A stretch of 64,000 nucleotides of DNA from Patescibacteria group bacterium (GTDB lineage: Bacteria > Patescibacteriota > Patescibacteriia > Patescibacteriales > JBAZCA01): NCBI GenBank assembly GCA_041661405.1, contig JBAZUL010000002.1:3715-67714 (forward strand). The letters run 5' to 3'. Numbering within the stretch: the stretch's first letter is position 1; each line of letters begins with the position of its first letter. This document shows, in pieces, positions 1-64,000 of the stretch. A program made the translations under genes and the position numbers. Under the pieces are notes generated by a model that was not told where the DNA came from, searched no databases, and was given only the letters and a program-made list of their open reading frames with translations.

Positions 1-317
1 GTCCGACTCATCCAAGGCTTTATTATTTGGATGAAAAGAAGAATATAATTCTGGCCAATGGTGATGAAAAAATGTCCACCAACATCCAGGCCTGGCGCTC
101 GGCCTATATTTTGAACGGCTGTTTTGTTTACATTATTAAGACTAAATCTTTCTTAAAAGAAAAAAACGTGATTATGAAAAATACCAAAGCGGTTATTTGC
201 GATAAATGGCGTTCGGTGGATTTGGATGAACCTGAAGACTGGGCTTTGGCTGAAATTTTGTTTAAAAATAAAAATAATCTGGCTAATCGGATAAAACAAA
301 TTTATGGAAAAAAATAA
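1..317 (+). CDS. Acylneuraminate/CMP-ulosonic acid cytidylyltransferase family protein, C-terminal fragment (gene starts upstream of window)
   Basis: The open frame runs from the window edge and its ATG-started part begins at 27. C-terminal motif ...ICDKWRSVDLDEPEDWALAEILFKN resembles the end of CMP-sugar cytidylyltransferases. It sits in a nonulosonic-acid gene cluster. Confidence 0.45.
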   Translation, partial: PTHPRLYYLDEKKNIILANGDEKMSTNIQAWRSAYILNGCFVYIIKTKSFLKEKNVIMKNTKAVICDKWRSVDLDEPEDWALAEILFKNKNNLANRIKQIYGKK

Positions 318-1320
318 GCTAAAATTTTTAATTATCGGCTTAGGTTCAATGGGGAAGCGAAGAATCCGCAACCTGATTTGTAACGGTCAAAAACTGATTA
401 TCGGATATGATATTCAGGCGAAACGGATGAAAGAGGCTAAAGAAAAATATGGCATTGAAACGGCCAACATAAAAAAAGCGGCCAAAAATGATTATGACGT
501 CATGATTATTTCCACCCCGCCCGATCAGCACGGCGATTACATCCGGATGGCTTTGCGGGATAAGAAGCATTTTTTCGTAGAGCATCCGACCAGCCTTGAC
601 GGCTATCCGGAGGTTTTGGCGGATAAAAATATAAAAATCGCCAAAGCGCCGTCTTGCACCCTGCTTTATTATTCGCCGATTAAGATGATGAAAAAAATAT
701 TAGAACAGGGAGAAATCGGCCGAGTGCTCGCTTTTCAGTATCATATGGGACAGTATCTGCCTGACTGGCATCCATGGGAAGATTATCGCCAGGTTTATTT
801 TTCAAAAAAAGAAACCGGGGCTTGCCGGGAAATGCTCCCTTTTGAATTAATCTGGCTGAACTGGCTTTTAGGCTCAAAAGTAAAAAATATCTCCGGCGCT
901 ATCAGTAAAGTATCGGACTTAAAAATGAAAGCCGACGACATTATTAACGCCAACGTTCAATATGGTAATGGCATCATGGGAAATATTATTATAGACGTTA
1001 TCGCGAGAAAGCCTTGCCGGACTTTACGGGTTCTCGGCTCCGAGGGCGTTATGGATTGGGAAAGGTTTGATTTTCAAATAAAAGTCTTTAACGCCAAAAC
1101 AAAAAAGACGAGAATTATTGACATCCCCAAAGGTCATCCGGAAACCGGTTATGTTAACGAGGAAGAAATGTATAATGAAGAAATTGGTGATTTTTTAAAA
1201 GCCATTGAGGGAAAAAAGAAATTCCCGCACAATTTTGAGGACAGCCGGCAGGTATTAAATACTTTATACGCCCTGGAAGAATTCTCGGCTAAAGGCAAGG
1301 TAATGATAGTAAAAAAATAA
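304..1320 (+). CDS. Gfo/Idh/MocA family NAD(P)-dependent oxidoreductase
   Basis: N-terminal Rossmann motif LIIGLGSMGKRRIRNL, length 338 aa, and typical position in nonulosonic-acid clusters. Confidence 0.65.
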   Translation: MEKNKLKFLIIGLGSMGKRRIRNLICNGQKLIIGYDIQAKRMKEAKEKYGIETANIKKAAKNDYDVMIISTPPDQHGDYIRMALRDKKHFFVEHPTSLDGYPEVLADKNIKIAKAPSCTLLYYSPIKMMKKILEQGEIGRVLAFQYHMGQYLPDWHPWEDYRQVYFSKKETGACREMLPFELIWLNWLLGSKVKNISGAISKVSDLKMKADDIINANVQYGNGIMGNIIIDVIARKPCRTLRVLGSEGVMDWERFDFQIKVFNAKTKKTRIIDIPKGHPETGYVNEEEMYNEEIGDFLKAIEGKKKFPHNFEDSRQVLNTLYALEEFSAKGKVMIVKK

Positions 1321-1480
1321 ATGTGTGGTTATAAAATTGGTAATAAGCGGAAAAATATGGCAATGAAAATAAAAATCGGAAGCAAGAACGTAGGATCGGG
1401 AAGTCCGGTTTTTAAATTCGGATCCGGCGATTTTACTAACCTACCGTTGTCGTCGGCTAATTAAATAAAAATAGATATTT

Positions 1481-2626
1481 ATGGTAGATGCCCAGAAAAA
1501 AATTTTAATAATCACCGGAACACGGGCCGAGTATGGGCTTTTAAAATCGACGATTGATGAGGTGCGCAAGAGTAAAAAATTAAGCCTGCAACTTTTAGTC
1601 ACCGGAATGCATACTTTAAGGAAATACGGCCATAGCTTAGATATGATTAAAGAGGATCGGGTTTTGATTAACGAAGTGGTGAAGATTAAAGAAAATGACA
1701 GCATGCCGGAGGCTTTAGCTAAGGAGATTATCGGGATTAGTAAATTTTGCGTTAAAAATCGTCCGGAGGTGATTGTTGTTCTGGGGGATCGGGATGAAGC
1801 TTTTGCCGGCGCGATTGTCGGCAGCCATCTCGGCATTCCAGTCGGGCATATTCACGGCGGCGATTATACCGGCACGATCGTTGACGGTTTGATTAGACAC
1901 GCGATTACTAAACTGTCGCATCTTCATTTTACCGCCTGCCGGAAAAGCTTTGAACGCGTAAAACTTTTGCAGGAAAACCCCAAAAATATTTTTTTAGTCG
2001 GCGCCCCGGGCTTGGATAATCTGAACAGCCGAAAATTACTAAGCCGCCAAGAGCTGGCCAAAAAATTGAATTTGCCAATCAACCGCCCCTGGCTGTTATT
2101 CTTGATGCATCCGACGCCTTTTTCGCCGATTTCGCTTAAAACGCAGATAAGCAATCCATTAAAAGCTATTAGCCGGCTGGAGTCATTTGAAAAAATTGTT
2201 ATTTATCCTAACGCGGATACGGGCAGCGATATTTTTATAAAGTCAATAAAAACTTATAAAAAAGACAATTCTTTCCGCATATTTTTCAACTTGCCGAGAT
2301 TGGATTATCTTTCATTATTAGACAAAGTTGAATTTATGGCAGGCAATTCCAGTTCCGGAGTTTTAGAATCAACCTATTTTAGACTGCCTGCAATTAATAT
2401 CGGCGACCGGCAAAAATACCGCGAGCGGGGAAAGAATGTAATTGACTGCGGTTATGGTTATAGCTCAATAATTAGAGCTATCAAGCTGGCCGCTACTCCG
2501 GCTTTCAGGAAGAAAGCGAAGAACGCGACTAATCCTTACGGCAATGGAGGCGCGGCAAAAAAAATAGTCAAAATTTTGGAAAACATAAAAGAAAAAAATT
2601 TAATTTTAGAAAAAACTTTTACCTAG
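1481..2626 (+). CDS. neuC: UDP-N-acetylglucosamine 2-epimerase (hydrolysing), NeuC/LegG/PseG-like
   Basis: ILIITGTRAEYGLL N-terminus. GDRDEAFAGAIV...GIPVGHIHGGD motif characteristic of hydrolysing UDP-sugar 2-epimerases. Confidence 0.7.
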   Translation: MVDAQKKILIITGTRAEYGLLKSTIDEVRKSKKLSLQLLVTGMHTLRKYGHSLDMIKEDRVLINEVVKIKENDSMPEALAKEIIGISKFCVKNRPEVIVVLGDRDEAFAGAIVGSHLGIPVGHIHGGDYTGTIVDGLIRHAITKLSHLHFTACRKSFERVKLLQENPKNIFLVGAPGLDNLNSRKLLSRQELAKKLNLPINRPWLLFLMHPTPFSPISLKTQISNPLKAISRLESFEKIVIYPNADTGSDIFIKSIKTYKKDNSFRIFFNLPRLDYLSLLDKVEFMAGNSSSGVLESTYFRLPAINIGDRQKYRERGKNVIDCGYGYSSIIRAIKLAATPAFRKKAKNATNPYGNGGAAKKIVKILENIKEKNLILEKTFT

Positions 2627-2630
2627 AATT

Positions 2631-3578
2631 ATGACCGCTCCGCGCTTAAACAACAATAAAATAATCTTCGTTACTTTTAACCGACTCGGTTATCTGTGCC
2701 TGGAAACGATCGCCCGATCCGGAGTTTTTAATATAAAACAAGCGTATACCCTGAAACCTGAGCTGACGGGAAAAATTTCCGATTATAAAGACATAGAACT
2801 TTTGTGCAAAAAGTTTGAATTTCCGGTTAAAAGGATTAAAAATATCAATAATGAAACAGATGAAATAAAAAAAATCAACCCGGACATTATTTTTATTATC
2901 GGCTGGTCCCAGATCATAAATGAAGAATTAATAAAAATTCCCAAGATTGGCTGCGTAGGTTTCCACCCGGCGCTGTTGCCAAAGAACAGAGGCCGGGCGG
3001 CCATACCCTGGCATTTTATAAATGAGGAGAAATATGGCGGCGCTACTTTATTTTTCATTGATGAGGGTTGTGACAGTGGCGATATTATCGCCCAGAAAAG
3101 ATTTGTTTTGACCGATAAAGATAACGCTAAAAGTTATTATGAAAAAATTGAAGAAGTTGCAGTTAAAATGCTTAAAAGTTGCGCGAGAGACCTGGTTCGG
3201 GATAAAATAAAAAGACGCCGGCAAGATCATCGCCGGGCAACCTGCCTTTTTTTAAGGAACGCGGATGACAGTTTTTTGGATTTTCAAAAATTGAATACCA
3301 GGCAAATTTTTAATCAAGTCCGGGCAGTCGCCGGCATTTATCCGGCCGCTTTCGCGGATTATGAAAAAAACAGAGTGGAGTCGCTGGCCGCGATGATAGT
3401 GCCGAAAAAGTTTTATATTTATTCGGCCGCACCCGGACAAATAATCAAGGTTTTGCCCGATGGCATCTGGGTGAAGACTATTGACGGTATTATTGAGTTA
3501 AGCAAGCTGTCGTCTGACGGCGCGGCAATTAATGATTGTCCCCGATTTTTTAAGTCCGGACATTATTTAAACAGATAA
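2631..3578 (+). CDS. Formyltransferase (Fmt/ArnA-N-like) probably acting on an amino-sugar nucleotide
   Basis: Formyl_trans_N core: IIGWSQII...GCVGFHPALLPKNRGRAAIPWHFINEEKYGGATLFFIDEGCDSGDII. Found in a sugar cluster. Confidence 0.65.
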   Translation: MTAPRLNNNKIIFVTFNRLGYLCLETIARSGVFNIKQAYTLKPELTGKISDYKDIELLCKKFEFPVKRIKNINNETDEIKKINPDIIFIIGWSQIINEELIKIPKIGCVGFHPALLPKNRGRAAIPWHFINEEKYGGATLFFIDEGCDSGDIIAQKRFVLTDKDNAKSYYEKIEEVAVKMLKSCARDLVRDKIKRRRQDHRRATCLFLRNADDSFLDFQKLNTRQIFNQVRAVAGIYPAAFADYEKNRVESLAAMIVPKKFYIYSAAPGQIIKVLPDGIWVKTIDGIIELSKLSSDGAAINDCPRFFKSGHYLNR

Positions 3579-3583
3579 AAAAT

Positions 3584-4243
3584 ATGCAAAAAATGCTTAT
3601 TTTTGCCCCCCATCCCGATGACGAAGTCTTAGGATGCGGCGGGACAATAAAAAAATATTCAAAGGCGGGTAATGAGGTGTTTCTCTGCGTAGTTACTAAA
3701 GCCTATTCGCCGGAGTGGTCAAAATCGTTTATCAAAAACCGGACCAAAGAAGTAGCCGCCGCAAACAAAATTTTGGGGATTAAAAAAACTTTCTTTTTGG
3801 ATTTTCCCACGGTTAAACTTGATACTGTCCCGCAAAAAGAATTAAATGAAGCTATTTTATCAGTTATAAGAGAAGTTAGGCCGCGAATTGTTTATTTGCC
3901 TCATTGCGGCGATATAAATAAAGACCATCGCCTGGTTTTTGAGGCCGGCCTGGTAGCTCTAAGACCGAGCAACAATACTTCGGTTAAAAAAATATTATCT
4001 TATGAATCATTGTCGGAAACGGCCGAAGGAAGAAGTATTAAAGAGTTTTCTCCGACCAGTTATGAAAAAATTGATAATGAATTAGCTAAAAAAATTCAGG
4101 CCATGAAAGCCTATAAAAGCGAAATTCGTAAATTTCCTCATCCCCGTTCGCTCGAGATGATGAAAGTACTGGCTAAAAAAAGGGGATCGGAAGCGGGTTA
4201 TAGATTAGCGGAAGCGTTTGTCTTAATCAGGGAAATATTATGA
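3584..4243 (+). CDS. PIG-L/LmbE family N-acetylglucosaminyl deacetylase
   Basis: MLIFAPHPDDEVLGCGGTI N-terminal signature of the PIG-L deacetylase family. Confidence 0.7.
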   Translation: MQKMLIFAPHPDDEVLGCGGTIKKYSKAGNEVFLCVVTKAYSPEWSKSFIKNRTKEVAAANKILGIKKTFFLDFPTVKLDTVPQKELNEAILSVIREVRPRIVYLPHCGDINKDHRLVFEAGLVALRPSNNTSVKKILSYESLSETAEGRSIKEFSPTSYEKIDNELAKKIQAMKAYKSEIRKFPHPRSLEMMKVLAKKRGSEAGYRLAEAFVLIREIL

Positions 4244-4296
4244 GTCAAAGGCCGGGGATCCGGCAGCGCTAACTTAGAAATAGAATAAATAAATTT

Positions 4297-4698
4297 ATGC
4301 AACCAAGATTCAACAATTGGCGCGCGCCGAAAATAACAGAAGGGAAGCTGACCAAATGGAATTGGCTAGTAAAACATAAAAATAATTTAAAGCTCGGTTC
4401 GCGATGCGATATCGGCGCGTTTACCTATATTAACGCGCGAAACGGAGTGGTTATTGAAGATGAGGTTCAAGTCGGATCGCATTGTTCTATTTATTCGGTT
4501 TCCACTATTGATAATAAAGAGGGAAGGGTAGCGTTGAAAAAAAACTGCCGCGTCGGATCGCACAGTGTAATTATGCCCGGCGTTACTATTGGAGAAAATT
4601 CTATCGTTGGAGCGTTTAGCTTTGTAAATCGCGACGTCCCGGCTAATGTGGTCGTTTGCGGCGTGCCGGTAAAAGTTATAAAAAAAATTAAGCCCTAA
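4297..4698 (+). CDS. Hexapeptide-repeat (left-handed beta-helix) sugar N/O-acetyltransferase
   Basis: Repeated [LIV]GxxxxI hexapeptides (VQVGSHCSIY, CRVGSHSVIMPGVTIGENSIVGAFSFV). Confidence 0.6.
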   Translation: MQPRFNNWRAPKITEGKLTKWNWLVKHKNNLKLGSRCDIGAFTYINARNGVVIEDEVQVGSHCSIYSVSTIDNKEGRVALKKNCRVGSHSVIMPGVTIGENSIVGAFSFVNRDVPANVVVCGVPVKVIKKIKP

Positions 4699-4702
4699 TC
4701 TT

Positions 4703-5827
4703 ATGAAAAAATATCCGGTAGCCAAGCCTTACATTACTGATGAAGACCGGGAAAGCGTCCTCGGGGTTTTAAAAACCGACTATTTGAGTCTCGGACCCAA
4801 ACTAGGGGAGTTTGAAAGGAAATTTGCGAGGAAACTGGGAGTGAAATTCGCCTGCGCCGTATCCAGCGGCACGGCCGGACTGCATCTAGCCTTAATCGCT
4901 TCAGGTATTGGTGAGGGCGATGAGGTAATTACGACTCCGTTTACTTTCGTGGCGTCAGCCAATACAATTGTTTCGGTTGGCGCTAAGCCGGTATTTGCCG
5001 ATATTGATCCCATAACTTATAACATTAATCCAGGACAACTGGAAAAAAAGATTACGAAACTCACCAAAGCTATTATGGTAGTGCATATCTTCGGCCAGCC
5101 ATGTGATATGGATCCTATAATGGCCATTGCGAAAAAAAACAGGCTATTAGTTATTGAAGACGCTTGTGAATCGCTTAACGCGGCTTATCGCGGAAAAAAA
5201 GCCGGAACTTTCGGTCAGGCCGGAGTATTCGCGTTCTACCCCAACAAGCAGATGACGACCGGCGAAGGTGGCATGATTATTACTAATAACAAAAAGATTT
5301 ACGACGCTTGCGCCAGCTTAAGGAATCAGGGACGGGATGAGAACGACCGCTGGCTGGAGCATAAATATTTTGGATACAATTACCGGTTGGATGAAATGAG
5401 CGCGGCTTTAGGGATAAGTCAGTTAAAAAAGCTTGATTTTATGATTAGTGAGCGCCGGAAAATCGCCGGATGGTATTCCGGGCTCCTAAAACCTTACGCC
5501 GATATTGTCCAGCATCCCGGAATTGCCGCCGATAATGACCACACCTGGTTCGTCTATGTTATTAAGATTAAAGATAAAAAAATCAGCCGCGATCGGTTGA
5601 TTGTGAGTTTAGAGAGAAAAGGCATATGCACCCGGCCATATCTTCCTTCGGTTCATTTATTTTCATTTTATAAAAAACGGTTTAGCTGCCGGGAGGGAGA
5701 TTTTCCGGTAAGTGAGGAAGCAAGCGCCTCCACCCTGGCTTTGCCGCTTTTTGTCGGTTTGACTAAGCGTGATTGCCAATATATAGTGAATAAACTAATA
5801 AAGGAAATCAATAATTTAAAGAAATAA
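4703..5827 (+). CDS. DegT/DnrJ/EryC1/StrS family aminotransferase (PseC/LegC-like sugar aminotransferase)
   Basis: N-terminal ITDEDRESVLGVLKTDYLSLGPKLGEFERKFA and PLP-fold motifs. 374 aa. Confidence 0.8.
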   Translation: MKKYPVAKPYITDEDRESVLGVLKTDYLSLGPKLGEFERKFARKLGVKFACAVSSGTAGLHLALIASGIGEGDEVITTPFTFVASANTIVSVGAKPVFADIDPITYNINPGQLEKKITKLTKAIMVVHIFGQPCDMDPIMAIAKKNRLLVIEDACESLNAAYRGKKAGTFGQAGVFAFYPNKQMTTGEGGMIITNNKKIYDACASLRNQGRDENDRWLEHKYFGYNYRLDEMSAALGISQLKKLDFMISERRKIAGWYSGLLKPYADIVQHPGIAADNDHTWFVYVIKIKDKKISRDRLIVSLERKGICTRPYLPSVHLFSFYKKRFSCREGDFPVSEEASASTLALPLFVGLTKRDCQYIVNKLIKEINNLKK

Positions 5828-5834
5828 AAAATAT

Positions 5835-6890
5835 ATGGCTAATGAATTTAAAAACAAAAGGATTTTAGTAACCGGCGGCACAGGTTCCATCGGCTCGGTA
5901 ATCGTTAAAAAATTATTGCAGTTTAATCCCAAACAAATCCGAATTTTAAGCCGGGATGAAACCAAACAGTTTAATTTAATTAATGAATTAAACCACAATT
6001 CTAAATTAAGGATGCTGATTGGCGACATAAGAAATAAGGATCGGGTGAATAAAGCCATGGAGAACGTTGATATTGTTTTTCACGCCGCCGCCATGAAACA
6101 CGTTTTATCCTGCGAAAACGACCCGTTTGAGGCCGTTGAAACTAATGTCCGCGGCATGCAAAATATAATAGATTGCGCCATGATTAATGATGTGGAAAAA
6201 GTAATCGGGATTTCAACCGATAAAGCGACTGATCCGACTTCTGTTATGGGTTGCACTAAACTTTTGGCGGAAAAAATTATGCTTTCGCATTACAGTGGGC
6301 CGCACCGGACTAAATTTTGTTTCGTCCGCTTTGGTAATGTTTTAAACTCGCGAGGTTCAGTCATCCCTTTATTTTATAAGCAAATTAAAGCCGGTGGCCC
6401 GGTAACCGTAACCGACAAGGACGTTTGTCGTTTTTTCATGTCAATAGATGATGCTGTTAACTTAGTTTTTAAAGCTTCAAATATAATGCGTGACCGGGAA
6501 ATTTTCGTTTTAAAACAGATGGCTATTTTGAAAATTATTGATTTAGCCCGGGCGATGATTGAACTTTACGCGCCTCAGTCAGGCTTAAACGCCAAAGATA
6601 TAAAGATAAAAATTACCGGTCTTAAAAGCGGAGAAAGGTTACATGAAAAATTATTGAGTAAGGATGAATCGGGCTATGCTCTGGAGAACGAAGAGATGTT
6701 TATAGTTCTGCCAGTTTTAAATTTTGATGTTAATCAGGCGGCTAAGCGCAAAAAATATTTAAACGCGGAGAAGAGCCGGATTGGCGACTTTAGCACTGAG
6801 AACAGGAAAGTTTTGCCGGTTGCCGAAATAAAAAAACTTCTTCTTAAGGATAGCGGTAACCTTTCACATGAGATTAATAATTTATCCTGA
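5835..6890 (+). CDS. UDP-N-acetylglucosamine 4,6-dehydratase (PseB/FlaA1/CapD family)
   Basis: KRILVTGGTGSIGSVIVKKLLQFNPKQIRILSRDETKQ signature of PseB/LegB-type short dehydratases. 351 aa. Confidence 0.75.
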   Translation: MANEFKNKRILVTGGTGSIGSVIVKKLLQFNPKQIRILSRDETKQFNLINELNHNSKLRMLIGDIRNKDRVNKAMENVDIVFHAAAMKHVLSCENDPFEAVETNVRGMQNIIDCAMINDVEKVIGISTDKATDPTSVMGCTKLLAEKIMLSHYSGPHRTKFCFVRFGNVLNSRGSVIPLFYKQIKAGGPVTVTDKDVCRFFMSIDDAVNLVFKASNIMRDREIFVLKQMAILKIIDLARAMIELYAPQSGLNAKDIKIKITGLKSGERLHEKLLSKDESGYALENEEMFIVLPVLNFDVNQAAKRKKYLNAEKSRIGDFSTENRKVLPVAEIKKLLLKDSGNLSHEINNLS

Positions 6891-8355
6891 CGCGGGTATG
6901 AATGTTTTTTTAATAAAATGGGATTATAATAACGAGGATAATCTGGCGATCGCAAAAGGGTTAGAAAACCAAGGCCATAAAATTAAGTATTGGGTTGGTA
7001 CCAGCCCCGAAGATGTTTCCTCGCCAAGCCGCAGAAATTTCACAAAGACGGTATTTCATAATATTTTTGACGCTATTGCCGGTCGACCGGCGGCTGAATT
7101 TAAGGATATCAGTTTTCCGCCGCCGGGCGAAAAAACTATAAAGGATTTTTTTGAGACTGAATCAATTCTCGCCACAATCAAGCAGTTTGAAAAATTGACG
7201 CCTAGCGTATTGGAAAAGAAAAGCGTTTATCACGGTTTTTTGGAGTACTGGTTTGGCATCATCAATAAACTAAAACCGGAAGCTGTTATTTTTTCAGTTC
7301 AGCCTCACGCTGGTTTTGATTTTGTCCTTTATTCCATCGCGAAGCATCTAAAAATCAAAACCGTTATTTTTGAATACACGGGCGTGTCTGACCGCCACTT
7401 CGTTATTAACGATTATAGCGTTGGTTGCGATAAATTAAGGAAGGAGATTGAAGACAACCGGGGCAAGGCCATAGGAATCAAAGATTTAAGTTCCGATATA
7501 AGAGAGTTTTATTTAAGGCAGGCGGATAGAGCTAGGCAGGCAATCAGCAAAGAAGTGGGAAATATCAAGAAAAGTTTCTCGGGGTTTAATTTAGTCTTAA
7601 TTAAATTAAGAATGCTGAAGCGCGCGATAGCCGATTTCTCATTTTTAAAAAAAAGTTATTTTTATTTTAAAAAAAAATTAGGAAAAAATTTTCGAAAGGA
7701 ATATATTGAAGTCCAAATCCAACCAGACTGGAATAAAAAATTTATTTATCTAGCCTTGCACTACCAGCCCGAAGCCGCCACCTCTCCTTTGGGGGGAGTT
7801 TTTGTTGATCAGCTTTTGATGATTAAAAATTTAGCTTACGCTCTCCCGGATAACTGGGTAATCTATGTTAAAGAACACCCGGTGCAGTGGCTGATTAGCG
7901 GGCTTAATTATACCTCTTTCCGTTATCCGGGCTACTATAAGTCAATCTCTGAAATAAAAAATGTGAAGATTGTGCCAATTGATACTTCAGCTGAAGAGTT
8001 GATAGAAAAATCGGAAGCGGTTGCCACTATTACCGGCTCGGCCGGACGGGAAGCCTTGCTCCGCAAGAAGCCGGTTATTATTTTTGGTTATCCGAACTAT
8101 CGCTACTGTCCGGGAGCGTTTAAGGTTAATGATGTTTTATCATGCCAGGCAGCGATCACTAAAATAAAATCCGGGTTTATATTGGAAGAGCGGGATATAC
8201 TGAATTATCTTTATAGTTTGGACAGAATAAGTATACATACTTACTTTGAAATTTCAGCAAAGAAATTATCAAAATTAACCCCGGCGGAACACGTTGAGAT
8301 TATGACGGGAGCAATTGTAAGGGAGCTGGAAGCTAAGCCATTTGGCGCGATATAA
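6868..8355 (+). CDS. Capsule polysaccharide biosynthesis protein family (KpsC/KpsS-like) putative ulosonic-acid glycosyltransferase
   Basis: Motif LHYQPEAATSPLGGVFVDQLLMIKNLAYALPDNWVIYVKEHP resembles the HxQPE core of the Capsule_synth family. The start may be the internal Met at 6898. Confidence 0.4.
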   Translation: MRLIIYPDAGMNVFLIKWDYNNEDNLAIAKGLENQGHKIKYWVGTSPEDVSSPSRRNFTKTVFHNIFDAIAGRPAAEFKDISFPPPGEKTIKDFFETESILATIKQFEKLTPSVLEKKSVYHGFLEYWFGIINKLKPEAVIFSVQPHAGFDFVLYSIAKHLKIKTVIFEYTGVSDRHFVINDYSVGCDKLRKEIEDNRGKAIGIKDLSSDIREFYLRQADRARQAISKEVGNIKKSFSGFNLVLIKLRMLKRAIADFSFLKKSYFYFKKKLGKNFRKEYIEVQIQPDWNKKFIYLALHYQPEAATSPLGGVFVDQLLMIKNLAYALPDNWVIYVKEHPVQWLISGLNYTSFRYPGYYKSISEIKNVKIVPIDTSAEELIEKSEAVATITGSAGREALLRKKPVIIFGYPNYRYCPGAFKVNDVLSCQAAITKIKSGFILEERDILNYLYSLDRISIHTYFEISAKKLSKLTPAEHVEIMTGAIVRELEAKPFGAI

Positions 8356-8394
8356 AACGTCTTGGTCAGCCGGTTGTTTAGTTAGAAGAAAACC

Positions 8395-9804
8395 CTACCG
8401 CCCCTCCCTGGAAACTACAGTCGCGATAGTCTTTAGAATAATGGACAGATCCAGGTAGAGGGATCTGTTTTTTATGTAAAAGAGATCGTATTGCAATTTT
8501 TTTAAGCTGTCTTCGTATGACGGGGAATGGTACTCTCCGGAAATCTGATCCCAGCCGGTAATTCCCGGCTTGACGAGCATCCGTTCCCGGTAAAAGGGGA
8601 TCTGTTTTTCCAGCTCTAAAATCAGTTCCGGACGTTCAGGCCGCGGTCCGACAAAACTCATGTCTCCGCGGAGGATGTTTAAGGCCTGCGGGATTTCATC
8701 AAGCCGGGTTTTTCTAAGGAACGAACCAAAACCGGTAATGCGGCGGTCGCCGGGCAGGGTAGGCGAGCGGTCGTTGCCAATTTCCCGCATAGAGCGGAAT
8801 TTAAGCATCCCGAACTCCGCGCCGTTTTTTCCCGAGCGGGGCATGCGGATAAAAACCGGCCCCTGACTTTCCATTTTTATAGCCAGGGCGATGAGCGGCC
8901 AGAAGGCCAAGGTGAGAACGAGAATGGCGAACGCGAGGATTATGTCGTAAACCCGTTTAAAGAGGTCAAAGCCGTTTTTTTTCCCTTCGTTCATATTTTC
9001 AAGAAACCACATCTCGCTTATGGCTTCAACAGGCACTTTGCCGGTAAGCTGTTCGTAAAAGTTCGCCAGACTCTGGTATTTGATGTTTAAGGGCAGACAG
9101 GAAAAAAGCGCTGTCCGAAGTTCGCCGGATTCGCGGGGATTTTCGGAAAAAATTAGCGCGGAAATTTTATTTTTTTCCGCCATATTTTTTAGCTCGCTGA
9201 TTCTAATGATTGGCGGGAAAACGAGCTTAAAACCTTTTTCATCAGCGGTTTCCGCCATGTTTTCGCCGGCTTGGTTTGCGTCGGCGCTATTTTTTCCTTC
9301 AACAATAAACTTAACGTCATATCCGAGATGGGGTTTTTTTATGAGATAAGCGATGAGTTCGCTGGCTTGGCGGTTTAAACCGGCAAAAGCCAGGCTGGTT
9401 TTTGGCAGGCGCGATTTTAAGAGCCAGTTACAGGCGCGCCGCCAGAGGACGAAAATTATGCCGTAGATAAAGATGAAAATGATCAGGTTGGTTTTCGGGG
9501 CAATGCCCATGCCGGGCGAGGCGTAAAAAAAGATTACCGAAAGAAGCGCGGCGACGGAGAGGCTTTGGGTTATTTTCCGGATGAACTCCGACCCGTTAAC
9601 TGCGGCTTTTAAATCGTAGAGGCCGGAAATGTAAAAAATAATTATCCAGCCGAAAAAAATGGCTGTAAAAGGAAAAAAATGATCCTGCCAGGTAGCGGCC
9701 GACGGCAGGCTTAAATACCGGAGGCTGAGGGCGAGGTAAAGCGCTAAATACAAAAAAACAAAGTCGCCGAAGAGTATGGTGAATTTTTTCAAACGGTTAT
9801 TCAT
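8395..9804 (-). CDS. Undecaprenyl-phosphate sugar phosphotransferase (WbaP/bacterial sugar transferase family)
   Basis: Four or five N-terminal TM helices. C-terminal FDLFKRVYDIILAFAILVLTL...FRSMR...PGITGWDQISG is typical of priming glycosylphosphotransferases. Confidence 0.75.
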   Translation of the reverse strand: MNNRLKKFTILFGDFVFLYLALYLALSLRYLSLPSAATWQDHFFPFTAIFFGWIIIFYISGLYDLKAAVNGSEFIRKITQSLSVAALLSVIFFYASPGMGIAPKTNLIIFIFIYGIIFVLWRRACNWLLKSRLPKTSLAFAGLNRQASELIAYLIKKPHLGYDVKFIVEGKNSADANQAGENMAETADEKGFKLVFPPIIRISELKNMAEKNKISALIFSENPRESGELRTALFSCLPLNIKYQSLANFYEQLTGKVPVEAISEMWFLENMNEGKKNGFDLFKRVYDIILAFAILVLTLAFWPLIALAIKMESQGPVFIRMPRSGKNGAEFGMLKFRSMREIGNDRSPTLPGDRRITGFGSFLRKTRLDEIPQALNILRGDMSFVGPRPERPELILELEKQIPFYRERMLVKPGITGWDQISGEYHSPSYEDSLKKLQYDLFYIKNRSLYLDLSIILKTIATVVSREGR

Positions 9805-9845
9805 GGTTTAGAAATACCATATTCTCGGCTAAAATTCAAGCTCGG

Positions 9846-10382
9846 TTAAAAGCTTAGAGCCTTCTTGGTCGCCGCGGTTTGGCTTTTTTTAGTGTAAGCC
9901 AAAGCCAGCTCATAGCTTCCGGCTAATGTCGCTGTATAAAAGAGATCGCCCATGAGACTATTTTTGAAAAACGGGATGGCCAATATGTAGCATTGATAAA
10001 GTCCGCTAAGACTATGTTCATACCAGCTGCCAAACGCCCAGACCGAAAAGTTAGTAAGAAGGAAAAACAAGATACTTCCCAAAACCGTTCCTCCGAGGAT
10101 GGTAGCGGCGTTTTTTTTCGTTTTTACAGCCATGCCCATAAGGGTCATGATAATAAAACCTGAGTAAACCGAAAGCATGATTGGCCAAGCGTAAAAACCG
10201 ATAAAAATATCGCTTAAAAACATGGCCATGAGCGGCAAAATAAACGCCCAGCGCCGCGGCAGATAAATACCCGAAAAAATCGCTACCGCGCCCAAGGCGG
10301 TGAAGTTCGCCGGATGCGGCAGAAAGCGGGTGGAAACGCCGAGAAGAATTAAGATGATAGCGGGCAAATAATATTTTTTCAT
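9846..10382 (-). CDS. Small polytopic membrane protein, possibly an ECF-transporter S-component-like substrate capture protein
   Basis: 178 aa with 5-6 predicted TM helices and no soluble domain. Own extended -10 promoter (TGaTATAAT) at about 10418-10426 on the minus strand. Assignment is by architecture only. Confidence 0.3.
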   Translation of the reverse strand: MKKYYLPAIILILLGVSTRFLPHPANFTALGAVAIFSGIYLPRRWAFILPLMAMFLSDIFIGFYAWPIMLSVYSGFIIMTLMGMAVKTKKNAATILGGTVLGSILFFLLTNFSVWAFGSWYEHSLSGLYQCYILAIPFFKNSLMGDLFYTATLAGSYELALAYTKKSQTAATKKALSF

Positions 10383-10466
10383 ACGGTTTTAGCTAAGGCC
10401 GGAACTTAAGTTTGCCGGCGATTGATTATTTTTATTATATCAGGCTGTTTTTGTTTTGTCATTCAA

Positions 10467-12635
10467 TTAGCGTCTTTTCGCGCCGCTATAGGCTATGGCG
10501 CGGACTATGTTCCAGTCTTCCAAGTTTTCCGGCGTCCGGCCATAAACCGCGATAAAGCTTTTCAGGGCCGCTGATTCGTCTTTCAGTTTTCTCGCGGGCA
10601 GAAGCCCGTAAGCCGCGATCGTAATAAAAGCGTTTTCATGGGGATCGTCCATATCGGCTTCATGCCGGTAAATTTTTAGAAATTTTTTTTTCGCGGCGGC
10701 CTCCCGGTCTTCGTTTCTCCGACCCGGCCAGCGTCCGCTCGCGATTTTTATTACATCCTCCCAATCAGCCTCGCTCTCCGGCGCGCGGCCAAAAGCCAGA
10801 CTGTAGGCGGAAAGCCCCGGTCGCAAAGCCTGATCCCGGAATTTTTTATCCAAAGCCGTTTCATCCTCGCCGGGATTACTGATTTTTTCTCCTAAAATCA
10901 TTTTTTCCAAATCTTCATCAGCCTCTTCTACTTGCGGCTCTTCATCTTCATTGCCTTCTTTATCATCGTCTTTATCGCTCTGCTCGCTTTCAGCGTTGAT
11001 ATTTTCAGAGTTTGTCCCGCTGTTTTCGTTTTCAGGATTCATGCCCGCCGGCAATGGAAAATCCATTAAAATATCAGTCCAGCTTTTTTTCAGACCGGCC
11101 GGCAGGGCGTAAGCCGAGGCCCAGACCCGGGTATTTTTGTCCGTAGCCGGCGAATCAAGGCCGCCGTCCGAATCCTGCAGGCTAGTGAGAAATTCAAGCG
11201 GGGTTTTCCCGTTTTTTTTCCAATCGTTTTCGTTTTCTCCCAAAGCGTAAATCGCCTGGAGCGCCCAGCTCGTGGAAAAACTGTTGCCAAATCCGGCGTC
11301 TTGCCCCTGCTTTTCTTTGAGATAAAGTTTGGCTCGGGTTATGGCGTTCTCCGCGCCTTCTCTGGCTCTAACCGATAAAAGCGCCTCAATCGCGGCGGCG
11401 GTCAAATCAACGCTCCCCCAGCCGTTATCCTGCCTCTGAGCCGAGAGGAGCTGGCTCAGGGCGCCAGTAAATATTGCATCTTCCGCAGTGTAACCGGCTT
11501 TTCTTAAAATCAAAATCGCAAAGATATCATCATTAAAGTTTTCCGCGTCCCCGGATTGACCGTTGGCGTATTGCTCAGTGATTTTACTTATATAGTTGGT
11601 TTTGGTTCCGTTGTATGGGTTAACGCGCAGACTCATCAAAGCCATGGCTCGGCGTTCGTAATCAGTTAACAAGTTGCCCGGGTGAGGATCGGTAAGCAAA
11701 TATTTTTTTATTTTTTCCGCATTACCGCCCTCAGCCGCCAGAGCGATAGCTGTCCAGTCGGTAATCATTATGTTCGGCATGGAGCCGTTTTCTTTCTGGT
11801 TAGCCAATAAGAAATTTGCCAGTTTTATACTGTCAATATTGGAAGGAGCGGGCGGAATAACCGTTCCTCCGCCATAACTGCCGCCGCCTCCGGAAGATCC
11901 GTGGTTTTGTTCTTCCTCTTCTTCCTCCTGTTCCGGTTCTTCTTCAACAACCAAAGGCAGGGGAGTTATAGTCAGGCTCCGGCTGTTTATGCAGCCGGCC
12001 CTTTCACCGTAAATTATATAAGGAGACGAAGTGCTGATAAAAAGTTCATAATTGCCGGTTGGATTATTGTATGCCGCGCCGTTTATATTTAAAGCGCTTT
12101 CGGCGGCCGGATTCCAGACCGGCATCCAGTTTTCGTCCAGCCCAAATTCAAAGAGGCTGATGGTTGAAGTGGCATTGACTTTTGGGGCGCTTTCCGATAT
12201 TTCCAGTTTTAAAGGGTTTACGCCGTAAGACAAAAGCAAGTCTTCTTCTTCGGTTAAAATATGGCTGTTTAAGGCAGTTTGTCCGTATTCCAGGTCAGAA
12301 AACCACTGCCAATAGATTCCGTTGCCGCCGCTATTATTCGCGTAGCCGCTGAGAGAGTCAAGAAAAGCCGATTCACCCCAATAACTCCAGTCGCTTTCCA
12401 GCCCTGACTGCATAATCGCGCACATGGCGTTTAAGGTGCTGGTCGCGCTATCGGCGGTCTCAGGGCAGGCCAAGACTTCAAGCGTATTATCGTAAACAAT
12501 TTCTTCTCCGGCCGCTACTTTGAGATGAATGCTGATTTTCTCTTCTTCCGCTTTTCCGGGGAGCGGGAAAAAAATCGCCAGAACGGCCAAAATCATCAAT
12601 CCTTTAAAAATTTGATTCTTCATATTTCCAGGCAA
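10467..12635 (-). CDS. Secreted protein with prenyltransferase/terpenoid-cyclase-like alpha/alpha-toroid repeats and an acidic Glu/Gly-rich linker
   Basis: Signal peptide. Repeated about 50-aa units with conserved aromatic residues (IMITDWTAIALAAEG, DDIFAILILRKAGY, SFSTSWALQAIYALG, TRVWASAYALPA). Two C-terminal about 30-aa repeats (..FGRAPESEADWEDVIKIASG / ..YGRTPENLEDWNIVRAIAYSGA). Confidence 0.55.
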   Translation of the reverse strand: MPGNMKNQIFKGLMILAVLAIFFPLPGKAEEEKISIHLKVAAGEEIVYDNTLEVLACPETADSATSTLNAMCAIMQSGLESDWSYWGESAFLDSLSGYANNSGGNGIYWQWFSDLEYGQTALNSHILTEEEDLLLSYGVNPLKLEISESAPKVNATSTISLFEFGLDENWMPVWNPAAESALNINGAAYNNPTGNYELFISTSSPYIIYGERAGCINSRSLTITPLPLVVEEEPEQEEEEEEQNHGSSGGGGSYGGGTVIPPAPSNIDSIKLANFLLANQKENGSMPNIMITDWTAIALAAEGGNAEKIKKYLLTDPHPGNLLTDYERRAMALMSLRVNPYNGTKTNYISKITEQYANGQSGDAENFNDDIFAILILRKAGYTAEDAIFTGALSQLLSAQRQDNGWGSVDLTAAAIEALLSVRAREGAENAITRAKLYLKEKQGQDAGFGNSFSTSWALQAIYALGENENDWKKNGKTPLEFLTSLQDSDGGLDSPATDKNTRVWASAYALPAGLKKSWTDILMDFPLPAGMNPENENSGTNSENINAESEQSDKDDDKEGNEDEEPQVEEADEDLEKMILGEKISNPGEDETALDKKFRDQALRPGLSAYSLAFGRAPESEADWEDVIKIASGRWPGRRNEDREAAAKKKFLKIYRHEADMDDPHENAFITIAAYGLLPARKLKDESAALKSFIAVYGRTPENLEDWNIVRAIAYSGAKRR

Positions 12636-13302
12636 TGACGTCGCCGGCTTTAGGGAAGTAGTTTGAGATTCCCGCTTTAGCCGGAGCGTTATTAATATAG
12701 TAAATCCAAAACATGCCTTTTAGCGGGCTGTTTTTCAGCCCGTTTATTTCTTCAATAAAATAGCCCATGCCGCTATATTCTTTGGCCTTAAAATTTAAGG
12801 CGTTTTGAGTCCTTAGTTTGTCCATTAAAGCATAAACATTATTTCCTTCCGCTAACTCTGCTTCGTATTTTTTATCTTCAACATAAATATTAATACTGAT
12901 ATTTTTTTCTTCCGAAATTTTTTGCTCATCAGCGTCCGGCGCTTCGTCTGTTTTTTTAATTATTCCCTCAACAACATCACCCATAACCTGTCCAGCTTTT
13001 GTCCCGGTTTTGTCCGGAGTTTTAATTAGAACATCCTTGTCTGGCTGGCTGTTAGCGGCAAAATCAGGTTGCAAGGCGCTGGCCAGCGGATCGCTGTCTT
13101 TTATATCCAATGAATCAGCTTCTTTACTTTCTTCTATTGACGGCGCGTTTTTTGATATTTCGGCTGTTTCCTTATTCGGGCTATTAAGTTGATGATCACT
13201 TTGGAGCGGATTTTTTTCTATGGATTTAAAGAAAAAAAACAGGGATATAAAAAATACCGCGATAAAAAGTGTTTTCAGGCCGTTTTTAAAAGTTGGTTTC
13301 AT
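12604..13302 (-). CDS. DUF4430 domain-containing secreted or membrane-anchored protein
   Basis: N-terminal TM/signal segment and low-complexity linker. The C-terminal about 90 aa (INIYVEDKKYEAELAEGNNVYALMDK...GMFWIYYINNAPAKAGISNYFPKAGDVIAWKY) match the DUF4430 fold family. Overlaps the downstream gene by 32 bp, indicating an operon. Confidence 0.5.
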   Translation of the reverse strand: MKPTFKNGLKTLFIAVFFISLFFFFKSIEKNPLQSDHQLNSPNKETAEISKNAPSIEESKEADSLDIKDSDPLASALQPDFAANSQPDKDVLIKTPDKTGTKAGQVMGDVVEGIIKKTDEAPDADEQKISEEKNISINIYVEDKKYEAELAEGNNVYALMDKLRTQNALNFKAKEYSGMGYFIEEINGLKNSPLKGMFWIYYINNAPAKAGISNYFPKAGDVIAWKYEESNF

Positions 13303-13495
13303 AAAAAAACCCGCTTACGAGCGGGATAAAAAATCCTTAAAAAGGATTCCTGGCCTTTTAAAAAAGGCTGTCCCTGCTCGGGGAAAATAAATTATAATTA
13401 AATTCAGCATTCTGGCTTTTCCCGCCCCTACGGTGCGGGATTTACAGTTGCGGCACAGCGCCTGATTTTCACAGGACTTTCCTGAATTTAATCTA
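13303..13495 (-). promoter_or_regulatory. Candidate cobalamin (B12) riboswitch leader ending in an intrinsic terminator immediately upstream of the DUF4430 gene
   Basis: Read on the minus strand: GGAAAGUCCUGUGAAAAUCAGGCGCUGUGCCGCAACUGUAAAUCCCGCACCGUAGGGGCGGGAAAAGCCAGAAUGCUG. This resembles the cobalamin riboswitch core and B12-box. It is followed by CCCGCUCGUAAGCGGG plus U7, directly abutting the ATG. Confidence 0.5.
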
Positions 13496-13501
13496 TTGTT
13501 A

Positions 13502-13530
13502 ATAGTAGCGGGTATAAATTTTACTGTCAA
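13502..13530 (-). promoter_or_regulatory. Sigma-70-like promoter driving the riboswitch leader
   Basis: On the minus strand: -35 TTGACA (13530-13525), 17-nt spacer, -10 TACTAT (13507-13502). Confidence 0.5.
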
Positions 13531-13571
13531 CGGGTTGAAAATTGCGATTCTAAATGCTAGACTAAAGTCAC

Positions 13572-14591
13572 ATGAAAGACGAGCTGGAACAAAGCGGCTG
13601 GCCGCTCATCGGCAATGAACGGGCCGGGGAATATCTCTTAAAAAGCGCGAGAAAGGGCGATGTTTCTGGCGCTTATATTTTTTGCGGGCCGGCCGACCTC
13701 GGAAAAGGAACGGCCGCCAGGTTTTTCGCCAGAGCCCTGCTTTGCGACAACCTGGGAAAAACTTCAGTTAAACTGCCTTGCGGCAAATGCCCATCGTGCG
13801 GAACCGGACTGGCGCACAGCGATTTGCTTGAAGTCCAAAAAGAAGAGGAAAAGAAAAATATTTCTATAGAGCAGATCCGGGAGTTCATCAGAAGGATGAG
13901 CATGGGATCGTTTTTAGGGGATTACAAGGTCGGGATAATTAAAGACGCGGACAGCCTGAGCATTGAGGCCGCGAACGCCCTTTTAAAAACTCTGGAAGAG
14001 CCGAAGAAGAAAACCGTGATAATCATGACCGTAACCGATTTGGACAAGATTCTTCCGACCATAATATCAAGAAGCCAGACGCTCCATTTTTTCCCGGTCA
14101 AGGCCGGAGTGATTCAGGATTTTCTTATCAGCCGCCATAAAGCCGGACGGAGCGACGCGAAAAATTTTTCCCGCCTCGCGCTCGGCCGGCCGGCTTTAGC
14201 CGTTAAAATGCTCATGGAAAAAGATTATTACGAGGATTACTTTGCCGTGGCCAACGCTTTTTTTAGAATGATACCGGCGGATATAAACGAGCGGCTGGAT
14301 ATTACGGAAAAACTGATCGGAAAAAAGGAAAGCGCCCAGGCGGCGGTACGTTCGGTCGGCCGAATCCTTGATATCTGGGAAGGGGCGGCTCGGGATCTTA
14401 TTCTTGAAGCCACCGGCCAGGCGGATTTAATCCGTCACGAAGTTGAAGAAAAAGCCATAAAATCAGCCGGAAGAGTTTACAGCCTGGAAAAGATTATGAA
14501 TTTTTTTGAACAAGTCGGCAAGGCTCGCGATTATTTAAGAGCCAACGTCAATCCGAAGATTGTTTTGGAGGAGATTGTTATAAACATATAA
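13572..14591 (+). CDS. holB: DNA polymerase III delta-prime subunit
   Basis: AAA+ clamp-loader motifs: GAYIFCGPADLGKGTAARFFARALLCDN, zinc module CGKCPSCG, SRC-like motif. 339 aa. Confidence 0.8.
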   Translation: MKDELEQSGWPLIGNERAGEYLLKSARKGDVSGAYIFCGPADLGKGTAARFFARALLCDNLGKTSVKLPCGKCPSCGTGLAHSDLLEVQKEEEKKNISIEQIREFIRRMSMGSFLGDYKVGIIKDADSLSIEAANALLKTLEEPKKKTVIIMTVTDLDKILPTIISRSQTLHFFPVKAGVIQDFLISRHKAGRSDAKNFSRLALGRPALAVKMLMEKDYYEDYFAVANAFFRMIPADINERLDITEKLIGKKESAQAAVRSVGRILDIWEGAARDLILEATGQADLIRHEVEEKAIKSAGRVYSLEKIMNFFEQVGKARDYLRANVNPKIVLEEIVINI

Positions 14592-14660
14592 TTCAGGTTT
14601 TGTGAAATGTGTTTTAGAATTTTTAATTTTTAAAATTTAGACATTAAAAATTTATTTTTT

Positions 14661-15731
14661 ATGTTTTTGACAAAAAAGAAAATACTTCAGTTCCTGGCGT
14701 TTACGGGCGGTTTGTTCATCTTAACCGGCTGTAGCGTAAGCTTTAATACCGGCGCGGGCGGAGGGGCGATTGACGGCGGGATTTTCCGCTCGGAGAATAA
14801 GGGAGCGATCTGGGCTCAGAAGACTCTGGCCTTAAGCGCCGGAGGCAGATCGCTTGATATCCGGGCGCTAGATATTGGAGTTTTGGAAATGGATCCTTCT
14901 GACCCGGCGGCGCTTTATCTTGGGAGCCTGGAAAACGGCGTTTATTACAGTTATGACCGGGGTGAAAGCTGGCAGGTTATCAGCCGTCTTGGAAAAACGG
15001 CTATTAATTCGCTCGCCGTTGACCCGGGCGACAAATGCATCATCTATGTTTCCTCAGCTAACCGGGTAATGAAATCGGTTGACTGCGGGCGTTTTTGGGA
15101 TCAGGCATATTTTGACAATGATCCGGCAATAATAATCAGATCTATTGCCGTTGATCCGGTTGAAAGCGCCTGGATTTTTATTACTACCAGCCGGGGAGAA
15201 GTGATAAAAAGCGTTGACGCGGGAAAAACCTGGCGAACCGTAGGACGGCTGGAAAGCGACGTGGTAAAAATAAAAATCAACCCCCATAATCCCGATATTA
15301 TTTTTGCCGGAACAAGGGACGCGGGAATTTTCCGTTCGTTTGATTCCGGAGAATCATGGCAGAGCCTTGAAGCGGAGCTTAAAGATTTTAAGGATAACAA
15401 GCGTTTCCGGGACTTAATCTGGAGCCAATCGGACGCGGGAACAGTTTTTCTCGCTAATGGTTACGGATTCCTAAAATCAACCGACAACGGCGATTCCTGG
15501 GTCAATATTGAACTGATTCCGCCGCAGGAAGAGACTGTGATTAATTCCATTGCCGTAAACCCCAAGAATGCCGAAGAATTGTATTATGTCACTAATACTA
15601 CTTTTTACCATTCAATTGACGGCGGAAAAAACTGGTCCTCAAAAAAATTGCCGACTACGCGGCTGGGCTGGCGGCTCGCGGTTGATCCAGAAAGACCGGA
15701 TATTGTTTATTTGGGGGTTAGAAAACGGTAA
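14661..15731 (+). CDS. BNR/Asp-box repeat lipoprotein (Ycf48/sialidase-like beta-propeller)
   Basis: Lipobox LTGCS. Six SxDxGxTW-type Asp-box repeats (YDRGESWQ, SVDCGRFWD, SVDAGKTWR, SFDSGESWQ, STDNGDSWV, SIDGGKNWS). Confidence 0.6.
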   Translation: MFLTKKKILQFLAFTGGLFILTGCSVSFNTGAGGGAIDGGIFRSENKGAIWAQKTLALSAGGRSLDIRALDIGVLEMDPSDPAALYLGSLENGVYYSYDRGESWQVISRLGKTAINSLAVDPGDKCIIYVSSANRVMKSVDCGRFWDQAYFDNDPAIIIRSIAVDPVESAWIFITTSRGEVIKSVDAGKTWRTVGRLESDVVKIKINPHNPDIIFAGTRDAGIFRSFDSGESWQSLEAELKDFKDNKRFRDLIWSQSDAGTVFLANGYGFLKSTDNGDSWVNIELIPPQEETVINSIAVNPKNAEELYYVTNTTFYHSIDGGKNWSSKKLPTTRLGWRLAVDPERPDIVYLGVRKR

Positions 15732-15913
15732 CACGGCGGTAAAACATTGACAATTTCTACTGCGGAAATGCACGCGTATTTGCTGAAAATTTGTTTAAGT
15801 GTTAATTTGGGCTATCATGAAAGGACTAATTGTTTCCGGCATACATGTCCTCGCACGAAATTGCCAATATTTTACCGCCATAACGTCATTATTAATTAAA
15901 ATAAACGAATAAT

Positions 15914-16468
15914 ATGAACAAGTATATCCAGGCTAAAAACAATGACTTAAAAGACGCGATTGAATTTTTTAAAAAAGACATATCAAGCCTCCGGACTGGC
16001 CGGGCTAACCCGTCGCTTTTGGACGGCGTGATGATTGATTCTTACGGGGTAAAAACTCCGATCCAGAACGTCGCGAGCATAACCGTTGCCGACGGCCGGA
16101 GCATGACCATCACTCCCTGGGACAAAAGCGTTCTAAAGGAAGCGGAAAAGGGAATCGTTGACGCGAATTTAGGAGTCGGCGTGGTTAACGAAGGCGACAA
16201 GCTCCGGATATCCATCCCGATGATGACCGAAGAGAACCGCCGGGAGCTCGTAAAAAAATTGAATGAAAAAATGGAAAAGGGTCGGGTTTCGCTCCGCCAG
16301 GCAAGGGATGATATAAAGAATTCCATTGAAGAGGCTTTTAAAAAAAAGGAAGTTTCCGAAGATGATAAATTTAAGTTCATTACCGAGCTGGACGAAGCGA
16401 TCAGGGATTATAATGAACAGCTGAAGGCTTTGAGGGATGGCAAGGAAAAAGATATAATGACAATATAA
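15914..16468 (+). CDS. frr: Ribosome recycling factor
   Basis: 184 aa. Motifs SSLRTGRANPSLLDGVMIDSYG and TITPWDKS typical of RRF. Confidence 0.9.
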   Translation: MNKYIQAKNNDLKDAIEFFKKDISSLRTGRANPSLLDGVMIDSYGVKTPIQNVASITVADGRSMTITPWDKSVLKEAEKGIVDANLGVGVVNEGDKLRISIPMMTEENRRELVKKLNEKMEKGRVSLRQARDDIKNSIEEAFKKKEVSEDDKFKFITELDEAIRDYNEQLKALRDGKEKDIMTI

Positions 16469-16476
16469 TTATATTT

Positions 16477-17676
16477 ATGCTATTTACTATATTGATTTTT
16501 ATCGCGGTTTTAAGCGTTCTCGTGTTCGTTCATGAATTCGGGCATTTTTTCGTAGCGAGAAAATTCGGCGTAAAGGCTGAGGAGTTTGGATTCGGTTTTC
16601 CGCCGCGGGCGTTTGGTTTTTATAAATCAATTTCCGGGCGCTGGAAGCGGGTGATCGGCAATAAGGAGGTGACGGACGCGGCTGATACGATTTATTCGGT
16701 AAACTATATTCCCATGGGCGGTTTTGTCCGGATTAAAGGCGAGCTCGGGCCGTCAGACGGCTCCATCCTCGGGGAATCTAAAGCGCTTACCGAAGACGAG
16801 GACAGTTTTTTCATGAAAAAAATCTGGCAGAGGGTGCTGATCATTTCCGCCGGAGTAGTTATGAACGTAGTTTTAGCGGCGGCTCTGCTTTCAATCGGTT
16901 TTATGGTCGGACTGCCCGGGGTGATTGACGAGAGCCTTGGAAAATCCGCCCGGGTAAGCGAGGAGAAAATCCAGGTAGTGGACGTTATTTCTGGTTCGCC
17001 GGCGGCCGAGGCCGGACTTCAAACCGGCGATATAATTGAAAGCGTTGACGGCAACGCGTTTTTAAAAATTGAGGATTTACAGGATTATGTCGGCGCCCGG
17101 GCGGGAAAAGAGCTTAGCTATAAAATTCAACGCTCCGGCGAGACTTTGGAAAAAGTTTTGATTCCCGAGACGATAAAAGAAACCGGCAAAGCCGGCATCG
17201 GCATCGGCATCGCTGAAACCGGACTGGTAAAATATCCTTGGTACATCGCGATCTGGAAAGGGATAGCGAGCGCCTTAACTCTTATCTGGGTCATAATCGC
17301 GGCCTTTTACGGCCTCATTAAATCCCTTATCATGGGCCAGGGCGTGTCCGGCGACTTAGCCGGCCCGGTCGGCATAGCGGTTTTAACCGGACAGGTGGCG
17401 CGGATGGGATTTATTTATCTTTTGCAGTTTACGGCTCTTCTTTCGGTCAATCTGGCGGTTGTTAATTTTCTTCCAATTCCGGCTTTAGACGGCGGCCGGG
17501 TGCTTTTCCTTATTATTGAGCGGATTAAAGGCAGTCCGGTAAGGCGCGAGGTAGAAGCCGTAATCCATAATATCGGCTTTATTCTTCTCATGATTTTAGT
17601 GGTTTTGGTAACTTTCAGGGATGTTCTTAATTTCAGGGAAGCTTTTATTAATCTTTGGCAGAGGATTGTCGGGTAA
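16477..17676 (+). CDS. rseP: RIP metalloprotease RseP (site-2 protease, M50 family, with PDZ domain)
   Basis: HEFGHFFVARK HExxH in the first TM region. PDZ-like segment VISGSPAAEAGLQTGDIIESVDG. C-terminal LDGGR motif. Confidence 0.8.
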   Translation: MLFTILIFIAVLSVLVFVHEFGHFFVARKFGVKAEEFGFGFPPRAFGFYKSISGRWKRVIGNKEVTDAADTIYSVNYIPMGGFVRIKGELGPSDGSILGESKALTEDEDSFFMKKIWQRVLIISAGVVMNVVLAAALLSIGFMVGLPGVIDESLGKSARVSEEKIQVVDVISGSPAAEAGLQTGDIIESVDGNAFLKIEDLQDYVGARAGKELSYKIQRSGETLEKVLIPETIKETGKAGIGIGIAETGLVKYPWYIAIWKGIASALTLIWVIIAAFYGLIKSLIMGQGVSGDLAGPVGIAVLTGQVARMGFIYLLQFTALLSVNLAVVNFLPIPALDGGRVLFLIIERIKGSPVRREVEAVIHNIGFILLMILVVLVTFRDVLNFREAFINLWQRIVG

Positions 17677-17754
17677 GGAAGGTATGGAATATTTTATGCT
17701 TGTTTTTGGTAAGATTAGTTGATTTCTAGCCGGGTTTGTTGTAAGATTACGGAT

Positions 17755-19449
17755 ATGCGGACTATTTACCTGCAATTCAGGGAAGCGGCCGAAAAATATA
17801 AAAGGCGGCCGATTGTGTTTTGGAAGCGGAATAATCGCTGGCATTCTTTAAGCTACGGTAAATTTCTTCGCAAAGTTGACTTGCTGGCCGGAGGTTTTAA
17901 GAAAGAGGGAATTAAAAAAGGGGATCGGGCGGCAATCATGAGCGAAAATTGCCCGGAGTGGCTCATGATTGACCTCGCGTTAAATAAAATCGGCGCCATA
18001 AGCGTCCCGATTCACATAACCGCCAACAAACCGTTCATAGAATATATCGTAAAAGATTCCATGAGCGGTTTTTTTATTGTTTCGGAAAAAGTTTTAAAAA
18101 ATAACACGGAAACCATAAGTGAAATCGCCCGGGGTTCTAAGGTGGCGGTGATAAGGCGGGGCGCAGACGGCAATGGCGCGGAAGCCGTTGGATTAAGGGA
18201 AGAGATCGGGAAAGAGTATCTGGATTTTGACAATTTGTTTCTAGAAGAAAACCCGGACGAACCGGCTGTTGCCGGAGAAATCTCCAGCCTCATATATACA
18301 TCCGGAACGACTGGCGACCCCAAAGGCGTCATGCTTACCAATGAAAACTTTTTATCCAACGCTCTCGGAGCCATGGAAAAAATAAAAATTTTTCCGCGGG
18401 ACGTATTTTTGTCTTTCCTGCCTTTATCTCACGTTCTTGAACGGCTGGCCGGAAATTATGTCCCGATTTTTTCCGGCGCGGGAATCGCTTACGCGCCGAG
18501 CATTAAGGAACTCGCCCGCAGTTTTTCGGAAGTCAGGCCGACTATTTTTACCGGCGTGCCGAAAATATTTGAGAACAGCTACGAGAAGATACGCGCCAAG
18601 CTGGAAAAGAGCAATCCTTTGGTTAAAAAGTTTTTTTATTATTCGCTTAATAAAAAAAGTCCGGCTTTTGTTAAGGCGCTCGCCGATAAATTCCTTTACG
18701 CGAAGATAAGAAAAAGCTTTGGCGGACGCTTGAGGTTTGCCATTTCCGGAGGGGCTGCCATTAACGAACGGATAATAAAATTTTTCCGGAAAATCGGCGT
18801 TAATATCGTTGAAGGCTACGGTTTAACCGAAACCTCGCCAATCGTGGCCATGAATACGCTGGAAGAGCCGATGACCGGATCGGTCGGTCGGCCGCTTCCG
18901 GGAGTGGAAGTAAAAATCGCTTTGGATAAGGAAATTTTCGTTCGGGGGAAGAATGTCATGGCCGGCTACTGGAATAAGGAGGAGATGACCCGCGTCCATA
19001 TTATTGAAGATGGCTGGTTTAAGACCGGCGACTTAGGCTTCCTGGATAGGGAAAATTTTTTAACCGTAATCGGGCGAAAAAAGGAAATGATAGTTACGAC
19101 TAACGGCAAGAATATCAGTCCGGAAAAGGTGGAGGCCATAATAAACTTAAATCCCCTGGTCGCCCAATGCCTCGTAGTTGGCCATAAAAAACCTTATTTA
19201 GCCTGCCTTATTGTCCCTGAACTTGATCGGATCAAAGAAAAGTTCGGAGCGGACTGCGACCTGAAAAAATGCCTGGCGGACGAGATGGAAGAAATAAATA
19301 ATCTTCTCATGTCCCATGAGCGGATAAAAAAATTCGCCATAATCGGAAATTCCTTTACAGTTGAAGCCGGAGAATTGACGCCGACCCTGAAAGTCCGGAG
19401 AAGCGTGATTGAGAATAAATACCAGCGGGAGGTTGAGCGGTTGTATTAA
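17755..19449 (+). CDS. AMP-dependent synthetase/ligase (long-chain fatty-acid-CoA ligase-like)
   Basis: AMP-binding motif YTSGTTGDPKGVMLTNENF. GYGLTET and C-terminal lysine region. The start is placed at internal ATG 17755 (MRTIYLQF); the ORF extends to 17719. Confidence 0.75.
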   Translation: MRTIYLQFREAAEKYKRRPIVFWKRNNRWHSLSYGKFLRKVDLLAGGFKKEGIKKGDRAAIMSENCPEWLMIDLALNKIGAISVPIHITANKPFIEYIVKDSMSGFFIVSEKVLKNNTETISEIARGSKVAVIRRGADGNGAEAVGLREEIGKEYLDFDNLFLEENPDEPAVAGEISSLIYTSGTTGDPKGVMLTNENFLSNALGAMEKIKIFPRDVFLSFLPLSHVLERLAGNYVPIFSGAGIAYAPSIKELARSFSEVRPTIFTGVPKIFENSYEKIRAKLEKSNPLVKKFFYYSLNKKSPAFVKALADKFLYAKIRKSFGGRLRFAISGGAAINERIIKFFRKIGVNIVEGYGLTETSPIVAMNTLEEPMTGSVGRPLPGVEVKIALDKEIFVRGKNVMAGYWNKEEMTRVHIIEDGWFKTGDLGFLDRENFLTVIGRKKEMIVTTNGKNISPEKVEAIINLNPLVAQCLVVGHKKPYLACLIVPELDRIKEKFGADCDLKKCLADEMEEINNLLMSHERIKKFAIIGNSFTVEAGELTPTLKVRRSVIENKYQREVERLY

Positions 19450-19485
19450 GAACATGTCCTGATGCCAAAAAAATGCCGCATTAAA

Positions 19486-19513
19486 AAACTTTCCCGTTTG
19501 GAAAGGTTTTTTG
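19486..19513. terminator. Bidirectional intrinsic terminator between the convergent ligase and ZIP genes
   Basis: AAAAACTTTCCCGTTTGGAAAGGTTTTTT: a 6-bp stem flanked by an A-run and a T-run. Confidence 0.6.
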
Positions 19514-19535
19514 CTTAATGGCGTATGTGGTTATT

Positions 19536-20366
19536 TTAATGCTCCAAAAATTTCAAAGCGTACATGAGGGATATCCCGATCATGATGAATAAAAACTGTT
19601 TTAAGGATTTTAGCGGGTCGGCGTCTTTTCTAAGTTCGGGAAGAAGGTCGGCCATGGCGATATAAATAAATCCGCCGGCCGCGAGCGGCAGGAGACTCGC
19701 GGAAACTTCTTCCGGCCGGATGCCGACGATTAAGACGACCATCGCGCCGAGAACAGCGGAAAGGGCGGTAAGGAAGTTAAGGGCAATCGCTTTGGTTCGG
19801 TTATATCCGGCGTAGATAAGCACGCCAAAGTCGCCGATTTCCTGCGGAATCTCATGGGCGATAACGGCGACTGTTGTAACGATCCCCAAGGGAAAACTTA
19901 TTAAAAACGATCCGGCGATTACCATGCCGTCAATAAAATTATGGAGGCCGTCGCCAACCAGGTTCATGATCCCGAGATGGTGCGGGTGAGCCGGAGAAGT
20001 CGGGATATGGCAATGGCGCCAGCAAACCAGCCGCTCCAGGATGAAAAAAATAATTATCCCGCCTAAAAACCAAAACCAGGGGATGGTTGAACCGCTGTTT
20101 TCAGAAAGCGCTTCGGGAAGGAGGTGAAGAACCGCGCCGCCGAGCATGGTTCCGGCCGAAAGGCTTACGAGAAGCATTACGGCTTTTTTTAGTTTTTCCG
20201 GCTGAAGGGCGAGTGAAATTACTCCCACAAAGGATATGAGAGAGACGATAAAAACCGCGGCAAGGGAATATATAGCAACCATAGTATTTGCGCGAGGAGT
20301 TAAGTAGATTAAACTTAACAGTATATTAGCATTATTTTTCGTTTTTCGGCAAGCGATTTTTTCCAT
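19536..20366 (-). CDS. zupT: ZIP family metal (zinc) transporter
   Basis: HHLGIMNLVGDGLHNFIDGMVIAGSF signature and multiple TM helices. The true start may be internal (MVAIYSLAAV at 20285). Confidence 0.7.
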   Translation of the reverse strand: MEKIACRKTKNNANILLSLIYLTPRANTMVAIYSLAAVFIVSLISFVGVISLALQPEKLKKAVMLLVSLSAGTMLGGAVLHLLPEALSENSGSTIPWFWFLGGIIIFFILERLVCWRHCHIPTSPAHPHHLGIMNLVGDGLHNFIDGMVIAGSFLISFPLGIVTTVAVIAHEIPQEIGDFGVLIYAGYNRTKAIALNFLTALSAVLGAMVVLIVGIRPEEVSASLLPLAAGGFIYIAMADLLPELRKDADPLKSLKQFLFIMIGISLMYALKFLEH

Positions 20367-20443
20367 TTTTCGGCTTTGACGCGGAGCGGTTTTTAGACTA
20401 TGATGTATTTACTTTAAGACTTCCAATTAAATCGCCCTTTATT

Positions 20444-20812
20444 ATGAAATTAACCGTAAAAATGAGCCAATTGCCGGCCAATCCCGAGCAATTTTTAAGA
20501 AGAGCCGGTTACGGCTATATTGAGGATCGGAGGCGGGGGACAAAAAGCTTTGTCCGGAGGTTAGGAGCCGGGTTTTACCCGAGACTGCATATGTACGCTG
20601 AGCGGGAAGGCGAGAGCGTGTCATTTAATCTCCATCTTGACCAAAAGCAGGCGAGCTACGCCGGAGCGCGCGCCCATAACGCCGAATACGGCGGATCGGT
20701 CGTTTCCGGAGAAATGGAGCGGATAAAAAATTTATTGCTTAACGCGGAACGGGCTGCGCCTGACCCAATTCCGGTCAGGGAAAAGGGATGGTGGAGAAAA
20801 ACATTTAGTTAG
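20444..20812 (+). CDS. Hypothetical protein (GC-richer than its neighbours)
   Basis: ORF only. No recognisable motifs. Confidence 0.3.
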   Translation: MKLTVKMSQLPANPEQFLRRAGYGYIEDRRRGTKSFVRRLGAGFYPRLHMYAEREGESVSFNLHLDQKQASYAGARAHNAEYGGSVVSGEMERIKNLLLNAERAAPDPIPVREKGWWRKTFS

Positions 20813-20819
20813 TTGAATG

Positions 20820-20859
20820 GTTGATTGGTTAATTAGGAATTACTAATTAACCAATCAAC
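20820..20859. promoter_or_regulatory. Perfect 17-bp inverted repeat (GTTGATTGGTTAATTAG-N6-CTAATTAACCAATCAAC) upstream of dnaG
   Basis: The reverse complement of the left arm equals the right arm. It lies 15 bp upstream of the dnaG ATG. Candidate operator or AT-rich hairpin. Confidence 0.4.
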
Positions 20860-20873
20860 TAATTAACCATTAC

Positions 20874-22781
20874 ATGCAGCCTTCTGAGGAGATAAAATCA
20901 AAATTGGATATCGTGGATGTCATCCGCGAATATATACCGCTCCGGCCAGCCGGGATGAATTTTCGCGCCAATTGCCCGTTTCATAACGAAAAGTCGCCTT
21001 CATTCATGGTTTCTTCGGAAAAGCAGATTTGGCATTGCTTTGGTTGCGGCAAGGGCGGCGATGTCCTTTCTTTTGTCATGGAAATGGAGGGGCTAAGCTT
21101 TGTTGAAACCCTTCGGGCGCTCGCTCCCCGGGCGGGCGTAGTTTTAAAGAAGACTGATTCAAAAATTGAGTCTAAACGGAACCGGCTCTTAGACATCCTT
21201 GAAATCTCGGCCGAATTTTACCATGAGGCGCTTATGAGCCGCCCGGAAGCCGAACCGGCTCGCGAATATTTAAAAAACCGGGGATTGAAAAAAGAAACTT
21301 TGGAAGATTGGAAAATCGGCTACAGTTTTGATTCATGGGATCGGCTGTTTCTTTTCCTGAAAAAGAGAGGTTATGAGGAAAATGAAATATTCATGGCCGG
21401 CATGGCGGTGCGGAAAGACAAAGGCGGCGGTTTTTACGACCGGTTCCGCGGCCGGATCATGTTTCCCATAAAAAATTTGAACGGCAATGTCGCCGGATTT
21501 TCCGCCCGGGTAAGTCCGGAAAAAGAAAAAACCGAGGTAATGGGAAAATACATCAACAGTCCGGCAACGCTGGTTTATGACAAGTCAAAAATCCTTTTCG
21601 GGCTCCATAAGGCCAAGATGGAAATAAAAAAGAAAAACTTGGCCATCATTACCGAAGGGCAGATGGATGTCATTACTTCCCATCAGGCCGGTTTTCAAAA
21701 CACTATTGCCTCGTCCGGAACGGCTCTTACTGAAGAGCAGGTAAAGCTCATAAAAAGATACACCCCGAATATCGCTCTGGCTTTTGATTCTGACGCGGCG
21801 GGCGAGATGGCGGCCGAGCGCGGAGCAGGGGAAGCTATGGCGGCCGGCATGAACATTTCGGTCATAGAGGTGCCTTTAGGAAAAGATCCGGATGAATGCA
21901 TAAAAAAAGATCCGGGCGAGTGGACTGGCGCGATTGCCAACGCCAAACCGATTATGCAGTATTTTTTTGACCAGACCTTTTCCCGCCTGGATCCGGATAA
22001 AATTGACGAAAAGCGCGAAGCCGCCGCTAAACTTATCGGCGTAATATCGCGCCTGGAAAATAGGATTGAAGAAGATTTCTGGCTAAGAAAACTCGGGCAG
22101 AAAATTGACGTTCCGGAAAATATTTTAAGGGAAACATTAGCTAAAATAAGGGAAAAACAAAAATCCCGCGAAGAAAAAAGGCCGCTTTCGGGTAATACTC
22201 TAAGACAGGCCGGGAAAATTGAAGAAAAGGGAGTTCTTTCGGCCGGCCGGAAGCCAAGACAGACCCGCGAAGAACTCTTGTCAGATATTTTTTTAGCTTT
22301 GCTTTTAAGGTTTCCGTCGCACCTTCCGCACGCCGTCGGCAACGTAAGTCTTGACTGCCTGGCGCGGAGTTCCAAGCCTATTTACAGCAACCTGATTTTT
22401 TATTATAATAATATTGGAAAAGAACTAATCTTTGAAGCAGACCCGGAGAACCTCAGTAAAATTTTTTACGAGGATTTTAAATGCTGGATCCGGGATCGCG
22501 ACGGCGGTGAAACATGCGATAGTCTTGATTTTTTATCCCTTTTAGGCGAGAGGGATTGTTATCATTTAGGAATTGACGACGCCGGAAAGGAAATACTCCG
22601 GATATCAATTGAGCTGAAAAAAAATTATCTTGCCGGACGGCTTAAGGAAATTGAAAAGCTAATTAGCGCCGCCGAAGCTGAGCCGGATGATTTTACTGAA
22701 AAAGAAAATGAGATGGCGTCACTCCTTAAAGAATTCAGCGAGCTCGTTGACGAAAAAAAGGGAATGGACGCGAGCGATTGA
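20874..22781 (+). CDS. dnaG: DNA primase
   Basis: Zinc-binding CPFHNEKSPSF...CFGCGKGGDVLSF. Toprim motifs (ITEGQMDV, AFDSDAAG). Confidence 0.85.
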   Translation: MQPSEEIKSKLDIVDVIREYIPLRPAGMNFRANCPFHNEKSPSFMVSSEKQIWHCFGCGKGGDVLSFVMEMEGLSFVETLRALAPRAGVVLKKTDSKIESKRNRLLDILEISAEFYHEALMSRPEAEPAREYLKNRGLKKETLEDWKIGYSFDSWDRLFLFLKKRGYEENEIFMAGMAVRKDKGGGFYDRFRGRIMFPIKNLNGNVAGFSARVSPEKEKTEVMGKYINSPATLVYDKSKILFGLHKAKMEIKKKNLAIITEGQMDVITSHQAGFQNTIASSGTALTEEQVKLIKRYTPNIALAFDSDAAGEMAAERGAGEAMAAGMNISVIEVPLGKDPDECIKKDPGEWTGAIANAKPIMQYFFDQTFSRLDPDKIDEKREAAAKLIGVISRLENRIEEDFWLRKLGQKIDVPENILRETLAKIREKQKSREEKRPLSGNTLRQAGKIEEKGVLSAGRKPRQTREELLSDIFLALLLRFPSHLPHAVGNVSLDCLARSSKPIYSNLIFYYNNIGKELIFEADPENLSKIFYEDFKCWIRDRDGGETCDSLDFLSLLGERDCYHLGIDDAGKEILRISIELKKNYLAGRLKEIEKLISAAEAEPDDFTEKENEMASLLKEFSELVDEKKGMDASD

Positions 22782-22794
22782 TATTTAAAAAAAA

Positions 22795-24075
22795 ATGGCA
22801 AAGAAAAAAAACAACTTCAAAAAAGTTAAAAAAATTTTGAAGAAGGCCGTTAACAATAAACCTCAAAAAAAGAAGGCTGTTTTTCGGCCGGCTAAGAAAA
22901 AGCCGTTTAAGCCTGGAAACATAAAAAAATTATTTTCCCGGACAACGAAGCCGGTGATAAAAAAAAGGGTGATTGAGGTTTTACCGATAAAGTTTCCCGG
23001 AACGGATGACATGAAAAAGCTCATAGAAAAAGGCCGGATGCGCGGATTCGTAACCGAGACCGAGCTGATTTATGTTTTTCCTGAAATTGAGGAATATGTT
23101 TTTGATTTTGAACTTTTTCTGGAATTATTGCAGAAAAACGGCATCCGCATCGTTGAATCGCCAAGGGGATTTCTTGAGGTCGGGCCGAAAAAAACCGAAA
23201 AAGAAATAAAAGCCGAAGAAAAATTAAAGATTGACCTGGCCGGACTCCACAGCGTTGATTCAATCCAGATGTACCTTAAGGAAATCGGCAAAGTGCCGCT
23301 ACTCACCCAGGAAGAGGAGGTTGAGCTTTCCAAGCGCAAGGAAAAAGGCGAAAAGGAAGCCGAGCGCCGGCTCATAGAAGCGAACTTAAGGCTCGTTGTT
23401 TCCATTGCCAAGAAATTCGTCGGCGCCAAAGGACTTTCGCTTTTGGATTTAATCCAGGAGGGAAATATCGGCCTTTTTCGAGCGGTGGAAAAATTTGAGT
23501 ACCGCAAAGGCTACAAATTTTCTACCTACGCCACCTGGTGGATCAGGCAGGCGATTACCCGGGCTTTAGCCGACCAGTCGCGGACGATTCGCATACCGGT
23601 CCATATGGTTGAGACTATTAACCGGTTCCAGCAGATAGAGCGGCAGTTAATCCAGGATCTCGGGCGCGAACCTTTGCCCGAAGAAATCGCCGCCGAAATG
23701 AACGAGGAAATTGACAAGGTGCGGCATATAATAAAAATCTCCCAGGATACAGTATCCTTGGGGACGAGCGTGGGCGAAGATGAAGACGATTCAACTTTAG
23801 AGGATTTTATTGAAGACGTAAAAAACGTAACTCCGGATCGGACCGCGGCTTTGAGCCTCTTAAAAGATTATGTTAAGCAGGTTATTTCGGATCTTTCCGC
23901 CAGAGAGCAGAAAATTTTAGAAATGCGCTTCGGATTGGCGGACGGCGTTACCCATACTTTAGAAGAAGTCGGCCAGGAGTTTGACGTTACCCGGGAGCGG
24001 ATCCGTCAGATTGAAGCCAAAGCCCTGGAGCGGATCCGGCGGCACGCTCAGATAAAAAAATTACAGGATTTTTAA
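22795..24075 (+). CDS. rpoD: RNA polymerase sigma-70 factor with Lys-rich N-terminal extension
   Basis: Regions 2 to 4 are present: [32 protein letters not shown], and region 4 [27 protein letters not shown]. Adjacent to dnaG, forming the classical operon. Confidence 0.9.
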
Positions 24076-24081
24076 AATTAA

Positions 24082-25488
24082 TTGAATAATACCATGCGAA
24101 GATTCCCCATGCTTTCGCTACTCATGGTAGCGACTCTCCTTTCTTCTTACCCCGCGCCAGTAATGGGCGAGGAAAATCTTATTTCAACTGCTGGCGACGA
24201 CTCGTCCGTCTCGGTTGAAGTTACAGCCGAAGATACCGGGCTTACCGTTGAGGCGACAAATAACGCCGCTACCGAACAAACCGAAGCCCTTGAAACAACC
24301 GGCGCTATGATTGAAATCGGCAACACGACTGCCGAAAGCACGACCGTTGTCGTTCGCCTGCCGGACGGAGCGGGCGGCACAACCGATGAGACCCTGGAAA
24401 TAAGCCGGGCGACCAGTCTTATCAACGGCGTTGGCCAAAAGACGTCGCTTGATGATTGGATTGCCGGCGACCAGCTTAAGTTCAGCGCTTTAAAAAACAA
24501 AAACAGCGGAGAAATAATCGCCAAAAAAATCGCGAATCTGGCCATGAAAAAAGGCTATAAAGGCGCGAACGGCTGGATTAAGGAAATCCGAGCTGATAAA
24601 AACGAGGTGGACGTTATTTACGGAAAAGTGATTTACACGCTTGACGTTTCCGGCGCGAAAATGGTGGCCGGCTTAAAAAATCCGGCGGCTATTACGGACT
24701 TAAAAACAGGCGACCGGATCAGGGCGAGAATTACCGAAGATAATGACGGAAACGGTCTTACCTGGGACGCGAAGACGCTCGTGGTTCTGCGCCGCGGGGA
24801 GACCTTATTCATGAAAGTAAGTCGCTGGGTAGTGCCGGGAAAAATCGTTAGTCTGCCGGATGATTTGTCCGTGACGGGCGGGGTAATGGTAATAGAAATT
24901 TTAGCCAATAAGTTTTACCAAAAAGGCGATGTCAATAATTTAATCGGCGAACCGGGCGAAAAATTGGAAGTGCTGGTTGACGAGAAAACTCAGCTTCGCC
25001 GGAAATTCATGGGCAAGTGTCTTTTAGGCGAATTTACCGAAGGCGATACAGTCCAGGTCTTAGGCCGTTTAAACGAAACAACCGGCCAGCTGGACGCGAA
25101 AATGATCCGGGATAATTCCATCCAGAAATTAGGTGTCGCGACCCGGGTGGCGAAAATCAACAGCGTCAACACAACGAACAATACCCTCACCGCTGTTTAC
25201 GGTAATAATAAAAAAGAGTTTACTGTCACCTTAGCCAAAGACGGAAAAGTGTACGAGCGGACAGTTGCCAATACTGAAGACGCCAAATCTGTTACGCTCA
25301 CAACAATTAATTTTTCCGATCTGGTTTCAGGAAGAAGAATCAGGATTAGGGGAGTAGCCAATAAAAGGAACGCGGCCATAACCGCCCAGGCGATAGTTAT
25401 GTTGCCGGAACAGTCAAGCGCGGATGGCAATCAGAACGATGACAGTAATACGCAAGAAAATTCCGATAATTCCAATTCCGGCCAGTAG
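24082..25488 (+). CDS. Secreted hypothetical protein with internal about 110-aa repeats and a Gln/Asn/Asp-rich C-terminus
   Basis: Signal peptide (MRRFPMLSLLMVATLLSSYPAPVMG). No recognisable catalytic motifs. Confidence 0.4.
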   Translation: MNNTMRRFPMLSLLMVATLLSSYPAPVMGEENLISTAGDDSSVSVEVTAEDTGLTVEATNNAATEQTEALETTGAMIEIGNTTAESTTVVVRLPDGAGGTTDETLEISRATSLINGVGQKTSLDDWIAGDQLKFSALKNKNSGEIIAKKIANLAMKKGYKGANGWIKEIRADKNEVDVIYGKVIYTLDVSGAKMVAGLKNPAAITDLKTGDRIRARITEDNDGNGLTWDAKTLVVLRRGETLFMKVSRWVVPGKIVSLPDDLSVTGGVMVIEILANKFYQKGDVNNLIGEPGEKLEVLVDEKTQLRRKFMGKCLLGEFTEGDTVQVLGRLNETTGQLDAKMIRDNSIQKLGVATRVAKINSVNTTNNTLTAVYGNNKKEFTVTLAKDGKVYERTVANTEDAKSVTLTTINFSDLVSGRRIRIRGVANKRNAAITAQAIVMLPEQSSADGNQNDDSNTQENSDNSNSGQ

Positions 25489-25522
25489 CTCCTTTGCCTA
25501 AAAAGATTATTGAAAGCAGAGA

Positions 25523-25553
25523 AGGGGAGAGGCTAAAATCTCTCCCCTTTAAT
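25523..25553 (+). terminator. Intrinsic terminator after the secreted-protein gene
   Basis: GAAGGGGAGAGGCTAAAATCTCTCCCCTTT: a GC-rich 8-bp stem followed by T's. Confidence 0.55.
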
Positions 25554-25559
25554 TAATTA

Positions 25560-25588
25560 TTGACTTTTAGGCGGGTATTTATTAATAT
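25560..25588 (+). promoter_or_regulatory. Sigma-70-like promoter for tRNA-Asn
   Basis: -35 TTGACT (25560-25565), 17-nt spacer, -10 TAATAT (25583-25588). It lies about 30 nt upstream of the tRNA. Confidence 0.5.
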
Positions 25589-25618
25589 ATGGTTAGTGCC
25601 AAACAGGCATTTTTTTAT

Positions 25619-25693
25619 TCCCGGGTAGCGCAGCGGTAGCGCAGCTCGCTGTTAACGAGTTGGTCGTCGGTTCGAATCCGACCCCGGGAGCCA
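25619..25693 (+). tRNA. tRNA-Asn (anticodon GUU)
   Basis: Manual fold: acceptor UCCCGGG/CCCGGGA. D-arm GCGC-AGCGGUA-GCGC. Anticodon arm GCUCG-CUGUUAA-CGAGU. T-arm GUCGG-UUCGAAU-CCGAC. Discriminator G, then an encoded CCA. Confidence 0.9.
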
Positions 25694-25781
25694 GATAAGA
25701 AAAGTTCTAAGCGACCCCTCCCTGTCATATTGCTTAAACAGGGAAGTAACTAAAAATAAAATAAAAAGTTAATAATTAAGT

Positions 25782-26141
25782 TTGACTAACATGCAATCAA
25801 GCGAATTGGCGGATAGGGTCTATTCAATTTTGAAAGAACGAGCCTTAATAAATCAGCCAATTTTTTATGGTGAATTATATAAAATGGTTGGGCTTGATCA
25901 CGGTAAAGTGGTTGATAGGAGTAAGGGTAGTGAGTTGCTAGAATCCGCAAATATTATAAGTGGTGAGGATTATATGATTTCCTCTTTTGCGGTAAGTAAG
26001 GAAGCAAATGGCCCTTACCACGGATTTTATGTTTTAGCCGAAAAATGGGGCAGAATTAAGCACGGATTAACCGAGCAGGAGAAAATGGTTTTTTGGGTGG
26101 AAGAAATGAAGAGAGTCCATAAAAAATGTAATAAGCTATAG
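25782..26141 (+). CDS. Hypothetical protein (first gene of the low-GC island)
   Basis: ORF with AT-rich codon usage that differs from the upstream genes. No motifs recognised. Confidence 0.3.
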   Translation: MTNMQSSELADRVYSILKERALINQPIFYGELYKMVGLDHGKVVDRSKGSELLESANIISGEDYMISSFAVSKEANGPYHGFYVLAEKWGRIKHGLTEQEKMVFWVEEMKRVHKKCNKL

Positions 26142-26184
26142 AATTTGAGAAAATTATGGAAATGTCATTAATTTTTTTAGTTAT

Positions 26185-26874
26185 ATGCATTTAGAAAGAT
26201 TTGATAGTTTTTTACAAACAGTGCCCTTAAAAGACTATAGGAAAAAATATAGTAGCATTAAAATTGTTGAGATGGATTTGCCTAAAGATATACAAGCAAT
26301 TAATCTTTTATATAAAGTCTATTGGGAGGAAAATAAATTTATTTCCTTTGAAAAATTTTATAAGAGATATTCAGAAGAAAAAAAGGAGTTACTCGAGAAA
26401 TTTAGAAAGAAAACAACAATGTGTAAAAATTGTTTCTATCGCGGAATAGAAGCAAGGACTTACAGGACCTGGGCTGGGTTAATAACCCAAATCCATGGCG
26501 GATATGTTGCCGAGTCTGTCTTTGGCAAAGGAACCGTAAGCATGTCAAGAGAATTAGACTCTTTGGGAGCCGATATAAGAGTTAAGTATAGAGACGATAT
26601 TTTAAATTATCAGGTTAAAAAAACGAGTTTTAGCGGAGTAATGAGCAGGGTTCCGCTTCCAAGAAAAAAGAAGACAGAAGGGGAAAATATTGACATAAAG
26701 TATGAAGTGCCTGCTTGTTTATCTGACCCAAAAACAAAAAAGGGAGAATTTAGAATACCATATTTGAGATTTTTAGAAGACAAGCGAATAAAGGCATTTA
26801 GCAACGGTTTTGTAGTTTTTACTCCTTACATTTTTGTAAGCAAAAAGAAAGAAATAGACAAAAGTTTAAAATAA
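26185..26874 (+). CDS. Hypothetical protein, candidate PD-(D/E)xK-type nuclease partner of the methyltransferase
   Basis: Possible D...(E/Q)xK arrangement (LGADIRVKYRDDILNYQVKK). Convergent with, and overlapping by 9 bp, the LexA-MTase gene. Weak. Confidence 0.25.
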   Translation: MHLERFDSFLQTVPLKDYRKKYSSIKIVEMDLPKDIQAINLLYKVYWEENKFISFEKFYKRYSEEKKELLEKFRKKTTMCKNCFYRGIEARTYRTWAGLITQIHGGYVAESVFGKGTVSMSRELDSLGADIRVKYRDDILNYQVKKTSFSGVMSRVPLPRKKKTEGENIDIKYEVPACLSDPKTKKGEFRIPYLRFLEDKRIKAFSNGFVVFTPYIFVSKKKEIDKSLK

Positions 26875-28398
26875 TTTTGGAATATATTTTGTATTATTTA
26901 GTATATGGTTAGCGATTTTAATATATTCAGGATTTATCTCAAAACCAATAAAAGATTGTCCTAATTCTTTCGCGGCAATACATTCAGAACCAGAACCAAC
27001 AAATGGCACCAACACGATGCCATTTTTTTGTGGCATTGCGGATTGAATTAATTTTCGCGATAACTCCAGCGGTTTTTGGGTGGGATGCTTTATAATATTA
27101 TGATCCTGATGTTTTTTGAGTTCTTTTGGCGAATAAATATTATTACAATCTTTGCATAAAAAATATCTTTCAGACATTCCAGCTCCTCCGGCCAGAGCGG
27201 GAATTTTTAATACATCTCTAGGGAGCGCGCCGTTCTCATGAGCATTATAAACTGTTTCTTTTCCGCTACTGCTAAAACGACCGGCGGTAGCCGCTCTTAT
27301 TTTACCCGCGGCCCCATTTAAAAATCCTTCGGTGTATGGTTCTCTAACTTCATCTCTATTAAAAATTGGTTGTTGTTTCCAGGCGCAAATAATTGCCTCA
27401 TGGCTTCTTTGCCAAAAATTTAAAGAAGCGACATTTTTATTAGTATAATGCCAGATGAGCCATCTTTTCGGTAAAGAAATTTCTACTGATAGATAAGCCA
27501 AAATTTCGCTAAAGCCGTAAATAAATATTGTTCCGTTTGGCTTCATTACGCGAATACATTCATTTATCCATTCATTACACCAAGCGATATATTCTTTTAA
27601 TTCTCTTTTGTCGTGATTATTACCGAAATCTTTGCCTATGTTGTAGGGCGGATCAGCGACGACGACATCGCAACTTTCGTCAGGAAGTTTTTTTATTTCG
27701 TTTATAACATCGCCACAAATGATTTGATTTAATGGTAAATTTTTATATTGTATTGTTTGTTTTTTTTCTGTCTGTAATTCGGGCGTTACATTTTTAATGA
27801 CATCAATTACAATTCCTTGAATCATTAAATTTTCCGGTTTAACATATATCGGGCTTATTCTTAAATTCGCCGGCTGTAAACGAATCCTACCTTTTTCTTT
27901 ATAGATTTTTTTTAGCGTTGCTTCGCTATTATCAATTAACGCTACAATTTTTTGTCCGTTAACCGCCGTGGTTTGACTTTTAATTATTACGATGTCTCCA
28001 TCGTTAATGTTTTCTCCGATCATACTGCTACCGCTTACGCGCAAGGCAAAAAGATCGGCTGATTTTGGTAAGTTAATTTTAGGCACGGCGATTGTTTCTC
28101 TTTCTTCTATCGCTTCAATTGGTTGCCCAGCGGCTATTGTGCCTTTTAATGGAATTTGGATAAAGTCATCTATTGTTTTCTTAATTTCTATACCCCTTGA
28201 TGAGTTTTCATTTTTTATTAAATAATCTTTATTTATCAACGCTTCAACATGTTGATGCACCGTAGAAAGCGCGGAAAGTTTAAATCGTTTCTTTATTTCT
28301 TCGTAAGTAGGGGATATACCACTTTTTTTAATATATTCAGCAATGAAGTCTAAAATTTGTTTTTGCCTTTTAGTTAAAGTTTGCATAGTGTTTGACAT
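26866..28398 (-). CDS. Fusion protein: LexA-like S24 autopeptidase repressor (wHTH + Ala-Gly/Ser/Lys peptidase domain) fused to a beta-class N6-adenine/N4-cytosine DNA methyltransferase
   Basis: N-terminus TKRQKQILDFIAEYIKKSGISPTYEEIKKRF matches the LexA wHTH. Cleavage-site-like IAAGQP. RVSGSSMIGENINDGDIVII (Ser) and ATLKK (Lys) mark the S24 peptidase. Then motif IV VVADPPYNIG, followed by C-terminal HPTQKP and FVGSGSE (motif I). Motif IV before motif I indicates a beta-class amino-methyltransferase. Confidence 0.7.
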   Translation of the reverse strand: MSNTMQTLTKRQKQILDFIAEYIKKSGISPTYEEIKKRFKLSALSTVHQHVEALINKDYLIKNENSSRGIEIKKTIDDFIQIPLKGTIAAGQPIEAIEERETIAVPKINLPKSADLFALRVSGSSMIGENINDGDIVIIKSQTTAVNGQKIVALIDNSEATLKKIYKEKGRIRLQPANLRISPIYVKPENLMIQGIVIDVIKNVTPELQTEKKQTIQYKNLPLNQIICGDVINEIKKLPDESCDVVVADPPYNIGKDFGNNHDKRELKEYIAWCNEWINECIRVMKPNGTIFIYGFSEILAYLSVEISLPKRWLIWHYTNKNVASLNFWQRSHEAIICAWKQQPIFNRDEVREPYTEGFLNGAAGKIRAATAGRFSSSGKETVYNAHENGALPRDVLKIPALAGGAGMSERYFLCKDCNNIYSPKELKKHQDHNIIKHPTQKPLELSRKLIQSAMPQKNGIVLVPFVGSGSECIAAKELGQSFIGFEINPEYIKIANHILNNTKYIPKLF

Positions 28399-28470
28399 TA
28401 TTTATCCACATGTTATATTTATAGTATATACCGAAAATTTACCGAAGTCAAAAATATTTTATAATTAATT

Positions 28471-29988
28471 ATGGATAATTATTCATTATACAAACCGCTG
28501 AAAAATCATTTAGGAAAACTTAGCATAAATGAATCATTTTATGTGATATGGGCTTATTCAAACCATTTGCAATTTGGAAATTCATTTCCTTCTGATATCG
28601 AGACCATACCAGAATTTATTAATGCAAAATCTTTACCTGAAAAAAAGATCTATCAATGGGAATTAGAACTTTTATTACGAGAGATTATAATTAATTCTCA
28701 AGATATTGAAAGAGGATTAAAAACATTAAGAAAATGGAATTATTTTATAGGTGCTATAAACAAAATAAAGGATATTGAAAATAAATTGATTTCTGTCAAC
28801 AAGAATAATGTTTTAAAAGAATTTTTTAGGCTAGCCCATAGACAGTTTCCGTGGCAACTGAATATAAATCTCATGTACTTTTATAGATATTATAGAATTT
28901 TTAATGAAACGGACATTGATAAAATACTATATAACAAAGTCGGCATTCACTACGAGAATTTATTTTTAATGGGAACGTCGTTGCTTGGCCATTTTCAGAA
29001 AAATTTTATTATTAAAGAACCATTCAGCACGAATATAAAAGGTATAGCTAATAATGAGGTAAAAAAATTATTTGATATGATTTCAGTTGAACTAGATGAT
29101 TTTAAAAAAATTATACAAAAAGAGCATACTGTTGATGAAAAATTTGCCTATAATACTTACATATTGAGATTATATCCGATAATAAAAAATAAATTTAAAG
29201 GAGATAATACATATTTTTGTCCTTTGACCACTTTATTGTATTGGCGATTTACCAGCGGAATATATTATGAAATTTGCCGTGAAAAAGATTTTGATAATCC
29301 TTTCGGATATGCTTTTAAAAAATATGTTGGGGACGTTTTAAATAAAGCTAATAAGAAAATGACTATTTACCCCGAAGAATATTATGGTTCAAAGAAAAAT
29401 AAAAAGAATACGGTTGATTGGATATTAGATGAAAAAGACGCCGCCCTATTTATTGAATGTAAGACAAAAAGGTTAATAGTACCGGCAAAAATAGAATTAA
29501 ATAATACAGAATTTTTAGATAAAGAACTAGAAAAAATTTCTGATGCAATAGCTCAGGTTTATAAAACCATAAAAGATCATATTGATAAACAATACCCAAG
29601 TTTTTCGTATGACGAAAAAAGGAAAATTTATCCAATTATTTTGACATTAGAGGAGTGGTATTCATTTCCTGACCCAATTAGTCAAGAAATAAATAAAAAA
29701 GTTAAAGAAAAATTTAATCAAAATGGACTGCCTCTTAAATGGTTGGAAGAAATGCCTTATTCTATATGTGGTATTCATGAATTTGAGGAAATTGTTCAAA
29801 TAATACAAACCGTGGGCATTAAAAAATTTATGGAAAGTAAGTTTTCAACCCCTGAATATGCAAGTTGGGATTTAGGCCCCTTCGTAAATTCTTTTTATAA
29901 AGAAGAAAGAAAAAGCGCGATATTTTTATTCCAAAAAGAGTTTGATGATATGTTAAGCGCAAGAGGTTGCCCGGTCATCAATCATTGA
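28471..29988 (+). CDS. Hypothetical 505-aa protein with a PD-(D/E)xK-like motif, candidate restriction endonuclease or other nuclease
   Basis: VDWILDEKDAALFIECKTKR contains a D...ExK arrangement typical of the PD-(D/E)xK core. Divergently transcribed from the LexA-MTase gene. Confidence 0.3.
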   Translation: MDNYSLYKPLKNHLGKLSINESFYVIWAYSNHLQFGNSFPSDIETIPEFINAKSLPEKKIYQWELELLLREIIINSQDIERGLKTLRKWNYFIGAINKIKDIENKLISVNKNNVLKEFFRLAHRQFPWQLNINLMYFYRYYRIFNETDIDKILYNKVGIHYENLFLMGTSLLGHFQKNFIIKEPFSTNIKGIANNEVKKLFDMISVELDDFKKIIQKEHTVDEKFAYNTYILRLYPIIKNKFKGDNTYFCPLTTLLYWRFTSGIYYEICREKDFDNPFGYAFKKYVGDVLNKANKKMTIYPEEYYGSKKNKKNTVDWILDEKDAALFIECKTKRLIVPAKIELNNTEFLDKELEKISDAIAQVYKTIKDHIDKQYPSFSYDEKRKIYPIILTLEEWYSFPDPISQEINKKVKEKFNQNGLPLKWLEEMPYSICGIHEFEEIVQIIQTVGIKKFMESKFSTPEYASWDLGPFVNSFYKEERKSAIFLFQKEFDDMLSARGCPVINH

Positions 29989-30067
29989 TTTATAATTTTA
30001 GTTTCAAAAGTAGATATGAATAAAAAAGAATTTGCCGCCAAATTGCCCCGCAGATGCGGAGCGGAGC

Positions 30068-30203
30068 GGGCTTTGCCCGCGGGGAAATCATTGCTTTTAA
30101 AAGCGGGGGCTGCGGGCGCTTTTAAAAGCTTTTTATAAAATAGTTTTAAACCTTTTTTTTAAATTCAATTTGAGCTTCGGCGTAAAATCGGAGCCAATAA
30201 AAA
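30068..30203 (+). repeat. Direct repeat copy A (about 135 bp) in the 3' UTR of the 505-aa gene, containing a promoter-like TTAAAT-18-TAAAAT
   Basis: Aligns at about 85% identity with 33641-33750 (GGGCTTTGCCCG...AAAAGCTTTTTATAAAATAGTTT...AATTCAATTYGAGCTTCGGCGTAWAATCGGAGCCAATAAAAA). Followed by its own terminator hairpin at 30204-30231. Confidence 0.6.
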
Positions 30204-30321
30204 TCAAGGCTAACATTGGCCTTGATTTTTTGTACCCAGGGAAGGAGTTAGAACCTAAGTAAAAAATTGACACTTGATGAATAGTTGGATACTCTTAGAA
30301 TAGATAATAACTCAGGAATAT

Positions 30322-31317
30322 ATGAAAGAAATATTAGATAATCCCTTGGAGCAATACCAAGAAATAGAATCTAAGACTGCTAAAAATGAAAATAAAAAAG
30401 AAAAGTGGACAGCAAAAATACGGAAAGCGTTGAGTATTTTTATTGCTACCGGCTTAGTTACTCTTTCCGCCGATCCGGTTCTTGACTCAAAAATTTATTT
30501 TAATGAAAACCATATAGGTAAATTTATTGAATATACGGGAGAAGATAATGAAATCAAGCAGCTGGAAATGGAATATAGGCTTAAGGAGTTGTGCGAAAAA
30601 TATTCAGTTAACATTGTAGGCTTTCTTAAAACGGCGGATGAAGGAGCAAGAGAAAATCGGGAAAAAGAAAAAGGGCCGTTAAAAGTAGAAGGATTTGAAT
30701 CTTTGGGCATTTTTAATGAAGATCTAAAAGAAATGTGGGATGAGACATATCCAAAGAACGCTTTAAATGAAGTTTCCAGAGTTGCTTATATATCCAAGTC
30801 TAAGCAGAATGTAGGGGATTATAATATATCAGGACAGATGATGGCGGCTGGAACGAATATATTAAGCAATGAAATAACATTTTTCAAAAGTTTAGAGGGC
30901 CACTCAAAAAAGAAAGACATAATAGGGACTGCGGATTGGTTTTTTAGTCATGAGCTTGGTCATATGAATGATTGGGCCCATACTGACAATTTAACGCCAG
31001 AGGAAAGAATAGAGTTTTTGCAGGAGGTAACACAATCATTTCTTATGGAAGGGTCGTTTAGAGATGTGTTAGGATATGTAGATTCGATAAATAATCCAGA
31101 CCAGCAGAAACAATTATTTTACAAAGTTGGAGAGTATTGGGCGGGTTTATGTGAATATTATTTTACTTTCCCCGATATTCAATTCAATAGCTTGGAGACG
31201 GCTTTAATTGAAAAATGGTTATTGAAGGGTGAAAAGTTTGATAACTTGGCAATGAAAGAAAAAAGAGTGGGCTATGTAAAAAAAATGCTTGAAACTAACT
31301 ATTATGATAAAAAATAG
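30322..31317 (+). CDS. Putative zinc metallopeptidase-like protein (HExxH)
   Basis: One TM segment near the N-terminus and an HELGH motif (FFSHELGHMNDWAHT). No further family assignment. Confidence 0.35.
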   Translation: MKEILDNPLEQYQEIESKTAKNENKKEKWTAKIRKALSIFIATGLVTLSADPVLDSKIYFNENHIGKFIEYTGEDNEIKQLEMEYRLKELCEKYSVNIVGFLKTADEGARENREKEKGPLKVEGFESLGIFNEDLKEMWDETYPKNALNEVSRVAYISKSKQNVGDYNISGQMMAAGTNILSNEITFFKSLEGHSKKKDIIGTADWFFSHELGHMNDWAHTDNLTPEERIEFLQEVTQSFLMEGSFRDVLGYVDSINNPDQQKQLFYKVGEYWAGLCEYYFTFPDIQFNSLETALIEKWLLKGEKFDNLAMKEKRVGYVKKMLETNYYDKK

Positions 31318-31819
31318 TAAGCTTTTTAGTTTTTTGTTGATTTTACCGTTGTTTATTTTAATCCTTGGCGGTTGCGGCAAAAGCGCTTCGGAGATAGCGG
31401 GCGAAAAAGCGGCTGAAAAAAATATAGAAAACCAAACGGGAGGCCAAGCTAATGTTGACATAAATAACGGCAGTATAAAAATTGAAGGTAGTCTGGGTAA
31501 GATTGAATCCGGCGATAATGTAAAATTGCCGGCATATTTCCCCGACGATGTTTATGTCATTGAGGGTAAAATAATTACTGCATTTTCCAACCAGGCTGAT
31601 AAAAGCATTACGCTTTCTATTGACTCCACCGCGAGCATAAAAGAAGCGTTTACTATATATCAAGAAAAATTAAAAGCCACCGGCTGGCTGATTACCGGAA
31701 TAATGAATTACGGCGATTCCGCGAATGTGATAGCCGAAAAAGATAAGCGCACAGCTTCAATATTTATGAATAAGAGTGGAGATAAAATAAGCGTAGTTCT
31801 TGTTATAGCGGAGAAATAA
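31289..31819 (+). CDS. Lipoprotein of unknown function
   Basis: Signal peptide with lipobox ILGGCGKS. 176 aa. Confidence 0.4.
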   Translation: MKLTIMIKNSKLFSFLLILPLFILILGGCGKSASEIAGEKAAEKNIENQTGGQANVDINNGSIKIEGSLGKIESGDNVKLPAYFPDDVYVIEGKIITAFSNQADKSITLSIDSTASIKEAFTIYQEKLKATGWLITGIMNYGDSANVIAEKDKRTASIFMNKSGDKISVVLVIAEK

Positions 31820-31874
31820 TTTAATTGAGCAGTTCGGAAAAGCTTAAATTTAGTTATTTTTTTTAATAATTTAT

Positions 31875-33572
31875 ATGACTAAGCTGAAAAAAATTAGCCT
31901 CATAATTTTAATAATTGTTACGGCGGCGGGATTTTTTTTATTAATATCATTAAGATCTTTTATCGGATCGGAATTTTTAGGAGTATTAAAAGAAGAGCTT
32001 AGTAAAAAAATGTCAGGTTCGCAAACCGTGGGGCAAGTAACCGCTAACCGCAACGCCGGCAAGTTAAGCATTGCCGAAGTAACTGCGCCGGAATGGAATC
32101 AAGCCGCGCTTTCCCCGGTTATCGGCCAAGCCTATAAAATAGAACGATTAAAAGATGATAATAAGCCCGTAGCCGTAGAGTTTACTTATAACCCGGCTGA
32201 AATAGGCAAAGGAATTCCGGAATCGTCTTTGCGCCTGTTTAAGTGGCACAGTAACGGCAAGAACGGTTTCTGGTCGTTCGTGCCTAGTACGGTAAATACT
32301 GACCAACATGTAGTAACTGCCAGCCTAACCTCGTTTTCAATTTTAGCCGTGCGCGCCCCGCTGATATATTATTTTAGTCCTGAAGAGGTCGGGGAAATCA
32401 ATAATGATTTGCAAAGATTAACCAAAGAAGTTCCGGCCGATACCTGCGGTATAATAATCATCGTTGACGAGGAACTGATTGAAATGAAGGATGGAGAAAA
32501 AATGGAAGATTATTCACGGCCTTTTAGCGAACGTGAAGAGTCTCACGATTGCATAAAAAATCCTAGTAATATTCCCCCGGTACGCCACGCCAGTATTTCT
32601 AAGGAGCGCGAACAGTCCTGGAATAATGAGCAGACGCGCTATGTTAGCTATTTCGTTAATGCAGATGTATTATGGCAAAGAGATCATGAAGAAAGCGTGG
32701 AAATAAAAGGTGCGGTGGTAAATCAAAAGAATAAACCGCTCGAGGGGGTTAATCTGGTTGCCAACAAACAAAACTATAGCACCGCACAAAAAAAGGCCAC
32801 TACGGATAAAGATGGAAAATTTGAGCTTAATTTGCACTCCGGAGAATACGCGTTAAAAATTACACCCGGCAGTAAAAATAAAAATTGTGCTGGTACCGAT
32901 TTTACGGAAAAATTTTTTGAATTCGGCACCTTGCCGGATGACTTGGATAATAAGGGGCAAGAAACTTACCGGCATGGGCCCTGGGATAAAACCATTACTT
33001 TGCAATGCTCGGAATATTATCTTGATGAAACCCTGCAATTGCCGATTAATTCCTCCGTATCGGGCATAAACGTAAAAGGCACGGAAAGCGCGCATATTAC
33101 CGGCCAATTAACTCAGCCAGCTTCCGGCGGCTACGGCTGGGAAGGCGTCTGGGAGATAGACCATGAGGTAAAGACCGAAATAAAAACCAGCGGCGTTATG
33201 AGTATTATGGGCGGCACTATCGCTATGCCCGAGGGAGCCAATCAAACACAGGGCCTTTATAAATATAAAATAAGAATACCGCTGGGCGCCAAAGCCGGAG
33301 ATACTTTTGCCGTTAGCGGCGCTTGGGTCGGGGCTAATTATAAAAGTTCAACGCAAACCAGCGCCGGCAATATGAATACTACGGCTAATGGCGGCCAAGC
33401 TTCGTGGGATATTGGCTCTAGTTCGACAAACGAGCAAAATGGTAAAAATATGCCTATTAATCGCGCTGGCCGGGTTGTATCAGTAGACGGCGAAAACGGC
33501 TTGACCATAGAATTGATATCAAATATGGCTAACGATTTGCCGAAAGTAAAGATAAAACATCAGGCAGAGTAA
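31875..33572 (+). CDS. Secreted/TM-anchored hypothetical protein with a carboxypeptidase-regulatory-like beta-sandwich segment
   Basis: N-terminal TM segment. Segment GAVVNQKNKPLEGVNLVANKQNYSTAQKKATTDKDGKFELNLHSGEYALKITPG resembles CarboxypepD_reg-like domains. Confidence 0.35.
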   Translation: MTKLKKISLIILIIVTAAGFFLLISLRSFIGSEFLGVLKEELSKKMSGSQTVGQVTANRNAGKLSIAEVTAPEWNQAALSPVIGQAYKIERLKDDNKPVAVEFTYNPAEIGKGIPESSLRLFKWHSNGKNGFWSFVPSTVNTDQHVVTASLTSFSILAVRAPLIYYFSPEEVGEINNDLQRLTKEVPADTCGIIIIVDEELIEMKDGEKMEDYSRPFSEREESHDCIKNPSNIPPVRHASISKEREQSWNNEQTRYVSYFVNADVLWQRDHEESVEIKGAVVNQKNKPLEGVNLVANKQNYSTAQKKATTDKDGKFELNLHSGEYALKITPGSKNKNCAGTDFTEKFFEFGTLPDDLDNKGQETYRHGPWDKTITLQCSEYYLDETLQLPINSSVSGINVKGTESAHITGQLTQPASGGYGWEGVWEIDHEVKTEIKTSGVMSIMGGTIAMPEGANQTQGLYKYKIRIPLGAKAGDTFAVSGAWVGANYKSSTQTSAGNMNTTANGGQASWDIGSSSTNEQNGKNMPINRAGRVVSVDGENGLTIELISNMANDLPKVKIKHQAE

Positions 33573-33640
33573 TTTTTTTACAAAAGCGCCTTGTCGCGGC
33601 AAGCGGTGTCAGGATAAAGAATTTGAAATCGCCCAAAGCC

Positions 33641-33750
33641 GGGCTTTGCCCGTGGGGAATTTTTGCTATTAAAAGCTTTTTATAAAATAGTTTCAAATCT
33701 TTTTTTGAATTCAATTCGAGCTTCGGCGTATAATCGGAGCCAATAAAAAA
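33641..33750 (+). repeat. Direct repeat copy B, with TTGAAT-18-TATAAT promoter-like hexamers, followed by a terminator hairpin (33751-33775)
   Basis: See copy A. Copy A carries an extra 22-bp internal duplication. Confidence 0.6.
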
Positions 33751-33857
33751 CCTCGCCATTGCGGCGGGGGTTTTTGTAATAACAGGGCAAGAGTATTTTA
33801 TGCGCATGGCGGGTATTTAATGCTTGAGCTGCCGGTTTGCCTGCTCGTCCCGCAGGT

Positions 33858-34406
33858 TCACCTCAATTCCGTAGCGTTCGCGCGTCTAAACAACAGCGCC
33901 GATATGATGAATAGCATGGCGAAAAACGCGTTTATAGCGAACACGCCAATAACGCCCGCCTCGCCCCAGGAGGCTTTGGCTGGCCAGACAGAGAGCGCGA
34001 TTATCGGGATTAGGATTTGAACCAGTGCTGCCGAAAACAATGTTCGCGCCATTCCGCGCGGCTTAAAGCGGGAGATAAGGGAACCGATGAGTCCGACGGT
34101 AAATACGGCTCCATACATCAAGTTGGCGGGATTGTTCTCGCTTCCGATAATACCAACGGCGCCGTTCGCCCAAAAGAGGAGGAAGGCTCCCGCAAGCCCG
34201 ATGCCAAAAGCAAAACGGTACGTACTGCTTCGCGTCTTTAGATATTGCCATAATTCATAAGCGCCGCCAGCGGCCAGCAGTATGACGCTATAAGCAATGG
34301 CTTCATTCCACTGCACTTCGTTAGTAAACCGCATTGCCAGAGGGATTATCAATATAAGCCCCGCGATAACAACCCATATAATCTGTCTTTTTGTCATGTT
34401 TAGCAT
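33858..34406 (-). CDS. Polytopic membrane protein (third gene of the DUF2975/HTH module)
   Basis: About 5 TM helices. The start is placed at the internal Met, because the longer ORF overlaps the upstream HTH gene. Confidence 0.4.
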   Translation of the reverse strand: MLNMTKRQIIWVVIAGLILIIPLAMRFTNEVQWNEAIAYSVILLAAGGAYELWQYLKTRSSTYRFAFGIGLAGAFLLFWANGAVGIIGSENNPANLMYGAVFTVGLIGSLISRFKPRGMARTLFSAALVQILIPIIALSVWPAKASWGEAGVIGVFAINAFFAMLFIISALLFRRANATELR

Positions 34407-34417
34407 AATAATATTGA

Positions 34418-34633
34418 TTAGATTTTTTTGTCGCTTTGGTATTCCAGTAATTCTCCGGGCTGGCAATTTAAAGCCTTGCAAATCGCTTCCAGGGTCGTAA
34501 GCCTAATCGCTTTGGCTTTTCCGTTTTTCAGTATGGAAACATTAGCCATGGTTATGCCGACTTTTTCCGTTAGTTCAGTAACGCTCATTTTCCTTTTCGC
34601 GAGCATTACGTCAATATTGATTATAATTGCCAT
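34418..34633 (-). CDS. XRE-family HTH transcriptional regulator (YozG-like)
   Basis: 71 aa. MSVTELTEKVGITMANVSILKNGKAKAIRLTTLEAICKALNCQPGELL is the typical YozG-like HTH pattern. Confidence 0.7.
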   Translation of the reverse strand: MAIIINIDVMLAKRKMSVTELTEKVGITMANVSILKNGKAKAIRLTTLEAICKALNCQPGELLEYQSDKKI

Positions 34634-34637
34634 ATTT

Positions 34638-35126
34638 TTAAACAGTTAAATCATTTTCAGACTTAATATCTACGGCGCTTTGCAAAAGTCTTTCAAAAAC
34701 GGCCGCGGCAGTAGCGACTACGATGGAAATAAAAATCAAAACAAGACCTATCATCACGCCACCCGCGATGTCCTCCTCCACTCTGCGCGCCACAACATTG
34801 ATATATCCTTCGGCTCCCACTAGAAAAGCGACAATGATTATCGCGCAGTATTTTATAGTCCTTAAGGCTTTTACGGCGCCTCCCGAAAATACCTCGTTCC
34901 GCCCTATGTACCGGAGCAGTTTAAATGCTTGAAAAAGCGCCACGAAAAAAGCAATGGAGCCGATGTATATATACGCCAAAAAGGGATCATCAAAATATAT
35001 ATCGTAGAGCGTGGTGGCGTGTGCGTTTACGCCCTCAACGCGAGGCTCCCAAAGCATAAGGCCAAAAGCGCCGATGCCGATGAGAATAATGACTGCCTGA
35101 AGAAACATTGTTGATCCTCGTTTCAT
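34638..35126 (-). CDS. DUF2975 family membrane protein
   Basis: Four TM helices with the DUF2975-typical pattern. Precedes the YozG-like HTH, which is the usual gene pair. Confidence 0.55.
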   Translation of the reverse strand: MKRGSTMFLQAVIILIGIGAFGLMLWEPRVEGVNAHATTLYDIYFDDPFLAYIYIGSIAFFVALFQAFKLLRYIGRNEVFSGGAVKALRTIKYCAIIIVAFLVGAEGYINVVARRVEEDIAGGVMIGLVLIFISIVVATAAAVFERLLQSAVDIKSENDLTV

Positions 35127-35289
35127 AAGAAGAGTCTTTAATTATTAATAGCTTTATTTTAATTCATCATTTATCGTTTGTCAATATATTATTATCGTTT
35201 GTATTTTTTTACCGGTTACTTCTTCTTTGACGCAACGTCAATGTCAAGCGGGGTTTTAATATTGGTTTTAGCCGTGATATAATAATTTC

Positions 35290-36546
35290 ATGCGATACGA
35301 CATAATAGTAATCGGCGGCGGGCCGGCCGGAATGATGGCGGCCGGACGAGCCGGGGAGCTTAAAGCCCGGACGCTTCTAGTTGAAAAAAATAGAAACCTG
35401 GGAGTAAAGCTTTTGATTACCGGCCACGGCCGCTGTAACCTTACTAACGAAAAGCATAAGCCCGGGGAATTTATTAGCCAGTTTGGAAAAAACGGTAAAT
35501 TTTTATTTTCCTCGCTTTACCAATTCGGCGCTAAGGACGCGATGGATTTTTTTGAGCGCCGCGGAATAAAACTGAAAATTGAGCCGGGCGGAAAAGTATT
35601 TCCGCAAAGCGACAAAGCGCGAGACATATTAAGCGCCTTAATCGGTTATCTAAAAGATTCAAAAGTGGCGATAAAAACGGGCGCTGAAGTAAAACGGATA
35701 GTAAAAAAAGGCCGCCTGATAAGCGGGATAATCCTTGGCGACGGGACTGAAATGAACGCCAGCGCCTATATAATCGCGACCGGCGGCCGAGCCTATCCTC
35801 AGACCGGATCAACCGGCGACGGCTACAAATGGGCGAGGGAGCTTGGGCATACGGTTATTGAGCCATTGCCGGCGCTAACTCCGATTATTTTAAAAGATAA
35901 ATTCATAAAAAGCCTGCAGGGATTAAGTTTTAGTAATGTTAAAATAAGCGCGCTTAAAGATAATAAAAAAATTCATTCTTTAGCCGGCGATATAATTTTT
36001 ACTGATAACGGCATTTCCGGGCCAATAATCTTAAATTTAAGCCGGCTAATCGCCCGGGAAAAAAGCCCGGAAATAACGTTCGCGATTGATTACTTCCCGG
36101 AAGAGGATTTTGCCGCCTTGGACCGGAAACTGCAAGATAACTTTAAAAGCGAACCCAATAAGTTATTAAAAAATTTACTTCAAAACTTTGTTCCTCCGAG
36201 ACTCGCGGAAGTAATATTAAAATTGGCGGCTGTTAACCCGGAAAAAAAGGCAAACATAGTCACGAAAGATGAGAGAAAAAAACTCGCCAGTCTATTAAAA
36301 GAATTTAACCTTTCTATAAAAAGTTTGTACGGCTTTGAATTGGCCTACATTACTTCGGGCGGGGTGGCCTTAAATGAAGTTGACCCGAAAACCATGCGTT
36401 CAAAATTTGTGAACAACCTGTATTTTGCCGGAGAAGTCCTTGACTTGGACGGTCCGACCGGCGGCAATAATCTTCAGGTTGCCTGGACGACCGGCTTCGC
36501 GGCCGGGGCGGGAGCGGCCGGGGCAATCTTTCCGGATTCAGACTAA
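35290..36546 (+). CDS. BaiN/HI0933-family FAD-dependent flavoprotein (aminoacetone-oxidase-like)
   Basis: N-terminal YDIIVIGGGPAGMMAA dinucleotide fold. Length 418 aa. HI0933-like C-terminus. Confidence 0.75.
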   Translation: MRYDIIVIGGGPAGMMAAGRAGELKARTLLVEKNRNLGVKLLITGHGRCNLTNEKHKPGEFISQFGKNGKFLFSSLYQFGAKDAMDFFERRGIKLKIEPGGKVFPQSDKARDILSALIGYLKDSKVAIKTGAEVKRIVKKGRLISGIILGDGTEMNASAYIIATGGRAYPQTGSTGDGYKWARELGHTVIEPLPALTPIILKDKFIKSLQGLSFSNVKISALKDNKKIHSLAGDIIFTDNGISGPIILNLSRLIAREKSPEITFAIDYFPEEDFAALDRKLQDNFKSEPNKLLKNLLQNFVPPRLAEVILKLAAVNPEKKANIVTKDERKKLASLLKEFNLSIKSLYGFELAYITSGGVALNEVDPKTMRSKFVNNLYFAGEVLDLDGPTGGNNLQVAWTTGFAAGAGAAGAIFPDSD

Positions 36547-36592
36547 ATAAAAAAGGCGGATGTTTTGTTATCCGCCTTTTTAAGGTTAGCAG

Positions 36593-37090
36593 TTAGCCCC
36601 GATAGAGGACCGCGATTTCGTTGCAAAGATGGATGCCTCCTTCCATTCTGTTTTTCGGGCATTCCGCGCAATCCATGAGCACCTTTGAACTAAATAGCTG
36701 GATGCCTACCTTAATAAATCCCGAGGGAAAGAAAAGGTTAGCGGCAAGGTTCTCGGTGGTCAAGGCGAAGATTCTTAGTCTTGGCCAGCTTCTTAGATCC
36801 CGAATCTTTTGTTTCAGGAGCATCTTTGCCAGTCCCTGTTGCTGGTATTCGGGAATGACTTTGAGCGCGATTATTTCCGCGTCAAAGTCATAAAATTTAG
36901 AGCCGACGCAGGCCACTACTTTACCTTTTTGGTTTAGAGCCACAAGGAAATTGGATCTTTGGCTGTCAATTTCCTCCGGCGGCCGGTAGCGTAAGTTCTC
37001 GCCCCGGGTAAGTTCGCTGATCGTCAAAATGTGTTTTTTTTGCGCTTCAACGATCGTGATTGCGTCATTTTTTGTTTCCAGGATTTTCAT
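36593..37090 (-). CDS. GNAT family N-acetyltransferase
   Basis: Acetyl-CoA binding region QQQGLAKMLLKQ and the GNAT fold pattern. 165 aa. Confidence 0.55.
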   Translation of the reverse strand: MKILETKNDAITIVEAQKKHILTISELTRGENLRYRPPEEIDSQRSNFLVALNQKGKVVACVGSKFYDFDAEIIALKVIPEYQQQGLAKMLLKQKIRDLRSWPRLRIFALTTENLAANLFFPSGFIKVGIQLFSSKVLMDCAECPKNRMEGGIHLCNEIAVLYRG

Positions 37091-37149
37091 GACTTTCTCC
37101 TTTTAAGGAACTTAAAATTTGAAGGATCATTACGAGATTTCCATATACA

Positions 37150-37445
37150 AAAAAGCCTCAATGGTCTTGAGGCTGACTGGAAGAGTTTAAAGTTATACAT
37201 TTTAAGCGCTCGCAAACAACCTCAAGAATTTTCTCGGGTTTCTGCGGCGAAGGGCTATTGCCGTTGATTGTTTATGCTTTATATGTTTCATAGCCTTTAA
37301 AAAATGATTAATAAAAAACGCAACCCCGTTTGAGGTTGCGTGTATGAGTTTAAATTATGGAATAATTTTTTTAATCACAATCAAACAACCTCAAGCGGAT
37401 TATTGAGGTTCTGCGGCGGCTATTGCCTGAAATTGTTTGATTAAA
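37150..37445. repeat. Cluster of four related hairpin repeats sharing the CCTCAA...TTGAGG core, including two about 65-bp units (37211-37276, 37378-37442)
   Basis: Both units share CAAACAACCTCAAG...TTCTGCGGCG...CTATTGCC...ATTGTTTG. Additional hairpins GCCTCAATGGTCTTGAGGC (37155-37173) and CGCAACCCCGTTTGAGGTTGCG (37319-37340). Confidence 0.55.
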
Positions 37446-37636
37446 TATTTTCATATTTTCTAACTGTTTTTACAGGATAACAATCATGAGCCATCCTGTC
37501 AAATTGCGGAAAATAAGAAAAATGCGTTAGGTGTAATCGCTGTTTGCAAAACCCGTCTTGTCTATAATGAGGCGGGCTTTTTAATAGGTCTTATATATAG
37601 CCCGGCCAACTTTACTAATTTAGAATAAACAACGAT

Positions 37637-38077
37637 ATGAGCAATGATAACATGTCCGCTAAAGGCGGAAATCCGGTCGTGCATTTTGAAATGCCGGCCG
37701 AAGATAAAAAACGCATGGCCGATTTTTATGAAAAAACTTTCGGCTGGAAAACTAAAATGCTCGGCCCGGAAATGGGGGAATATGTCGTCGTTACTACGAC
37801 CGAGACCGATGATAAAGGAATGGTTAAAACGCCCGGGACGATTAACGGCGGGTTTTATGAGAAAACCGCTGATATGGGGGAGATGCATCCGTCCATCGTT
37901 ATCGCGGTGAAAGACATAAAGGCAAGCATGAAAATGGTGGAAGAAGCCGGCGGCAAGGTCTTGGGCGGCCAGTACAAATCCGGAGAGCCGGATGACATTC
38001 CGGGAGTCGGGCTTTATGTTTCTTTCATAGACACCGAAGGCAATCGGGTCGGGATGCTAGAGCCGAAAGGCATGTAA
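37637..38077 (+). CDS. VOC family protein (glyoxalase/bleomycin-resistance fold)
   Basis: 146 aa with paired beta-alpha-beta-beta-beta module pattern (VVHFEMPAEDKKRMADFYEKTFGW ... GVGLYVSFIDTEGNRVGMLEP). Confidence 0.65.
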   Translation: MSNDNMSAKGGNPVVHFEMPAEDKKRMADFYEKTFGWKTKMLGPEMGEYVVVTTTETDDKGMVKTPGTINGGFYEKTADMGEMHPSIVIAVKDIKASMKMVEEAGGKVLGGQYKSGEPDDIPGVGLYVSFIDTEGNRVGMLEPKGM

Positions 38078-38102
38078 GCAATAAATTAGAATAATAAATT
38101 TT

Positions 38103-38345
38103 ATGATGTGGAATAACGGATACAATCCAATGTTCTGGGGAGGGTTTGGACCAATATTTATGATTATATTTTGGATACTGATAATAGCCGGCATAGTTTA
38201 TTTTATCAAATGGTCTTTAGGCCAACCCGGGGATTCGTCCGTCGCGCGGCACGGCCACACTCCGTTAGAGATTTTGAAAGAGCGCTATGCCAAAGGCGAA
38301 ATAAATAAGCAGGAATTTGAAGAGAAGAAAAAAGATTTGGCTTAA
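38103..38345 (+). CDS. SHOCT domain-containing small membrane protein
   Basis: One TM helix, then C-terminal LEILKERYAKGEINKQEFEEKKKDL SHOCT motif. Confidence 0.6.
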   Translation: MMWNNGYNPMFWGGFGPIFMIIFWILIIAGIVYFIKWSLGQPGDSSVARHGHTPLEILKERYAKGEINKQEFEEKKKDLA

Positions 38346-38439
38346 AGGCTTTCCGGCTTGTTTAATCTTAAGTGAGCGCTTGACAACGGAGCCAACGGCT
38401 TCCTGTTTATTGCGTTCAAGAAGGGAATAAGCGCAAAAA

Positions 38440-38468
38440 AATACTGATTATTAGTCAGTATTTTTTGT
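38440..38468. terminator. Intrinsic terminator (A-run, hairpin TACTGA-N7-TCAGTA, T-run)
   Basis: GCGCAAAAAAATACTGATTATTAGTCAGTATTTTTTG. Confidence 0.5.
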
Positions 38469-38481
38469 TGGCAATTCGGGT

Positions 38482-38652
38482 TCAGGCGGGTTTTTCCGTT
38501 TCTTTGCGAATAGCGTGAATATAGTCGTTAAATTCGTTTACCGCCGAGAGGACTTCAATTTTTTTGTCCGCCAGATTCAGCTTTCCGGCTTCAAGAAAAT
38601 ACAAAGCCAGACTGTCAGAAATAATCTGGCAGGTTTGCATGCTTAAACGCAT
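38482..38652 (-). CDS. Small hypothetical protein (56 aa)
   Basis: Minus-strand ORF MRLSMQTCQIISDSLALYFLEAGKLNLADKKIEVLSAVNEFNDYIHAIRKETEKPA. GGTGA lies 7 nt upstream of the ATG. Below the ORF-track length cutoff. Confidence 0.25.
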   Translation of the reverse strand: MRLSMQTCQIISDSLALYFLEAGKLNLADKKIEVLSAVNEFNDYIHAIRKETEKPA

Positions 38653-38983
38653 AATTTTTCACCGATGCTTGCCCGAAGTAAGAGCGTCCTCCCAACTAAA
38701 AGGCCCTCACCAGTTTTAACAGCTCCGAAGAGCCGTTTCCACGCGCAAACGTAAGACCTGATGAGGGCTTTGTAACACGTTTGCGCGCGGATATTAAATT
38801 GTTATTAGTATTTTAACATAATTGCGGCAAAGGGCAAGCGGGCGGGATCAGCTATAGACAAATACCGGGAGTAAGGGTTTAGTTAAGGGTTTAGTTATTG
38901 ACTAATGAAGAGATAAAGAATAAGCTATATGGGTAATATATGAATATACCCAGCAAAACCAGAATAAATACATAATTCAATGG

Positions 38984-39007
38984 CCGGCTTTTTTGCCGGT
39001 TTTTTTT
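38984..39007 (+). terminator. Intrinsic terminator-like hairpin (CCGGC-T6-GCCGG + T8) immediately upstream of the DUF3761 gene
   Basis: Seen directly. It overlaps the 5' end of the long ORF-track call, which is why the gene start is set at 39053. Confidence 0.5.
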
Positions 39008-39052
39008 GTAAATTTAAGGGTTACGTTGCATGCTTGTCGTAACGCAAAAAAC

Positions 39053-39454
39053 ATGAAATTGCGTTACTTTGGTTTATTGTTTAGCGTTTTTTTGCTTACT
39101 GCTTGTACTGAAGCGAGTTTACCTCAAAGCCAGGTTCCAGCAGAGCAGAAACAGGTTGCTCCAGTTGAAGAAAGAGTTGAAGTAAAAGATAAGATCGTTG
39201 CTCCTGAAAAGGTTGAAGTTAAAAAGAAAGTAGAAGGGGTAAAAGTTGAAACAAAAAAAGAAATTCCGGCCGAGGTTCCGCTTTCAAACGATAATACTTA
39301 TATCAATTCCGCCGGCAACGAAGTCCATTCCCCAGCTTTTGCGCCATCAATCCCAGCGGGAGCATCCGCCAAGTGCCGGGACGGAAGTTATAGTTTCAGC
39401 CAATCCAGACGCGGCACTTGCTCGCATCACGGCGGGGTAGCGGAGTGGTATTAA
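39053..39454 (+). CDS. DUF3761-family lipoprotein
   Basis: Signal/lipobox MKLRYFGLLFSVFLLTAC. Lys/Glu/Val-rich linker. C-terminal CRDGSYSFSQSRRGTCSHHGGVAEW Cys motif typical of DUF3761. Confidence 0.5.
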   Translation: MKLRYFGLLFSVFLLTACTEASLPQSQVPAEQKQVAPVEERVEVKDKIVAPEKVEVKKKVEGVKVETKKEIPAEVPLSNDNTYINSAGNEVHSPAFAPSIPAGASAKCRDGSYSFSQSRRGTCSHHGGVAEWY

Positions 39455-39469
39455 ATATAACTAATATAT

Positions 39470-40498
39470 ATGGACAAAATTACTCTAGAAAATGTTTTTG
39501 AAGTAGACGTTCCAAAATTGGCTTTAGATAGTCGTTTTGGAAGCTTAATATTTGAAGATGCAAGCAAAAAACTTTTGAAGTCACAAATCTTATTAAAAGA
39601 AGCAACGGATTTAAATTATATACAACTTTTGCCTCCGGCTGATGTAAAATTAGTTAAGGATTATTTAATTAAATTAACTGAACATTTAGAGTGGCTAAGA
39701 CAATTTGATATCGGTTCTGTTGCTAATGCCAAACAAGAACATGACAATTTCAATGGGCGCGTAGAGAGCTTTTATAATAATATTTATTCTCAAGTTTTTA
39801 TGAGGTTATTGCCGTTTTTACGAGAAGAACGACGGCGAGAAAGGCCTGATCAAAAGCAACTTGATGAAGAAATAACCAAGGTAGTTCAAATTAGAGCTGA
39901 TCTTGAAAATGAGTTAAAAATCATAAAAGAAGAAACCCAAAAAATTAGAACCGCAGATAAAAAGGTGGTTTCGGCAAAAGGTGAGCGGGCTGCGGTGCGC
40001 ATGGCAGTCCATTTTGATGGGGAAGTAGACAGATATGAAGGATTATCCCGACGCTGGTTTATTGGAGTGATTATTGGTTATTTATTTGTACTTGGCGTAT
40101 TAATTTGGCTGGGAGTAGTTACTACTACGTTTGTGAGTAAAATAGTTACAATGCCTGAAATATTTAATAAAAACGCGATATGGAACGCTTTGATTTCAAA
40201 ACTAGTAATTCTCGCCGCCCTTTGGTATGGACTTTCGTTTATAGTAAAAAACTATAACGTTAATTCCCAGCTCGCTGCAGTTAATCGCCATCGAGCAGCG
40301 GTTGCAAAAACTCTTGAAGATTTTGTTGCCGTAGAACAAAAACAAGATAAACCTCGCCTCTCTGAGATCTTGCAAAATGCTACTGATGCAATGTTTAAGC
40401 ATGTATTAATCGGCTTCGTTTCTAAAACCGAGAAGGAAAATAGTAATCCCGTATTACAGATTGTTAATGATCTTATGGGCGTACGCAATCATAATTAA
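39470..40498 (+). CDS. Hypothetical protein with a cytoplasmic N-domain and two adjacent TM helices (AT-rich gene)
   Basis: 342 aa. Two TM helices around aa 200-260 (WFIGVIIGYLFVLGVLIWLGVV / LISKLVILAALWYGLSFIV). No catalytic motifs. Confidence 0.3.
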   Translation: MDKITLENVFEVDVPKLALDSRFGSLIFEDASKKLLKSQILLKEATDLNYIQLLPPADVKLVKDYLIKLTEHLEWLRQFDIGSVANAKQEHDNFNGRVESFYNNIYSQVFMRLLPFLREERRRERPDQKQLDEEITKVVQIRADLENELKIIKEETQKIRTADKKVVSAKGERAAVRMAVHFDGEVDRYEGLSRRWFIGVIIGYLFVLGVLIWLGVVTTTFVSKIVTMPEIFNKNAIWNALISKLVILAALWYGLSFIVKNYNVNSQLAAVNRHRAAVAKTLEDFVAVEQKQDKPRLSEILQNATDAMFKHVLIGFVSKTEKENSNPVLQIVNDLMGVRNHN

Positions 40499-40595
40499 TT
40501 AAAGTTTTGAGAGCGGAAAAAAGTTATGCAAAAAAGAATACGAAATTTTACTTCCTCTCAATTCTCAGTTCATAAAATTTCCGGTAAGTAAAATT

Positions 40596-40835
40596 ATGTA
40601 CTACCTCTATATCCTCCAATGTTCGGATAAAACTTTATATACCGGGATTACGACCGATCTCAACCGGAGAATAGGGGAGCATAACAGCGGAAGTAGAGGG
40701 GCCAAATATACGAGAGCCCGGCGGCCGGTTAAGCTCGTATATTCCCGGAAGTTTAAAAGCCGGGCGTTGGCGCAGGCGGCCGAATACAGGATAAAGAAAC
40801 TATCCCGGGCGGAAAAAATGGCAATGATAAAGTAA
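40596..40835 (+). CDS. GIY-YIG nuclease-domain protein (UPF0213/YhbQ-like)
   Basis: MYYLYILQCSDKTLYTGITTDLNRRIGEHN is the canonical GIY-x10-YIG plus R...E arrangement. 79 aa. Confidence 0.7.
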   Translation: MYYLYILQCSDKTLYTGITTDLNRRIGEHNSGSRGAKYTRARRPVKLVYSRKFKSRALAQAAEYRIKKLSRAEKMAMIK

Positions 40836-40880
40836 AGTTATGATTCGCTCGCCAGCTCCATTTTAAATATTCTCCAAAAA

Positions 40881-41717
40881 ATGCTAAAATATAGTAAAAT
40901 GAAAATAGAATTTAAAAATATTGATAAGTTGACTGACAACGTGGCAGTTGGAGCAATAATAGATTTGTCCGGCGTGGATTTTATGGATCCGTGGGCGGTA
41001 GTTTGGGTCTGTTTGAAACTGGTTAATAATCACGGTCTTGAGGATAAGGCGGTAAAACTGCCGGTTAATAACGATCTATTGTGTTATTTAAAAAGAATAC
41101 ATTTTGGCAGTTTTTTGTCCGAATTGGGATACGCGGAAGAGTCAGGGCGGTTAAAGAATTTGATAATGCCGGAAAGGGAAAACATAAATGTTCAGGAATT
41201 GGTACACTGTAATTATAGGGATGAGTTTGACGGAAGACTGGGAAGATTTATTCAGATGTTTGGGAATTTTGGATTAAATTCCGGCGATGCCACCTTGGCA
41301 GCCACTTTAGTGGGCGAACTAGGCAATAATTCCTTTGACCATAATTTGGGCAGCTGGCCGACCGATATCAGCGGCAACATAATAATTGCGCAAAATTACC
41401 CCAAACTAAAAAAAATTCAAATTGTCGTAGGCGATCCGGGCGTTGGCTTTTTGGGGTCAATGAGGCCGGCTTTTCCGGAACTTAGCTCGGATTTAGAAGC
41501 CATAGAAAAGGGCTTAAGCGGTTTCACCGGCCGAATTGATGAAAGAAGGGGCAACGGGTTGCGGCTTATTCAGGAGTGGACAATCAAAAATTTTTATGGC
41601 ACACTATCTATCCAGTCCGGAACAGGCTTAATTAACGTAAGCGCGAAAGGAATGAAAAAGACGGAAGTAAAGCCGATTTTAGGCACAATGGCTCAATTAA
41701 TGATAGAATATAGGTAA
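40881..41717 (+). CDS. STAS-like N-domain fused to a GHKL (histidine-kinase-like/RsbW-like) ATPase
   Basis: N-terminal IDLSGVDFMDPWAVVWVCLKL resembles the STAS LDLSGVxFxDSSG motif. GHKL N-box GELGNNSFDH. G1 box IVVGDPGVGF. G2 box GNGLRL. Confidence 0.5.
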   Translation: MLKYSKMKIEFKNIDKLTDNVAVGAIIDLSGVDFMDPWAVVWVCLKLVNNHGLEDKAVKLPVNNDLLCYLKRIHFGSFLSELGYAEESGRLKNLIMPERENINVQELVHCNYRDEFDGRLGRFIQMFGNFGLNSGDATLAATLVGELGNNSFDHNLGSWPTDISGNIIIAQNYPKLKKIQIVVGDPGVGFLGSMRPAFPELSSDLEAIEKGLSGFTGRIDERRGNGLRLIQEWTIKNFYGTLSIQSGTGLINVSAKGMKKTEVKPILGTMAQLMIEYR

Positions 41718-41722
41718 CAAAT

Positions 41723-41992
41723 ATGACTATTCAAATGATAAAATTCGGAGAGATTCTAAACAGCAGAACTGCCGCCCGGGAGGCGGTTTTACGCGTTAAA
41801 CAAATAGTAAATGGTTCGCCGGAAGATATAATTTTAGATTTTTCCAAAGTTACGCTTTTAACGCCGTCTTTCGCTGATGAAATTATAAAAGGCATTAAAG
41901 AATATTATCCCGATAAAAAAATCACTTACAGCGGCACTGAACACAATGAAGCATTGGTTAGCACTCTAAAAGGAATTGGAGCAATCTATTGA
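41723..41992 (+). CDS. STAS-like domain protein (DUF4325-type)
   Basis: 89 aa. ILDFSKVTLLTPSFADEI pattern typical of DUF4325/STAS. Gene is 5 bp downstream of the GHKL gene. Confidence 0.5.
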   Translation: MTIQMIKFGEILNSRTAAREAVLRVKQIVNGSPEDIILDFSKVTLLTPSFADEIIKGIKEYYPDKKITYSGTEHNEALVSTLKGIGAIY

Positions 41993-42224
41993 AAGGACAG
42001 TGTGTGTATTTGACAAAAAAATAAATTTGTGCTATTGTTAGGCCTTAATTATACGCCGTGCTTTAAACGGTTAAACACCCCATAAATAAGGGGCTCTCCT
42101 TTAAAAAGGGGGTAGCCCGGCATACGCCGGGTAGAGACTCGGACTTGTTTTGTCATTAGGATTTCCATCTGCTGGTGGTATTGGTGACTTACTAAAGGTA
42201 CTCGGGTCACCAATAATTCTAAAT

Positions 42225-43829
42225 ATGATAAAAACACAAACAGAAGCTTTGAGCTTCTCGGGTCTTGGCATAGCGCCGAGGCTTTTAGACATTTTAACGC
42301 AGTTAAATTATACCACTCCGACGCCGATCCAGGTGCAATCCATTCCGACGAGCCTTGAAGGGAAAGATTTAGTCGGCATCGCCCAGACCGGAACCGGGAA
42401 AACTTTGGCTTTCGGCATTCCGATGCTGCAGCTTTTAGCTACTAACAAAGGCAAAGGACTCGTAGTTTTACCGACCCGGGAACTGGCTTTGCAGGTGGAT
42501 GAAAGCCTTCGGGTTATCGGTAATAAAATCGGTTTGCGGACCGCGGTTTTAATCGGCGGAGAAGCCATGGGTCGGCAGTTATTCGCTTTAAGGCGCAACC
42601 CGCACATTATCGTCGCGACGCCAGGACGGCTCGCTGATCACGCCAAGCGGGGAACGGTTAAATTGAATGACGTGAAAATTTTAGTTTTGGACGAAGCGGA
42701 CATGATGCTGGATATGGGATTTTTGCCGCAGATCAAGGAAATTTTAAAACTCGTGCCTAAGAACAGGCAAACCATGCTTTTTTCCGCTACCATGCCGAAC
42801 CAGATCATGAAAATCGCCGCCGAATACATGGCTCTGCCGATTCGGATTGAAGTGGCGCCGGCCGGGACAGCCGCGGAAAACGTGGAACATGAAATTATCG
42901 TCATTGACCGGGATTCAAAATTCCCGCAATTAAAAAAAATACTGGAAGAAACCAAAGGCTCGGTTTTGATGTTCTGCCGGACCAAGCATAGCGTAAAAAA
43001 TTTAACCCAGAAAATCCGCTTGGCCGGATTCAGCGCGACGGAAATCCATTCCAACCGTTCCTTAGTCCAACGGCGGGCGGCCTTAAACGGCTTTAAGCTC
43101 GGGCAATTCCGGGTATTGGTGGCGACTGATATAGCGGCTCGGGGAATTGATGTTAAAGGTATTGAGCTGGTTATAAACTATGACCTGCCGGAGAATTCGG
43201 AAGACTACGTCCATCGCATCGGCCGGACCGGGCGGGCGGGTCAAAGCGGCAAAGCGATTTCTTTTGCCTTGCCAAGCCAGATGCGGGATATCCGGGCGAT
43301 TGAAAGATTAATTAAAAAGACTTTGAATATTACCAGGCCGAATGGGGAAGCTCTTGATCCGGCCAGCATGAAGCAGGCTTTTGCCCGAGCCACTTTAGAA
43401 AAGTATGTAGAAGGAAAAGCCCGGAGAACAGGCAGGGGCGGCGCCCGGCCGGCGAGATTCGCGGAGAGAAATGTCGGCGGCGTAAAGCACAGGATAGATT
43501 CGCATACCAATTCAAGGATGTATCATAGCCCGAAAAAAGAGGCAGGCGGGCAAAAGCCTTACGAGGAGCAGGGAAAACGGGTAAAAAGTTATAGCAGGCC
43601 GGGTTCAAGTTTCGGGTCTAAACCTGGTAATAATTTTGGTAGTAAGTTTGCCAAGCCGGGAGGCAAGCCGGGCGGATTTGGCCGGCGGTTTAATGACAGC
43701 GATAATGTTACCAATTCTTATAGCGACGTGGAAAATTCGCCGGATCGCTATAATCCGCATAATCGTCCGAAGAGAAAACCCGCCAGCCGCGGTTTCAGCA
43801 AATGGGGAATGAGAAAGAAAAAATACTAA
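42225..43829 (+). CDS. DEAD-box ATP-dependent RNA helicase with Arg/Gly-rich C-terminal tail
   Basis: Q-motif TPTPIQ. Motif I AQTGTGKT. PTRELA. DEAD (VLDEADMMLDMGF). SAT. HRIGRTGRAG. Start placed at MIKTQTEALSFSGLG; the ORF extends to TTG at 42150. Confidence 0.85.
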   Translation: MIKTQTEALSFSGLGIAPRLLDILTQLNYTTPTPIQVQSIPTSLEGKDLVGIAQTGTGKTLAFGIPMLQLLATNKGKGLVVLPTRELALQVDESLRVIGNKIGLRTAVLIGGEAMGRQLFALRRNPHIIVATPGRLADHAKRGTVKLNDVKILVLDEADMMLDMGFLPQIKEILKLVPKNRQTMLFSATMPNQIMKIAAEYMALPIRIEVAPAGTAAENVEHEIIVIDRDSKFPQLKKILEETKGSVLMFCRTKHSVKNLTQKIRLAGFSATEIHSNRSLVQRRAALNGFKLGQFRVLVATDIAARGIDVKGIELVINYDLPENSEDYVHRIGRTGRAGQSGKAISFALPSQMRDIRAIERLIKKTLNITRPNGEALDPASMKQAFARATLEKYVEGKARRTGRGGARPARFAERNVGGVKHRIDSHTNSRMYHSPKKEAGGQKPYEEQGKRVKSYSRPGSSFGSKPGNNFGSKFAKPGGKPGGFGRRFNDSDNVTNSYSDVENSPDRYNPHNRPKRKPASRGFSKWGMRKKKY

Positions 43830-43846
43830 AAATTGAGCCAAAATAA

Positions 43847-43877
43847 AACATCCCGCCTCTTTGGCGGGATGTTTTTA
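43847..43877. terminator. Bidirectional intrinsic terminator between the helicase and cold-shock genes
   Basis: AAAACATCCCGCCTCTTTGGCGGGATGTTTTT. Confidence 0.65.
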
Positions 43878-43894
43878 TGTGATGCAAAAAAGTG

Positions 43895-44089
43895 TTAAAC
43901 TTTTTGTACATTGACGGCGGCGTTGCCTTTCGGAGTTTTTTCAATCTCGAAAGTAACCGCGTCGCCTTCCCGGAGCTGGTTGAATTCAACACCGGACAAG
44001 TTGTTGGCGTGGAAGAATAAATCGTCTCCGCCATCCTGAGCGATAAAACCGAAGTTTTTATCAGTCAGTTTTTTGATAGTTCCTTGCAT
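43895..44089 (-). CDS. cspA: Cold-shock protein (CspA family)
   Basis: MQGTIKKLTDKNFGFIAQDGGDDLFFHANNL with RNP1/RNP2 motifs (GFGFI, LFFH). Followed upstream by a long 5' UTR (44090-44400), as usual for csp genes. Confidence 0.9.
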   Translation of the reverse strand: MQGTIKKLTDKNFGFIAQDGGDDLFFHANNLSGVEFNQLREGDAVTFEIEKTPKGNAAVNVQKV

Positions 44090-44443
44090 GTGAATGTAAA
44101 GATAGAGTTTATTAATCAAATACTATGAAGTAGAAATTCGACTTTATCTCTACACTCAAAATATTCGTCACCCCGGGTCGCTTTGGGCGGTTTGCGGGGC
44201 GGATAGTAATTAAACTAACTCTTTGAGACTAACACAAAGAAAAATTTTTGTCAATTGACTTTTCCAGCATTTAGAGTATACTTCCAGTATTAGTGAGTAG
44301 CGGGAAAAATGGTTGCTATTTGGGATTCCCGGAGAATTTTATCAGAAAAGGCTAGCAGGCAACTCATGTTATTCGGGTTGCTTTTTTATTTATAATGGCG
44401 GGATGGCAGTAAAAGGGTTTTTATCGCCCTCCCAAACGAATAT

Positions 44444-44662
44444 ATGATTACAAAAGAAGAATTCTTAAATGAACATAACAAACTATCGCCAATAAATTTA
44501 AAGGCTACGATGGATATGCTTACCCGTTTCAGAGAAGAAAAACCGGCCCTTTTTAAGGGCAAAGACTGGCCGATTGATAAAATCCGGCGGCCGTTTATTT
44601 TCTGGCTTACCTCGCTTTCCAGGGTGAAAAAAGAAGAAATATACAACTGCGGGAAAAAATAA
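44444..44662 (+). CDS. Small hypothetical protein (72 aa)
   Basis: ORF only. Followed by a terminator. Confidence 0.3.
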   Translation: MITKEEFLNEHNKLSPINLKATMDMLTRFREEKPALFKGKDWPIDKIRRPFIFWLTSLSRVKKEEIYNCGKK

Positions 44663-44716
44663 GAAAGTTTCGTTTGTTTCGGAGTTGGCTTGGCCTGATA
44701 AACAATTTTAACCGCT

Positions 44717-44744
44717 AAATCCCCTAATCGGGGATTTTTTGTTT
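44717..44744 (+). terminator. Intrinsic terminator (ATCCCC-TAATC-GGGGAT + T-run)
   Basis: AAATCCCCTAATCGGGGATTTTTTGTTTT. Confidence 0.6.
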
Positions 44745-44786
44745 TCCCGGACTGGAAACCTGAATTAATCGTGCTACAATTGGAGT

Positions 44787-45926
44787 ATGGAAAAATATCC
44801 CAAACACCTGATTATAATTTCCGCCTTGCTGGCTTTGGCCGGCGTTTTGGCGGTTTTAGTATTTTACCAATTCCCGGGAGGCGGCCGTTCGGAAAGTCCG
44901 GAAAGGAAACAAGCTGAACTCAGTACTGCCGGCGGGGACGGAGAGGAGCCGCAAATTGCCGAAGAAGTTGACAAAGCCGTTGAAGAAGAATTGCCGGAAA
45001 AGGCGAGCCTGGTTTTTGTTGGCGATATCATGCTTGATAGAAATGTTTACCTTAAAGCTAGGGCTAAGGGCGATTACGGTTTTGCTTTTAAAAAAGCCGG
45101 GTCGATTTTTTCCGGAGCGGATTTTCCCATTGCCAACCTTGAAGGGCCGATAACGGACAATAAGTCCGTCAGTCTGGAAAAAGACCGGATGGTTTTTACT
45201 TTTTCGCCCGAATACCTGCCGGTTTTAAAAAAATATTTCAGCGCTTTCAGCCTGGCCAATAACCATACCCTGAACTTCGGGCAAAAAGGGCTCGCGACCA
45301 GCCGCCAATATCTAGAGGAGTCAGGGATGGAATATTTTGGTGATCCGAGTAATGACGAAGAAAACCTCTCTACTGTAATTGAAAAAAACGGCTTTAAAAT
45401 CGGGCTGGCGGGCTATCACAGCCTCTACCGCGACGAGCCGGAAAAAATTGTCAGGGAAATTGAAAAACTCAGGCCGAATTGCGACCTGGTCGTTATCTTT
45501 CCTCACTGGGGCATAGAGTACGCGAGAAAGCCTTCTAAGACTCAGGCGAATGACGCGCGCAAATTTATTGACGCCGGGGCGGATTTAATTATCGGTACGC
45601 ACCCGCACGTAATTCAGACGGTTGAAGTTTACAAAGGCAAGTATGTTTTTTACAGCCTGGGAAATTTTATTTTTGACCAGTATTTTTCCAAAGAAACCAT
45701 GGAGGGCCTCGCGATCAGACTGGATCTCATAAGAACGGGCGGGGAGCTAAAAATGTACTATCGGATCCTTCCTGTCACTATCAGTAAGGAAAGTCAGGCG
45801 GAATTGGCCGGCGAAGAAAGGAGAAGGGAAACTTTAGACTGGCTGGCGGCTAATTCGGAAGTAAGCGAAACAGTCAGGGAGGAAATAAAAACCGGCGCGC
45901 TCAAAGGGGAGCTTTCGGTTAATTGA
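44787..45926 (+). CDS. CapA/PGA_cap family metallophosphatase-fold protein
   Basis: N-terminal TM anchor. Motifs VFVGDIMLDR, ANLEGPIT, LANNHTLNFG, HWGIEY, GADLIIGTHPHVIQ. Confidence 0.7.
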   Translation: MEKYPKHLIIISALLALAGVLAVLVFYQFPGGGRSESPERKQAELSTAGGDGEEPQIAEEVDKAVEEELPEKASLVFVGDIMLDRNVYLKARAKGDYGFAFKKAGSIFSGADFPIANLEGPITDNKSVSLEKDRMVFTFSPEYLPVLKKYFSAFSLANNHTLNFGQKGLATSRQYLEESGMEYFGDPSNDEENLSTVIEKNGFKIGLAGYHSLYRDEPEKIVREIEKLRPNCDLVVIFPHWGIEYARKPSKTQANDARKFIDAGADLIIGTHPHVIQTVEVYKGKYVFYSLGNFIFDQYFSKETMEGLAIRLDLIRTGGELKMYYRILPVTISKESQAELAGEERRRETLDWLAANSEVSETVREEIKTGALKGELSVN

Positions 45927-46170
45927 TTAAATCTCGTCTTCGCGGCTGAATGGTTTTTAGTTTTTCGCGAAGCCCCATTTTCTCGCGCCTCTGGCAGAGA
46001 TAAAAAGAAAAGCGAAAAAGTAGAGAAGCGCCAGTTCGCCCTGATTAACGATAGGGAGGAAGTTGAGCGGAAGATGCGCGCTAATATAAGCGTAAGCTAT
46101 CTCTATCGCGGCAATCGCGGCGAGAGCGCGGGTATGGCTTCTATCGGAGCCGCCAATATGAATAAAAATA

Positions 46171-46208
46171 AAGAGCGACTGCTTTTTTAAGAGTCGCTCT
46201 TTTTCCTT
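46171..46208. terminator. Bidirectional terminator hairpin (AAGAGCGACT-N11-AGTCGCTCTT flanked by A- and T-runs)
   Basis: Seen directly, downstream of prs on the minus strand. Confidence 0.45.
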
Positions 46209-46273
46209 TTAGTCCTCACCCCAACCCCTCTCCATTAACCGATGTTTATAGAGAGGGGTGCTAAAGAATGAGT

Positions 46274-47146
46274 TTAATCAAGCAGATTCCAGCTTATGAG
46301 TCCGCTTATGTCAATATTGGCTTGTTTATTCTTAATTGTGTTGGTGAGATAAAGGCCGTCGTATTTTTCGGCGATGCGTTTTATGCCTTTTTTTAAGACT
46401 CCGTGAGTAATAAGCGCGGAAACTTTTTTCGCGCCGCGCGACTTACATTCATCGTAGAATTTGGTCATTGTTCCGCCGGTTTCTAAAAGATCGTCAATAA
46501 CACCGATGTCTTTGTCGTTAACGGTTTCGGAGAGCCAGTCAGCGCTTTTTTCTTTCATCCGGGTTTCAAATGAATTCAGTCTTTCTTTTTCCACGCCCGC
46601 GATTCCGGTCCGTCTTTGCGATCCCATGTCCGGGGTGATAAAAACCATGTCCGGATTATCTTTTAAGGCCGCTTGTTTTAAAATTTCAACAGCGCTCAGG
46701 TTTTTAATCGGATAATTATTCGTAAAATCTCTACCCCAGAAATGGGCGTCCACTGTCCAAATTTTTTGAACAGCATAATAATGAACCAATTCCTTTAAAA
46801 TATTTTCAGCCGCGTTAATCGCGCCGTCCTGATCAGCGTGATCCTGCATGCCATAAGCAAAGTAGCTGAAAAACACTTCCGGTTGGATATGGTTTTCTTT
46901 TAAGATTTCCAAAACCATTTTCAGCTCCACGAGTCCGTCGTTCGGCCGGGGCATGCCGGAGTGGAGGACTATTGTCTTTCCTTCTAAGGTTTTTATATCG
47001 GGCAGACGGGCGTAAATTTCGCCGTCCGGAAAATATTGCTTCTTATCCTTGTTTTTCCCGACAAAAAAAACTTTAAAATTTTTCTTATCTTTTTTTAAAG
47101 ACTTTCCCAGGTGTTCGGCCTGGGAGGTGGTGATAATATTTACCAT
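46274..47146 (-). CDS. prs: Ribose-phosphate pyrophosphokinase (PRPP synthetase)
   Basis: PRPP-binding loop GVIDDLLETGGTM and the N-terminal ribose-5-P binding region. 290 aa. Confidence 0.8.
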   Translation of the reverse strand: MVNIITTSQAEHLGKSLKKDKKNFKVFFVGKNKDKKQYFPDGEIYARLPDIKTLEGKTIVLHSGMPRPNDGLVELKMVLEILKENHIQPEVFFSYFAYGMQDHADQDGAINAAENILKELVHYYAVQKIWTVDAHFWGRDFTNNYPIKNLSAVEILKQAALKDNPDMVFITPDMGSQRRTGIAGVEKERLNSFETRMKEKSADWLSETVNDKDIGVIDDLLETGGTMTKFYDECKSRGAKKVSALITHGVLKKGIKRIAEKYDGLYLTNTIKNKQANIDISGLISWNLLD

Positions 47147-47148
47147 AT

Positions 47149-47796
47149 TTAGGCTTTAAATGATCTTAGTTTTTCAATGGCTTTAATCCGGTCTTTGGAC
47201 TTAAAAATATAGGATCCGGCGACAATATTATTGGCTCCGGCTTTGATAGCCAGAGGGGCGGTAATATTATCCATTCCGCCGTCAATTTTAATTTCAATAT
47301 CAGGAAATTTTTTCCTTAAGTAAGTCGCCTTAGAGAGTTCTTTGGCCATGAATTTTTGCCCGCCAAAACCGGGAGTAACCGTCATGATGACATAATAGTC
47401 CGCCAAACCAAAGTAAGGGAACAATTCTTCAACCGGGGTTTTCGGGCTGATGGCTACCCCGGCCGGTTTGCCAAATTTTTTAGTAGTTTCAAGGCTGAGT
47501 TTAGTCATTTCTTCTCCGAGTTCTACGTGGGTGGCAATCCGAGCCGCTCCGGATTCTATGAAATGGTGGATATGCTTGGCCGGATTTTCTATCATTAAAT
47601 GGCAATCAAGGGGCAGTTTGGATTTGATGCAATTTAAAATTGTATAGCCGAAAGTGATGTTCGGGACAAAATGGCCGTCCATGACATCAACATGGAGATA
47701 ATCGGCGTAATCTTCAACCGATTTGATTTCCTCATTTAAGCGGCCAAAATCGGCCGCTAAGATGGACGGAGAGATTTTTATTCGCTGTTTTGGCAT
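47149..47796 (-). CDS. rpe: Ribulose-phosphate 3-epimerase
   Basis: ISPSILAADFGRLNEEI...HVDVMDGHFVPNITFG...DGG signature. Confidence 0.85.
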   Translation of the reverse strand: MPKQRIKISPSILAADFGRLNEEIKSVEDYADYLHVDVMDGHFVPNITFGYTILNCIKSKLPLDCHLMIENPAKHIHHFIESGAARIATHVELGEEMTKLSLETTKKFGKPAGVAISPKTPVEELFPYFGLADYYVIMTVTPGFGGQKFMAKELSKATYLRKKFPDIEIKIDGGMDNITAPLAIKAGANNIVAGSYIFKSKDRIKAIEKLRSFKA

Positions 47797-47923
47797 TTGA
47801 GAGTTTATTATTATTATATTGAAACAATATCACAACGCGCGCCTGAATTCAAGGCGCGAGGCATTTACAAATGGCGAATAAATAGGGTAATATGGAGTTA
47901 AGATAATAACTAATACTAAAATT

Positions 47924-48859
47924 ATGGACAGAAATCTAGCTTTGGAGTTTGTCCGGGTTACTGAGGCGGCGGCTATCGCGGCGGCTAAATGGATTGGAAA
48001 AGGCGAGGGAAAAAAGGCTGACGGCGCGGCCGTGGACGAGATGCGCGACCGTTTTAACCAGATTAATTTTAAAGGCAAGGTGGTAATCGGCGAAGGCGCT
48101 AAAGACGAAGCGCCTGAGCTCTATACCGGGGAAATCGTTGGAAAAGGGAAAGGCCCGGTCATGGACTTAGCCATTGATCCTTTGGAGTGCACCGACTCGG
48201 TCGCTTTCGGGCGCTATAACGCCATTACCGTGATCACCGCCGGAGCGCCAAAATCACTCATGTCCGCGCCGGACGCTTATATGGAAAAAATAGCGGCCGG
48301 GCCCAAAGCTGCTAAAGTGATAAGGCTGGACGCGCCGGTTAAGGTGAATATTGAAAGAACCGCTAAAGCCTTAGGGAAGAAAAAGAGCGACATTACCGTC
48401 TGCATATTAGACCGGGAACGCCATGAGGATTTAATAAAAGAAGTCCGGCAAGCCGGAGCCCGGGTAAGGCTTATAACCGACGGGGATGTCGCCGGCGGAA
48501 TCGCCCCTTCCATGCCGGATACGGGGATTGACCTTCTTATGGGAATCGGATCGTCAACCGAAGCGGTTTTAGCCGCGGCGGCCATTAAAATTCTCGGCGG
48601 AGAAATTCAGGCCCGCTTTAAGCCGATAAATGAGACGAGCGAGAAGGTTATTAAAAAAGCCGGCATGTCGTTAAATAGAATTTACCGGACCGAAGATCTG
48701 GCTAAAGGAAAGCAATTAACTTTTACCGCCACCGGCGTAATAGACGGCCCGCTACTTTCCGGGGTACGGATTACCGATAACGCCATTATTACTCATTCTA
48801 TTGTCATGCGGGGCATGTCCGGGACTATCCGCTATATTACAACCCATCACCATAAATAG
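47924..48859 (+). CDS. glpX: Class II fructose-1,6-bisphosphatase (GlpX type)
   Basis: MDRNLALEFVRVTEAAAIAAAKWIGKG...DGAAVDEMRD closely parallels the GlpX N-terminus. VIGEGAKDEAPELYTGE and DPLECT motifs. Confidence 0.8.
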   Translation: MDRNLALEFVRVTEAAAIAAAKWIGKGEGKKADGAAVDEMRDRFNQINFKGKVVIGEGAKDEAPELYTGEIVGKGKGPVMDLAIDPLECTDSVAFGRYNAITVITAGAPKSLMSAPDAYMEKIAAGPKAAKVIRLDAPVKVNIERTAKALGKKKSDITVCILDRERHEDLIKEVRQAGARVRLITDGDVAGGIAPSMPDTGIDLLMGIGSSTEAVLAAAAIKILGGEIQARFKPINETSEKVIKKAGMSLNRIYRTEDLAKGKQLTFTATGVIDGPLLSGVRITDNAIITHSIVMRGMSGTIRYITTHHHK

Positions 48860-48860
48860 A

Positions 48861-48982
48861 AGGACTTCCAGGTTTGGCGCATTTCTTCGTTGGCGCCTGC
48901 GATACTCACTCGTCGTAGCTTCAAGTACGCCTCGTTCCGTTTCTCGGCGCCGCCTAGAACTGCATCCAAACCTTAAAGTCCT
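48861..48982 (+). repeat. GC-rich about 120-bp element with terminal inverted repeat (AGGACTTCC ... AAAGTCCT), copy 1, in the glpX-fba spacer
   Basis: Homologous (about 70% identity) to 58510-58693. Local GC content is well above the flanks. Internal hairpin GGCGC-N12-GCGCC. Confidence 0.55.
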
Positions 48983-48992
48983 CAATTCTAAT

Positions 48993-50024
48993 ATGTTAGA
49001 CCCTCAAAAAATCCAAAAACTAAAAGCGACGGCCAAAGCCATGGTGGCGCCCGGAAAGGGAATATTGGCCGCTGACGAAAGTACGGCCACGATTGAAAAA
49101 CGGTTCGCTAAAATCAATGTTCCTTCAACCGAGGATAATCGCCGTCGTTACCGGGAAATGCTTTTTACTACGCCGGGACTAAATAGCCATATCAGCGGAG
49201 TAATTCTTTTTGATGAGACTTTCCGGCAGTCCGGTTCGGACGGTAGGACATTTGTGTCATTTTTAAAAGAGGTCGGAATCATGCCCGGGATTAAGGTGGA
49301 CAAAGGCTTGGACGCTATGCCGGATTCGCCGACGGAAAAAATTACCAAAGGCCTTGACGACCTTGAAGACCGGCTCAGAGAATACGCCGAACTCGGCGCC
49401 CATTTTGCCAAATGGCGGGCGGTAATAACCATTACCGATACGACCCCAACGGACGCCAATATTGAAAAAAACGCCAAAGATTTGGCCGCTTACGCTCTGG
49501 CCTGCCAGCGCGCCGGGATTGTGCCGATTGTTGAGCCGGAAGTCTTAATGGACGGCGTCCATAGCCTTAAAAGATGCGAGGAAGTAAGCGGAAAAGTCCT
49601 GGAAGCGGTCTTCCGCGAGCTGGAGGCCGTTGGAGTAGAAATGGAAGGGATTATTTTAAAGCCTAACATGGTTTTGCCAGCTAAAGAATCCGGAGAAACT
49701 GCTCATCCGGAACATGTTGCCTCAGCGACTTTAAGGATATTTAATAAGCACTTGCCGAAAAATTTGCCGGGCGTGGCTTTTCTTTCCGGCGGACAGTCGG
49801 AAATTGAAGCGACCGAAAACCTTCACGCCATAAACAAGCTCGGGCCGCACCCCTGGACACTTTCCTTTTCTTACGGCCGGGCTCTGCAGGACAGCGCCTT
49901 AAAAACCTGGGCCGGAAAAGAGGAGAACATTAAAGCCGCCCAGGAAAAGTTATTGCACCGGGCGAAGATGAAAGGTCTCGCGGCCAAAGGCGAATACGAC
50001 CGGGAATTGGATTGGAAAGAGTAA
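48993..50024 (+). CDS. fba: Class I fructose-bisphosphate aldolase
   Basis: GKGILAADESTATIEKRF class I aldolase signature. Start set at ATG 48993; the upstream in-frame extension covers the repeat element and is not coding-like. Confidence 0.8.
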   Translation: MLDPQKIQKLKATAKAMVAPGKGILAADESTATIEKRFAKINVPSTEDNRRRYREMLFTTPGLNSHISGVILFDETFRQSGSDGRTFVSFLKEVGIMPGIKVDKGLDAMPDSPTEKITKGLDDLEDRLREYAELGAHFAKWRAVITITDTTPTDANIEKNAKDLAAYALACQRAGIVPIVEPEVLMDGVHSLKRCEEVSGKVLEAVFRELEAVGVEMEGIILKPNMVLPAKESGETAHPEHVASATLRIFNKHLPKNLPGVAFLSGGQSEIEATENLHAINKLGPHPWTLSFSYGRALQDSALKTWAGKEENIKAAQEKLLHRAKMKGLAAKGEYDRELDWKE

Positions 50025-50037
50025 AGTTTCTGTAATG

Positions 50038-50916
50038 TTAAGCCAGTAATTTTACCAATTTTTCTTTTACGCCGGCCGGAGTAAGGCCGATGCATTGGTC
50101 ATGCTCTTCTGCCTGGCCGTATTTGTTTAAGAATTCTATTGGCACGCCGACGGTTTCTACCTGGATGGCCCGGCCGGTTAAAGTTTCCATCACTTCCGGC
50201 AAAATCGCGCCGCGGTAATAGGGCTCGCAAATGAGAATTTTACCTGAAGCAGAATTGGCTTTGAGCGTTTCTTTGTCAAAAGGCGCGACTGTCGTGTAAT
50301 AGAGAATAGTGACATTCATATCCCGAGCCGCTTCCAGAACCGGTTTAAGGCTCGGGCCGACGGCAATAACCGTGGCCTTGGAACCGGTCTTAATAATATG
50401 CGCCTGGCCGAATTTTACCGGATAACTTTCCGGATTGCTTTTTTCTGACAAACGGAAATAAGTCGGCTTTCCATCGCTATAGGCTTGGAGAAATAAGTCG
50501 TGGAATTCCTGGGCCGTTCCCGGCAAAACGATTTCCATGCCTGGGATGTGTTTTAAAATTCCGACATCGCCGGGGCAGTGGTGCGTGCATCCTAAGGCCG
50601 CGTAGTCGTAAGAGCCGCCGATAGAGATAAAGTTGCCGCCTAATTTCTGGTAGCCGAAATCCAGCTTTAACTGTTCGTAAGTCCTTTCAATTAAAAACGG
50701 GGCAATGGTGTGAAAAATCGGAGTAAAGCCGGTCATAGCGAGGCCGGCCGCCAGCCCTACCGTTGCCTGCTCCAGGATGCCGATATTATAGGCGCGGCCG
50801 GGATATTTTTTTATGGTGTCAACAAAACCTTTGACGCTTATGTCGCCGAGTAAAAGAACGGCCTTTTCGTCTTTTTCAATCACGTCTGTGATGGTGGTAA
50901 AAAATTGTTTTCTCAT
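50038..50916 (-). CDS. Transketolase, C-terminal (pyrimidine-binding + C-terminal domain) subunit
   Basis: 292 aa with transketolase Pyr/C-terminal domain motifs. Together with the adjacent upstream gene it forms a split transketolase. Confidence 0.8.
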   Translation of the reverse strand: MRKQFFTTITDVIEKDEKAVLLLGDISVKGFVDTIKKYPGRAYNIGILEQATVGLAAGLAMTGFTPIFHTIAPFLIERTYEQLKLDFGYQKLGGNFISIGGSYDYAALGCTHHCPGDVGILKHIPGMEIVLPGTAQEFHDLFLQAYSDGKPTYFRLSEKSNPESYPVKFGQAHIIKTGSKATVIAVGPSLKPVLEAARDMNVTILYYTTVAPFDKETLKANSASGKILICEPYYRGAILPEVMETLTGRAIQVETVGVPIEFLNKYGQAEEHDQCIGLTPAGVKEKLVKLLA

Positions 50917-50920
50917 AATT

Positions 50921-51727
50921 TTATCCCCTGTTATTTAATTCACCCAGAAATTCATCCAGCTCCTCGTCGTTCGGCATTTTATGGTGCCAGGCGAGCATGT
51001 CGCTTTCAATCTTTTTTATTCCCCGGCCTTTAACCGTATTGGCGATTATAGCTTTGGGTCTGCCGCCCGGATCTTTCATAAAAGCCTGGTAGAGCGCTTC
51101 CTGGTCATGCCCGTCAGCCTCAAAACTTTCCCAGCCGAAGGCTTTAAATTTTTCCGTAAAATCATGGACTTTAATGGCCGGGTCGGTTGAATGGTTGTAA
51201 TCAACAATGCAGGTAAGGTTGTCTAGCTTATGGTGGCCGGCGAGCAGCGCCGCTTCCCAGATAGTCCCTTCGTTTGATTCGCCGTCGCCGATAATGGTAT
51301 AGACTTTAACGTCGGATTTTTTTATTTTTTCCCCCAGGGCGACGCCGACCGCGATTGGCATGCCATGACCGAGCGAACCGGTAGAAGCTTCAACACCCGG
51401 GACTTTGTTGCAGTCCGGATGGCCGCCCAGCTTTGAGTCGTAAGCGGCGAAATTTTCAAATTCGCTAAAGTCAAAAAAGCCTTTGTTCGCGAGGATGGCA
51501 AACAGTCCGATTGAGGCGTGGCCTTTGCTTAAAATAAAGCGGTCCCGATCCGGGGCGTTGGGATTTTTCGGGTCAATCCGGAGCACCCGGTCGTAGAGCG
51601 CGAACATGATGTCAAGAATGGAAAAGGCGCTCGGAATATGGCCTTCTTTTTTTGAGTGGACGGTTTTCAGGATGATTTTTTTTAGGTCAATTATGTTTTC
51701 TTTCATAAAATTTTTATGTTCAGCCAA
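50921..51727 (-). CDS. Transketolase, N-terminal (thiamine-diphosphate-binding) subunit
   Basis: GHASIGLFAILANKG, GSLGHGMPIAVGVALG and the TPP motif IGDGESNEG. 268 aa. Confidence 0.8.
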   Translation of the reverse strand: MAEHKNFMKENIIDLKKIILKTVHSKKEGHIPSAFSILDIMFALYDRVLRIDPKNPNAPDRDRFILSKGHASIGLFAILANKGFFDFSEFENFAAYDSKLGGHPDCNKVPGVEASTGSLGHGMPIAVGVALGEKIKKSDVKVYTIIGDGESNEGTIWEAALLAGHHKLDNLTCIVDYNHSTDPAIKVHDFTEKFKAFGWESFEADGHDQEALYQAFMKDPGGRPKAIIANTVKGRGIKKIESDMLAWHHKMPNDEELDEFLGELNNRG

Positions 51728-52160
51728 TTTTTTTTATTCTTCTTTCATGTCGGCCGCCTTCAAATTTCGTGGTAAGCCAAAGATCAATAGCTTCTTTTAC
51801 CTGGTTAAAAGAAATAAACTTAGCGCCGATTGACAAAACATTCGCGTTATTATGTTGGCGGGACAATTTAATTATTTCCAGATTATATCCGTAATACAAG
51901 GCCGCTCGCACTCCTTTTATTTTGTTGGCGGCAATAGCTTCGCCTTGTCCGCTCATACCTAAAATTATTCCTTTATCTTCCGGATTGCCGGCGCTGACTT
52001 TGGTCGCGCAAGGGATGATAAAATCAGGATAGTCGTCATTTTTATCATAAGAATGCGGTCCGCAATCCTCCACTTTATAGTCCTTTGATTTTAAATAATC
52101 CGTGATCTGATTTTTTAATTCAAACCCGGCGTGATCCGAGGCAATGTAAATGGTACTCAT
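51720..52160 (-). CDS. rpiB: Ribose-5-phosphate isomerase B
   Basis: IYIASDHAGFELK, CGPHSYDKNDDYPDF and GMSGQGEAIAANK motifs of RpiB/LacAB. Confidence 0.85.
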   Translation of the reverse strand: MSTIYIASDHAGFELKNQITDYLKSKDYKVEDCGPHSYDKNDDYPDFIIPCATKVSAGNPEDKGIILGMSGQGEAIAANKIKGVRAALYYGYNLEIIKLSRQHNNANVLSIGAKFISFNQVKEAIDLWLTTKFEGGRHERRIKKIG

Positions 52161-52183
52161 AGCGCTTATCTTAGCATAATTAT

Positions 52184-53530
52184 TTATTTTTTTCCATTGA
52201 GCGAAGCCGCCAGTTTTTTCGCGTCCATGAGATCATCCAAAACTTTCTTTTCCACTCCTTCTTTTTTCAAAACCTCCCGAATATCCAGATCGCGATTGCT
52301 GTTTAAATCTTTTATTATCCGAGCCACTTTGTCATAGCCCAAAATCGGGGTGAGGGAAGTAAGCCGGGTGGTATTTTTCATGGCGTAATTCTCGCAGTTT
52401 TCTTTATTGGCTTTAATTCCGTCAACGCAACCCTCGGCCAATATTTTTACGCCTTTGGCAAAAAACCGGAGCGACTCAATGAGGTTATGGGCGAGGACGG
52501 ACATGAAAACGTTTAATTCCAGCTGGCCATGTTCAACCACCATAGTTACGGCGAGATCATTGCCGTAAACATGAAAAGCGATCTGGTTGATAAGCTCGGG
52601 AATAACCGGATTAACTTTGCCGGGCATGATACTGGAGCCTTTTTGCATTTCCGGCAGTTTGATTTCGTAAAAACCGCAAGTCGGGCCGCTCGCGAGAAGC
52701 CTTAAGTCGTTGGCGTTTTTAGTAATGGCCGCCAGGGTAGTTTTAATCCCGGCCGAAACATCCGAGAAAGAATCAACGTTCTGAGTAGCGTCAACCAAAT
52801 CTTCGGCCGATCGGACCGGCAGGCCGGTATTTTTTCTTAAGTGCTTTATGGTTAATTCCGTGTATTTTTTTCCCGCGTTAACTCCGGTGCCGGTCGCCGT
52901 GCCACCAATGCTTAAATCCAGCATTCCCTGGCGCACCCGGTTTAAGCGAGCCGCCCCGCGCCGGGCTACCATTTTATAGGCGTTAAATTCCTGGCCAAGG
53001 GTCATGGGAACGGCATCCTGCAGATGGGTTCGGCCGGTTTTAACAATTCCGGAAAATTCTTTAGCTTTTTTATCCAATGATTTTTCTAAAATTTTTAATG
53101 ATTCAATGCAATCTTCGGTTAATACGTAGATGGCCATTTTCAGGGCGGTAGGGAGGACGTCGTTAGTGGATTGGGAAAGGTTGACATCATTCAAATAATG
53201 GATTTTTACTTTTCCGCCGGAGAGCTCGGTTGCCAGTCCGGCAATTACTTCATTAACGTTCATGTTAATGCTCGTTCCGGCGCCGCCCTGGATAGCCGGA
53301 GTAACAAACTGGTCGTCGTAGGTTCCGGTCTGGATTTTTTTAATGGCTTTTTCAATCAGTTCGTAGCGTTCCCGGGAAATTTTTTTCAGCTCGTAGTTGG
53401 CCTGATTGGCCGCCCGCTTCACTTCAACGATTTGTTTTACCCAGTAAAGGGAAACTTTTTGCCGGGAGACATTGAAGTTTTTCAAAGCCAGTTCGGTCTG
53501 CTCGCCGTAGTACTTTTTTTGGTTTGGCAT
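52184..53530 (-). CDS. aspA: Aspartate ammonia-lyase-like class II fumarase/aspartase family lyase
   Basis: GSSIMPGKVNPVIPEL signature (the VNPV-IPE variant favours aspartase over fumarase C) and TGRTHLQDA. Confidence 0.65.
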   Translation of the reverse strand: MPNQKKYYGEQTELALKNFNVSRQKVSLYWVKQIVEVKRAANQANYELKKISRERYELIEKAIKKIQTGTYDDQFVTPAIQGGAGTSINMNVNEVIAGLATELSGGKVKIHYLNDVNLSQSTNDVLPTALKMAIYVLTEDCIESLKILEKSLDKKAKEFSGIVKTGRTHLQDAVPMTLGQEFNAYKMVARRGAARLNRVRQGMLDLSIGGTATGTGVNAGKKYTELTIKHLRKNTGLPVRSAEDLVDATQNVDSFSDVSAGIKTTLAAITKNANDLRLLASGPTCGFYEIKLPEMQKGSSIMPGKVNPVIPELINQIAFHVYGNDLAVTMVVEHGQLELNVFMSVLAHNLIESLRFFAKGVKILAEGCVDGIKANKENCENYAMKNTTRLTSLTPILGYDKVARIIKDLNSNRDLDIREVLKKEGVEKKVLDDLMDAKKLAASLNGKK

Positions 53531-53558
53531 AGATGATATTTTTTTAAGCTATTTAAGA

Positions 53559-54154
53559 TTAGTTTTGTTCTTCATCATGTTTTTCCGGCAGTTTCTCAAA
53601 TATCCAGATAAAGGCGTTGTAATTACGCATGTTTTTTTCGTTTTCCAATAGATTCCAATCAGGATCCTCATTAAATTCTTGCAGATTTCCAATATTTATT
53701 TCATTGATCAGCTTGAATTTTTTTGTTAGCATGCCAAAATATGGTTTTGCTGTCATCGGAGTGTATAATTCAATAACTCTTAGGTGTCCACCATCTTTTA
53801 ATATCCTAAAAATTTCTTCCAGTAGTTTTTCGGTAAGGGCAGGGTATCCTATAACATTTGCTAATACTACTTCATCAGCCACATTATTTCTAACCGGAAA
53901 TTCAAAAGCTGACGACAGGGTCAGTATAATTCTATTGTTAGCGCCTGAAACTTCAGTCGCATTTTGGTCTAGCTGTTTTTTAGATCCTTTAAGCTCTTCT
54001 TCACAAATATCAATCCCAATATATTTTTGATGGTTATTTTCAAATTGTTTCTTTCTTCCGAAGTCATGATTACCGGAGACATGCCTGTGCCGATTTCTAC
54101 GGTTATTTTATTATCAAGTGTTGTTTCTTTTTTTTCTACGATTCTTTCTAACAT
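53559..54154 (-). pseudogene. Class I SAM-dependent methyltransferase interrupted by a frameshift (fragments 54154-53969 and 53882-53559)
   Basis: The N-terminal fragment carries motif I (VEIGTGMSPV). The next frame continues with KYIGIDICEEELKGSKK...ADEVVLANVIGYPALTEKLLEEIFRILKDGGHL (post-I and II/III motifs). The frames switch at an A5 run around 54020-54035. Confidence 0.5.
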
Positions 54155-54158
54155 ATTT

Positions 54159-55091
54159 TTAGGTAGTCAGCGCTTTATGCAGTAAGGCCATGCGGACGTA
54201 AAGGCCGTTTTTGGCCTGGCGAAAATAAGCGGCGCGGGAATCGGCGTCTACGGCCGGGTCAATTTCGTAGATTCGGGGCATGACATGCAAAATTATGGAC
54301 TTGGCTTTCATTCGGTTTACCATGGCCTGATCTATGAACAGGGATTTTTTCAGCCTTTCGTATTCAGCCGGATCGGAAAAGCGCTCTTTAAAAACCCGTG
54401 TAACGTATAAGACATCCAGCTGGCCGATTATCCGGTCAATGTTTTCCAGTTCTTCGTATTTAATTCCAGCCCGATCCAGCTGATCTTTGTATTCGTTCGG
54501 CAGGCGCAGTTCCGGCGGGGAAACAAAGAATAATTCAATTTTTTTAAACAAAGGGAAGAGAGGGATTAAAGAGTGGATATTCCTTTGGTAGCGGAAGTCC
54601 GCGAGAAAAGCTATTTTCAGGCCGTCAATTTTTCCGAGTTCTTTTTCAATCGTGTATAAATCATACAAGGCCTGGGTCGGATGTTCGTTATAGCCGTCGC
54701 CGCCGTTAATAATCGGAACAGTGGAAACTTTAGCCGCGGTTTCGGCCGCGCCATTTTCCGGGTGGCGCAATACAATGGCATCGCAGTAGCCGGAAACCAC
54801 CTTAATCGTGTCAGTAAGACTTTCGCCCTTAGAAGCCGAAGATGCGGCCGCGTTGGCCGTTGAAAGGACGTTAGCGCCGAGCTTAAAAGCGGCGGATTCA
54901 AAAGACAGCCGGGTGCGGGTGGAGGATTCGTAAAAAAGCGTGGCGACGATTTTTCCAGCGCAGTCTTTTTTTATCGCGCCAATTTCGTCCAGCTTTTGGA
55001 ACTTCGCGGCTTTAACGAAGATTTCTTTTAATAATTTTTTGTCGGCGAACTGGGGGCCGTTTAGAACGTGAAACATATAGATAATTTCCAA
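54159..55091 (-). CDS. pyrB: Aspartate carbamoyltransferase catalytic subunit
   Basis: YESSTRTRLSFE, HPTQAL and the carbamoyl-P/aspartate binding motifs. 310 aa. Confidence 0.85.
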   Translation of the reverse strand: MEIIYMFHVLNGPQFADKKLLKEIFVKAAKFQKLDEIGAIKKDCAGKIVATLFYESSTRTRLSFESAAFKLGANVLSTANAAASSASKGESLTDTIKVVSGYCDAIVLRHPENGAAETAAKVSTVPIINGGDGYNEHPTQALYDLYTIEKELGKIDGLKIAFLADFRYQRNIHSLIPLFPLFKKIELFFVSPPELRLPNEYKDQLDRAGIKYEELENIDRIIGQLDVLYVTRVFKERFSDPAEYERLKKSLFIDQAMVNRMKAKSIILHVMPRIYEIDPAVDADSRAAYFRQAKNGLYVRMALLHKALTT

Positions 55092-55227
55092 TTCCTAATT
55101 TCTAATTTCCAATAAAATGTCTAATTTTTAATGTCCAAAAAAACAAAATTTAATTTTTTACATTGGACACTTGGACTTTCATTGGTAATTAGTAATTGGA
55201 AATTAGATATTCAAATAAGATTTAAAA

Positions 55228-58200
55228 TTATATATCCATCTTACCCTTAGGCATATACTCCCGCCAGGACTTAATTTCCAGGTCGTCAAGCGATTTTTCG
55301 GTAAGGGCTTTTATAAAGGAGCGGGCTAATTGCAAATCCGTAAAAAGCGGGATATGCGAATCAACCGCGGCTCGGCGGATAAGATAGCCGTCGGTAACTT
55401 CGCCGCCGACTTTTTTTACTTTTTCGCCGTTCTGTTCGCTCAGGTTAATAACAAAGGCGACTTTTTTTTCATTGATCAGGTCAATGACACTGGGCATCTT
55501 TCCGTCGTTCAGTTTGTAAACTATTTCAGCCGGAATCTCGCGCTCTTTTAAGAAATCATAAGTCGCGCCGGTGGCGTAGAGTTTATAGCCGGCGTCGGAG
55601 AGGAGTTTAGTAGCTTCAAAAAGCCTGCGTTTATTAACCGGGCCGCCGAGAGTTAAAAGGGCGGATTTTTTTTCAGTCAGGTTGTTGGAAGCGAGAATGG
55701 CTTTTAAGAGGGCTTCGCCGAGATCAGCGCCGAAAGCGGCGACTTCGCCGGTTGAAGACATCTCAACTTTTAAGACCGGGTCGGCGCCAGCGAGGCGGGC
55801 AAAAGAAAACTGGGGCGATTTTACGGCTACGTGATCCGGATAAGAAAGCCGAACCGGCGATCCTTTCTTGTAAAAAGAGTCAACAATCAGGCGGGCGAAA
55901 TTAACTCCCGAGGCTTTTGAAATAAAAGGCAGGGTGCGGCTCGCGCGCAAATTTATTTCTATAACGTAAACTTTGTTTTCTTTAACGAGAAACTGAATAT
56001 TATACGGGCCGGTGATGTTTAAGGATTTGGCCAGCTTGCGGCTCGTACTTTTTATTTCTTCCTCGGTTGAAGAAAAGACTTTTTGAGTCGGGTATGCGAT
56101 AGTGGCGTCGCCGGAGTGGACGCCGGCGTTTTCCAGGTGTTCGGAAATTGCGTAAACGAGCGTAACCCCGTCCTGAGCCACGGCGTCGTATTCTATCTCT
56201 TTGGCGTTAACCATGAATTTTGACACGGTAACCGAATATTTTTTCGCCGTGAGCCCCAAGGCTTTTTCCACGAAATTTTCAATGTCAGCGTCGTTAAAGC
56301 AAACGCTCATGGCCGAGCCGGAAAGGACATAAGACGGCCGGACGAGAACCGGATAATCCACCTTGGCGGCGAAAGTTTTCGCTTCGGCGATTGAAGCGCA
56401 ATTGGCCCATTCGGGCTGGGGGATGGAAAGCTCGTCGCAGAGCGCGGAAAATTTTCCCCGGTCTTCGGCCCGGTTTATGTTTTCGGGCGCGGTGCCTAAG
56501 ATTGGCACTTTATTTTCATGGAGTTTTCCCGCGAGATTATTCGGGCGCTGGCCGCCGACGGAGATCGCGACGCCGCCGGATTTTTCAAAATCATAAATGT
56601 CCAGCACGGTTTCAAGATTCAGGTCTTCAAAGTAAAGCCGGTCAGACATGTCATAATCGGTAGAAACGGTTTCCGGATTACAGTTGACGATGATTGATTT
56701 TTTCCGGTATTTCTTTAAAGAAAGGGCGGTATTGACGCAGGACCAGTCAAACTCAACCGAAGAGCCGATATGGTAAGGGCCGGAGCCTAAAACCATGACC
56801 GAGTTTTTGCCGAGCGGTTTAACGTCATTATGCGAGCCGTGGTAAGTAAGATAAAGGTAGTTGGTTTTGGCCGGCGCTTCGCCCGCCAGAGTATCAATCT
56901 GGAAAACCGAAGGCGTTATTTTCAGTTTTTTTCTTAAGTACCGGACTTCGGCTTCGGTTTTTCCCGCGAGCTTGCCGATAATTTTATCCGAAATTCCAGC
57001 TTGCTTGGATTTTAAGAGGCTCTCTTTATCAAGTTTTTTCTTTTCGCCGAGTTCTTTTTCAATCTCTACGATATTTTTCAGGCGATAAAGGAACCAGGGG
57101 TCAATGCCGGTCATCTCATGAATTTTCTCCGCGTCCATCCCGCGCTTAAAGCCTTCAGCTAAAGCGAAAATTCTTTTCGGGGTCGGGATTTTAATCCATC
57201 TTTCCAGATCAGGCGTTGCCGTATTAAAACCGGCGTAAGAGATGCCCCGGGCTTTTGAAGCGAGCATGCGCACGGCCTTCTGCAAGGCTTCTTCAAAGGA
57301 GCGGCCGATAGCCATCACTTCGCCGACCGATTTCATGGCCGAACCGATAGTTTCTTCGGCGCCGGAAAATTTTTCTAAATCCCAGCGCGGAATTTTTACG
57401 GCGACGTAATCAAGAGCCGGTTCAAAAAAGCTCTGCGTAATTTTGGTCACCTGGTTTTTAACTTTGTTCAGGGTGATGCCGAGCGCCAGTTTGGCGGCGA
57501 CGTAAGCTAAAGGGTAGCCCGTGGCCTTGGATGCCAATGCCGATGAACGCGAAAGTCTGGCGTTTACCTCTATGACATAATATTCAATTTTTGTATTTAG
57601 TATTTTGTATTTTGTATTTTGTATTTGTTCTTGATTTTGTCCCTTACTTTGCATGAGATCAGTATTCGGATTTTTCGGTTTTGGGTTTAGAGCAAATTGA
57701 ACATTACACTCGCCCACGATGCCAAGACTTTGGACTATTTTAATAGAGATCTGTCTTAGAGCGTGATACTCGTCATTAGTTAAAGTCTGCGAAGGCGCGA
57801 CCACTATGGATTCGCCGGTATGGATGCCCAAAGGATCCATGTTTTCCATATTGCAGACCGTAACGCAGTTGCCGGCCGAGTCGCGAACCACTTCGTACTC
57901 AATTTCTTTGAAATGATGGAGATATTTTTCAACTAAAACTTGCGGAGAGACAGCCAGAGCGGCGGAAACAATTTCAATAAGCTGTTTTTCATCATAAGCC
58001 ACGCCGGATTTTTGTCCGCCCAAAGTAAAGGCGGCCCGAACCATCACCGGATAGCTGATTTTTTCGGCTATGGCTTTTGCCTGTTCCAGTGTTCCGCAGG
58101 CTTCGCTCGGAGGCACGCTTACATTCATGCCGCGCAGATGGTCGGCGAATTTTTGCCGGTCTTCGGTAAGCTCAATAGCCGAAACCGGGGTGCCTAAAAC

Positions 58201-58710
58201 TTTTACCCCGTATCTTTTTAAGATGCCCTTGTCGTATAATTCCAGGCCGCAGTTTAAGGCCGTCTGGCCGCCGAAAGATAAAAGTATGCCGTCGGGTTTT
58301 TCTTTGGCGATTATTTTTTCCACGAAATAAGGCGTGACCGGCAGGAAATATATCTCGTCGGCGAGAAGCGGGGAAGTCTGGATTGTAGCAATATTGGGAT
58401 TAACTAAAACTGTTTTAATCCCTTCCTCTTTTAAAGCTTTCAGGCCTTGCGAACCCGAATAATCAAATTCTCCGGCTTCGCCGATTTTTAGGGCGCCGGA
58501 ACCAAGGACTAAGACTTTTTTTATTTTGTAGGACTTCCGCGCCAGTCGCCCGTCGGCGGGCAAAGCCCGCCCTCTGGCGACTTTTTGGCCAATTTCTTCG
58601 TTGGAACCTCCGCTTGGGCCTCGCCGTAGATGGACTACGCCGTCGGCCCAATGCTCGGTTCCGCCTTGAACTTGGCTCAAACGCGAAAGTCCTATTTTCT
58701 TTGATTTCAT
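55228..58710 (-). CDS. carB: Carbamoyl-phosphate synthase large subunit, with a 63-aa atypical N-terminal extension and an internal about 33-aa low-complexity insert
   Basis: Duplicated ATP-grasp halves (VLVLGSGALKIGEAGEFDYSG ... VMVLGSGPYHIGSSVEFDWS) and an MGS-like C-terminus. 1160 aa. The N-terminal 63 codons coincide with the GC-rich repeat element. The insert is encoded by a heptanucleotide array. Confidence 0.9.
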   Translation of the reverse strand: MKSKKIGLSRLSQVQGGTEHWADGVVHLRRGPSGGSNEEIGQKVARGRALPADGRLARKSYKIKKVLVLGSGALKIGEAGEFDYSGSQGLKALKEEGIKTVLVNPNIATIQTSPLLADEIYFLPVTPYFVEKIIAKEKPDGILLSFGGQTALNCGLELYDKGILKRYGVKVLGTPVSAIELTEDRQKFADHLRGMNVSVPPSEACGTLEQAKAIAEKISYPVMVRAAFTLGGQKSGVAYDEKQLIEIVSAALAVSPQVLVEKYLHHFKEIEYEVVRDSAGNCVTVCNMENMDPLGIHTGESIVVAPSQTLTNDEYHALRQISIKIVQSLGIVGECNVQFALNPKPKNPNTDLMQSKGQNQEQIQNTKYKILNTKIEYYVIEVNARLSRSSALASKATGYPLAYVAAKLALGITLNKVKNQVTKITQSFFEPALDYVAVKIPRWDLEKFSGAEETIGSAMKSVGEVMAIGRSFEEALQKAVRMLASKARGISYAGFNTATPDLERWIKIPTPKRIFALAEGFKRGMDAEKIHEMTGIDPWFLYRLKNIVEIEKELGEKKKLDKESLLKSKQAGISDKIIGKLAGKTEAEVRYLRKKLKITPSVFQIDTLAGEAPAKTNYLYLTYHGSHNDVKPLGKNSVMVLGSGPYHIGSSVEFDWSCVNTALSLKKYRKKSIIVNCNPETVSTDYDMSDRLYFEDLNLETVLDIYDFEKSGGVAISVGGQRPNNLAGKLHENKVPILGTAPENINRAEDRGKFSALCDELSIPQPEWANCASIAEAKTFAAKVDYPVLVRPSYVLSGSAMSVCFNDADIENFVEKALGLTAKKYSVTVSKFMVNAKEIEYDAVAQDGVTLVYAISEHLENAGVHSGDATIAYPTQKVFSSTEEEIKSTSRKLAKSLNITGPYNIQFLVKENKVYVIEINLRASRTLPFISKASGVNFARLIVDSFYKKGSPVRLSYPDHVAVKSPQFSFARLAGADPVLKVEMSSTGEVAAFGADLGEALLKAILASNNLTEKKSALLTLGGPVNKRRLFEATKLLSDAGYKLYATGATYDFLKEREIPAEIVYKLNDGKMPSVIDLINEKKVAFVINLSEQNGEKVKKVGGEVTDGYLIRRAAVDSHIPLFTDLQLARSFIKALTEKSLDDLEIKSWREYMPKGKMDI
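57594..57628. repeat. Heptanucleotide tandem array (TATTTWG)x5 inside the carB coding sequence
   Basis: TATTTAG TATTTTG TATTTTG TATTTTG TATTTGT. Encodes the ...NTKYKILNTKIEY... insert in the CarB oligomerisation/ATP-grasp region. Confidence 0.6.
58510..58693 (+). repeat. GC-rich TIR element copy 2 (184 bp), located inside the first 63 codons of the carB ORF
   Basis: AGGACTTCC...AAAGTCCT termini. Homologous to copy 1. Contains extra nested hairpins (GGCGGGCAAAGCCCGCC). Confidence 0.55.
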
Positions 58711-58712
58711 AG

Positions 58713-59753
58713 TTATATTTTTTTCAAAAATTCATCAAACAGCCAGCCGGTATCTAACGGCCCCGGCCGGGATTCAGGATGGAACTGGACCGACATGAAC
58801 GGCAGATTGCCATGGATTATGCCTTCGTTGGTATTATCGTTAGCGTTATAAAACCATTCGCGAAATCCTTTGGGAATTTTACCGACGGCAAAGCCGTGAT
58901 TTTGCGTGGTTAAATAGCATTTATCCGTTCCTTTAATTACTGCCGGTTGGTTCTGACCCCGGTGGCCGAATTTTAATTTGTAAGTATCGCCGCCAGCCGC
59001 CAAAGCTAGAATCTGGTTTCCCAGGCAAATGCCAAACGTCGGAATTTTTTTCGCCAAAAGTTTCCTTACGTTGGCGATGGTTTTATTCGCCATTTTCGGA
59101 TCGCCCGGGCCGTTGGAAATTACACAGCCGTCAAATTTAATATTGGCATTTAAAAAATCATAGTCCCAGGGGACTATGATGACTTCGACATTTCTTGCCG
59201 AGAGCTCGCGGGCGATGTTGGCTTTGGCGCCGCAATCTATTAAGACAATAGTTTTATTGCCACTGCCATAGGACTCTATTGTAAATATTTTTTTAGTAGA
59301 TACCCGGGCGACGAGATTTTCCTTATTCGGATCGGCGAATTGGATTTTTTCTCCCAATTCAATTTTTCCGAGCATGGCGCCTTTGGTTCTTAATTTTTGC
59401 GTGAGAGCCCTCGTATCTTTAATTTCCAAAGCCGGAATGCCTTCGTCTTTCAGCCAGTCGCCTAATGTCCTTTCGCTTTGATGATGGGACGGCGTCTTTA
59501 TATAAGAGGAAACAATCAAGCCGGAAACCTGAATTTTATCCGATTCCCAATATTCTTTGGATGGAACACCGTAATTTCCCTGAAGCGGGTAGGTCATGAC
59601 GAGAATCTGCCCGGCATAAGACGGGTCAGTAAGGCTTTCCGGATAACCGACCATGCCGGTCGCGAAAACCACCTCTCCGGCAATGGATTTTTCTTTGCCA
59701 AAAGAATATCCGGAAATTTCGGTCCCGTCTTTTAGTATGAGTTTGCCTGTCAT
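58713..59753 (-). CDS. carA: Carbamoyl-phosphate synthase small (glutamine amidotransferase) subunit
   Basis: CPSase_sm N-domain and GATase motifs (GICLGNQILALAAGG, catalytic Cys, HGFAV). Confidence 0.9.
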   Translation of the reverse strand: MTGKLILKDGTEISGYSFGKEKSIAGEVVFATGMVGYPESLTDPSYAGQILVMTYPLQGNYGVPSKEYWESDKIQVSGLIVSSYIKTPSHHQSERTLGDWLKDEGIPALEIKDTRALTQKLRTKGAMLGKIELGEKIQFADPNKENLVARVSTKKIFTIESYGSGNKTIVLIDCGAKANIARELSARNVEVIIVPWDYDFLNANIKFDGCVISNGPGDPKMANKTIANVRKLLAKKIPTFGICLGNQILALAAGGDTYKLKFGHRGQNQPAVIKGTDKCYLTTQNHGFAVGKIPKGFREWFYNANDNTNEGIIHGNLPFMSVQFHPESRPGPLDTGWLFDEFLKKI

Positions 59754-59902
59754 GGGTTCGTTAAGTTAATAGCGACTAGGCTTATGGGCGCTATTTTCCT
59801 TTATTGAAGCTTTTAATATCTTTATAAGAGAATAACACATATTATCAGGCTTGTGAAGACGTGATATACTGAATTTATTAACTGTCGAGCACGACTATTT
59901 TT

Positions 59903-60787
59903 ATGCCGAAAAAACTGGTTTATTGGTACGCCGCCATGTTTGCCACCTATATTTTTTGGGGCACGCAGATACCAGCCCTAAAGGCTTTGAGCGGGCAGGT
60001 TCCGTTAACCCTAATCGTTTTTTTTAGGTATTTAATGGCGGTGCTGGCGCTTCTTCCTTTTTTTGTCATGATGAAGGGAAGGAAGACGGTCTCAAAAGAA
60101 GATTTTAGAATTTTGGTGCTGTTGGGATTTTTGGGGGTGGCGCTTTATGGTATTTTAAACATCTTCGGCATTAAACATACCACCGGCGTTAACACCTCAA
60201 TCATCCTTCATACCTGGCCGTTGGTTATGACCCTCTTCGCCCCCATGCTGATCGGCGAAAAAGTCGGCAAGGGGTCTTATGTCGGGCTGGTGCTGGGATT
60301 TGCCGGACTGGTGGCGGTAGTTTCCGAAGGTAATTTAAGTTCAATATGGGAAACAAAATACCTTTTAGGAAATATTTTGATATTTTTGAGCGGAATATGC
60401 ATAGCCCTTTATACTATTTTTAACAAGAGGTTTAACCATAAATACGGCGGACTAAACGTGACTTTTCTTTCTTTCGCCACCGGTTCGGTCTTCCTCTTCC
60501 TTTTTTCTTTATTTTCCGGCGACCTGCCCAAGGCCGTTTTGATTACCCCGAAAGAATGGTTTTTGCTTTTTTGGGCCGGCGTCCCGACCCTGGCCCTGAC
60601 CTGGATGATCTGGTTTAACGCCATGCGGAAAATTGGCCTAGTTAAAGCTAATTCTTTTTTTCTTCTAATCGCTCCGGCTGGAATATTTTTTTCCATAATA
60701 TTACTAGGTGAAACTATTGCCCCGATAAAATTAATCGGCACTGGTCTCATCCTTTCCGGGCTTTATATTGTACAGACGAGGAAGTAA
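59903..60787 (+). CDS. EamA/DMT family transporter
   Basis: Ten TM helices in two EamA halves. 294 aa. Confidence 0.7.
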   Translation: MPKKLVYWYAAMFATYIFWGTQIPALKALSGQVPLTLIVFFRYLMAVLALLPFFVMMKGRKTVSKEDFRILVLLGFLGVALYGILNIFGIKHTTGVNTSIILHTWPLVMTLFAPMLIGEKVGKGSYVGLVLGFAGLVAVVSEGNLSSIWETKYLLGNILIFLSGICIALYTIFNKRFNHKYGGLNVTFLSFATGSVFLFLFSLFSGDLPKAVLITPKEWFLLFWAGVPTLALTWMIWFNAMRKIGLVKANSFFLLIAPAGIFFSIILLGETIAPIKLIGTGLILSGLYIVQTRK

Positions 60788-60808
60788 ACTAATTTTAAAC
60801 ATAACAAT

Positions 60809-61642
60809 ATGGAGGAGGCAACAAAAATCGCCCTATTCAAGGGCAAAGAAATCAGAAAAACCATTCATAACAATGAATGGTGGTTTTCGGTCGTGGATGT
60901 GGTCGGAGTATTGACTGACAGCGTCAACCCTCGGGATTATTGGTTTAAGATGAAAATCAGGGTGAAAAGTGAGGATGGTATTGAGTTGTCGACAAATTGT
61001 CGACAACTGAAATTGGAATCTTCAGACGGAAAGAAGTATGAAACCGATTGTGCCAACACCGAAGGCATATTCCGCATTATCCAGTCCATCCCGTCTCCCA
61101 AGGCCGAACCGTTCAAGCGTTGGCTGGCGAAAGTCGGTTATGAGCGGATTCAGGAAATTGAGAATCCGGAATTGGCTACCAAACGGACAAGAATGCTTTA
61201 TAAGCTAAAAGGCTACAGCGACGACTGGATTGAAAAGCGGATGCGGGGCATTGCCATCCGCGAAGAATTGACGGATGAATGGCAGAAGCGAGGGGCGCGG
61301 GAGCAAAGAGATTATGAAATTTTAACCGCTGAAATATCCAAAGCGACTTTTGGCATTACGCCAAGCCGGTACAAAAAAATCAAAGGGCTGAAGCGGGAAA
61401 ACCTGCGCGATCACATGGACGACTTTGAACTGATTTTCACCATGCTCGGCGAGCGCTCAACCACGGAAATCCATCGCAATGAAAATTCCCAAGGTCGGGC
61501 AAAACTTAAGAGCGACGCCAAGGCTGGAGGCGATATTGCCGGAGGAGCCAGGGAAAAATTAGAAAAACGCCTTGGCCGGAGCATTGTTTCAAAAAAGAAT
61601 TATTTAAAAAAACTGGAGGATAAGAAGAGACTGGTCAAATAG
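60809..61642 (+). CDS. Bro-N domain plus RhuM/DinD-like family protein (phage-associated antirepressor-like)
   Basis: N-terminal NNEWWFSVVDVVGVL is the Bro-N signature. The C-terminal ENPELATKRTRMLYKLKGYSDDWIEKRMRGIAIREELTDEWQKRG pattern resembles RhuM-family proteins. Confidence 0.5.
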   Translation: MEEATKIALFKGKEIRKTIHNNEWWFSVVDVVGVLTDSVNPRDYWFKMKIRVKSEDGIELSTNCRQLKLESSDGKKYETDCANTEGIFRIIQSIPSPKAEPFKRWLAKVGYERIQEIENPELATKRTRMLYKLKGYSDDWIEKRMRGIAIREELTDEWQKRGAREQRDYEILTAEISKATFGITPSRYKKIKGLKRENLRDHMDDFELIFTMLGERSTTEIHRNENSQGRAKLKSDAKAGGDIAGGAREKLEKRLGRSIVSKKNYLKKLEDKKRLVK

Positions 61643-61730
61643 TAGTTATGATTTCGGGCTTTACATTAAGGAAAAAGTGAGGTAAATTAGAGGAAATGCT
61701 AATTTTATTTCTATGTAAAAGAGACTATTT

Positions 61731-62645
61731 ATGGCAAATCTCTCACTGACGTTTTTAGGCGCAAAAATAAAAAACCCCATTGTTTTGGCATCCGGAATAT
61801 TGGGAGTAACGAAAGCATCACTAGCGAATGTCGTTAAAAACGGGGCGGGCGCGGTAACTATCAAATCAATAAGCAAAGACAAGCGAAAAGGCCACAATAA
61901 TCCCATCATTATTACCTTTGAGACAGGCATGATGAACGCCGTCGGCTATTCAAATCCCGGCATAGACGCGGCGAAAGAAGAATTCGCGAACTTAAATGAA
62001 GTTGGAGCGCCGGTTTTCGCGAGTATAATCGGAACCGCTCCGGAAGACTTCGCCTACATGGCGGAGAATTTTTTATCGGATGAGTATGCCGCCGTTGAAG
62101 TTCCGCTGTCTTGTCCGCATACTCCCGGTTTCGGAACGCTTGCCGGCCAGGGGACTCCTGAGGCGATTTTTAACATAACGAAAGCTATCAAAGAAAAGAC
62201 CGACTTGCCGATAATCATCAAACTGTCGCCCAATTCGCAAAACTTGGGCGAAGTGGCCAAGGCCGCCGAGAGCGCGGGAGCGAGCGCTATTAATATGGGA
62301 AACACTCACGGGCCGGGAATGGTTATAAATTTGGAAACTAGAAAACCCATTCTTGACTTTAAGGTGGGCGGCGTTAGCGGACCGGCAATTCGTCCGATAA
62401 CTGTCAGATGTATTTATGACGTTTATAAGGCCGTAAAGATCCCGATCATAGGCACCGGGGGCGTTAATACCGGAAGAGACGCGATTGAGATGATGATGGC
62501 CGGGGCGAGCATGGTCGGCGTTGGTACTGCCGTTTATTACCGCGGCATAAGCGTTTTTAAACAAATATGCGACGAAATGAAAGAATGGATGGAAGGCGCT
62601 GGCGTTAAGTCGGTGGAAGAGATCATCGGGGCGGCGCATGAATAA
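61731..62645 (+). CDS. pyrD: Dihydroorotate dehydrogenase catalytic subunit (class 1B)
   Basis: NPIVLASGILG, FETGMMNAVGYSNPG and IIGTGGV motifs. 304 aa. Confidence 0.85.
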   Translation: MANLSLTFLGAKIKNPIVLASGILGVTKASLANVVKNGAGAVTIKSISKDKRKGHNNPIIITFETGMMNAVGYSNPGIDAAKEEFANLNEVGAPVFASIIGTAPEDFAYMAENFLSDEYAAVEVPLSCPHTPGFGTLAGQGTPEAIFNITKAIKEKTDLPIIIKLSPNSQNLGEVAKAAESAGASAINMGNTHGPGMVINLETRKPILDFKVGGVSGPAIRPITVRCIYDVYKAVKIPIIGTGGVNTGRDAIEMMMAGASMVGVGTAVYYRGISVFKQICDEMKEWMEGAGVKSVEEIIGAAHE

Positions 62646-62672
62646 TTTGTAATATTAAAACTTGAAATTTTT

Positions 62673-63485
62673 ATGCAAATACAGCGCAGGGTGGAGCAAC
62701 CGATAATGTTGCCGATAAAAAAAATAATAGAGGACAATAAAGACTTTAAGACATTTGTTTTTGAAGGGCAGCTGGGCGCGAAACCCGGCCAATTCATAAT
62801 GTTATGGATTCCGCGCGTTAACATGAAGCCGTTCAGCATTTCAAATCAGACAGAGGATGAATTCCATATTACCGTGATGAAGGTGGGAGAATTTACCGCA
62901 AAGTTATTTGAACTAAAAGTTGGAGAGCTACTCGGCATACAAGGGCCTTACGGGCGGCCTTTTAGCTTTAAAGCGCACGGAGAAAATGTAGCCATAGTGG
63001 GAGGCGGTTGCGGCATAGCTCCGGTGAACTTCCTGATTTACGATGCAATAAGCAAAGGAAAACAGGTTTATTTTATAGGCGGTTGCCGGAATAAGGATCT
63101 TTTCATAAAAGCGGATGAAATTAAATCGCTTCCGGTAGAAACTAGTTTTGTTACTGACGATGGTTCCTATGGCGAAAAAGGTTTTACCACCGACGCCTTG
63201 AAGAGACTTTTGGAAAAAGAAAAGATTGATCAGATATTTGCCTGCGGCCCCGAAAAAATGCTGGTCGCGATTGGTAAAATCGCCCTGGAGCGCGGCATAC
63301 CATGCCAAATTTCCATGGAAAGATATATGAAGTGCGGATTTGGCGTATGCGGACAGTGTTGCGTTGACGATACTGGCTTAAGAGTCTGCCATGAAGGGCC
63401 GGTATTTGAAGCTCGGACGTTATTAGATTTAAAGGAATTTGGTGCGTATAAAAGGGATGGCAGCGGAACAAAACAGAAAATTTAA
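62673..63485 (+). CDS. pyrK: Dihydroorotate dehydrogenase electron-transfer subunit (FAD/NAD-binding, 2Fe-2S)
   Basis: Ferredoxin-reductase-type fold plus C-terminal cluster CGFGVCGQCCVD. Confidence 0.8.
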   Translation: MQIQRRVEQPIMLPIKKIIEDNKDFKTFVFEGQLGAKPGQFIMLWIPRVNMKPFSISNQTEDEFHITVMKVGEFTAKLFELKVGELLGIQGPYGRPFSFKAHGENVAIVGGGCGIAPVNFLIYDAISKGKQVYFIGGCRNKDLFIKADEIKSLPVETSFVTDDGSYGEKGFTTDALKRLLEKEKIDQIFACGPEKMLVAIGKIALERGIPCQISMERYMKCGFGVCGQCCVDDTGLRVCHEGPVFEARTLLDLKEFGAYKRDGSGTKQKI

Positions 63486-63584
63486 ATAAAAATTTGTATT
63501 CAAGAGAATCACAAAATTATATCAATGATATAATCTCATTCGCTCGTCCCGCCGCCAAGCTGGCGGGGCTCGCTCATATCGATT

Positions 63585-64000
63585 ATGAATTATCAAAAAG
63601 AAGCAGCCAAAGCGCAAATAAAAATCGGAGCAGTCGGGTTTCGGCCCGGAGATCCGATTACTTTTGTTTCGGGTTTAATTTCGCCGATTTATGTTGATAA
63701 CCGGAAATTCCCGTTTTATCCGGAAGAGTTTAAAAAAGTGATTGGCGGTTTTCAGGGCACAATTAAGGAGAAAGAACTGGATTTTGACATTATCGCCGGG
63801 ATTGAGGCCGGCGGAATTCCGTACAGTTCGGTTTTGGGTTACGCCATGAATAAGCCGTCAATATTCATCCGGAAAAAAATAAAAGACCATGGAACAAAGA
63901 GCCGGATAGAGGGCGGGAAGGTGGAAGGTAAAAAAGTATTGCTCGTTGAAGACCTGGCGTCAACCGGACTCTCAAGCATTAACGGCGTGAACGCTCTGCG
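63585..64000 (+). CDS. pyrE: Orotate phosphoribosyltransferase (partial, continues beyond the window)
   Basis: Frame open to the window end: MNYQKEAAKAQIKIGAVGFRPGDPITFVSGLISPIYVDNRKF...KVLLVEDLASTGLS, the PRPP-binding motif. The ORF-track call 63494-63697 is in a different frame and is not supported. Confidence 0.7.
   Translation, partial: MNYQKEAAKAQIKIGAVGFRPGDPITFVSGLISPIYVDNRKFPFYPEEFKKVIGGFQGTIKEKELDFDIIAGIEAGGIPYSSVLGYAMNKPSIFIRKKIKDHGTKSRIEGGKVEGKKVLLVEDLASTGLSSINGVNAL

Follow-up and report, generated by a model that had tools for sequence, protein, structure and literature searches.

Two related elements in the window

The window (the whole stretch of DNA analyzed, 64,000 nt) contains two related short elements, copy 1 (c1) in the spacer between glpX and fba and copy 2 (c2) in the 5′ end of carB, which follows carA. 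The strand given for each element is the one bearing the motif ATTTCTTCGTTGG.

47924–48859, + strand: glpX (fructose-1,6-bisphosphatase II), upstream neighbor of c1; ORF; the identical contig L002 gives Pfam FBPase_glpX
48860–48983, + strand: c1, ~124 bp; covariance model R1, 141 bits, E 1e-31
48881–48893, + strand: c1 5′ core block ATTTCTTCGTTGG, invariant in two family alignments (A3, A4), partly by construction, as the collection scans demanded this block
48950–48961, + strand: c1 3′ core block CCGCCTAGAACT, 56 nt beyond the 5′ block
48993–50024, + strand: fba (class I aldolase), downstream neighbor of c1; exact protein look-up, Pfam Glycolytic
50023–50030, + strand: AAAGTTTC, probably what is left of the left terminus of a third copy, from comparison with strain L215, where that copy is intact
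55228–58710, − strand: carB, ORF of 1160 aa with all CarB domains, CPSase_L_D1 from residue 63
58524–58528, no strand: c2 left flank TTTTG (CAAAA on the carB strand), putative 5-bp target-site duplication, 4/5 match to the right flank
58529–58694, + strand: c2, 166 bp; covariance model R1, 90 bits, E 3e-19
58542–58583, + strand: nested GC-rich hairpin, 42 nt, in c2 but not c1; c1/c2 alignment (A1) and fold
58592–58604, + strand: c2 5′ core block ATTTCTTCGTTGG, from the sequence
58661–58672, + strand: c2 3′ core block CCGCCTTGAACT, from the sequence
58695–58699, no strand: c2 right flank TTTTC (GAAAA on the carB strand), duplication partner
58713–59753, − strand: carA, TAA stop 2 nt before the carB ATG (58710)

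c1 begins at 48861, 2 nt past the glpX stop, and ends at 48982, 10 nt ahead of the fba ATG (48993), in agreement with an earlier sequence-only reading of this DNA, which had also correctly noted the 2 nt separating the carA stop from the carB ATG. That reading had set c2 at 58510–58693, but the first 19 nt of this interval are ordinary carB codons (KKVLVL) and the element itself occupies 58529–58694, with its motif strand antisense to carB. blastn of c1 against the window aligned the two copies at 69% identity over 111 nt (E 3e-6), close to the ~70% first estimated and, like the covariance-model scores, far above chance. No third copy was recovered from the 64-kb window with blastn of c1 or with R1. 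The proposed common termini (AGGACTTCC...AAAGTCCT) and internal blocks (ATTTCTTCGTTGG and CTCGYCGTAG) are indeed shared, but TCGKTTCCG, put forward as a third shared block, falls at positions that are not homologous in c1 and c2. The termini form inverted repeats in both copies (AGGACTTCCAGGTTTGG/CCAAACCTTAAAGTCCT in c1, TAGGACTTCCGCG/CGCGAAAGTCCTA in c2) and are perfect over 16–20 bp in relatives’ copies. Both are GC-rich (c1 54%, c2 62%), although the contrast with the window (43.5%) is moderate rather than sharp as had been described, and c2 does carry an extra nested GC hairpin (GGCGGGCAAAGCCCGCC, 42 nt), flanked by the terminal stem on one side and the TTTGG block on the other. Similar nested GC palindromes are found in two other family copies (L009 and L047). 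Element copies are 122–166 bp long, with no ORF of their own apart from read-through frames and no transposase gene.

Each copy folds end to end as a single hairpin. Fold energies for c1 are −47 kcal/mol (+ strand) and −54 kcal/mol (− strand), both with z about −6, and those for c2 are −88 kcal/mol (+ strand; z −7.8) and −98.9 kcal/mol (− strand, the carB sense strand; z −8.9). This hairpin of about −99 kcal/mol starts 17 nt past the carB ATG and could impede expression.

Family distribution and evidence for mobility

Family members carry the core ATTTCTTCGTTGG, a 56-nt spacer and then CCGCCTYGAACT, with the 56-nt spacing kept in 12 of 16 genome copies collected with a scan pattern that did not include the 3′ block. 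The family was found in many Patescibacteria genomes, a Rickettsiella-like rRNA spacer and >120 metagenome contigs, and a covariance-model search gave 94 matches in 571 kb. Nearly all copies are intergenic. In Rickettsiella-like rRNA operons, three to four copies lie directly 5′ of the tRNA-Ile, tRNA-Ala and 23S genes, and these are syntenic between organisms with 16S genes 92.9% identical. c1 had no blastn match among plasmids and phages, the core pattern had 0 matches in 2.9 million viral contigs, and a profile of the element peptide run against 5.8 billion proteins returned just five small ORFs and no additional enzyme fusions. Elements in the window and in 18 loci were unmatched in Rfam 15 at gathering and permissive thresholds (best permissive E 0.11–7, unrelated families), a tRNA/tmRNA scan found nothing at the elements, and promoter and terminator scans of c1 and c2 gave no signal. 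Literature searches with the core strings yielded unrelated primer matches only, and a limited search found no report of MITEs in Patescibacteria/CPR. This large family, with neither an Rfam entry nor a match in the literature searched, is apparently undescribed, yet of a known type. Also rejected were resemblances to 6S, SRP, 5S, RNase P, K-turn, T-loop and self-cleaving ribozymes (motifs and copy number unfit, Rfam silent) and the repeat pair of a diversity-generating retroelement (c1/c2 differences not adenine-specific, family dispersed).

Members of the GGGAACC subfamily are flanked by perfect, abutting 4-bp target-site duplications in 23 of 31 independent copies, with 3-bp duplications in three more, and at least 31 distinct insertion sites were identified in one metagenome. 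In the subfamily to which c1 and c2 belong, the 5-bp flanks of 12 copies agree at 33 positions out of 60, whereas permutations give 20.3 ± 3.4 (P = 0.00025); agreement is 4/5 for c2, 3/5 for c1 and 5/5 for L053. Orientation relative to tandem genes is random (23 co-oriented, 17 anti-oriented). An additional copy occurs in strain L215, which matches the window at 99.57% identity and at this site reads AAAGTTTCCGTGTTCGG...CCGAACACGGAAACTTT plus ~90 bp, where the window has 8 nt of that terminus (50023–50030) followed by TGTAATGT. The 4-bp duplications, the random orientation and the strain polymorphism show that the family is mobile, and c1 and c2 are very probably MITE copies, as the sequence-only reading had suggested from their appearance. 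A search for a parent insertion sequence through pairs of termini 0.4–4 kb apart identified none, and no transposase was found, in the window and ~1.4 Mb of fetched loci, the pairs, not checked one by one, looking like two separate elements joined or chance 9-mers. The family is a marker of strain-level variation in Patescibacteria genomes and a cause of gene-annotation errors (spurious small ORFs, extended N-termini).

c1 and c2 would be copies of a non-autonomous DNA transposon of ~124 bp, the entire element forming one imperfect palindrome, mobilized by a transposase acting in trans and making a staggered cut of 4–5 bp in A/T-rich targets. c1 would have inserted past the glpX stop and ahead of the fba start, and c2 in the A-rich stretch after carB codon 6 (ATGAAATCAAAGAAAA^TAAAAAAAGTC), where it may have escaped purifying selection because the 171-nt addition leaves the carB frame without a stop. 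Initiation of CarB would still be at the ancestral ATG, coupled to the carA stop, and the protein would then bear 57 added residues, probably disordered, between Ile6 and Lys64. Taken as a whole, with c2 tolerated in frame and the ancestral start retained, this explanation is considered probable.

Insertion of c2 in carB

c2 (166 nt) and its 5-bp duplication add 171 nt, equivalent to a 57-codon insertion after carB codon 6 rather than the 63 element-encoded residues previously counted. Removal of the insert from carB gives MKSKKIKKVLVLGSG, an N-terminus as in relatives. The insert is absent from all 120 closest CarB relatives, which cover 67–79% of the 260-aa query; 13 of 14 aligned relatives begin 3–13 residues before KKVLVLGSG, and the 14th has a longer N-terminus unrelated to the insert. 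carB in the related long-read contigs L226 and L227 begins ATGAATAAATTTAAGAAAATT and ATGACCAAAAAATTCAAGAAAATT, respectively, with no element. In an AlphaFold2 model of CarB, residues 1–47 have pLDDT <50, as expected for any segment lacking alignment depth, and secondary structure is absent before residue 65.

The carB frame is stop-free through c2, but this is weak evidence of translation because c2 has stops in just one of its three sense frames and the carB-type frame is open anyway in 11 of 23 copies of the Patescibacteria-type subfamily, copies that are related to one another. Stop codons are not depleted across the family (7–17 of 58 copies stop-free per frame, ~10 expected). A second in-frame copy was found in purH of a Liptonbacteria MAG (L046), in mid-ORF and in the same element frame as in carB. 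Translation of CarB through the insert is predicted to be the likeliest outcome.

An alternative, which appears unlikely, is a carB start downstream of or inside c2, leaving most of the element as 5′ leader. Candidate starts are an ATA two codons before KKVLVLGSG and an in-frame TTG within the nested-hairpin loop, 7 nt downstream of the purine-rich stretch AGAGGG. The great stability of the hairpin that c2 forms in carB-sense orientation (−98.9 kcal/mol) and the limited value of the open frame as a sign of translation are consistent with such a start. However, no ATG, GTG or TTG separates the element from the conserved N-terminus, and the TTG lies within a 7-bp GC stem-loop. The ancestral ATG is retained exactly 2 nt past the carA stop, the inserted length stays divisible by three with the extra 42-nt hairpin counted in, and the mid-ORF copy in purH, in the same frame, must be translated.

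Hairpin conservation and the nature of the element

Across the family, 88.5% of cells in the hairpin are paired, compared with 61% in shuffles and 33–48% in slid controls. Compensatory changes are seen at 36 of 41 stem pairs, so that stem sequences vary between members while pairing is kept. Because G-U pairs are rare, pairing is equally good on either strand, the pattern expected of DNA.

Strong covariation, sequence-conserved internal loops and the fixed 56-nt spacing would also suit a structured RNA that mainly serves the host in cis, as a processing, stability or regulatory hairpin, with repetition reflecting function rather than transposition. The syntenic copies beside tRNA-Ile, tRNA-Ala and 23S genes in Rickettsiella-like rRNA operons fit this explanation, as does the reported effect of ERIC on mRNA decay according to orientation (PMC2229807). 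It is nevertheless improbable: copies show no strand preference with respect to the genes around them (23 versus 17), c1 and c2 offer opposite strands to mRNA, G-U pairs are rare, and no Rfam match or promoter or terminator signal was found. Target-site duplications, bursts in copy number and strain polymorphism all indicate mobility. A mobile element is thus supported over a strand-specific structured RNA as the primary nature of the family, and an RNA-level function may exist as a secondary, exapted role.

Two further explanations are very improbable. The genome is metagenome-derived and carB is fragmented in L226 and L227, as would suit an assembly artefact at the carA-carB junction or a dead carB gene, but independently assembled MEGAHIT contigs from ENA are 100% identical across both copies (L001 across the junction) and the 1160-aa ORF is intact with all CarB domains. 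Intron-like excision from the mRNA at the hairpin base, giving CarB without the insert, has in its favor only the geometry of a perfect terminal stem bringing both flanks together, but no ribozyme or intron family matches in Rfam, excision would need no in-frame, stop-free state although the carB and purH copies are both in frame, and bacteria are not known to have machinery for it.

Comparison with known elements

REP/REPIN sequences, which are RAYT-mobilized, are 20–40-bp palindromes that carry a GTAG or CGTC tag and lack target duplication, and were rejected as an identity for the family, in which the unit is at least 122 bp with target duplications. Correia/NEMIS, RUP, BOX and other bacterial MITEs are similarly small and non-coding with terminal inverted repeats and target-site duplications, and also share with the present family a preference for gene ends and co-transcription with neighbors. 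Each of those families is confined to a genus, with termini matching those of a parent insertion sequence, whereas here the internal part is common across lineages and the termini differ, a contrast partly built in by scans that demanded the core.

Coxiella burnetii carries QMITE1 (300–400 bp, 2–4-bp repeats) and QMITE2 (150–190 bp, 7–11-bp repeats, GTAG REP-like core) (PMC5896051). These are likewise MITEs overlapping ORFs and sRNA genes, from a lineage related to Rickettsiella, but their sizes and repeats disagree with those of the present family and identity was rejected.

Rickettsia palindromic elements (RPE) are ~105–150-bp hairpins found in frame in housekeeping genes and tolerated as extra peptide (PMC10969869, PMC2229807). 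c2 in carB and the L046 copy in purH behave in the same way, as in-frame insertions in conserved protein genes, and would be a clear case beyond Rickettsia and enterobacteria of selfish DNA absorbed into essential enzymes. The likeness is one of behavior. RPE are Rickettsia-specific with about half of copies in ORFs, while the present family is nearly all intergenic and, unlike RPE, has no frame depleted of stops family-wide, so that a conserved element peptide is not supported.

The closest known analogue is the ERIC element of enterobacteria (IRU, RU-1; MITEEc1; Enterobacteriaceae and Vibrio), of 127 bp compared with 122–126 bp here. Both are imperfect palindromes over their full length with TA at the termini, and to our knowledge no transposase has ever been found for ERIC-type elements. 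ERIC copies lie mostly in transcribed intergenic spacers, with an in-frame ORF fusion now and then (PMC2759123, PMC2229807), matching the mostly intergenic dispersal and the in-frame copies seen here. An E. coli ERIC copy (L225) has motifs colinear with those of the family, CTGCGTT(T/G)G, apical GTCAC-TTAC...GTAA-GCTCCT, then CGCCTT...AACT, at relative positions within 1–2 nt, and global alignment of the family with ERIC beats shuffles in the predicted orientation for 12/12 members (z 1.4–5.4; opposite orientation, z −3.0 to +2.7). ERIC was undetected by the family sequence profile (nhmmer) and scored 6.2, 15.1 and 18.4 bits with three covariance models, compared with 19 bits for an unrelated hairpin. 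Neither c1 nor c2 contains the 44-nt ERIC central consensus (GTGAATCCCCAGGAGCTTACAT/AAGTAAGTGACTGGGGTGAGCG inverted repeat), the sole part in common being GTCACTTAC...GTAAGCTCCT, in the L113-type subfamily only. Target duplications (4–5 bp here, TA in ERIC) and hosts (Patescibacteria and a Rickettsiella-like lineage, as labelled, versus enterobacteria and vibrios) also differ, and the resemblance is no more than suggestive of homology.

An ancient cross-phylum MITE superfamily, possibly including ERIC and conserving, in place of the termini, an apical hairpin and a pair of asymmetric internal loops set at constant distances, is a doubtful extension of this comparison. If it exists, the mobilizing machinery might recognize the folded core, single-stranded or cruciform, and cut at the hairpin base whatever the terminal sequence; alternatively, the core might act at the RNA level, making insertions innocuous in transcripts, and have been co-opted to structure the rRNA/tRNA spacers of Rickettsiella-like bacteria. 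The internal core, if functional, would bear on how ERIC-type elements are mobilized and why they persist.

Hairpin elements in the glpX-fba spacer and in carB

The presence of two homologous regions, proposed from sequence alone, was borne out by two methods. A blastn search of the whole window with copy 1, located in the glpX-fba spacer, matched copy 2, at the 5′ end of carB (69% identity over 111 nt, E 3e-6), with no further match below E 0.8. A covariance model search gave 141 bits for copy 1 and 90 bits for copy 2, while the next match (leaving out copy 1 read on the opposite strand) reached 17 bits, and the window therefore contains exactly two copies.

Features of the window
13399-13495, minus strand: AdoCbl-II riboswitch (40.4 bits, exceeding the gathering score)
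25619-25693: tRNA-Asn
47924-48859: glpX, flanking copy 1
48860-48983: copy 1
48993-50024: fba, class I, flanking copy 1
55228-58710, minus strand: carB ORF (1160 aa), containing copy 2
58529-58694: copy 2 (166 nt), within the carB ORF
58542-58583: nested GC hairpin of copy 2 (42 nt), its main difference from copy 1
58713-59753, minus strand: carA, ending 2 nt ahead of the carB ATG

The left boundary first given for copy 2 lay 19 nt too far out. Both copies are richer in G+C (54% and 62%) than the window (43.5%), a contrast that is real but moderate rather than sharp as described initially. Each is predicted to form a single imperfect hairpin from end to end, with fold energies on the two strands of -47 and -54 kcal/mol (copy 1) and -88 and -99 kcal/mol (copy 2) and z-scores of -6 to -9; none of 200 shuffles folded as well. 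Two ENA MEGAHIT contigs (ERZ27249449) match the window at 100% across both elements, and the junctions are thus not an artefact of a single assembly.

Other repeats were also seen. A direct-repeat pair (30060-30203 and 33640-33749; ~110-140 bp, 88-91% identical), each member opening with a CGGGCTTTGCCCG hairpin, is unrelated to the hairpin element, and an AT-rich, spacer-free palindrome with two 28-nt arms (86% complementary) lies at 20812-20867. Downstream of carB, an AT-rich region (55077-55372) carries 30-nt inverted repeats (55077-55106 and 55181-55210). It is exactly in this region that the independent MEGAHIT assembly breaks, one contig ending at 55077 and the other starting at 55373.

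In-frame insertion in carB

In the orientation of carB, the two junctions are AAAGAAAA|TAGGAC...GTCCTA|CAAAATAAAAAAAGTC. Copy 2 (166 nt) plus a single 5-nt duplication amounts to 171 nt (57 codons), without which carB reads ATGAAATCAAAGAAAATAAAAAAAGTC, encoding MKSKKIKKVLVLGSG. The peptides predicted from the insert in the carB frame include LSQVQGGTEHWADGVVHLR and GPSGGSNEEIGQK. The relatives lack this extension: all 120 closest CarB relatives cover just 67-79% of a 260-residue query, and 13 of 14 aligned relatives begin 3-13 residues ahead of the KKVLVLGSG motif (e.g. MKNKKYKKILVLGSG). The remaining one (P0107) is longer at its N-terminus, where it bears no resemblance to the insert and has an internal Met five residues ahead of the motif. 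In two related genomes carB begins ATGAATAAATTTAAGAAAATT and ATGACCAAAAAATTCAAGAAAATT, without the element. In these two genomes carA and carB are broken into many short orfs (L226:2478-6161; L227:1658-6348), probably by long-read frameshift errors rather than as pseudogenes.

In the Pfam annotation the CarB domains begin at residue 63. Inspection of the sequence between the element and the conserved CarB core found no ATG, GTG or TTG, in agreement with the earlier claim that no alternative canonical start precedes the conserved N-terminus; the only other candidates are one ATA and two in-frame TTG codons within the element. The ancestral carB ATG remains in place, two nucleotides away from the carA stop, and the hairpin starts at +17, just beyond the footprint of an initiating ribosome, an arrangement that favours translation through the element. 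On this sequence evidence carB is rather likely to be translated through copy 2. The open frame itself counts for little, because two of the three sense frames of copy 2 are open and 11 of 23 related copies are likewise open in the frame used by carB. The AlphaFold2 model is similarly weak evidence: it showed no structure for CarB residues 1-64 (pLDDT <50 at 1-47), which fits a floppy tail but would equally be expected of any segment without alignment depth.

A second in-frame copy was identified in purH of a Liptonbacteria MAG (L046:1598-1722; ORF 284-2092, minus strand), at residues 123-164, between the MGS-like (16-116) and AICARFT/IMPCHase (187-529) domains. It uses the same element frame as the carB copy (...AVQGGT...SNEEMRQ... 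in purH; ...QVQGGT...SNEEIGQ... in carB), and production of the enzyme would require its translation. In-frame copies in enzymes are rare. Across the family, stop-codon depletion was not found in any frame, and a profile search with the element peptide returned five small orfs only. Among 23 Patescibacteria-type copies the carB/purH frame is stop-free in 11, and the two remaining frames on the same strand in two and five; the copies are related to each other, so that this pattern may reflect inheritance rather than selection.

Family spread and hairpin conservation

A genome scan with the pattern TTTGGNNNATTTCTTCGTTGG (one genome per species) yielded 101 stretches. A second block, CCGCCTYGAACT, absent from the scan pattern, was also present in the matches at 15 loci of six Patescibacteria MAGs (among them Parcubacteria, Azambacteria, Liptonbacteria and Moraniibacteriota), as well as in one of four Saccharibacteria matches, one Campylobacterota MAG and one Rickettsiella MAG. 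Of 16 copies measured, among them both window copies, 12 have it 56 nt downstream of TTTGGNNNATTTCTTCGTTGG, and across these copies both blocks sit in a hairpin of equal length. A metagenome scan with both blocks returned at least 120 contigs, against a chance expectation that we estimate at ~3.5, and 571 kb of these loci gave 94 matches to a covariance model of the family (R1), some with a core differing from the scan pattern. The stems have no common sequence between lineages; terminal stems include GGACTTACGCG, AAAACCTCAGA, GGATTAAGTA, GGGAACCTCTAAAAAC and GTTCAAAAAGTCC. As the scans required the core, the seemingly lower conservation of the termini is in part an ascertainment effect. In an alignment fitted to the model's own structure, 88.5% of the alignment cells pair, versus 61% when shuffled and 33-48% with slid partners, and 36 of 41 stem pairs have changes on both sides. 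Both strands pair equally well because G-U pairs are rare.

Short, perfect GC-rich palindromes are nested in several copies (window 58542-58583; L009:~372-392; L047:~6190-6260), and similar ones fill the carA-carB spacer of a relative (L227:2755-3000). Such palindromes might represent another, smaller kind of mobile hairpin in the genomes concerned.

In a Rickettsiella MAG contig (L088:1831-3004) and four related metagenome contigs (L118; L123:8590-9731; L164; L178), three to four copies occupy the 16S/tRNA-Ile/tRNA-Ala/23S spacer, adjoining the 5′ sides of tRNAs and 23S. Two other loci (L111 and L181) have one copy between tRNA genes, and an Azambacteria 16S gene has a copy on both sides (L066:86-227 and 2751-2891). 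The Rickettsiella contig and L123 have 16S genes 92.9% identical, spacers colinear at ~76% and syntenic copies; the rRNA-spacer copies have thus been long retained.

Evidence for mobility

Near-identical copies of the GGGAACC subfamily are found at 31 different sites in one metagenome (Ga0247727), with perfect abutting 4-bp direct repeats at 23 (TTAA, TCAA, TTGA, TGAA, TATC and others) and 3-bp repeats at three more. In the window's subfamily (boundaries TAGGACTT...AAGTCCTA), the 5-nt flanks of 12 copies match at 33 of 60 positions (20.3 +/- 3.4 when permuted, P = 0.00025); L053 matches perfectly (TAAAT/TAAAT), copy 2 at 4/5 and copy 1 at 3/5. For every case looked at, the lengths of element and duplication add up to a number divisible by three, perhaps by coincidence: 122+4 = 126 (Ga0247727 copies), 124+5 = 129 (window subfamily) and 166+5 = 171 (copy 2). 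In tandem gene contexts 23 elements are co-oriented and 17 anti-oriented; convergent gene ends are preferred over divergent ones (22 to 7).

In a JGI contig (L215) 99.57% identical to window positions 45127-50161, the fba stop is followed immediately by a third copy (core ATTTCTGCGTTGG) and ~90 bp that include a terminator-like hairpin (L215:4890-5111). The corresponding stretch of the window (50023-50038) consists of just AAAGTTTC, which equals the initial 8 nt of that copy's terminus (50023-50030), and then TGTAATGT; the window allele looks like a deletion derivative of the L215 type. Judged from these alignments, the element is mobile DNA; target-site duplications, the lack of orientation preference and strain polymorphism support the MITE-like character assigned in the sequence-only reading.

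Comparison with known families

The element has no match in Rfam or in plasmid, phage and viral-contig collections, and no literature on MITEs in Patescibacteria was found. Coxiella QMITEs differ in size and repeats. ERIC is the closest known family in form, an E. coli copy being alike in size and architecture with colinear motifs, and global alignments of ERIC with 12 family members exceed shuffles in the predicted orientation only (z 1.4-5.4). However, the sequence profile of the family missed ERIC and three covariance models score it at 6-18 bits, a level that an unrelated hairpin also reaches, and for this reason the element was not assigned to ERIC. Its behaviour is like that of Rickettsia palindromic elements (RPE) and of the ERIC/RU-1 copies that Delihas reported within genes (PMC2759123, PMC2229807, PMC10969869). 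On the whole the MITE reading is supported, and the element is a novel family within this established class, notable for its range of hosts, for having entered carB cleanly in frame and for a conserved internal core.
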